DNA of 32,000 nt from Planctopirus limnophila DSM 3776 (GCF_000092105.1 NC_014148.1:1380001-1412000); one strand, 5' to 3'; shown: positions 1 to 32,000, numbered from the stretch's first letter. Numbers and translations are program-made. The notes: generated by a model not told the origin, from the sequence alone.

Positions 1-2
1 TT

Positions 3-545
3 GATCGCTGGATCATTCCTCCGCGTTACAACTCCACTACGAAGCAATTGGAATGGGCACTTCGCGGGCATTCGGAAAGTGGGAATCCCGTCGCCAATTG
101 GGATACCAGGATCTTGGGACGCTACGGCATGATGTCCGTCAAGCTGGTGATGACAAATCCAGACGAAATTGAGTCTGTAATTCCCGGCGTTAATCAGCTG
201 CTGCAAGGCTTTTCATTCAATGCTGGAAGTGATTACGCATCGTGGCAACCCGGAGACAAAGTGGCCGCACTGGGTGTGACCGCATTGGTGGCTGGATCCA
301 CAACCGCGGTCGCTGCCAAACTGGGATTCTTTCAGAAAATGGGTGTCTTTATTTTTAAATACATCTATCTGATTCTGGCAGCTTTGGGGGCCGTCGGAGC
401 GCGCTTCCTTGGGAAATCCGCATCCAACTCGTCTCCTTCAGATTCAGTCGCGATGAATCGCGACTCGGCTCTTCCTCGTCCCCCGACACTTCCAGGACCA
501 CGTCCCCGAACGCCCCAGTCTCCCGACAATCAGTCAAGTGATTGA
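3..545 (+). CDS. DUF2167-like membrane-anchored protein, C-terminal part (5' end lies outside the window)
   Basis: Frame 3 is open from the window edge (DRWIIPPRYNSTTKQLEWAL...) into listed ORF 48..545. The run NWDTRILGRYGMMSVKLV ... GDKVAALGVTALVAG, followed by a hydrophobic anchor and a Pro-rich tail, resembles DUF2167 members as I remember them. Confidence 0.55.
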   Translation, partial: DRWIIPPRYNSTTKQLEWALRGHSESGNPVANWDTRILGRYGMMSVKLVMTNPDEIESVIPGVNQLLQGFSFNAGSDYASWQPGDKVAALGVTALVAGSTTAVAAKLGFFQKMGVFIFKYIYLILAALGAVGARFLGKSASNSSPSDSVAMNRDSALPRPPTLPGPRPRTPQSPDNQSSD

Positions 546-767
546 CGTGCAATTGAGGGACGTAATGTGTCTCCGCCTCAAAGCCCAGCCATGCGACGAT
601 CGTAGAAGATCTTCGGCGGGTTGCAGACGGGCCGAGCCTTAGAGATCGGCGGGCACGTCAGGAAGTAGGGAGAGGAGATTGGCAGATAGTTCGGCGGCAG
701 AGATATCAGCAGTTAATCCAATCATTTTTAGCGGTGATTGCAGGCACAGGCGGGATTGACCCACACG

Positions 768-1733
768 ATGTACGGGATAACTGACCAATGGCTCTGGGTT
801 GCCTTGGTGGGACTCTTTCTTCTGGAGCAATTCCGACTGCTGCGGAGAGAAGAGCAGGCCATTTTTGAGATGCGTTCAGGGCTCTGGAGAACTTGTCCCG
901 TGTTATTGGAAAACTCCAGGTGTCGCCTCGTGTGGTTACCTATTTCTTCCACCTGTCGAGTCTTCATAGGAGATCAGGGAACTTTCGACCTTACATACTG
1001 TTGGACCGCTGGAACTTCGTCGTTATTACCGCGACCAGACGAGGTGAAAGACTTTCAGGCATTCCTCGCGGCCTGGCAACGAGCCAGTCAGTTGGTGCAG
1101 CTGACATCGACTGGGTTGGCTCTCTGTCTGGGCATGCTGATCCTCCTCTGGGCTGGTTTCTTGACGGTGAGTATTCCCTATGCCATACGCTGGACCCTGG
1201 GAGCCACTTTCACCTGCTGGTCACTAACAGCGTGCTTCTATTGGCAGTCCGCTCGCTCACTTCGGCGGCAGGGCTGGGGAGACGTCTCCGCCTCTGTGGC
1301 CGACGTCTTAATCAGTCCGCTGTCTGCACTCAAAGCCTATTCACTCTTGGGAAAGATGGGATGCCAAAGATATCACTTCAGTACTGTCGCCTGGGCTCTG
1401 GCTCCACATGCGGTGCTTCATCAATGGGCTCGCAATGCCACTGTCGCACCCAATCTTCAGGATTTCTCGACGGGAGTTTCTGCCAATCTCGAAACCCCGA
1501 CGCCGGGACAACTCCAAGAGTTGCTTCAGCTGCGCGGCATAGAACTATCTGTGGCGATTGCTACTCCGCATCCCGATTCTGATGCAATCTGCTTTTGTCC
1601 GCGCTGCCATGCTCAATACACGCGCTGGGTGGAATGTTGTTGGAATTGCACTTCATGGAAAGAAACTTTGGCTGTGGAAACCAGTCCTGAAGAGCCTCCT
1701 CCCAAAGATTACCAAAGCTCCATCGAGTCCTAA
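768..1733 (+). CDS. Hypothetical multi-pass membrane protein with C-terminal Cys4 zinc ribbon
   Basis: Long ORF 738..1733; the first ATG is at 768 (the track start at 738 is TTG). Hydrophobic segments include LALCLGMLILLWAGFLTV. The C-terminus has CFCPRCHAQYTRWVECCWNC (CxxC...CxxC). The overlapping ORF 893..1582 in another frame is Arg/Ser-rich and looks spurious. Confidence 0.5.
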   Translation: MYGITDQWLWVALVGLFLLEQFRLLRREEQAIFEMRSGLWRTCPVLLENSRCRLVWLPISSTCRVFIGDQGTFDLTYCWTAGTSSLLPRPDEVKDFQAFLAAWQRASQLVQLTSTGLALCLGMLILLWAGFLTVSIPYAIRWTLGATFTCWSLTACFYWQSARSLRRQGWGDVSASVADVLISPLSALKAYSLLGKMGCQRYHFSTVAWALAPHAVLHQWARNATVAPNLQDFSTGVSANLETPTPGQLQELLQLRGIELSVAIATPHPDSDAICFCPRCHAQYTRWVECCWNCTSWKETLAVETSPEEPPPKDYQSSIES

Positions 1734-1856
1734 CAAAAACGACATTCCCCACTGTTGGGAACCGTTAGGGGGGAAAGTCCCCCAGATCGACACACAGCAA
1801 CTGACTTAAAGCCAGGCGATGGGCTTGCTTTCAATTCTCAGGCCAGTGGAATTTTT

Positions 1857-2963
1857 ATGGTTGAATACGTGGTCACTTTGACAGCCGTGCTGGCTGGTTT
1901 TTTCTTGGGTGGCATGTGGGGCGGAAATCTGGGGTCTTTTGTGGGAGGCCTCGGGGCTCTGTTTCTGTGTCTCGTTGTCAAAGATGTGCTCTTCCTGGAG
2001 CGAACGCTGGAGGGGTTTTTCGCGCGGCATCGAACGGAGATTGCCGGATTTGTGGTTGTTGTGATTCTGGTGATTCTGGGGTCTTATCTGCTGGGCCCAA
2101 CCTGGGGGACGCTCCTGGGGCTCGTCGGTGGCCGTACTGCGGGAGAATGGATTGCCGGACGATTGGGATGGAGTGCAGAGCAGGCGCAGAACGATCTCTT
2201 TATGCGGGCAATCCAGTTGACATATCCGTTGGCACTCGTGGGTATGGATTCATCTCCAGATCCTCGCGAACTGAAGACAATACACGAGATTGCCCGACTC
2301 TTGCTGCAGCCCTTGGGGCTCCATCACAAGCGGGATGTGCAGAACGTTTTGGACATTTCCCGAAGGCTGATTGATGAGCCTGACTGCGTCAACTGGCTTC
2401 CGACTGCTAACGAGGAGCTTCGGTTCCGGATTGTCTGGAACTGTCTGCAGGTGATTTATTCCCGGGAGAGCATTCCTCCCGAGAAACGGCAGTTCGTCGT
2501 AGAACTGGAGCAATTCCTCAACCTGCAGAGTCTCAATGTCATTGGTGTCTACGATCGTTCCGTAGGGATTCAGTACATGCGTATCCCGGCATTGCATGTG
2601 TTGGGACTCTCTGCTGATGCAACAGACTCACAGATTGATGCGACGTATCGAGATGCTGTCCGTCAGTTTCATCCCGATCGTGTGCAAGGCGTTCCGGATC
2701 ATCTTTCAGCTCTGGCTCGCGATAAGATGGTCCAGATCAATGAAGCGTATCATCTGCTAAAGACCTCGGATCCCGCCTCGCTGAAGTACAATTTTCGTGG
2801 GGTGGAGGAGGATGCCGTGATCACTCCTGATGGGGAATCGGGCTTTTTGTGCCGCTGCTGGCTCTGCCGAAAGGCCAATCGAATTCCCGATCAAGTCGTA
2901 CTGCATTCTCTGCGCTGTGGTGGCTGCCATGCACTCCTCGGCCGACCGGTTTCGCCTGCCTGA
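1857..2963 (+). CDS. Membrane-anchored J-domain (DnaJ-like) protein with C-terminal zinc ribbon
   Basis: The first ATG of ORF 1755..2963 is at 1857 (MVEYVVTLTAVLAGFF...). The N-terminus has Gly-rich TM helices. The J-domain reads LHVLGLSADATDSQIDATYRDAVRQFHPDRV...MVQINEAYHLLK and contains the HPD motif. The C-terminus has CRCWLC...CGGC. Confidence 0.7.
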   Translation: MVEYVVTLTAVLAGFFLGGMWGGNLGSFVGGLGALFLCLVVKDVLFLERTLEGFFARHRTEIAGFVVVVILVILGSYLLGPTWGTLLGLVGGRTAGEWIAGRLGWSAEQAQNDLFMRAIQLTYPLALVGMDSSPDPRELKTIHEIARLLLQPLGLHHKRDVQNVLDISRRLIDEPDCVNWLPTANEELRFRIVWNCLQVIYSRESIPPEKRQFVVELEQFLNLQSLNVIGVYDRSVGIQYMRIPALHVLGLSADATDSQIDATYRDAVRQFHPDRVQGVPDHLSALARDKMVQINEAYHLLKTSDPASLKYNFRGVEEDAVITPDGESGFLCRCWLCRKANRIPDQVVLHSLRCGGCHALLGRPVSPA

Positions 2964-3727
2964 CATTCCTCTCCTCGATTCCCCAAATTCGATTTCGAAG
3001 AGTCGTCACCATGGGACGAAGGGCAAGGCTCCTCGTCGAAGCCACTCGCTGTCTAGCCAGAGGCGTTTGCTCTCTCTGGCTGGCAGTCTTTTGCAGCCCC
3101 AAGATCAGGCCCGGAATGGAAGTGGGTCTCTCGGGTGGCACTTTCCCGCCGACTGCCCCGGCAGACATTCGGGTTTCGCTCAACAGTCACCGGTCATGGG
3201 ATCTTACCAGTGGAGTGGTGCTGCACGGTGACCGGTCTGGATGAGTACCAACGTCGCCGGGGACATGAAGGTCTATGCGCGAACAGGCTACTCGATGCAC
3301 AAGTAGAGCTGTGCTTAGTTACAGCAAGATACTGGTAGAAAATAGGATCTCAGAGAGGGAGAGAAAACCCCGAAACACGCTCTCCTGAACATCGAAAAAA
3401 TGGCATTTATTTCTTATTGAAACTCTGGATCTCTTTAATATTAAAGAAAAGGTGGTTTCTGGTGTGTCTTTTATCGCCGATTAAATGCTCGCCAAATGCC
3501 CTGCGGAAGTGCCTCCCACAGGTGCCATTTCAATAACTATTTGTTGCTGGAAAAAGCACCGCTTTTCGACCAGATCCTTATCCACCCTTCACAGGGAACA
3601 TCTCTCAGAAACGCTGAGAATCAATCGGGTTGATGGTGCGTGAAAAAGCTCAACTGCAAGAACTGGCACCGAGTGGTCGTCTGCCATGGGCCGGTGAAAA
3701 CCGAAACCCAATGCGTGGGGTGGGGCT

Positions 3728-3763
3728 AAAAAAATCTGGCAGGGGGATGAGCCCCTGCCAGAT
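3728..3763 (-). terminator. Rho-independent terminator for the minus-strand clamp-like transcription unit
   Basis: Perfect 12-bp inverted repeat ATCTGGCAGGGG / CCCCTGCCAGAT with a 6-nt loop. It is preceded on the plus strand by an A-run, which is a T-run after the hairpin on the minus strand. It lies about 120 nt downstream of the stop at 3881. Confidence 0.7.
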
Positions 3764-3880
3764 GAGCGGGATCTCTCCCAGTGAAAGTTCTCGCTTCCAG
3801 TGTGAAACTCCTGCCCAGGGCTCACACTGCTCCCTCTGATCCTTCCCCCGTGTTCCTGAGGTCACGCGGCATCGAGGAGG

Positions 3881-5197
3881 TTAAACAATGATCGTCTCAC
3901 GTGAATGGGCCTTGTGGAATGGGGAACGTGAGATCTCCACTGGTGAGTTTTCGGAAACTGGGTGGACTGGTTCCAAGCGCATTGCTGGGAGGCCGACGGG
4001 TTCGCGTGTGCCGGACTGTGGTTGGCCAGTGGCCAGCACGTGGTGATCTCCCGGCGGAATGAGGCTGTCACGCGTGAGTGGCATGATGACGTAGAAGGCC
4101 TCCGGAGTGTCGAGACGAACGGCACTCTCCGAACTCTGAAAACCGAGTTGCTGAAACCCCATCTTCAGGGCTGAGAGAAGATAGCGGGTCTCCAGTGAGA
4201 TTGCCCCGGATGTGCCCCAGCAGGTGGATCGCGTCAGTTGAATTTCCGTGGCACGTGCCGCACAGCGTGTCTGAATTCGGATCACGGGAAACGCCTGCGA
4301 AAGATCCACGGTCACCGGTTGATGAATCCGTTCTTCCGAGGTGATCTGGGCCTGGGGAAGATGTTCCAGAAGTTCTATCAGACGGCAGGCATCCACAGGA
4401 TGGAGTTCCATCTGTGAGGCGGTCTCAGAGAGTTGCGGCACAACCCGGTCAATCAGGGGATACCGTCCTTCGGTTTCAATCTTCAGTCCGACGACCCAGG
4501 ATCCAGATTGCACCACTAAATCGGTGGGCGTGCGAGCGAGATGGACAGTACTGGCACGTTCCCATTCAGGGAGTGCGAAAATATCTGTGCCTGCCAGCAG
4601 CAGATCGTCTGACCAGGGAAGTGGCAACCCGTTCCAAATCAGCAGTTGATGCCCATTCGACCCTGCGAGTCGCTGATGTTGAGCACTGTATTGCACACAA
4701 CTCAGGGAGTACCGCTTGATGCTGGGGTCACGGAGTGACATCACTCGCTGCAATGCGGCGAGAAACCCCGGCGGGGCTTCCACCAGTTCAGACCAGATGG
4801 CTCGGGGCCAGCCTTCGGGAGGATCCATTCGCTGATATTCACGCTCCATCTCAAAACCCGAGGTTGTCCAACGGGCCTTGATCAGATCCTGATCGACTTC
4901 GATGGTCACGATATCCGGGGTGGTTCCCTGCACGTCTCGTAAAAGTGTTGCCGGGACGGTGACTTGTTCGGCATGGCCCAGGGAGAGTTCCGTGAGAGGT
5001 GAGGGAGTGGGACTGCGGGAGGGATCGAAGTTCTGCCAGAGAACCCAGACTTCAGGAGTCAGGCAGAGCATCTGCAGTTGAGTGCCGCGCTGAATCAGCG
5101 TGACCGGGGGTTGAATGCGCCGGGAGAAATGGATGAGTCCGGCATGTCGAAACGCTGTGAGGACTTGCCGGGCTGTCTGTCGTGAGAATTGAAACAT
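3881..5197 (-). CDS. Divergent DNA polymerase III beta sliding-clamp-like (DnaN-family) protein with about 40 aa N-terminal extension
   Basis: 438-aa ORF with clamp-like landmarks in the correct order. These are ...ARWTTSGFEMEREYQRMDPPEGWP (domain I end, cf. edfP); LAALQRVMSLRDPSIKRYSLSCVQ...SNGHQLLIW (cf. TDGHRLA); LKIETEGRYPLIDRVVPQ (cf. G-fPdy--viP); and ISLETRYLLSALKM...EAFYVIMPL (cf. fN-kYl-dal...y-iMPm). Confidence 0.6.
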   Translation of the reverse strand: MFQFSRQTARQVLTAFRHAGLIHFSRRIQPPVTLIQRGTQLQMLCLTPEVWVLWQNFDPSRSPTPSPLTELSLGHAEQVTVPATLLRDVQGTTPDIVTIEVDQDLIKARWTTSGFEMEREYQRMDPPEGWPRAIWSELVEAPPGFLAALQRVMSLRDPSIKRYSLSCVQYSAQHQRLAGSNGHQLLIWNGLPLPWSDDLLLAGTDIFALPEWERASTVHLARTPTDLVVQSGSWVVGLKIETEGRYPLIDRVVPQLSETASQMELHPVDACRLIELLEHLPQAQITSEERIHQPVTVDLSQAFPVIRIQTRCAARATEIQLTRSTCWGTSGAISLETRYLLSALKMGFQQLGFQSSESAVRLDTPEAFYVIMPLTRDSLIPPGDHHVLATGQPQSGTREPVGLPAMRLEPVHPVSENSPVEISRSPFHKAHSRETIIV

Positions 5198-5322
5198 GGG
5201 GTCACTTTCATCAAAGCGTGAGGGAAATCAGGGGCGTCGGCCCCCGAAAACAATGCCAGGCCAGAGCGATGGACTCCGGCCTGGCAGTACTCAGTCGTCA
5301 GTGCGGACAGTCCTGCTGGGAA

Positions 5323-5502
5323 TCACGCCGTTTCGAGGTGATCCCAGTCGAGATAGGGAGCCAGTAGAGTGGCCGCTACCAGCGAGTCGTCGTCAGTCAG
5401 CGGAGGAGTGAGGTCAATGAGTTCAAAGCCCCGCTGGTGAATCACCTGCAGGTCTTCACCCGTCATTTCCGAAACGGCCAGTTCGAATTCACGTCGTGTC
5501 AT
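5323..5502 (-). CDS. Small acidic hypothetical protein (59 aa), below the ORF-track cutoff
   Basis: Read by hand on the minus strand: ATG at 5502, preceded by GGAGAC about 8 nt upstream. Translation is MTRREFELAVSEMTGEDLQVIHQRGFELIDLTPPLTDDDSLVAATLLAPYLDWDHLETA, with TGA at 5323-5325. Confidence 0.45.
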   Translation of the reverse strand: MTRREFELAVSEMTGEDLQVIHQRGFELIDLTPPLTDDDSLVAATLLAPYLDWDHLETA

Positions 5503-5564
5503 CTTGTCCGTGTCTCCAAGTTCAAGGAATGGTTATTTCCCGCGAGAGTTCCCGGGGAGTTTTC

Positions 5565-5590
5565 AAAAAAACAGCCCCCAGTGGGGGGCT
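5565..5590 (-). terminator. Rho-independent terminator after the 80-aa gene
   Basis: The AGCCCCC / GGGGGCT stem with a 4-nt loop is followed on the minus strand by a run of seven T (plus-strand A-run 5565-5571). It starts about 10 nt after the TAG stop at 5601-5603. Confidence 0.55.
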
Positions 5591-5600
5591 CATGAGTTGG

Positions 5601-5843
5601 CTAATCGGCCTGCAGGCGATGCTGCTGAAGCCAGTCGATTTCTGCCGTGAGGGCCTGACTGCGGTGAGGGTACGGCCCCAGTGAGGGACCATCTCGCAGG
5701 TGCGCCCACCACGCTCCGTTCACATCGGGCTCAACATCACTGGCCCGTTCAATCGACACCTGGCCCAGGGCCTGCCAGTCGAGTGACTCGCTGTAGAGCG
5801 TGACAATCACTCCCTGAGGGCGGATGAGAAGGATCTGCTTCAT
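5601..5843 (-). CDS. Hypothetical 80-aa protein
   Basis: Its start overlaps the stop of the upstream gene (ATGA at 5840-5843), implying translational coupling. No recognisable motifs. Confidence 0.5.
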   Translation of the reverse strand: MKQILLIRPQGVIVTLYSESLDWQALGQVSIERASDVEPDVNGAWWAHLRDGPSLGPYPHRSQALTAEIDWLQQHRLQAD

Positions 5844-6808
5844 GCCTCCTCTCCCGTGGAGGGACGCATGATCGAACGTCGGGGACGATCAACGAGGAGT
5901 TGATCGAGTTGGGATTGAACAGCTGACATCTGCCGGGAGACGTGCTGACGCAGAGAAGAGTGATCCCGCAGTTGCTGGGGAGTGATGCCGCGGAGAAGGC
6001 TTTGAGCCTGCTGCACGAGTCCTTCGAGCTGTTCGTGAGAGCCAATCTGCAGAGTGCGAAACCTCTCGAAGAACTCATGGAGTCGTGAGACCGCCGAATC
6101 CCGGAAGACTTTGGGAGAAGCTCCCGACTGACCGCTCATCCGTTCGCAGAGATGCGTAATCAGCCCATTGAATTCTTCGAGGAAGGCGGTTTCGGCCAGT
6201 TGCATGGCTTCTTCAAAGCGGGCCGAAACGCGGGCACATTCCCGGGCATAGAGTTCGGGAGCCAACTGCTGCAGGTGATCCGGAGGAGTCACACTGGGAT
6301 AATCCCATTCGACAGCAAACTCCTGCCGCAGGGAGTGAGGATAATCCCGAGGATCATAGAGCGAGCCCAGTCGTTCCCGGGCCTGCTGCTGGAGTGTCTC
6401 GAATTCTTCTTCGAGCCGCTCCACAGCCTCTTCGAGTTCCTGGCGAAACTCCGTCAGTTGGGCTTCAAAGATTCCCAGACGTTCTTTGCGGAGGAGTCGA
6501 ATCCCAGGTTCCGGAAAGGGGAGCGTCGTGCTTTTCCAGTATTGGACAATCCGACTGCGAACCGCAGTTACTTGGCGATAGGCGGGAGCACTCGTATCAA
6601 AGAGTTTCTTGCCCGCCGAGAGAAACTTTTCGGCGGCACCAAAAGATTCCGCAGCCTGAGCCTTCTGGCTATGAGTCAGCGAACGACTGGTCCCCAGCCA
6701 ATGAAAACTGACTCGGACAGCCGTGGTGATCTCCTGAAGTTCCCGTGCCAGCGGGCGAGGACGAGGAGCCTGCTGAGCAGGCTCGGGTTCTGTGGTCAAC
6801 ATGGTCAT
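5840..6808 (-). CDS. Hypothetical coiled-coil protein (322 aa), possibly DUF3150-like
   Basis: An internal ATG at 6808 is preceded by AAGGAG (plus-strand ctcctt at 6816-6821, 7 nt spacer). The sequence LSAGKKLFDTS...PEPGIRLLRKERL..FEAQLTEFRQELEEAVERLEEEFETLQQQARERLGSLYDPRDYP has a layout that reminds me of DUF3150-type proteins. The family call is weak. Confidence 0.55.
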   Translation of the reverse strand: MTMLTTEPEPAQQAPRPRPLARELQEITTAVRVSFHWLGTSRSLTHSQKAQAAESFGAAEKFLSAGKKLFDTSAPAYRQVTAVRSRIVQYWKSTTLPFPEPGIRLLRKERLGIFEAQLTEFRQELEEAVERLEEEFETLQQQARERLGSLYDPRDYPHSLRQEFAVEWDYPSVTPPDHLQQLAPELYARECARVSARFEEAMQLAETAFLEEFNGLITHLCERMSGQSGASPKVFRDSAVSRLHEFFERFRTLQIGSHEQLEGLVQQAQSLLRGITPQQLRDHSSLRQHVSRQMSAVQSQLDQLLVDRPRRSIMRPSTGEEA

Positions 6809-6953
6809 GAAAAGGCTCCTTGATTTCTCAATGGAAAAAACAGTGCGAAAGGTGTTGTCGAGTGACAACAACCGGTGGAAAACAACGTCCCGTTTGAACG
6901 CTTCCACTGATGTTCCGAGAGTCAGTGCGTGGCTAGGCCGAGACGCAGGCTGC

Positions 6954-8459
6954 TCAGTTGGTCGAGGGAGTCACCTTCCGGCGGGACGTTGAGTTGGAGG
7001 TGTGGGTAAAGAGGCCGGGGACATCGGCCGAGAGGCAGCGTCCACTGGCCCATTGCCGCAAATGCTCAATGGCTTCCGCAGAAGTCCGCGAAACGGGGAC
7101 GACTTGTCGGGCCGCATCGGTCAGGGAAATTCCCAAGAGGGCGGAGAGTCGGCAGCACGATTTGATTTCGGCCCCTGTCCAGCCCGTGTCAGCGGGAATC
7201 GGTTCACTGGCAGCAATGTCATACTCTTGCCGGTAGAGCGACCAGATTTCCTGACGCTGGGGAGGAGCCGGGAGATCGACGAAGAAGACCCCATCGAGTC
7301 GTTCCGCACGGGTGAATTCGGGAGGCAACTGCTGAATGCTGTTGGCAGTCCCGACGAAGAAGACATCACTCGTGTGATCGGAAAGCCACGTCAGCAGTGT
7401 GCCAAAGAGGCGGGTCGCCACTCCGGCATCGCCAGTGCCCCCGACCCCCGAGAGTCCTTTCTCCAGTTCATCGACAAAGAGCACACAAGGGGCCATGGCA
7501 TCAACAACCTGCAGAGCCTGGCGGATATTCCGTTCGGTCTCCCCCACAATCCCTCCCAGGACGGCTCCCAGATCGAGTGTCAGAACAGGGCGTCCGGTTT
7601 CTTGACCCAGAGCGCGGCAAAAGGCACTTTTGCCGCAACCTGGTGGTGAGAGTAGGAGAATTCCCCGGGCCGTGACCCGCTGAGTTCCTGACTGGGGACG
7701 GAGTGCCTGGCGACAGAACTGTTTGAGAGCCTGAAGACCTCCCAGAGCGGCGAACGATTCGCGGCCACGATGCAGTCGCAAAAGACTCTGTTGCCGCAAC
7801 GTCTGAGACTTGAGTTCCCAGATAACGTCCGGTTGGAATGTTCCATGCCTTACCAGGGAAAGGGAAAAGGCATTTTCCGCTTCACTGCGAGTCAGTCCGG
7901 CAGCGGCATCGAGGAGCTGTTGCCAGGTGGGGCCCGTGGGAATCAGTGAAGGGGCATCGGCCACGAGTTCCCGCGCGATCTCTCCCAGTTCGTCAGCTTG
8001 CGGGAGTGGAAACTCCAGCACCACAAATTGCCGCTGCAGTTCGGGAGGTAACTGGACAACAGGAGCGAGGATCACCAGGAACTTGCGGAGTTGTTTGCCC
8101 AGTCGCAGCCCCCGGATGAGCTGCTGAATGATTTCCGGGTTTTGCAGGAAACGATGAAAGTTGGGTAAGACCAGCAGTTCGGCCGTGAAATCAGCGGTGG
8201 TTGGTCGTTCCAGAAAGTGTTGGAGAGCCGAGAGAGGATCGGAAATTCTGTCCGGGGCTGCAGGACCTGCGGAGAGACCTTCTGCGGACTCAGAGAGGGA
8301 GAGAAAGCCTTGAGAGAGATCCCAGGCCGCCAACTGCCAGTGGTGCTCCTGAGCGAGAGCACGCAGTTGCCGTTCGACTTCATCGGTTTCAGGCGATTGA
8401 ATCCACAGGCCACTGAAAGCGGCCTGAATGTGTTCGACGAGTTGCTGAGAAAAGTGCAT
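6954..8459 (-). CDS. AAA+ ATPase (classic AAA clade, Ycf46-like architecture) with about 250 aa N-terminal domain
   Basis: Walker A is LLSPPGCGKSAF and Walker B is CVLFVDELEKG. A second region of homology, FFVGTANSIQQLPPEFTRAERLDGVFFVDLP, follows. 501-aa ORF. Confidence 0.85.
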   Translation of the reverse strand: MHFSQQLVEHIQAAFSGLWIQSPETDEVERQLRALAQEHHWQLAAWDLSQGFLSLSESAEGLSAGPAAPDRISDPLSALQHFLERPTTADFTAELLVLPNFHRFLQNPEIIQQLIRGLRLGKQLRKFLVILAPVVQLPPELQRQFVVLEFPLPQADELGEIARELVADAPSLIPTGPTWQQLLDAAAGLTRSEAENAFSLSLVRHGTFQPDVIWELKSQTLRQQSLLRLHRGRESFAALGGLQALKQFCRQALRPQSGTQRVTARGILLLSPPGCGKSAFCRALGQETGRPVLTLDLGAVLGGIVGETERNIRQALQVVDAMAPCVLFVDELEKGLSGVGGTGDAGVATRLFGTLLTWLSDHTSDVFFVGTANSIQQLPPEFTRAERLDGVFFVDLPAPPQRQEIWSLYRQEYDIAASEPIPADTGWTGAEIKSCCRLSALLGISLTDAARQVVPVSRTSAEAIEHLRQWASGRCLSADVPGLFTHTSNSTSRRKVTPSTN

Positions 8460-8620
8460 CTAGAGACTCCGGGAGAAAAAGGGGATGCATCACGAAAAAA
8501 CCCACTGGAGAAATGCCAGTGGGTAAGTGAGATTCCGAATCTGTGTGGGGACTCCGCGCAGGAATGCGTTCACCGCGCCATCACCACAAACAGCTGTGAC
8601 AACGAGAAGTCGTCTTCGTT

Positions 8621-8842
8621 TCAGTGTTCGGGAAATGGTGCGTGCGATTGATGGGTCATCGGTGTGTTTTGTGACGTCGACGAAGGTTGATAGTACTCGG
8701 GCTGGAGTTGTTCCTGGAGTGGCAGACCTAGTGCCTGAATCAGGCCCGCTGTGGCGTGACGGCAGGTGCTCCCAGTGAATCCCTGGGCCTGCACCTGCAC
8801 CTTTCCGGTGGGATCAACTCGAATTTCGATGGTCAGTGACAT
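8621..8842 (-). CDS. DUF2997-like small protein (73 aa)
   Basis: Internal ATG at 8842 inside listed ORF 8621..9193. MSLTIEIRVDPTGKVQVQAQGFTGSTCRHATAGLIQALGL matches the DUF2997 pattern as I recall it (i-i-i-pdG-v-v---G--G--C). The upstream part of the listed ORF is Arg/His-rich junk. Confidence 0.6.
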   Translation of the reverse strand: MSLTIEIRVDPTGKVQVQAQGFTGSTCRHATAGLIQALGLPLQEQLQPEYYQPSSTSQNTPMTHQSHAPFPEH

Positions 8843-8949
8843 GGAAGAATTCCTGTAGGGACATGAGGGATCTATGGGACTGGAGAAAGTGAGAGCGGTC
8901 GCTCCCGAGCCAAGGCCGTGGTGGGTGTGGTGCGGGGTGGCATGCGGTT

Positions 8950-9312
8950 TCAGGAACTGACGCCGATGACCAGACGAATGGCACCACTGCTTTCCTGAAA
9001 TTCCTGCACCGAGTGCCCCTGCCGCCGGGCTTCGAGTGTGGCTTTGGCGACGGCGTAGTGTTGCAGAAAGGCATCCAGTCGCTGGGGATCCCCCCAATGA
9101 CCGAGAAAGTTGTCGTACTGCACTGTCCCGGTTTCTGTTTGACAGACCAGGGGGTATTTCCATTCGGGCAAAGCCACCAGCCAGCCCGTGCATTCGCGAT
9201 TGAACAGACGAGCTGTTCCCTGACGCGGTGCTGCCAGTTGCAGACGTTCACAGGCGTGGTGAATGGCGGCGGCATCTTTGACTTGCGTTTGAATCGTGAC
9301 GAGGTGACTCAT
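8950..9312 (-). CDS. DUF1257-like (Ycf35-like) protein (120 aa)
   Basis: Internal ATG at 9312. MSHLVTIQTQVKDAAAIHHACERL...WKYPLVCQTETGTVQYDNFLGHWGD fits the DUF1257 pattern (MSH-s-i-t-i-d...yDnf-G-WG). Confidence 0.65.
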   Translation of the reverse strand: MSHLVTIQTQVKDAAAIHHACERLQLAAPRQGTARLFNRECTGWLVALPEWKYPLVCQTETGTVQYDNFLGHWGDPQRLDAFLQHYAVAKATLEARRQGHSVQEFQESSGAIRLVIGVSS

Positions 9313-9380
9313 GAAAAGAACTCCTGAGAGAAAGCGGTGTTGGAAAACCTGTGACAATCTGAAACGTACGGTTGGGCTCG

Positions 9381-9890
9381 TCAGCACTCTGGCGAATCCG
9401 CATCATCGATTTGCGTGGCTTCGGTGGGACCGGTCAGTCGTGATGGGGGACTGTGTGAGAGAGGTGCTGCCGGGCGTGCTTCCAAACGCAACACGGGAGA
9501 GTCTGGAGTCGCCAATTGGGCTTCGAGGAGCACCTCGGCGAGAAGTTCATCCGGGGAAGTCGAGGTTGAGGTTCGCAGCAGCATCCAGCAGAGTGCGAGT
9601 GGTGTCACACAGAGTGCCAGTTCGCCGACGCGGAGAATGGCCGCCGCAATCACAGGATCGCGCACGCGGGCAGTGGCCCACTCGGCACGTTCCCGTTCGA
9701 GCGTATCACGTTGTCGAAAGAGTTCCTGGCGCTCCTGCATCCAGGTCTGCTGGAGTTCCGCCAGTCGGCGATTCTGTTCAGCCTGAGTGTGAAGTGCTTC
9801 CCGAGCGGGAATGGAGCTTTCGGGGGTGTGGCAACTCGGGAGGAAGAGAGACAGCAGGAATCCGAGAATCAGCAGCAGGTACCACGGCAT
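9381..9890 (-). CDS. Secreted or lipoprotein-like coiled-coil protein with internal TM segment
   Basis: ATG at 9890 is preceded by GGAG (plus-strand ctcc at 9898-9901). MPWYLLLILGFLLSLFLPSCHT looks like a signal peptide with a possible lipobox Cys. An ERQELFRQRDTLERERAEW coiled-coil segment follows. Confidence 0.55.
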   Translation of the reverse strand: MPWYLLLILGFLLSLFLPSCHTPESSIPAREALHTQAEQNRRLAELQQTWMQERQELFRQRDTLERERAEWATARVRDPVIAAAILRVGELALCVTPLALCWMLLRTSTSTSPDELLAEVLLEAQLATPDSPVLRLEARPAAPLSHSPPSRLTGPTEATQIDDADSPEC

Positions 9891-10020
9891 CGGGTTTCTC
9901 CTTGATGGAGGACAAGCGAGCAACCACCTGCTGCCAACCACGGCGCAGACGTCGCTCACGTAGAATGATCAGACAGGCCAGTACCAGTGCGGCACTGCAT
10001 AAACCGAGAATTGCAGACAT
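9778..10020 (-). CDS. Possible small TM protein, first gene of the minus-strand cluster
   Basis: ATG at 10020 has a strong AGGAG 8 nt upstream. MSAILGLCSAALVLACLIILRERRLRR is a TM helix followed by a positive patch. However, its 3' part overlaps the next gene by about 110 nt and looks non-protein-like. Confidence 0.3.
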   Translation of the reverse strand: MSAILGLCSAALVLACLIILRERRLRRGWQQVVARLSSIKEKPDAVVPAADSRIPAVSLPPELPHPRKLHSRSGSTSHSG

Positions 10021-10100
10021 TAGCTAAGCTCCTTTCTGACGAGGGAATTGAAGGACACCTGCGCGGAGTGCGCAGGCAGGTCACGGCTCTGCGAGCCACG

Positions 10101-10128
10101 TTCTGTGCGCAGTGTGTTGCGCACAGAA
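10101..10128. promoter_or_regulatory. Perfect 11-bp inverted repeat TTCTGTGCGCA-N6-TGCGCACAGAA upstream of the minus-strand cluster (candidate operator)
   Basis: Read directly. Related GC palindromes occur nearby: CCTGCGC-N5-GCGCAGG at 10058-10076 and GCGCAC-a-GTGCGC at 10336-10348. Confidence 0.4.
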
Positions 10129-10970
10129 TGTGGCGCGATGCATGGTCATTTCCGACAGCTGAGAGCGCACGAATCGACGCGCTCAAAACGGACGTGCAAT
10201 GGGAAAAAAGGGCGTTAGATGTCGAAAAAATGAGTCGGCCACAGTTAGCCGGAATCTCGCACACCCTTTCTGACGCAAAAACGCGGTTTTTTTAGGAAAG
10301 TGCCGTGTTCGAGGTCCGGAGGGGCTCTGGAGCGCGCGCACAGTGCGCACACGGCCAGCACTCACTCACCGACGAAAGATCAGATGGCCGCTCAATTTGA
10401 CGTTTTCCAGCAACTTTTCGTGTGTTGGGAGGATTGCGGAGTCTGGTCTCCAAACTCTGGGTGGTAATCGTCGGTCTCTGGAGAAGGCTCAACAGGAGCT
10501 GTGACACTCCCGTCCTGCAGCCAGCACGTCATCCAGAGATCTGTGGGAGCCAGATGACTCCAGTCGAATGGCAGCGACTCCGATTAACGACAGTGTGATC
10601 ACTCCAACAGAAGAGCTGATCCCTGCAAAACCACTGGTTTTTACGATGAAAATGTCAGTCGTGCTGAAGACCAGAAACGGGCCTTCGAGAACAACTGGAC
10701 CGCTTTGTATGGAACAGTGGGATTTCCATGGCCAACCGGATGTGTCGTAACGCCGCGTGGCTGCGGATTTTGGATTCGTTCTTTTTTATAGACAAACGCA
10801 AGCCTACGTCTTTCGGCAGAGCGGCAGTAAATCGCAGACTAGGTGAAAAGTGAAGGGGGTGCGAACATTACATAGGATCAATGAGGTTCAAGAATTTCGG
10901 GCATAACATCAATTGGAAGAAAAATTTTTAGCACGAATCTACGAAAACGCCATGTGAAAACTCGAAGGCT

Positions 10971-11060
10971 GATCCGCAACTCCTCTGCCCAGATCCGTGG
11001 CGATCCGTGACGAACGCCGTGTGAGTCGATGTTTCTCGGTCCGCGTTGAAGTTTGATCCG
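10971..11060. repeat. Cluster of four GATCCG words (iteron-like)
   Basis: GATCCG occurs at 10971, 10992, 11002 and 11055. The two central copies form GATCCGTG-gc-GATCCGTG. Confidence 0.5.
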
Positions 11061-12362
11061 CGCTATTACGGGTTGTGCGGGAGAGATTTTTCGGACACTC
11101 AGGAGTTTGAGTGCAAGCGGCGAGTGTCGAATTCTCAGTCCTTTGTTTCCAGAAGCGAGTTTCCAGATCTGAACTCTGATTGCGGAATTTTTGGTCGGAG
11201 ATTTTGAGAGTTGGAATTCGAGGCCTGAGTTCCTTGTGTAGAAGATCACTCAGTCAAGCCGTCGATGCCATGTGCTGAGGTAAACAATCATGGTGTTTGG
11301 ATCGGCGCAAAAGTCACTGAGGTTTCACGAGCGCACATCGAACACGCAGTGGCCACCATTGGTATCTCATTAACCATGTCGCTGTTCAAACAGAGATCTG
11401 AAAAATGATCCCTATGGACACCAGACTTCAAAGAGACTCTTGAGGAGATGATTTTCAGAAAATGGGACTCAACAAACCCAGTCCACATTCGGATCAGGTT
11501 TCAGAGACGATTTTCGAATGCTCGTCGTTGTGAGAGTCGTCTTTGATCTTCTCGAAGTTTCTGTCGTCTCGATTCCCAGATGCAGGTGCTGATCAAGGCA
11601 TCGGAGCATTTTGAGGCGCCTGACAGCATCGACTGCCTGCTCTCCCAAAAAATGGATTGTTGTGCCAGGTGAGTCGCCTGATTCTCACGATGTCGCAGCT
11701 CTTAAGAAATCGCTCCAAAATCAATGGGTAGTCAGGGTAGTACGTTTGGCCGTCCAGGCCGTCCATTGTGCCTCAGGGGGCATTTTCAGAGCGCTGGCGA
11801 GCAAGTTTTTCACATAGAGTCATGTTTGTGGAACTCAAACGCTCGTTCAGGGGTCTGACGGCGGTCAGCTCGGTGGTCAGACACAATGGCAGAGAGTCTT
11901 CAAACATGATGTCAGACGAGCTGATGTCTGACAGGAAATTCGAACTGTCGTTCAGAAAACTTGTGCTGAAACAGTCCAGCCTGTGTCGTCAATTTTTCGG
12001 CTCTTGAAGAGTCCAGAACTTCAGAAGACCAATCATCGATTCTAAATGTTGATCTTCCGTGACGAAGTGAAGTTCGCAAAATCGTGAGCATCCAGAATCA
12101 TCACTTCGAAATTCTTTGTGCAAACCTTCTCTCGCAGTTTGAGCAGCAGAATCAGCACGCAGACATACAGCTTTGAAAAACTTCGTTGTGAGCGGTGATG
12201 AGAATTCGATTTGTGACAAGATTCTCAGACATGGTCAGCGCGATCTTTTTCAGAAAAAGATCTGGCTGTCGATCGTTCTTCAGAACATGTTCTTTCAGTG
12301 TCACCAATTTGTCAGTTTCACCAAGTTTTGAAATGCAGTTGAGTGCGAGTGGTGCTCACCTG

Positions 12363-12392
12363 CGACTGCGCAGAAAACTTTCTGCGCAGTCG
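12363..12392. repeat. Perfect 14-bp inverted repeat CGACTGCGCAGAAA-ac-TTTCTGCGCAGTCG
   Basis: Read directly. It contains two copies of the self-complementary octamer CTGCGCAG spaced 16 bp centre to centre. Confidence 0.9.
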
Positions 12393-12875
12393 AAAATCTG
12401 CAGCACGAAAAAACGTCAGAACAAGAACTGGCAGTGCTGAAACTTTTTTCTCGGGAAAACTTTTGCATGAACAGATCTCAGTGAGAAGTTGCTCAGTCGC
12501 GAAACTTGGGAACGTAATCATCAACCTTGAGAGAAAGACACTTCAGAATGCTCAGCCGCAGAATCTGGCATTCGAATGAGTTGGCATCATGATCGCCGAG
12601 ATATTTCTGATTTGAACAGACTCAGTCATGAATTAGCGAATGTCAGTCGCAAAAGTATCAGTTCAGAACAACTGACTGACTGTCTTAGAAAAATCAGACG
12701 GAAATCTCTCGAAAGAACAACAGCCTTCGAAAAGAAAACCAGCTCGAAAGAGAACTTGGAGAACTCTTCAAAACTGGAAACGAAAACGATTTCTAAATTG
12801 CAAGCGAAGCGAAGCAAAACACCGCGAAAACGCGAGCGGTAGCGAAGCGTTTTTGCGCAACGCCGACGTCGACGG

Positions 12876-12912
12876 CACCTTTCTCCTCACCTGAAAGGGG
12901 AGGAGAAAGGTG
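12876..12912. repeat. Strong hairpin: 13-bp perfect stem CACCTTTCTCCTC / GAGGAGAAAGGTG
   Basis: Read directly. The 11-nt loop can extend the stem (CC/GG) to leave about a 5-nt loop. No T-run follows on either strand, so it is not a classic terminator. Confidence 0.85.
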
Positions 12913-13000
12913 TCAAAACATTGACCAAACCACCAAATAAGATTCGAAAATCGATTCCGCTGGTTTTTGCTGTTTTTACGACACAGTTTTTGACAAAAAG

Positions 13001-13042
13001 ACGGAACACTGGAAATGATTTCGGTGTTCCGTTTCTGTTTTT
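13001..13042 (+). terminator. Terminator/attenuator-like hairpin abutting the RBS of the 13057 gene
   Basis: ACGGAACAC / GTGTTCCGT 9-bp stem with a 14-nt loop, followed by TTCTGTTTTT. Immediately after come GAGGAG (13043-13048) and GTG at 13057. Confidence 0.4.
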
Positions 13043-13056
13043 GAGGAGTGAATTCT

Positions 13057-14091
13057 GTGATTGAGAGCGACAAATCTTGGTTTGATTTCGATGACGACGA
13101 CGATGATCTGGACTGGTCGGTTATGGGGAAACCGATACCGCAGAAAGTTTCCAAAAAACAGGAGATTGAGAAGGAGTTGCAGGCATCCTGGGGGCGTTAT
13201 GGGTTTAGAAATCCATATCCCAGCAGTGACCTCGTGAAAGAATGGCAGTCGGTTGCTTACAGCGTGCTCGACGAGATCTGGCGATTGTGCGACAGCTACT
13301 GGCAGTATGACTTCACGCGATTGCGTGTCCGCCATAAATTGGCAGCCGCCGGAATCCTTCAAGCTCGACGCCTTTATGACATTCAAAAAATCGATCCAGA
13401 GTTTACCGGTGAGGTGTTTCTCAACCGTTATCATTGTTCGCCGCCAGGGCGACGCTCGCGTCTACAACAGTTAAGTTGCCATCAGAAATGGTTTTGCCCG
13501 TACTGCTGTCTTGCGTCTGCTCTTCGCAGTTATGGACTATGGGTGACAAGATTGCCGAATCGCAAAAATGGCGTGCTTGCCTACTATCAAGAAGATTTCC
13601 GTTATGACGGAGTCACAGCGAAGACAGCCGCAGAAACTTTTGATTTCACACTGTTGCAGTACCCTTATCGCTTGCGCATGCGGAAAGGACACCCCACAGC
13701 TGCGATGACCTGGTGTACCTTGTACCCTGTAGAATCCGGCAATACGCGGCATAAAGAATGCCCGGATCGTTTAACCGGTAATTGGGCTGGCGAGCGTCGT
13801 TACCTGTTGTTTTATCCTTCAGACGTCGACATGAAGCTGCCGAGAAATGACCGCATGTATTTGAAGAATTACGACTGGTTTTCCACAAAAGTTCTGGCGC
13901 GTTATGTCGGCAAAGTCTGTCAGTTTCGACGTAACTTGTTGGCAAAACGTTTCGCTCCCAACCTGGCAGCCCTTTATCGGCTGAAGAGAGATCCGCGACA
14001 TCGGTGTGTTGGCTCTCATTATCCGTTCAATGTGCATTCGCACTACGGCGAGCTTCGATCCAAATTTGATAACCCGGAATGGACCTTCTGA
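13057..14091 (+). CDS. Orphan hypothetical protein with N-terminal poly-Asp run and CxxxxxCPxCC knuckle
   Basis: ORF 13048..14091. The GTG at 13057 has GAGGAG 8 nt upstream. Features: FDFDDDDDDLDW, CHQKWFCPYCC, Tyr/Arg-rich. No family recognised. Confidence 0.55.
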   Translation: MIESDKSWFDFDDDDDDLDWSVMGKPIPQKVSKKQEIEKELQASWGRYGFRNPYPSSDLVKEWQSVAYSVLDEIWRLCDSYWQYDFTRLRVRHKLAAAGILQARRLYDIQKIDPEFTGEVFLNRYHCSPPGRRSRLQQLSCHQKWFCPYCCLASALRSYGLWVTRLPNRKNGVLAYYQEDFRYDGVTAKTAAETFDFTLLQYPYRLRMRKGHPTAAMTWCTLYPVESGNTRHKECPDRLTGNWAGERRYLLFYPSDVDMKLPRNDRMYLKNYDWFSTKVLARYVGKVCQFRRNLLAKRFAPNLAALYRLKRDPRHRCVGSHYPFNVHSHYGELRSKFDNPEWTF

Positions 14092-16360
14092 AAAACAAAA
14101 CAGCATCAGGGCAGATGCCACGCAACGCCGTTCAAGATTTTAGCAGGTGTTGAGCGGGTTTACGTTGGGCTTTTGCCAGGGGTTTCAAGGGGAGTGGGAA
14201 GTGGCTGCCGTTGATGTGGCCATGGCTGCGATTTCTTACTCCCTTTCCGGCGGTATTCATTTTTCAAAGCCTTGTTCGACACCGATTTTCAGCAGTCGGT
14301 CAGACTCTCAGGGATCTCTCGGTCGTCCTTGAGAATTCTCAGAAGTATTCGCTGTGAGGCTGCAGGAGACCAGCGGTAGAGTTTCTGACGTGCTTCGCGC
14401 AGTTCCAGCCGACTTTTCAGTCGCGACAGCCAGTATCCCGAGTGGTACTTGAGTCTTGTAACTCAGGCTCTCCCGATGGGTCACTTCTCTTACGCAGCCT
14501 GCATCTGCATCGCATCACCCGCCATTATGAGTCATCAACGGTGTTGGGTGCCGCCAGATTCTGCACAGAAGACGGATGGACTTCCGAAGTGACTTCTCAA
14601 AGACAAAATTCTGCGGGGAGCCAGGCCTGCGGACCCCGTCTTCGTACATCGCGAACCAACGAGTGCAGCCATGTCGCGGATCTTTTTTTTGCTCTTGGTG
14701 ACTGAGTCCCTAATGGGTCACCGCGGGCAGATGTTCTGTCCAGTTCAAAAAGTGTCGGCCTGAAAGCCAAGGACAAACATCATCCACTTCCCAAGAGAGC
14801 AAGCGAGTGATGCATCTCGTTTCTGATGGAGGAGAAAAAGCTCAAACACGTTCTCTCAGAGACAATGCGTGGCCCCACCTGACCTTTCAGGAAAAGCTCG
14901 CGTGGAACGAAGTACGATCAGGAGTCGCAGGGATTGATACACGCATCTGTTTTCTGTGTGTCAGAATGCTGAGTAATCGAGGTAGAAAGCTTCTTTAATA
15001 TTAAAGGAGTGTTATTCCTGTTGTAGAGGTCGTTTTCAAAGCCACTGAGAGGCAAGAAAAACAGCTTCTCACCGAGACGACAAAGTGGTTGAAGACGTCA
15101 TTCCAAGAGGTGTCTGATAAATACAGAGCTTATCATCCGAAGTCTGGGGTGAGATTCTCCGTAGAGTATGGGCCAGAAGTGGAGTTCAATCTGCCGGGGA
15201 ACGAGTCGCGTGAAGGGTCGGGAATTCGAAGATGACCTCTTAGTGGGAGCATTTGCGGATCAGAGAGAATAGAGTTCAAGAAAACTTCCCCAGGCGAGTC
15301 ACTCCGCAGTCGAGAGAGGTGTTATTGTGGGCGGAGTTTGGCAAAGGAATGATTGGGGGCGACAAGAATCCGCGAGTCAGTCCCTTTGACGAAAGGTTCT
15401 GCGAGTGAAGAGTGGACGTTCGCATGCCAGGGTGCGATTGGGATCAAACGGGGGAAGCCCGTAAGCGCGAGTCAGACAACATGTTTGGCGACGGGCTAGG
15501 ATGCCGAGAGGAAATCACTCATCCAGAGTCGATTTCCCAGACGCTGCCCGTGTTGAAGATCAAAGCATCGAAGGCGCGTGAGGTTGTCAGGCAATACTCG
15601 CAAATTCTCGGCAAGTTGACACCGCTTTTCCAGCACATGATTCAAAGAACGCTCGAAGCCCAAGCACCTGAGGCTGGCAATTCTCAGTGAGCATTCATTC
15701 CTCAACGGTTCTTCTGCGGAGATGTTTCCTGAGGTTTTAGGGGGTATCAGGGAGCCACGAGCGACACTGGGTAAGAAAATGACCGCTCTGGCCATAGTGC
15801 TTTGCCGAAGTGCAGACATTGTTTCGGAGTACTGGAGTACGAGCAGTCCGTGCTAGAGAGCATCAAGATCCGATTTGATTGACCGGCTTATAAGGGACGC
15901 AATCAGAGAAGTCGTTGAGACCCGATCGGAGCATTACCGTGGAGAATAAAATCAGGCTCTGTAATTGTAAGCTGTCGAATGAAGAGTGGCAGCGTGGAGT
16001 CCGAGAACATCAGAAATAGTGATGCAACTTGCGTGCATCTACGTTAGATCCCACATCTCTTGAGCTGAAATTCTATTGTCGAGATACGCTGATCTGCGGC
16101 TGATTCTCTTTCTCTAGAACGCATGGTTTTGAGTTGAAATGCAGTAAATGATGCATTTCGGAAAGGTTCACAGCTCAATGAAATGATGCGAAAAGTAGGG
16201 CGAAGTGATCAAGAAAACAAAAAAGCTATTGCGCAGGGAGTGCTTCTCGTAAAATAGATAGATCTGCCTCAAAAGGAGATAGGTTGACGGTTCAATAGAT
16301 GGTCCGTCAGCTTGCGAAAACGGATTCAATGTCAGATTAGTGATGAGCCAGGAGGGAACG

Positions 16361-16708
16361 ATGGAAGACAGTTTGGGACGCCCACTGACATTTTCTGAAT
16401 TAAAAAAGGAGATTGAGAGAGTTTATGGAGTGAAATTGCATTTAGGGACACTCCATCGCTGGCGGACTAGAGGAGTTCGCGGGAGATTTTTAAATGCCTG
16501 GAGATGTGGGGGACGCTGGATGTCGTCTCTCGTCGATGTGCGGATGATGATGGAACCTTGTGTTCCCGAATCTCCAAACAATGTCATGCCTCATTTGGAT
16601 ATGTCGCGCGTCGACAGAGAGTTTGACCGTCAAAAACGATGGCGGGTTCTCTATGTCCAGAGTGAGCTTGTCAATCGATTTCAGTTTCCACCCGAAAAGA
16701 CAATCTAA
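16361..16708 (+). CDS. Small HTH DNA-binding protein (excisionase/AlpA-like; reminiscent of planctomycete DUF1580 proteins)
   Basis: ATG at 16361 is preceded by AGGAGG (16350-16355). The motif LTFSELKKEIERVYGVKLHLGTLHRWRTRGVRGRFLNAWRCGGRWMSS is typical of small MerR/excisionase-type HTH proteins. Confidence 0.55.
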   Translation: MEDSLGRPLTFSELKKEIERVYGVKLHLGTLHRWRTRGVRGRFLNAWRCGGRWMSSLVDVRMMMEPCVPESPNNVMPHLDMSRVDREFDRQKRWRVLYVQSELVNRFQFPPEKTI

Positions 16709-16768
16709 AGGCATCGGTCTAATGTTTCCTGCCATGAAGTGGCAGAGAGCCCCTTAGGCCGAATCGGC

Positions 16769-16810
16769 CTGTTAATCTTTAGGTTCTTGGTTCGAATCCA
16801 AGTCGGGGAG
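16769..16810 (+). pseudogene. tRNA 3' half (anticodon loop CTGTTAA, so Asn GTT-like, through T-arm and acceptor 3' strand); no 5' half
   Basis: CTGTTAA-TCTTT-AGGTT-CTTGG-TTCGAAT-CCAAG-TCGGGGA-G has a canonical T-arm (GGTTCGAATCC), a 7-nt acceptor 3' strand and discriminator G. The complementary 5' acceptor TCCCCGA and a D-arm are absent upstream. Confidence 0.5.
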
Positions 16811-16858
16811 CTTTCGTCAAAATTCGAACTTTGGCGACCAAAAGACTTAACGCCCGGC

Positions 16859-16900
16859 GTCGAGAGATCGACCGCCGGGCGTTTTTCGTTTCTACCCAGT
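16859..16900 (+). terminator. Rho-independent terminator
   Basis: AACGCCCGGCGTCGA / TCGACCGCCGGGCGTT long GC stem with one bulge and a 4-nt loop, followed by TTTTCGTTT. Confidence 0.7.
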
Positions 16901-17130
16901 TTTTCGCGGGTTTCCAACGCTTTTCGCGTTCCGCCGGTCCAATCCGCCGCGCTCTCTGTTTGCAGAGAGATTTCCGTCTCTCGAACGCAACCTTCAAGGT
17001 TGCACCCGCCGGTGCGAAAAATCGGTCCCGAACTCTCTGACTCTCTCTTTTCGGGGGCCTCCAGAGTTAACGCAGAGTTCTCGTTCGGAGTCCGGATGAG
17101 AATGCATTCGAACACTCGACATCGTTCGGA

Positions 17131-17159
17131 ATGACAGCAAATGCGTCTCGCGATACAAT
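17131..17159 (+). promoter_or_regulatory. Candidate sigma70-like promoter for the three-gene operon
   Basis: ATGACA-17 nt-TACAAT, about 195 nt upstream of the ATG at 17355. Planctomycete promoter rules are poorly known, so this is weak. Confidence 0.25.
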
Positions 17160-17354
17160 TTAGAAAGCTATTGCATTTGTTAACGCATCAGCCCCTCATG
17201 CGTTCGCAAGGCTCAGGTCTGTGACGATCTGTTTTGGCCTGAACGACAACCTGCAAGGAGGTCCCCTGTCAGCAACGTGCTGTTGGCCCGCAATTCGGCC
17301 ATCACGAGCGAGAAGGGGGTGTTTTCAATAACCAGAATTTAGGACGGACGCTTG

Positions 17355-20300
17355 ATGGGAAAAAGTCGAACGGCAACCATACGCAGGGTTCCAGAGGGGG
17401 TGAGTCGGCGCAGTGTCAGGCCTTTCTCTGCACCCATTCTAGCCGGAATAAAGCCGGACACGATTTCGCTTATCCTGCTCAAAGACCAACCTGTAAGCTA
17501 CGTGCGACACTTGCTTGAGTCGGTGCCGCAGTCAGCAGCAGGTCTTGTCGGCGAACTTTTCCCTCAGGCTCTTAAGTCTTTGAGGCTAAAGCACACAAGC
17601 CCATGTACCGAACTGGCAAGTGAACTGAGGTGGCTTACCGCAATCTTTCTTCGTCATAAGGAAAGGCTTGAACAATGGGTCTCTCTCCGCACGGACTTTG
17701 AGCGATCAATGGTGTCGGGAGACTACCCGAAAGCACGTGTCCAGCTGTCAGAAGCCGAACTTCGTTTTGGAAAATCGATTTGGGCGATTGAAAGCGAGCT
17801 TCTTCTAGCGGAATGCTCCGAGGGCATAGAAGGAAATCGGATAGCACTACACCGAATCACGTCCGAGGCACCAAATTGGATCGCAGTACTTGCAACCTTT
17901 CTAAGTGAGCGCGTTGAGACAGCGCTAGCGCCGGTGGAATACGAAGCCGTCGTCCAGTCGCACCTGGACTTCAATGACGACTTTCACCCCATTGCGAGAA
18001 GCGCATTTTTTCGTGTTAGTCCTGCAAAACGGAACTCTATAGCAAATCTCGAAGATGTTTTAAATGTCGAGGAAAGTCACTCGCTGTGCGATAGGCTGAT
18101 AGTAAGCACACGGGTCCTGGAAAACCTGATTTTTCGAGAATCGAGTGATCTAGAACCCGGACTGTCAGACGCTATCCAGTCGTTAGCTGACTCAATAATT
18201 TGCCCGAGATTCCTCTTCCTGAAAAAGGCACTGAGAACGCGGACGCAACTCGATGCGACATCCTTGGAACAAAAAATCTTTCAAGCTGTTCACTACTACA
18301 CTCTTGGTGATTACGAAAATGCACGCTCGTTTGCGGAACAAGCGATAGTTGATTCTCCAGAAACCTTGGAGCCGTACGAGATATTTGTAAAGTCGAGCCT
18401 TCGTTTAGGCCGTCCTCCTGTGTGCCCTTTCAGTCAAGATTCAATCGCGGCCAAGATCTGTAGCAATCTGTCAATTGTTTTCTCGCGCGAGGACAAGATT
18501 AATTCTGCATTGGAAACTTTGTTGCGACTCGGCTACCAGTTGGATGGATTCGCAATTGGCCCGCAATTAAGAGCGTTCTACGCATTGCATTCATACGAGT
18601 CGAACCCACACGTACTGAGTCGCGAATGCGCAATTTATTCTTCGGCCTTCACCCCTCGAGTCGTTGTGTCTCTCTACAAGGACTCGCCTAATGCGTACAG
18701 TGAACTAGAATCACTTGAGCAACTGCATCCCTCGAATGCAGCCGTATCATTATTCAAGGCAAATCAGATAGCGATTCGATCAAGCACGACCCAGCTTCAA
18801 ATCGATCTCAATATTCCGAAAAAGCGACTGCTTCGAAACGAAGCTAATGTTTGCGAACAGTTGCGTTTGTATGATGCCGCGACGCACAAATATGATGAAG
18901 TCTTACGCGAACGCGACTCTACACTAGGGGAGAAATCAGAAGCTGCCTCAGGCCTATATCGCTGTTTGACAGCAAAGAATGAGTTCTCTAAAGCTGCGAG
19001 GCTTATCGTAGAGACAAGCCTCGAAAGACCGCAGATCATTGGAAAGTCGACGCTCATCGAATTACTGACACAATATCCAGAAGGTGGTGATGACGAAGTC
19101 AGTTCTGATATAGCATGGCCGATTCTCCATTTTCTCTCGCAACAGTTAGAATACGAAGAGAGATCACCTTCAAGACTCCACGACGTATTCGAAGACTTCC
19201 TAATTGCATGTTCCTGCAAAAAGCCATCAGAGTTGCTAAAGATCTCGAGCCAGTTTAACAATCGAGAGTTCTCGTTCTTCCTTCGAAACGTGTGCGCTTT
19301 CGAAGTCCTCGCAGAATCGTTTTGGTTCGAATCCCAAGACGAAATTGCTCTCGAGCGAATTTCCCTTTGTGAATGGCTTATTGAGAACGACCCGGAGAAC
19401 CGGCGAATCGACCAGGCGGAGATTGCTGAGATCAGCAGGATTCTCGCTATTCGTGAATTAACACATCATGCTGAGCGGTCAAGAATCTTCGTGGATACGG
19501 ATGCAATCATCGAGTCTCTTCCAAAGACAATTCTTGACCGAGCGACTCGGTGCATGACGCTCGGCATGCTCAAAGACGTCAGTCTCCGTCAAACTATAGA
19601 GATTACAAAAGCTCTAATGGAGGAAATTGACAATAGCAGGATCTTCATCATTGACGAAGGGTTTCGGCTTTTCAAACAAGTATTTGAGGACCTGAAGACA
19701 CAATTTTTATCCAGCAATAAGTACGGTCTAGACGCTAATCTGAGCCAGCGAATCCGCCATGGAACGCTAGCTGGGGCTCTCCGCGCGCCGTTCGAATCGC
19801 AACAACTTGTCACGCTTAAAGACAGCTCAGGAAGTTATATGCAAAACGATTTCTGGATAAGGCGAGTTTGTCGCAGTGAGCATGATTCGACTGGCCTAAG
19901 CGAAGCCTTGGCAGAGTTTTCGGCGACCGTTGATGGCATTATCTATCGAGTCAGGAATGAATGGGTTCAAATCCGACAGAGCTCGGGATCAAGTAGCGCA
20001 CTTTTCAATTTCGAGTTCACAGAAGACCAGCTCGTTTGCTTGTACGAAGCCACGCTTAGCGCGGAATCGCCAGCCGACATGGTTCGGAAAGTATTTGAAG
20101 CGTTATGGCAACGCACTGACGAAGCCCTAAAGGAGGTTAGAGCAACTATAGAAAATGCTCTTTCATCTGAACTCTTTGAGGCAATGAAGCGTTGCGAGCA
20201 GCGAATCGATTCAGTGATTGGGCATGATCAATCAATGCCTATTCGTGCTGCTTTCACAACTTGTGGAACGCATTTGACCATGGCGCTGAAAGCAATTTCG

Positions 20301-20825
20301 GAATGGTTTAGACTCGATGAGCAGAAGCATGTGCCTGACTGTCAGTTGCGCTCTCTATTAGAGGCTAGCACGGAAGCGGCGAAGCAATTTTGTGGGCCTT
20401 CGCGATTGGAGATAAACGTCATTTTGGATAACGACGTTACTGTACCCGGCAACCAATTCCGTGCTTTATGGGACATGCTTTTCATACTTCTTGATAATGC
20501 GGCGAAACACTCAGAATCGACGCAGACGAATGTGACAATCGAGGTTGTTGCCAATGGGCCGGTTATTAAGATGGTCTGCAAGAACGAATTGCCGAGCAAC
20601 ATCGACGTAGAGCTTCTGAAGGAGAAAGCGGCGAGACTAAATCAGATGACCGCAGACGAGCATTCGCTCGCGACTTCACGCGTCGAAGGCGGGAGCGGAT
20701 ACGGCAAGCTACACAAGATTTTGTGCTATGAGATGGGACTAGACAATTATCGAGTCTTTGTTAGTGCTGATTCAAATGAATTTCAGGCAGTCATTGAGCT
20801 CGAGGTACCATGGAGACGGCAATGA
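17355..20825 (+). CDS. dtcA: Detocs DtcA-like sensor: about 800 aa of helical/TPR-like repeats plus a C-terminal GHKL (HATPase_c) kinase domain
   Basis: 1156 aa from the ATG at 17355 (the track start at 17352 is TTG), with AGGACGGA upstream. A TPR-like unit is AVHYYTLGDYENARSFAEQAIVDSPETLEPYEIF. The N-box is LWDMLFILLDNAAKHS and the G-box is VEGGSGYGKLHKIL. No TM segments were seen. Confidence 0.75.
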   Translation: MGKSRTATIRRVPEGVSRRSVRPFSAPILAGIKPDTISLILLKDQPVSYVRHLLESVPQSAAGLVGELFPQALKSLRLKHTSPCTELASELRWLTAIFLRHKERLEQWVSLRTDFERSMVSGDYPKARVQLSEAELRFGKSIWAIESELLLAECSEGIEGNRIALHRITSEAPNWIAVLATFLSERVETALAPVEYEAVVQSHLDFNDDFHPIARSAFFRVSPAKRNSIANLEDVLNVEESHSLCDRLIVSTRVLENLIFRESSDLEPGLSDAIQSLADSIICPRFLFLKKALRTRTQLDATSLEQKIFQAVHYYTLGDYENARSFAEQAIVDSPETLEPYEIFVKSSLRLGRPPVCPFSQDSIAAKICSNLSIVFSREDKINSALETLLRLGYQLDGFAIGPQLRAFYALHSYESNPHVLSRECAIYSSAFTPRVVVSLYKDSPNAYSELESLEQLHPSNAAVSLFKANQIAIRSSTTQLQIDLNIPKKRLLRNEANVCEQLRLYDAATHKYDEVLRERDSTLGEKSEAASGLYRCLTAKNEFSKAARLIVETSLERPQIIGKSTLIELLTQYPEGGDDEVSSDIAWPILHFLSQQLEYEERSPSRLHDVFEDFLIACSCKKPSELLKISSQFNNREFSFFLRNVCAFEVLAESFWFESQDEIALERISLCEWLIENDPENRRIDQAEIAEISRILAIRELTHHAERSRIFVDTDAIIESLPKTILDRATRCMTLGMLKDVSLRQTIEITKALMEEIDNSRIFIIDEGFRLFKQVFEDLKTQFLSSNKYGLDANLSQRIRHGTLAGALRAPFESQQLVTLKDSSGSYMQNDFWIRRVCRSEHDSTGLSEALAEFSATVDGIIYRVRNEWVQIRQSSGSSSALFNFEFTEDQLVCLYEATLSAESPADMVRKVFEALWQRTDEALKEVRATIENALSSELFEAMKRCEQRIDSVIGHDQSMPIRAAFTTCGTHLTMALKAISEWFRLDEQKHVPDCQLRSLLEASTEAAKQFCGPSRLEINVILDNDVTVPGNQFRALWDMLFILLDNAAKHSESTQTNVTIEVVANGPVIKMVCKNELPSNIDVELLKEKAARLNQMTADEHSLATSRVEGGSGYGKLHKILCYEMGLDNYRVFVSADSNEFQAVIELEVPWRRQ

Positions 20826-21286
20826 AAATCCTAATCGCTGATGACGACCCAAATAAGATGCGGCAGCTCAAGTCGTTTGTTATGCAGGAGTTTGTCGATG
20901 CAGAAATACTAGAACGAAACTCCTTTAATAGCGCGCTTCGTTGCGCAATGCTGGACGAGCCTACAGTTATCCTCCTTGACATGACAATGCCGACTTTCGA
21001 TGTCGGTGGCAAAGAGACAGGTGGCTACGAGAGGCGATATGCGGGTTTTGAAGTTTTGCGTAGGCTCAAGCGAAGGAGAAAAGCAAGACGCGTAATAATC
21101 GTCACTCAGTTCGAACGATTCGGAGAAGGCGCGGACCAAATGACGTTAGAGCAGCTAAAGGAGCAGTTGGCGACACAATATCCGGAAAGCTACATCGTGA
21201 CCGTTTACTACCAAGCCTCCGATGCGCAATGGCGTGACGATCTCAGGGTGGCACTCGATATGGCAATTGAAAGGGCTATAGAATGA
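20822..21286 (+). CDS. dtcB: Detocs DtcB-like stand-alone receiver (REC) domain protein
   Basis: MKILIADDDPNK...TVILLDMTMP...RVIIVTQ carries the acidic pair, a phospho-acceptor Asp (D53 from this start) and the conserved Thr. The ATG at 20822 overlaps the dtcA stop (ATGA) and has GGAG 6 nt upstream. An alternative in-frame ATG is at 20810. Confidence 0.8.
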   Translation: MKILIADDDPNKMRQLKSFVMQEFVDAEILERNSFNSALRCAMLDEPTVILLDMTMPTFDVGGKETGGYERRYAGFEVLRRLKRRRKARRVIIVTQFERFGEGADQMTLEQLKEQLATQYPESYIVTVYYQASDAQWRDDLRVALDMAIERAIE

Positions 21287-22518
21287 CAGATATTCCGCTC
21301 CGAGTGCTGGTTGTTGATGACAATGAGGCAAAGCGCAACCGAATTCGTGGCGCTCTCGCAGACGCCGTAGGAGAACCGCAACTTGATTTGAAGTCAGCTT
21401 CTTCAGTTGCCGCCGCAGGTGCAATGCTTGAGTCGCATGATTTCGATTTACTGATTCTTGACCTCAACCTGCCTATGAGAGATGGTGAATCTCCGGTCAA
21501 AGATGGTGGTATGCGTTTGTTGCGAACTATTGTTCGAGGCGGGCCAAGGCTCAGGCGGCCCAAGCATATCGTTGGGCTCACAGAATTCGCAGATCTCTTC
21601 AAAGAGTCTGAATCTGAGATGGAGTCAGAGTCTTGGCAACTCTTGCATTATGCCTTTGACTCATCTGCATGGCAGGATGTTTTAGGCAGGAAAGCTGTCT
21701 ATATCACCGGGACCTTGGCGGGTATGCGTTCCGACGATGAGTACCAGACTGATTTAGCGATAATCACTGCACTGAAGGAGATCGAACTAGACGCTGTCCT
21801 TAGTCTTCCGTGTGAATGGAAGAGTTTGCGGAGAAGCCAAGATGACACGTATTACTATGAGGGACGTATTGAAACCGAAGGCGGACCGCTTAAGGTTGTG
21901 TGCTGTGCTGCAATTGAGATGGGAATGGCAGCAACTGCTTGCCTAGCGACAAAGGTTATCTACAATTTTTCGCCGCGTTATCTAGCGATGGCAGGAATAA
22001 CAGCCGGAATGGCGGGCAACTTTGGGGACGTGATCTTTGCCGATCAGTCGTGGGACTACGGGGCAGGCAAGGTCATAAATTCGTCCAACGCTGAAAGTGT
22101 GTTTAAGCCTGGACCAAACTACATTGCTGTGGATGCTGAACTGAAGGAAAAAGCGCAACATTTTAAGCAGACTCGAAGTGCAATTTTGCATGAGATAGAA
22201 TCCAGATGGCAGGGCAATACACCGTCATCGAGACTAAATCTCAGTATTGGTCCCGTTGCCTCTGGGGCAGCGGTTGTCGAGAGTCAAGAAATGATTGATG
22301 CCATACGCACTCACAACAGGAAACTAATCGGAGTAGAGATGGAAGTTTACGGAAGCTTCCTAGCCTGCCGGACTGCCAGGGCTCCTCGCCCGAAGTGTTT
22401 CGCGGCAAAGTCCATTTGTGACTTTGGCGCTCCACCCAAAACTGACGAATACCAAAAATATGCGGCATTTACCAGCGCTCAGTTTGTCCTAGAATTTGCG
22501 AAGCACTATCTTCGCTAG
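21283..22518 (+). CDS. dtcC: Detocs DtcC-like response regulator: N-terminal REC plus C-terminal PNP_UDP_1/MTA-SAH-nucleosidase-like effector domain
   Basis: The REC domain reads LRVLVVDDNEAK...FDLLILDLNLP...HIVGLTEF. The C-terminal half reads DLAIITALKEIELDAV...AIEMGMAATA...LAMAGITAGMAG...IGPVASGAAVV...LIGVEMEVYG...AAKSICDFG. It parallels MTAN/PNP landmarks (the EME substrate-binding motif and the ISD catalytic-Asp motif). Its ATG overlaps the dtcB stop (ATGA). Confidence 0.75.
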   Translation: MTDIPLRVLVVDDNEAKRNRIRGALADAVGEPQLDLKSASSVAAAGAMLESHDFDLLILDLNLPMRDGESPVKDGGMRLLRTIVRGGPRLRRPKHIVGLTEFADLFKESESEMESESWQLLHYAFDSSAWQDVLGRKAVYITGTLAGMRSDDEYQTDLAIITALKEIELDAVLSLPCEWKSLRRSQDDTYYYEGRIETEGGPLKVVCCAAIEMGMAATACLATKVIYNFSPRYLAMAGITAGMAGNFGDVIFADQSWDYGAGKVINSSNAESVFKPGPNYIAVDAELKEKAQHFKQTRSAILHEIESRWQGNTPSSRLNLSIGPVASGAAVVESQEMIDAIRTHNRKLIGVEMEVYGSFLACRTARAPRPKCFAAKSICDFGAPPKTDEYQKYAAFTSAQFVLEFAKHYLR

Positions 22519-22703
22519 TCTCTGCCAGGATTACTTTTTCCACGATCGGCCGGTTGCACCAAGCGGCAGGCCAAGCTAACGCCGGAAACGATTCAGGCAA
22601 ATTTCAAAAAACATAGGCAGCGCGTGACCAAACGTGTCAAAACGCGGGCTTAGATTGGTTCCCATCATTTTCGTTTCAATCCAAACTCAATGGGAGCCCA
22701 ACA

Positions 22704-23072
22704 ATGCAGTTCAAAGAAAAGACAACAACCCACCAGGTCGCTGTTCTCGAACAGGTCTGGAAACGCCTCAAAAACGCTGAGGTGCAGACAATAAATCAAA
22801 TCATGGATGCCACCGGACTACAGTTCGACGCTGTTTGCGAAGTCCTGTACGACTACGCGGAGCTGCCAGACTTCATCCAGTTGCTTCAAGACAAAGGATG
22901 CCTCGATGATGTGCCGTTCGACGCGTCAGAAATGGAAATGGGGAACCAGGTTCTCCTACTCACCAAGAAAGGTTTTGCTTGGGGCGATTTTGACGAAGAA
23001 CCGATCAATCAAGTTTTTGAACTGCTTGAGTCTGGCAACCGAGCGTCCGAAGACGACATTCCCGACCGTTGA
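22704..23072 (+). CDS. Acidic hypothetical protein (122 aa)
   Basis: ATG at 22704 has GGGAG 7 nt upstream. No recognisable motifs. It lies 186 nt downstream of dtcC. Confidence 0.5.
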   Translation: MQFKEKTTTHQVAVLEQVWKRLKNAEVQTINQIMDATGLQFDAVCEVLYDYAELPDFIQLLQDKGCLDDVPFDASEMEMGNQVLLLTKKGFAWGDFDEEPINQVFELLESGNRASEDDIPDR

Positions 23073-23148
23073 CTGCCAGGTATATCTGTTTAACGGTGGC
23101 GTCGTCTAACACCACCGTTGCACAAATACGCGATCGATGGATGATGCC

Positions 23149-23619
23149 CTACACGCCTTCGCCGCGAATGAGTCGATCGCGGATGTCTTCACAAAACGTG
23201 AAGGTTATGACAGCGGCATGTTCTTCGCGGGCTGGACTTCTATGCATCACGAACAATTGATCGTCCATCCGTACCCTGGTGCCATACTTTTCTGACTCGC
23301 GTTCCGAGGCATCTTTCAAGGCTCGCAAGAGTGCGAAGTAGTTACATCCCAAGACCCTGCACATCTCAACGTAAGGTGTAAAGAACTCGTGAGTTTCGAA
23401 GTAGTCACAACAGGACTCGATGAGATCTTGCGTGCAGATGCGATTAGAGGCTTCAAGCTGCCTACATTTCATCAAAAGTTTCAGTGATTGTGGTCGGCAG
23501 CAATACCCACGTTGCCTAATGTGCTCTGCTGCCTCCTCAATCGTCAGCAGCTGTTCACCGCGAACGATAGGCTTGCGCTCAAGCTCTACAAATTCTCCAA
23601 AGGTCAATCCAATTCTCAT
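23149..23619 (-). CDS. Cys-rich hypothetical protein (156 aa)
   Basis: Internal ATG at 23619 has AGGAG 8 nt upstream (plus-strand ctcct at 23628-23632). Translation starts MRIGLTFGEFVELERKPIVRGEQLLTIEEAAEHIRQRG..., which may be an HTH. It is convergent with the 22704 gene. Confidence 0.5.
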   Translation of the reverse strand: MRIGLTFGEFVELERKPIVRGEQLLTIEEAAEHIRQRGYCCRPQSLKLLMKCRQLEASNRICTQDLIESCCDYFETHEFFTPYVEMCRVLGCNYFALLRALKDASERESEKYGTRVRMDDQLFVMHRSPAREEHAAVITFTFCEDIRDRLIRGEGV

Positions 23620-23853
23620 TGGCACGGCTCCTATGATAAGCATTTGAATTGTGGCGAGGCAAAGTTGCCCGCCTACATGCTTATTACTTTCGAGCAGGGC
23701 AATTCGTAAAAAATTCCGCGAGAGATAGCAGATTGAGTCCACGGCGAATGCGTTCTCTTTCGCACCCTAATCCGTCATTTCGAACCCGCACCGGGTATTC
23801 CTACAGATAGACGCGGCTGTTGTGGCTGCGAATGTCTGTCTTCGAGCCGCTAA

Positions 23854-24150
23854 TCATGGCGGCGTTGAGCATGGAGGTGCGAGTTGCTTTCGACTGTTCC
23901 CCCTTCTTCCTTGTCTGCGCCGGCTCGGCGATCGGAAATCGCTGCGATTCTGGCGGCCGGCATCGTTCGGATGAAGTCGCGTATTGTTAAGCCCGGATGA
24001 AAATGGTGGCGCGGTTCGGTCGAAAACAGCGGCGCTGGGGATGAGAGGAAGCTTGGCTGGTGCGTTTGACTTCTTAGGCTTGGGTGCTCCAACGCGTTGT
24101 CGACCGTGGGATGATGAACTTGTTTCGAACTGGATCTTGAAGTGGCTCAT
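23854..24150 (-). CDS. Possible basic 98-aa protein coupled to the recombinase remnant
   Basis: Its ATG at 24150 overlaps the recombinase stop (ATGA, 24147-24150). The composition is Arg/Pro/Ser-rich and not convincing. Confidence 0.25.
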   Translation of the reverse strand: MSHFKIQFETSSSSHGRQRVGAPKPKKSNAPAKLPLIPSAAVFDRTAPPFSSGLNNTRLHPNDAGRQNRSDFRSPSRRRQGRRGNSRKQLAPPCSTPP

Positions 24151-25241
24151 GACTTCTCGCTTTCTTCTTTGTCAGGATTCTGGGTTGCAAATGACTTCAG
24201 CCCGAGCGGGCTAAGCGTAATGGACAAGGTGCTGTCGGCTGGATCGTGATCGATGCGTGCTACCAACTGGGACATCAGTCGGCTGCGATCGCCCATCGTG
24301 AGATGTTCCCACAATCCTTCGAGATTCTTGATGGCCTTGCGAATGGTCTGTCGATCAGGTGCACCGGCGTGGATCTTTGCGAGTTGGTCTTTCAAATCGT
24401 TGCGACGGCGCAGGTCGCGAGTCTGTTGCTCGGTGAGCGATGCAAGTGAATCGAGACGTTTGACTTCGCGTGCATCATCGCCTGTGGGAATCGAAATGGC
24501 GTCAATTGCTCGCTCGAGGTTGACCAAGCTTTCGTTCAGTAGAGACAACTCTTTCCGAAGCGTATCCCCTTTGTCGTTAATGGTTCGGCTGACGCGAAGG
24601 CTGGTTTCGTTGAGAAGGTGTTCGTCGATTGTCAGCGTTTGGAGTTGTGCCACCACAAAACGTTCGACCTCCTCCGCCGGCAACGATGGCCTGGGGCAAG
24701 TCTTGTGGCCGCGTTTCTTCGCTTTGTTGCAAACGTAGTAGCGATATCGTTTGCTGCCACGGCCGCTTCCGCCGCTGGTCGAATGCGTCATCATGGAATC
24801 GCAGGCTGAGCAACGCAGCAAACCAGCCAGCACGCCGGGGGATTTGCCGTGGATGCGATCGCCAATGCTGACGCGGTTGGCATTGAGCTTCTTCTTTACC
24901 GCTGCAAAGACCTCCGGATCAACGATGGCTCGGTGCTCGCCTTCGTACATCTCGTCGCGATAGCTGACTTTGCCGATGTAGATCGGATTGGTTAGTAAGC
25001 TGTGCAGTGTCGTTTTGTAGAACAGACCGCCGCCGAGTTGCTTGCCAGTTTTGGTGACCCAGCTCTTTGCTCGCCAACCTCGGGCTTGGATGGCTTCGAG
25101 AGTTCCAATGAGTCCCTCGCATTCAAGGTAGAGATCGAAGATCTGACGAACTCGCTCTGCTTCCAGTTCGTTGACGATCAGCTTCTTGGTCGCTCGATCG
25201 ACGTCGTAAACGTAAGCGATGCGCTTGGGATAACTCAGCAA
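24147..25241 (-). pseudogene. Large serine recombinase lacking its N-terminal resolvase catalytic domain (5'-truncated)
   Basis: The recombinase domain reads [31 protein letters not shown]...LLTNPIYIGKVSYRDEMYEGEHRAIVDPEVF. The zinc ribbon reads GLLRCSACDSMM...RYYVCNKAKKRGHKTC, followed by a coiled-coil tail. The ORF begins at a TTG immediately after an in-frame TAA, and no resolvase-type catalytic domain lies upstream. Confidence 0.75.
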
Positions 25242-25277
25242 TCGAAAAGCTTATCGCCAATTTTTCAAGCAATTAAC

Positions 25278-25808
25278 ATGCGATTGCCCTGCACAGAGCC
25301 CACAGCCGTCATTCTGGATGGACGGACGTTACAATCCACTCCTGAGAGCGGCGGCAGAGTTGTCTATGATGGTCACAAAAGGAGAAAAGGATCAAAAACT
25401 CATGCTGCGGTTGATACTTGAGAGCATTTAATCGCGGTCACGGTCAATTGAGCGAATGAACAGGAGCGTCAGCAGGTGGCAAAACTGACAGCAGTGATCC
25501 AGGAAGTGACTCATGAGCAGGTCACTGTGGCCTATGTTGATCAGGGCGACACCGGAGATCAGCCACGAAACGACGCCTCTGAGAATGGGATTCAGCTGGA
25601 AGTGGTCAAGCATACCGAGGCGAAGAAAGGCTTTGTACTGCTGCCTCGTCGATGGGTTGTCGAACGGACATTTGCCTGGCTGGGACGCTCACGCCGATTG
25701 ACCCGTGATGATGAACGACTGACAAAAGTTGTGGCAGGCTGGCACTGGGTCGCCATGATGTCACTATTGATCAAATATATCCCGGAAATCATCCAGAACA
25801 GTCCGTAA
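25278..25808 (+). pseudogene. IS5/IS4-superfamily DDE transposase remnant: 5'-truncated, with two in-frame stops
   Basis: A single frame reads ...[51 protein letters not shown]...[12 protein letters not shown]...[30 protein letters not shown]. The TGA stops are at 25419-25421 and 25449-25451. The N-terminal third of a normal IS5-type transposase is missing. Confidence 0.75.
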
Positions 25809-25826
25809 CAGGCTCTAGGCTATGAA

Positions 25827-25879
25827 TACAGGGAATCGGATCTGCTTGAGTCTGCGGATCCAGTTCCCTGTATTTTTTA
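25827..25879 (+). terminator. Hairpin plus T-run after the transposase remnant
   Basis: ATACAGGGAA / TTCCCTGTAT 10-bp stem around a 28-nt partly self-paired loop, followed by TTTTTT. Confidence 0.45.
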
Positions 25880-25981
25880 GGTCTTTGCCAGTGTGCGAAG
25901 TTAAGCTTTGCACCAAGATGTTGCGATCGCGATCAGGCTGCAGGGCAGCATGATCGCCATAAGCTTGACGAGGGAGTCACC

Positions 25982-27220
25982 TTAACCGATTTCGGCAGCG
26001 ACTTGCATGGCCAGCTTGAGATTGCGTTCGGCATAGACTTGAGTCACGTCCGCTGTTGCATGACCTAACGCGACCTGAGCGGCTTCCAGCCCATACCGGC
26101 GACGGACCTCTGTGCCGTGTGTATGCCGAATCTGGTAGGGAAACCAGTGTTGGACGGCATGACCAGCCTTCTGGGCCTTGCGAATTCCATAGGTGATGCA
26201 GCGGCGATACGCATCGACGTCGTAGCAGGGTTGCAGTTGCCTCACCTTGGGAGCCGCTTGACGCTTGGCTTTGCGCTGGATCCGAGCCTTCAGTTCACAG
26301 GGAAAGATTTTTGTTTTGCGATCAGGATTGCGGTGGACAGCACGCTGCTCGTTCCGCCACGCCTCGGCTTCTGCGGGAGTGAAGCAGAAGTCTTTAGGAT
26401 CGCGATTCAGGAAGGGAGCCAGAACGGCCTGCGCCTGAGGCCCTAACGGGACATGCTTCTCAAAGCCGAGATGTTCGGTTTTGTGATGTTCGGGGGTGTA
26501 AAGCCAAATGGCCCCCGATCGATCGATGTCACAGGGACGCATATGGAGCACTTCGGAAGGTCGCATGCCGGTCAGCAGTTGGAGCTGGCAGATGGCGGCC
26601 ACAGGAGGTGGGAGGAAGGGGAGTGTCAGATGGATTTGTGAGATATCGACAGGACGCACTGGTCGCGACTCGTGGGCCTCAGATCGTCCACGTCTCAGGC
26701 CTGACACGGCACTAAGACCATGCAGAATGGTCGGAGAGACGAGTTCTTCCGAGACGGCCCACTTGAAGACGCGTTTGATGCGACCCATCCGGCGATTGAT
26801 TTCCGTGCGGCTGAGTTTGTGGACATCAATCATGTGCTGCCGAACAGCTTTGAACGACTTGGGGCCAAAATCCTGAGTGAGAGTGCTTCCATAAAGTGCA
26901 TGAAGTGGTCGAAGAGCATGGTTCATGCTTTGTGGTTCACGGGACCTCGGACCGTAGTAAGTCGTGGCAAATTCGAGATAGGCCAGAATCATCTCACTGA
27001 TGGTGAGATCCTGAGTGGGAGTTGATTGACCTGAGTTGGCCTGGGCCACTTGCAACTGATGCTGTTGTGACGCCAGTTCGGCGAGGAGGCGGGAGTACCG
27101 CTGAAGTGTCTCAGGGTCACCGTAAGGCCCCAGATAAAGATCCTTACCTTGGATCCGGACACGGGCACAACCTGAAGGTTTGTGGAGCGAGAGTTTTGGA
27201 ATTCTGGGCGTCTTGGGCAT
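25982..27220 (-). CDS. Tyrosine-type site-specific integrase
   Basis: ATG at 27220 has GAGGA 7 nt upstream. The catalytic-domain landmarks are LLTGMRPSEVLHMR (Arg I), HKTEH, PYQIRHTHGT (H-x-x-R) and LGHATADVTQVYAE (catalytic Tyr). It sits directly next to the 3' end of tRNA-Arg. Confidence 0.85.
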   Translation of the reverse strand: MPKTPRIPKLSLHKPSGCARVRIQGKDLYLGPYGDPETLQRYSRLLAELASQQHQLQVAQANSGQSTPTQDLTISEMILAYLEFATTYYGPRSREPQSMNHALRPLHALYGSTLTQDFGPKSFKAVRQHMIDVHKLSRTEINRRMGRIKRVFKWAVSEELVSPTILHGLSAVSGLRRGRSEAHESRPVRPVDISQIHLTLPFLPPPVAAICQLQLLTGMRPSEVLHMRPCDIDRSGAIWLYTPEHHKTEHLGFEKHVPLGPQAQAVLAPFLNRDPKDFCFTPAEAEAWRNEQRAVHRNPDRKTKIFPCELKARIQRKAKRQAAPKVRQLQPCYDVDAYRRCITYGIRKAQKAGHAVQHWFPYQIRHTHGTEVRRRYGLEAAQVALGHATADVTQVYAERNLKLAMQVAAEIG

Positions 27221-27243
27221 AGTGCGATCCTCGAACATTTTCG

Positions 27244-27267
27244 AAAAGTGGTAGTACTACCACTTTT
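27244..27267. repeat. Perfect 24-bp palindrome AAAAGTGGTAGTACTACCACTTTT between int and tRNA-Arg
   Basis: Read directly. It is flanked by direct TCGAACA words at 27231-27237 and 27268-27274, and lies 24 nt upstream of the int start codon. Confidence 0.9.
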
Positions 27268-27342
27268 TCGAACAGTTTCGAGCCGCACTGCCCAACGCAG
27301 GCAGGTATGCTAACTACAGCATTCGGCTGGACTTATGAAAAA

Positions 27343-27416
27343 TGTCCCCGAGTGGGTTCGAACCACTAACCTTCGGCTTCGGAGGCCGACGCTCTATCCA
27401 GTTGAGCTACGGAGAC
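27343..27416 (-). tRNA. tRNA-Arg (anticodon CCG), 74 nt, CCA not encoded
   Basis: Hand-folded cloverleaf of the minus strand: GTCTCCG-TA-GCTC-AACTGGATA-GAGC-G-TCGGC-CTCCGAA-GCCGA-AGGTT-AGTGG-TTCGAAC-CCACT-CGGGGAC-A. All stems pair, with one G-U in the acceptor. Confidence 0.9.
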
Positions 27417-27508
27417 AACAGGCCTGACCATATGCTGATCAGGTCTTTGAAGTATCCCAAGAAATGGGAAAGAGTCAAACCAATGCCCTCTTGATGAACC
27501 TTCCAAAC

Positions 27509-29773
27509 TTACGAAACCCGCTCGATCAGAGCCTGATAAGCACCATCGGCTGGGCTCCCGGGCATAAACTTCTGCTCTTCAACCAGTCGGAATTGTGGCC
27601 CACCCGCCTCGCTCGTCGCCGCCAGAAACTGCTGGACAATCTCTTCATTCTCCAAAGGCTCAATACTGCACGTCGAATACAAAATTCGGCCGCCAATGCG
27701 GACTTTACCGGCAGCCGTGCGCAGGATTGTCGCTTGCATCTCGCGCAGTTCATCGAGATGAGCGGGTGAATACTTCCATCGCGCCTCAGGACGCTTTCCC
27801 AGCACGCCGGTATTCGAACAAGGGACATCCGCCAGAACTTTATCGAACTCCATCGAAGGCAGGTTCTCGCCGCGTGGCCCAATGGTGATCGTCCGAATGA
27901 TCGACAGCCCCAGCCGCTCGGCATTCTCATACACCTGACGAATGCGGCCACCATGAGTATCCGCAGCGATGATCTCGCCCTGGTTCTGCATCAGTTCCGC
28001 CATGTGACAGGTTTTCGAACCCGGAGCCGCACACAGGTCGAGCACAACTTCACCCGGCTGTGGATTCAATCGCCTGGCCGCATGTTGAGCCGAGAGATCC
28101 TGCACCGAGAATTCCCCTTCCGGAAAACCAGGTAACGTGCTGATCCGCACAGTCGAAAGGAGTCGAATCGTTTCCGGCAAATCACCAGCTTCCGCTACGA
28201 AATCGGCTGCAAAGAGCTTCTGCCGGAACGTCTCGCGATCGGTCTTCAGCAGGTTCACCCGCAGGGCTGTCTCGGTGACTTGATTGAACCAGAAGGCCAT
28301 GCGAATCGTCGCTTCGACCCCATATTGTCCAACCCATCGCTCAACAAGATCGTGAGGAAAACTGAAGGCAGCGGCAATATAAGACCCAGGTGTCAATGTC
28401 GGCGAAGGGAAGAGATCGGTCGTCAGTTCTCGATACTGATGATGACCGATCGGCAACGCTTTCGATGAAGGTGCTGTGAGAATGTTCTCCGTCATGAGCT
28501 GAATCGCACTGCGGAGAACACCGTTCACAAAGCCACCCCAGCGCAGGTTCGCACGCTTGGCCAGCTCAACCGTCTCGTGAACAGCCGCATGTTGCGGAAT
28601 ACCCTGGCACAGAAAGATCTGATACAGACCAATCTTGATGATCGTCTGCAGCGGTCTTTCGAGCGTTTCCATCTGTCGATGAACCAGTGACATCAGCAGC
28701 GCCTGCAATGTCGACTGGCGGCGTACGATCCCGCAAATCAGTTCATAAGCCAGCCGGCGATCACTGGGAGAGAGTGTCGTTCGATCCACAGCCTGATCGA
28801 AGACTTCGCCGATATGCTTGTTGCCGGCATGGTGAGCTTCGAGCACATTAAAGGCCAGTTCGCGGGCAGTGCGCGGGGCCAGCAATTGCATGGGAGGCAG
28901 CACTGAAATATCTGGGGCATGCAACCGCCGCCCGGCATCCGGGGCATGCTGACTCTGTGGTGGACGACCAGCCGGCGCAGGGCGTTCGCGACGCGGGGCA
29001 GTTCCCGCGTGATAACGCGTCGGCTGCTCGCCATTCGGGGCGGCTGGCCTTCTCGGTGGCTTTGAGCCAGCGGGCCGGGCTTCACTCCAACTGGTGACAC
29101 CACGCGGCGTGCGTGTCTCGCCAGCACCAGCACCTGCACCCGCACCAGCATTCGGAAACGTGCGCGGCTGGGAGTTCTGGTTTGGCGGACGTTGAAAGCG
29201 AGGCCTCTGCTCATGCGGTGGCCGTGTTGTCTCCGAGGGATTCGCTCCAGCACTCGCAGAAACATCGGTTTTTGGTGCTGAGCCCTCAGTTCCGGGAGCG
29301 ACCCACAAAAAGGGGTTCGGCCCGACGCGCCCAATTCGGGGTCCGCCTGGAGGCTGCTGACTGCGATCAGAGGCATACGGCCTGCGCTCTTGTCGATTAC
29401 CAGATCGGTTCTCTTCCTGACGGCTGAAACCGGGCCGACTGAAACCAGGGCGACTGAAACGTGGTCGGCCATCACCTCCCTGTGTGGGCCGGCCAGATCT
29501 TCCCGGCGGAAACGACCGCGTTTCACTTTCACTGTAAGGCTGATTCGAACGAGGGGCTTGTCCTGCTCCTCCGGCACCTGCCGGATCAACAGGCCGCGGT
29601 GGATTGGGCGAACTCTTTTGACGCGAGATCGATTTTTTACGGCCCGGACGACGAATCTCCCCACGACGCTGCCGGAATGTATTCACCGGAGTTTCTGGCG
29701 TCCCTGAGTTCTCTGGTGGTGGCGAGGAAGCTTCCGCGCGGGGAGGAAGTTCCGGTGAGTTTTCATCGTTCAT
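27509..29773 (-). CDS. rsmB: 16S rRNA (cytosine-C5)-methyltransferase RsmB/Sun with about 300 aa disordered Arg/Pro/Gly-rich N-terminal extension
   Basis: The C-terminal 450 aa show a NusB-like region ([19 protein letters not shown]...) and the SAM-MTase motifs [33 protein letters not shown] and [17 protein letters not shown]. The start overlaps the aroA stop (ATGA). Confidence 0.85.
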
Positions 29774-31095
29774 AGTGAGCTACTTTCTTCGCAGAGGCGG
29801 GCGAGATCCGCAAAGAAGTCGGGATACGTCTTTGAGGTGCAACCAGGATTGTCGATCACTATCCCGGAGTGAACGAGCCCCAACAGGGCAAAACTCATGG
29901 CCATGCGATGATCATCGTAAGTATCGACCAGTGCCGGTTTTGACTCAGAGCAGCGAGGTGTCCCCGGATGAATGGTCATGCCATCTTCAAATTCGACAGC
30001 GTGAATCCCCAGCTTGCTGAGTTCAGTGACCACGGCCTGAATGCGATCCGTTTCTTTATGACGGACGTGAGCAATATTGCGAATCGTCGTGGGGCTTTGA
30101 GCGAACGTGGCGACCACAGCCAATGTCTGAGCCGTGTCGCTGATGGCATTCATATCGATCTCAATCCCTTTGAGAGGATGGCCTTTGACGGTGATCTGCC
30201 GCTCGCCCCAGTGAACTTCGCAACCCATCTGCTCGAGGGCTTTGACGAACATCACGTCGCCCTGTAACGCGTTGGCGTTGAGACCATCCACTGTCACCTC
30301 GCCACCTGTGATCGCCGCCACGGCAAAGAAATAGCTGGCGGCTGAAGCATCCGGTTCAATGTCGTACCGAATCCCCTGGTACGTCGCTGGCTTGACGATG
30401 TATGTGCCGGGCTGCGGGCATTCCACAGTCACCCCAAAAGCCGCCATCACACCGGAGGTCATTTCCACGTACGGCTCAGAAACCATTGTTCCGATTGTTT
30501 CAATCTGCAGTGTTTGCTGATTGTAGGGGCTGGCCAACAGGAGCGCACTCAAAAACTGGCTCGACTTCTCGGCTCGAATCGCGACCTTCGAAGCGGATAA
30601 CCCGGTCGATTCAATCACCACCGGCGGGCAGCCCGAATTAAGTTCGCACCGCGCCTGGCAGCCCATGGCCCCCAGGGCAGAAATCAGATCATCAATCGGT
30701 CGCTCACGCATGCGGCCGTTACCATCCAGCCGGTAATTCCCCGGTTGACCATCTCCTGGCCCCAGTGCACACATCGCTGCCAGAAAACGAATGCTCGTTC
30801 CACTGTTTTCGAGCCACAGGTCGGCCCGCGCATTGGGAATTTGCCCACCGCAACCCTGCACCACCACACGATGTTCGTCTGTGTACTCTTCGATTGAGAT
30901 CCCCAGTCGACGGAGGCTGTCAATCATCACTTCTGTATCACGGCTGTGCAGCACACCGGTCAGCTCACTCGTTCCTGCAGCGAGTGCCGCCGTCACCAAA
31001 GCTCGGTTGGTTAAGCTTTTTGATCCCGGGGGACGCATCACGCCAGAAATCGCTCGTCCAACAGGTTGCATGGCGTAAGTAGAATTGGCAGACAC
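29770..31095 (-). CDS. aroA: 3-phosphoshikimate 1-carboxyvinyltransferase (EPSP synthase)
   Basis: 441 aa with [45 protein letters not shown] and [13 protein letters not shown]. These are the canonical EPSP synthase motifs. Confidence 0.9.
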
Positions 31096-31530
31096 TCCCG
31101 AACATCCTCAATGTTGCTTCGACGTGAAAACTCAGATGCAAAGGCAATTCTGGCGGAAAAGCGAAACCATGATCTTAATCAAGAGCCGCAGTCTTTACCA
31201 TCACACGCGGCAATTCCCGCCCATCGAAGAGCGGAAGTGGCGAGCGGAACCGTTTGAACAGCAGCACAAAATTCGATGCCATAATTGGCTGCCACGGTTT
31301 GTGAAGTCATTCACGTGTTGAGAACCAGATGCCTCGCTCATGACCAATCGTGTGCTTTCCACGAAAACGTACCGGCATTTGAGGTTATCGTGTGCAGTTT
31401 TATCCGGTTCATCACGTAATACCTTTCAAAGCCATCTCTAGCCTGTCACAGGCACTTCACTGGGGAAATCTCGTTCAGCTCACGTGATGGGGCCAGTTCA
31501 AATGGAAGCAAATCCTGAGGTTGATGAACC

Positions 31531-32000
31531 ATGGCAGAACTTAGTGGCAAGCGGATTGTGATTGCAGGAGGAAGCGGCTTTATCGGTCTGTCGCTGGCAG
31601 AGCACTTCGTAGAGGCTGGAGGTCAGGTCACAATACTTTCCCGTTCCCAGCTGAAGAAAAGTGGTCGCTGGGAAACGGTCACGTGGGACGGTCGGACTCC
31701 AGGAAACTGGATGGAGTCACTGGACGGTGCAGATGCCGTTGTGAATCTGGCGGGCCGAACCGTGAACTGTATCAAGACTCCGGATCATCAGGATGAAATT
31801 CTTCGATCCAGAGTCGAATCGACGCGGGTACTCGGTGAAGCCATGCGTCTCGTCAACTCTCCGCCTCCTGTCTGGGTGCAGATGAGTACGGCACACATCT
31901 ATGGCGATCCGCCCACTGCCGTTTGTAGCGAGGAGAGTATCGAAGGCATCGGCTTTGCACCCATGATCGGTCGCGCCTGGGAGTCTGAATTCGCGCGAAG
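31531..32000 (+). CDS. NAD-dependent epimerase/dehydratase-like protein (YfcH/TIGR01777-like), 3' end outside the window
   Basis: The ATG at 31531 opens a frame that runs to the window edge. [26 protein letters not shown] contains a Rossmann GxxGxxG motif, and [31 protein letters not shown] follows. It is absent from the ORF track because it has no stop. Confidence 0.7.

Follow-up and report, generated by a model that had tools for sequence, protein, structure and literature searches.

A probable Detocs antiphage operon of Planctopirus limnophila DSM 3776, borne on a small integrative element

The operon and its three products

The window analyzed here is a stretch of 32,000 nt from the genome of P. 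limnophila DSM 3776 (NC_014148.1:1380001-1412000), and all positions are counted from its first letter. Between 17355 and 22518, the plus strand carries three co-directional ORFs that are contiguous via 4-nt overlaps. As stated in the original prediction, which had been made from the sequence alone, these overlaps are ATGA stop/start junctions located exactly at 20822-20825 (dtcA/dtcB) and 21283-21286 (dtcB/dtcC). Gene 1 extends from 17352 (TTG) or 17355 (ATG) to 20825, gene 2 from 20822 (ATG; alternative start at 20810) to 21286, and gene 3 from 21283 to 22518; with the originally chosen starts, the products comprise 1156, 154, and 411 aa, respectively. They exactly match the proteins encoded by Plim_1099, Plim_1100, and Plim_1101. 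The promoter-like site upstream of dtcA is a weakly supported candidate (10/12 consensus matches), and promoters of planctomycetes are poorly known. The features of the operon are:

17131-17159, + strand: promoter-like ATGACA-17-TACAAT, about 195 nt 5' of dtcA (consensus scan)
17355-20825, + strand: dtcA (Plim_1099), 1156-aa cytoplasmic sensor kinase (PADLOC PDC-M60A; exact match to ADG66936.1)
18246-19037, + strand: TPR-like repeats in DtcA, about residues 298-354 and 494-561 (sub-threshold Pfam TPR hits)
19758-19760, + strand: codon of DtcA H802, predicted phospho-accepting His (motif YGLDxxLSxRIRHGTL)
20346-20822, + strand: GHKL-type ATP-binding domain of DtcA, about residues 998-1156 (AF2 model, Foldseek)
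20822-21286, + strand: dtcB (Plim_1100), 154-aa stand-alone receiver (PDC-M60B, Response_reg; exact match to ADG66937.1)
20978-20980, + strand: codon of DtcB D53, predicted phospho-acceptor (alignment to validated DtcB proteins)
21283-22518, + strand: dtcC (Plim_1101), 411-aa receiver-PNP effector (PDC-M60C; exact match to ADG66938.1)
21460-21462, + strand: codon of D60, predicted phospho-acceptor in the DtcC receiver (about residues 1-150)
22420-22422, + strand: codon of D380, predicted catalytic Asp in the PNP/MTAN-fold nucleosidase domain of DtcC (about residues 155-411), which also contains E352-M353-E354

DtcA begins with a helical/TPR-like region, continues with a helical module that contains an invariant His, and ends in a GHKL ATPase. 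Its homologues comprise 2339 cluster representatives at E<=1e-3, mostly over the full length, and PF27260 ("Y4jQ") is found on a near-identical cluster representative as well as on the exact gene (L001). The protein was proposed to be cytoplasmic, in agreement with a sequence that nowhere reaches the hydrophobicity expected of a membrane helix (best 19-residue Kyte-Doolittle mean 1.38). The long TPR-like repeats that had been read in this gene gave weak or sub-threshold matches: Pfam TPR_2 reached 21.6 of the required 27 bits, TPR_19 and TPR_14 also remained sub-threshold, the region weakly resembles Hop TPR2A, and the DtcA profile weakly matched consensus TPR proteins and LapB in the PDB. This region is presumed to be the sensor.

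The GHKL ATPase that had been proposed alongside the repeats is present in the structure model. The AF2 model of residues 640-1156 has a pLDDT of 87.1, and Foldseek matched the C-terminal part to PDK2/4, HK853, DivL, and BceS (E about 1e-6, probability 1.00); the DtcA profile also weakly matched the PhoQ catalytic domain. Because Pfam HATPase_c and HisKA gave no match at E<0.1, the GHKL assignment rests on structure models. The motifs LLDNAAKHS and GGSGYG occur at residues 1045 and 1112; the former contains the N-box Asn (N1048), which is invariant among the homologues, and the latter belongs to a G2-like EGGSGYxK motif (residues 1111-1118). The predicted phospho-acceptor H802 is invariant in 42/42 diverse homologues. 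Its motif, YGLDxxLSxRIRHGTL, recurs in P0126, which is related to the Vibrio alginolyticus DtcA N-terminus, at residue 624; with an offset of +23, this predicts a position of about 647 vs. the published H645 of V. alginolyticus DtcA. Judging from motif and offset, H802 thus probably corresponds to H645.

DtcB was described as a bare receiver, and Pfam Response_reg indeed scores above its gathering score (33.6 vs. 30.2 bits). D53 aligns with the Asp of the LDM(S/T)(L/M)P motif in both validated DtcB proteins, those of Enterobacter cloacae (32% identity, E 3e-22) and V. alginolyticus (23% identity, E 1e-7).

DtcC contains a second receiver (Response_reg 31.6 vs. 30.2 bits) fused to an MTAN/PNP-type domain, as had been predicted. 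The motifs ITAGMAG (residue 239), GVEMEVYG (350), and KSICDFG (376) were found, like those of DtcA, where the prediction had placed them. In the AF2 model (pLDDT 93.6), the receiver shows (beta-alpha)5 topology and the remainder superposes on MTAN, the top Foldseek match (8e-17, TM 0.79-0.82 on target); the suggested structural comparison with MTAN thus recovered a PNP/MTAN fold. Among the Pfam profiles that had been recommended as a check, Response_reg matched genes 2 and 3 and TPR profiles stayed sub-threshold, whereas HATPase_c, HisKA, and PNP_UDP_1 gave no match at E<0.1 in our scan. Therefore, the PNP assignment rests on the structure model, on the NCBIfam MTAN match (1.4e-10), and on precomputed PF01048 hits on a protein identical to DtcC. 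The CBASS "PN-superfamily" effector model of PADLOC also matched (1.2e-15).

DtcC was considered as an MtnN equivalog and rejected: it scores below the NCBIfam/TIGRFAM cut-offs (PRK05584, 41 vs. 169 bits; TIGR01704, 16 vs. 73.8 bits), and it is a 411-aa receiver fusion, whereas MtnN is a single-domain enzyme of about 230 aa.

Family membership and comparison with known systems

The PADLOC models PDC-M60A/B/C, used here as a proxy for the Detocs HMMs of Rousset et al., were matched by the three proteins with E-values of 1e-92 (gene 1), 1.5e-36 (gene 2), and 1.8e-106 (gene 3), so that the proposed PADLOC check agreed with the prediction. The same PDC-M60B/C models also recognize the validated DtcB proteins of V. 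alginolyticus and E. cloacae and the validated DtcC of V. alginolyticus, with lower scores: 354 bits were obtained for DtcC of the window vs. 216 bits for V. alginolyticus DtcC, and 124 bits for DtcB vs. 62 to 96 bits for the validated DtcB proteins. The N-terminal 399 aa of V. alginolyticus DtcA, the part compared, gave no PDC-M60A match. To call a Detocs system, Rousset et al. required the presence of all three genes and tolerated no more than a single intervening foreign gene (bioRxiv 10.1101/2023.01.24.525353); in the window, the three genes are adjacent, co-directional, and in order. In a sample of 48 loci with full-length DtcC, taken from species-representative genomes of many phyla, the order dtcA-dtcB-dtcC is colinear in 42, and five of the remaining six are interrupted by contig ends. 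The operon also occurs in Rubripirellula, Corallococcus, and Clostridium. Family models, comparison with validated proteins, functional residues, two confident structure models, and gene order all agree with the Detocs identity that had been proposed for the locus. The two computational outcomes named in advance as refuting it, a gene 3 product without PNP/MTAN fold and a gene 1 product without GHKL fold, did not occur.

The original prediction further regarded the operon as a divergent, uncharacterized planctomycete-type member. However, since its proteins outscore the V. alginolyticus type system on the family models, the locus is a mainstream member of Detocs. It is also on record: the supplementary Tables S4 and S5 of Rousset et al. 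contain a PNP-type system from P. limnophila DSM 3776 (IMG 646786811-13), whose DtcC is placed in the Cap17 clade, in a sequence cluster common to many other Detocs DtcC (Table S4; bioRxiv 10.1101/2023.01.24.525353). Based on genome, order, and type, these IMG entries should correspond to Plim_1099-1101. By this mapping the system is not new, and the copy of this genome was already cataloged in the discovery paper.

The type system of V. alginolyticus UCD-32C has its genes in the same order and its domains in the same arrangement (TPR plus kinase, lone receiver, receiver-PNP fusion). Also common to both systems are the phospho-acceptor and PNP catalytic Asp residues and, within the DtcA family, the RIRHGTL His motif. 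The two DtcC proteins align colinearly from end to end in BLASTP (E 2e-27), with D60 equivalent to the phospho-acceptor D58 and D380 to the PNP catalytic D353; both residues are invariant (homologue sets of 34 and 45). Nevertheless, identity amounts to only 25% for DtcC and 23% for DtcB, and DtcA of P. limnophila, with 1156 aa, is about 180 residues longer than that of V. alginolyticus (about 975 aa, estimated from published coordinates). The P. limnophila copy, which is known from sequence, furthermore differs in its planctomycete host and its location on an integrative element. The Detocs-hydrolase system of E. cloacae JD6301 has the same A-B-C order, a similar DtcB, and a DtcC receiver domain 28% identical to that of the window (E 2e-15), but its effector is a transmembrane alpha/beta hydrolase instead of a PNP nucleosidase.

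[quoted passage not shown] Cap17 is, however, activated via a cyclic-nucleotide-binding TPALS/SLOG domain, whereas DtcC would be activated by phosphotransfer to its receiver. MtnN/Pfs (PDB 1NC1, 4X24) has the same fold (TM 0.77-0.82 on target) with equivalent EME and S-x-D catalytic motifs, but is only 17-24% identical, lacks a receiver, and is a housekeeping enzyme acting on nucleosides and not on nucleoside triphosphates. It falls into a separate clade of the PNP tree (Table S3; bioRxiv 10.1101/2023.01.24.525353).

The integrative element

The operon is the main cargo of an integrative element, which was delimited by comparison with P. hydrillae JC280:

16802-27341, no strand assigned: integrative element of about 10.5 kb (P. 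hydrillae JC280 comparison)
24147-25241, - strand: large serine recombinase without the N-terminal catalytic domain (Pfam Recombinase and Zn_ribbon_recom only)
25982-27238, - strand: intact tyrosine integrase of the element (Pfam Phage_integrase 1.2e-9; phrog_1 integrase 2e-27)
27342-27417, - strand: tRNA-Arg(CCG) (ARAGORN; Rfam tRNA 68 bits)

Positions 16799-27409 of the window are 99.3% identical to P. hydrillae JC280, where the flanks are unrelated to the window and the adjoining tRNA is a different tRNA-Arg. Within the 5.16 kb of the operon, just 10 nt differ. The 3' end of tRNA-Arg(CCG) abuts the integrase end of the element. An integrase-bounded island had been proposed; one intact tyrosine integrase indeed lies at the right end, but none was found at the left end. 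The truncated serine recombinase covers positions 245-561 of phrog_95, a profile of 651 positions, and the element also contains IS remnants. Published data place Cap17-clade PNPs near defense systems in 18% of cases vs. 2.6% expected (Table S3; bioRxiv 10.1101/2023.01.24.525353).

Proposed mechanism and alternative explanations

We consider it very probable that the operon is a Detocs antiphage system of P. limnophila DSM 3776, carried by a small integrative element next to tRNA-Arg and operating by ATP cleavage. Our computations show how the genes are arranged, to which family they belong, how the proteins fold, which residues are conserved, and that the operon is mobile cargo; what triggers the system, what it cleaves, and each biochemical step are inferred for this locus. 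Cytoplasmic DtcA, with its long helical/TPR-like N-terminal region, would sense an infection cue, upon which the C-terminal GHKL ATPase would phosphorylate His802. The phosphoryl group would then be transferred to Asp60 of the DtcC receiver, and the phosphorylated receiver would activate the PNP/MTAN-fold domain (catalytic Asp380, Glu352/Glu354). [quoted passage not shown] DtcB (Asp53) may compete for the phosphoryl group and so buffer leaky DtcA activity. In the V. alginolyticus system, phage protection was demonstrated experimentally and required the His, the Asp, and the catalytic Asp of the PNP domain; abortive infection was observed, ATP/dATP were cleaved with release of adenine, and a DtcB Asp mutant was toxic; about 80% of Detocs systems have a Cap17-clade PNP domain as DtcC effector (bioRxiv 10.1101/2023.01.24.525353). 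We know of no phage of Planctopirus.

The identity of the substrate, presumably ATP, is not readable from the sequence of DtcC. A Detocs architecture whose effector acts on another substrate (e.g., MTA/SAH, AMP, or NAD-derived or signaling nucleotides) and causes killing or arrest by another route would fit the low identity to the characterized DtcC (25%), the MTA/SAH nucleosidases and futalosine hydrolase as nearest solved structures, and MTAN as best NCBIfam match, albeit well below its cut-off. We regard this as improbable, because DtcC lies within the main DtcC family model with a higher score than the validated protein, and because of its placement in the Cap17 clade in a cluster with many Detocs DtcC (Rousset et al., Table S4), a clade in which Cap17, DtcC, and two eukaryotic homologues all cleave ATP/dATP (bioRxiv 10.1101/2023.01.24.525353). 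Least probable of all is an ordinary two-component system that controls a housekeeping nucleosidase (methionine/SAM salvage or quorum-sensing metabolism) and plays no role in defense. The effector does have the fold of housekeeping MTAN, and the Corallococcus operon is flanked on one side by genes for an aromatic-amino-acid lyase and an aspartokinase; yet transposases and a HEPN-like gene adjoin that same copy, and the Rubripirellula operon neighbors a DUF4011 helicase, a cREC protein, and a HicB/PIN pair. Transfer as element cargo, nearly identical in two species at different tRNA genes, the patchy occurrence in many phyla, the fixed order of the three genes, and a sensor devoid of the usual membrane or small-ligand sensing domains likewise argue against metabolic control, as does the phage protection conferred by homologues of all three genes (bioRxiv 10.1101/2023.01.24.525353).

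The element itself shows decay, with its truncated recombinase and IS remnants, and dtcA carries a frameshift in a related MAG copy. Together with the toxicity of DtcB Asp loss in the published system, which resembles toxin-antitoxin behavior, this could suggest that the operon is inactive after recent transfer, or that it is addiction-like, with DtcB buffering toxic DtcA/DtcC and retention of the element as the benefit. This is quite unlikely, since all three ORFs are intact and retain every functional residue, and the changes in dtcA relative to P. hydrillae are mostly synonymous (four synonymous, two non-synonymous). Moreover, the kinase half of dtcA has a pN/pS of 0.066 (dN/dS 0.062) relative to the copy of MAG locus L036, a ratio that indicates purifying selection on this half. 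Stabilization of the element would also be compatible with a role in defense.

Apart from its function in Detocs, DtcA raises the question of kinase type. Like HK853-type and PDK/BCK-type GHKL kinases, it combines a helical module with a following GHKL domain, an N-box Asn, and a glycine-rich G2 loop. In classical histidine kinases, some 100-120 residues separate the H-box His on its DHp helix from the N box further downstream, and the catalytic domain has N, G1 (DxGxG), F, and G2 boxes; the G1-box Asp of GHKL kinases is the adenine-contacting residue. DtcA, in contrast, lacks the canonical G1 box (DxGxG), has an Asn (N1077) at the expected position of the G1-box Asp in 39/42 homologues, and carries H802 246 residues upstream of the N-box Asn; with the missing Pfam matches, it falls outside the classical HisKA plus HATPase_c kinases, though its fold is GHKL-kinase-like. 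Because this spacing greatly exceeds the roughly 105-115 residues usual in classical kinases, the geometry of DtcA autophosphorylation is uncertain. The sole invariant His of the family lies in a helical module apart from the hairpin directly preceding the ATPase domain, and PDK-type GHKL kinases match its structure no less well than HK853 does. It is conceivable, although we consider it rather unlikely, that DtcA proteins, this one included, are not classical histidine kinases. Phosphoryl transfer could then follow an unusual geometry, e.g., HPt-like or in trans, with the TPR sensor as its gate; alternatively, the nucleotide preference could differ. If true, this would be a finding at the level of the family and nothing special to the P. 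limnophila locus. Throughout the DtcA family, the ATP-binding domain is non-canonical in that Asn replaces the Asp of the G1 box.

Family assignment and conservation of the operon

The three co-directional genes are joined by ATGA stop/start overlaps exactly where these had been predicted, at 20822-20825 and 21283-21286, and their products are identical to ADG66936.1 (Plim_1099), ADG66937.1 (Plim_1100), and ADG66938.1 (Plim_1101) from Planctopirus limnophila DSM 3776. The sequence motifs read from the DNA are also present, namely LLDNAAKHS (residue 1045) and GGSGYG (residue 1112) in gene 1, and ITAGMAG (residue 239), GVEMEVYG (residue 350), and KSICDFG (residue 376) in gene 3. A membrane-helix-like hydrophobic stretch is absent from the gene 1 product (best 19-residue Kyte-Doolittle mean, 1.38), in keeping with the cytoplasmic location proposed for it.

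Genes of the Detocs operon (window positions)
17352 (TTG) or 17355 (ATG) to 20825, plus strand: gene 1 (dtcA), ORF, 1156 residues from the originally predicted start
20822-21286, alternative in-frame ATG at 20810, plus strand: gene 2 (dtcB), ORF, 154 residues from the originally predicted start
21283-22518, plus strand: gene 3 (dtcC), ORF, 411 residues

PADLOC assigned gene 1 to PDC-M60A (1e-92), gene 2 to PDC-M60B (1.5e-36), and gene 3 to PDC-M60C (1.8e-106), gene 3 also matching the CBASS 'PN-superfamily' effector model (1.2e-15). The meaning of PDC-M60 was calibrated by scanning the validated Detocs proteins (Table S1 in Rousset et al., 2023, bioRxiv 10.1101/2023.01.24.525353) against the same library. 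Since V. alginolyticus DtcC matched PDC-M60C (1.4e-64, 216 bits), and DtcB of V. alginolyticus and of E. cloacae matched PDC-M60B (1e-17 and 5.8e-28, respectively), PDC-M60 is Detocs. The description of the operon as a divergent member was not borne out, because the window DtcC (354 bits) and DtcB (124 bits) both outscore the V. alginolyticus type system on these models. Pfam was less informative: gene 1 gave TPR matches below threshold only and no HisKA or HATPase_c match, genes 2 and 3 narrowly passed the Response_reg threshold, and PNP_UDP_1 was not found in gene 3 at E<0.1. In precomputed annotation, PF01048 is assigned to a protein identical to gene 3.

Residues 6-402 of gene 3 are colinear with residues 2-375 of V. 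alginolyticus DtcC (25% identity, pairwise E 2e-27), in which D58 and D353 have been mutated (Rousset et al., 2023, bioRxiv 10.1101/2023.01.24.525353). The phospho-acceptor D58 aligns to D60 of gene 3 and the PNP catalytic D353 to D380, which lies within KSICDFG; both D60 and D380 are invariant (alignments of 34 and 45 homologs). The gene 3 receiver domain also resembles the receiver of the hydrolase-type DtcC of E. cloacae (E 2e-15). Gene 2 shares 32% identity with E. cloacae DtcB (E 3e-22) and 23% with V. alginolyticus DtcB (E 1e-7), and its D53 is the conserved aspartate of LDM(S/T)(L/M)P. An AlphaFold2 model of DtcC (45 homologs; mean pLDDT 93.6) places a (beta-alpha)5 receiver N-terminal to an alpha/beta domain. 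The PNP/MTAN fold proposed for gene 3 was recovered when this model was compared with the PDB by Foldseek: the top 50 matches were all MTA/SAH nucleosidases, among them 4x24_A (8.4e-17) and E. coli 1NC1, with TM values of 0.73-0.82 normalized on the target. Sequence searches with gene 3 were weakly concordant (NCBIfam MTAN, 1.4e-10; PDB 4jos, 2.7e-4, with EME and S-I-x-D aligned), and a sequence search of the PDB returned distant MTAN, receiver, and TPR matches only, with no Detocs or Cap17 chain. Together, the PADLOC models, the comparison with validated proteins, the conserved residues, and the folds uphold the Detocs identity of the operon, which on these computed features is a mainstream, consensus-like, and intact member of the family.

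In Table S4 of the Detocs study, entry 646786813 is a Cap17-clade PNP in Detocs context that clusters by sequence with DtcC from Acinetobacter, Bacteroides, Bacillus, and Clostridium (bioRxiv 10.1101/2023.01.24.525353). Genome, ascending A-B-C order, effector type, and a single entry per table all fit the window operon; the locus has therefore already been catalogued by the discoverers of Detocs, the IMG identifier being mapped by this fit. The novelty of the operon had thus been overrated, as the 2023 paper that described and validated Detocs includes it in its genome catalog. No later mechanistic or structural Detocs papers were found in the literature library searched. As a discovery the operon carries little weight; its modest value lies in offering a clean, intact Detocs from a planctomycete type strain that is in culture, in the carriage of the operon between Planctopirus species, and in the family-wide kinase features of DtcA, the latter two described below. 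To our knowledge, planctomycete phage biology is almost unstudied.

Scanning the DtcC alignment against one genome per species (GTDB representatives) yielded 80 loci, 48 of which encode a full-length receiver-PNP protein; the remaining 32 have a PNP domain match only, in other architectures. Matches to the DtcA and DtcB HMMs lie immediately upstream on the same strand in 42 of the 48 full-length loci, and five of the six exceptions to the dtcA-dtcB-dtcC arrangement are truncated by contig ends. The sixth, in Agrobacterium larrymoorei (L030), retains dtcB and dtcC, and the 8 kb upstream contain no dtcA. The hosts come from many phyla: Planctomycetota, Bacteroidota, several proteobacterial classes, Desulfobacterota, Campylobacterota, Acidobacteriota, Verrucomicrobiota, Gemmatimonadota, and Firmicutes. 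The same operon occurs in Clostridium saccharoperbutylacetonicum, in Corallococcus coralloides, where it adjoins transposases and a HEPN-like gene, and in Rubripirellula reticaptiva, where its neighbors are a DUF4011 helicase, a metallophosphatase with cREC, and a HicB/PIN pair.

Several individual loci deserve mention. A Phycisphaerales MAG (L008; JAQGHL010000115.1, 10001-11224) encodes a full-length, DtcC-like receiver-PNP protein, 52% identical to the window DtcC, whose gene is surrounded by housekeeping genes and has neither dtcA nor dtcB as a neighbor; this locus and that of A. larrymoorei may be orphan or degraded Detocs systems. In a MAG labeled Candidatus Nanoarchaeia archaeon (JAQUVJ010000027.1), an 11 kb contig assigned by binning to a DPANN archaeon carries a complete dtcA-dtcB-dtcC operon; this is a rare archaeal case of Detocs unless the contig is a contaminant of the bin. 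Small cREC_REC (PF20274) genes lie within a few kb of the Detocs operons of Rubripirellula (L005, 4538-5766), where the gene adjoins the metallophosphatase, and Clostridium (L009, 18545-18906), where they are fragmentary. These genes may be part of a second conflict system based on receivers and co-located with Detocs.

[quoted passage not shown]

A model of DtcA residues 640-1156 (42 homologs; pLDDT 87.1) has long helices leading into an alpha/beta sandwich. Foldseek matched it to GHKL protein kinases (E ~1e-6 to 1e-5, probability 1.00), including pyruvate dehydrogenase kinases 2 and 4, HK853, DivL, BceS, and a LOV-histidine kinase, and the family profile weakly matched the PhoQ catalytic domain (E 0.03). 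Neither of the two folds on which the original prediction depended, PNP/MTAN in gene 3 and GHKL in gene 1, is thus lacking. Despite its GHKL-kinase fold, DtcA falls outside strict HisKA/HATPase_c membership.

The ATP site combines conserved and unusual elements. Across 42 diverse DtcA representatives, the N-box asparagine N1048 (FILLDNxxKHS) and E1111, G1115, and K1118 of EGG(S/T)G(Y/F)xK are invariant. The alignment of these representatives lacks the DxGxG G1 box of GHKL kinases: asparagine replaces the aspartate (N1077, codon 20,583-20,585; Asn in 39/42) at the beta-hairpin end that bears this motif in classical kinases. H802 (codon 19,758-19,760), within the motif YGLDxxLSxRIRHGTLxGxxR, is the sole histidine invariant in 42/42, and H1052 in the N box is kept in 39. 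H802 lies 246 residues upstream of N1048, compared with a usual His-to-N-box spacing of about 105-115 residues in HK853 or EnvZ. The non-canonical ATP site and histidine placement are a property of the whole DtcA family and not specific to the window locus. No discussion of either was found in the Detocs paper (bioRxiv 10.1101/2023.01.24.525353), and both would repay structural work on infection sensing and kinase firing.

The N-terminal 399 aa of V. alginolyticus DtcA served as a query to relate H802 to the published H645, and yielded fragments and one relative, P0126, which is 28% identical to that N-terminus and carries Pfam PF27260 'Y4jQ', as does the window DtcA. P0126 contains RIRHGTL with the histidine at residue 624, and the +23 register offset at a shared upstream motif places the corresponding histidine of V. 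alginolyticus DtcA at ~647, against the published H645. From this motif and offset we take H802 as the probable phospho-accepting histidine of DtcA, its equivalence to H645 being indirect.

All experimental evidence on mechanism comes from the V. alginolyticus homolog, the window locus contributing computed architecture, family, folds, conserved residues, and mobile context. [quoted passage not shown] By analogy, the window DtcA would sense infection via its helical/TPR-like region and autophosphorylate on H802, from which the phosphoryl group would pass to D60 of DtcC. The PNP domain (E352/E354/D380) would then cleave ATP/dATP, with D53 of DtcB acting as a putative phosphate sink.

Two apparent peculiarities of DtcA were rejected. 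A word-index search returned only two near-identical proteins, but an exhaustive HMMER search gave 2339 cluster representatives at E<=1e-3; among the matches listed, relatives were mostly full length (about 1150 aa), the best being 40% identical. The two-protein result thus arose because the sequence is fast-evolving, not rare. Diversifying selection on the sensor was suggested by the copy in the Pirellulaceae MAG BC2.51 (L036), which in tblastn is 78% identical to the window DtcA at the amino acid level over residues 1-708 and 98.8% over residues 709-1138. In the codon analysis, residues 1-300 were ~99% identical and divergence reached random levels after ~residue 520, which points to indels or frameshifts. 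This dtcA (4077-7539) is split into three reading frames and annotated by NCBI as fragments. Identity to the window is ~99% for its kinase half and for the dtcB of the MAG. The signal was dismissed as an artefact or pseudogene effect, the broken gene reflecting pseudogenization or a fault of assembly.

The integrative element and its surroundings

Window positions 16799-27409 are 99.3% identical to a stretch of the Planctopirus hydrillae JC280 genome, and the flanks of the two loci have no similarity at the DNA or protein level. The operon differs between the two species at 10 of 5161 nt (5.16 kb) and the integrase at 35 of 1257 nt. The right end of the element abuts tRNA-Arg(CCG) (27342-27417, minus strand) in the window, with the core genes rsmB and aroA farther right. 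In P. hydrillae its neighbor is tRNA-Arg(TCG), a different tRNA gene. In the Pirellulaceae MAG, the left part of the element starts directly after tRNA-Asn(GTT) and runs into a different recombinase backbone. Near-identical copies of Detocs are thereby documented as moving between Planctopirus species, as cargo of a small integrative element associated with tRNA genes. Of the integrase-bounded island in the original prediction, the mobile island stands, but the integrase lies at one end only. The 3' end of the tRNA-Arg is not directly repeated anywhere else in the window.

The integrative element and its recombination genes (window positions)
16802-27341: element, ~10.5 kb, with the Detocs operon, two small ORFs, serine recombinase, IS5-like remnants, and tyrosine integrase
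24,147-25,241, minus strand: large serine recombinase, N-terminal catalytic domain missing, matching positions 245-561 of the 651-position phrog_95 profile
25,002-25,808, plus strand: two short ORFs, IS5-family transposase-like pieces, motif judged by eye
25982-27238, minus strand: tyrosine integrase

The small ORFs (22704-23072 and 23149-23742) had no match in PADLOC or PHROGs, and no other defense system was found there. The IS5-like ORFs are located between the tyrosine integrase and the N-terminally incomplete serine recombinase, whose truncation was probably caused by IS insertion.

At the left junction, the sequence CTTGGTTCGAATCCAAGTCGGGGAG (16,781-16,805, plus strand) resembles a tRNA T-arm and acceptor-stem 3' strand and directly abuts the shared element. 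This remnant, called by neither ARAGORN nor Rfam, points into the element, opposite to the right-end tRNA-Arg; in the Pirellulaceae MAG, the intact tRNA-Asn(GTT) occupies the equivalent junction. Further left, positions 10,000-16,300 contain few ORFs >120 aa and have a GC content of 0.44-0.51, compared with 0.55-0.60 to their left. This stretch, which may be a decayed older island adjoining the Detocs element, is closed by a DUF1580 gene (16340-16708) from a family characteristic of planctomycetes. In the high-GC part (5,840-9,193, minus strand), an AAA ATPase (6954-8459) weakly similar to PADLOC IetA models (7e-16) is flanked by an ORF without family match (5840-6907) and a DUF2997 protein (8621-9193).
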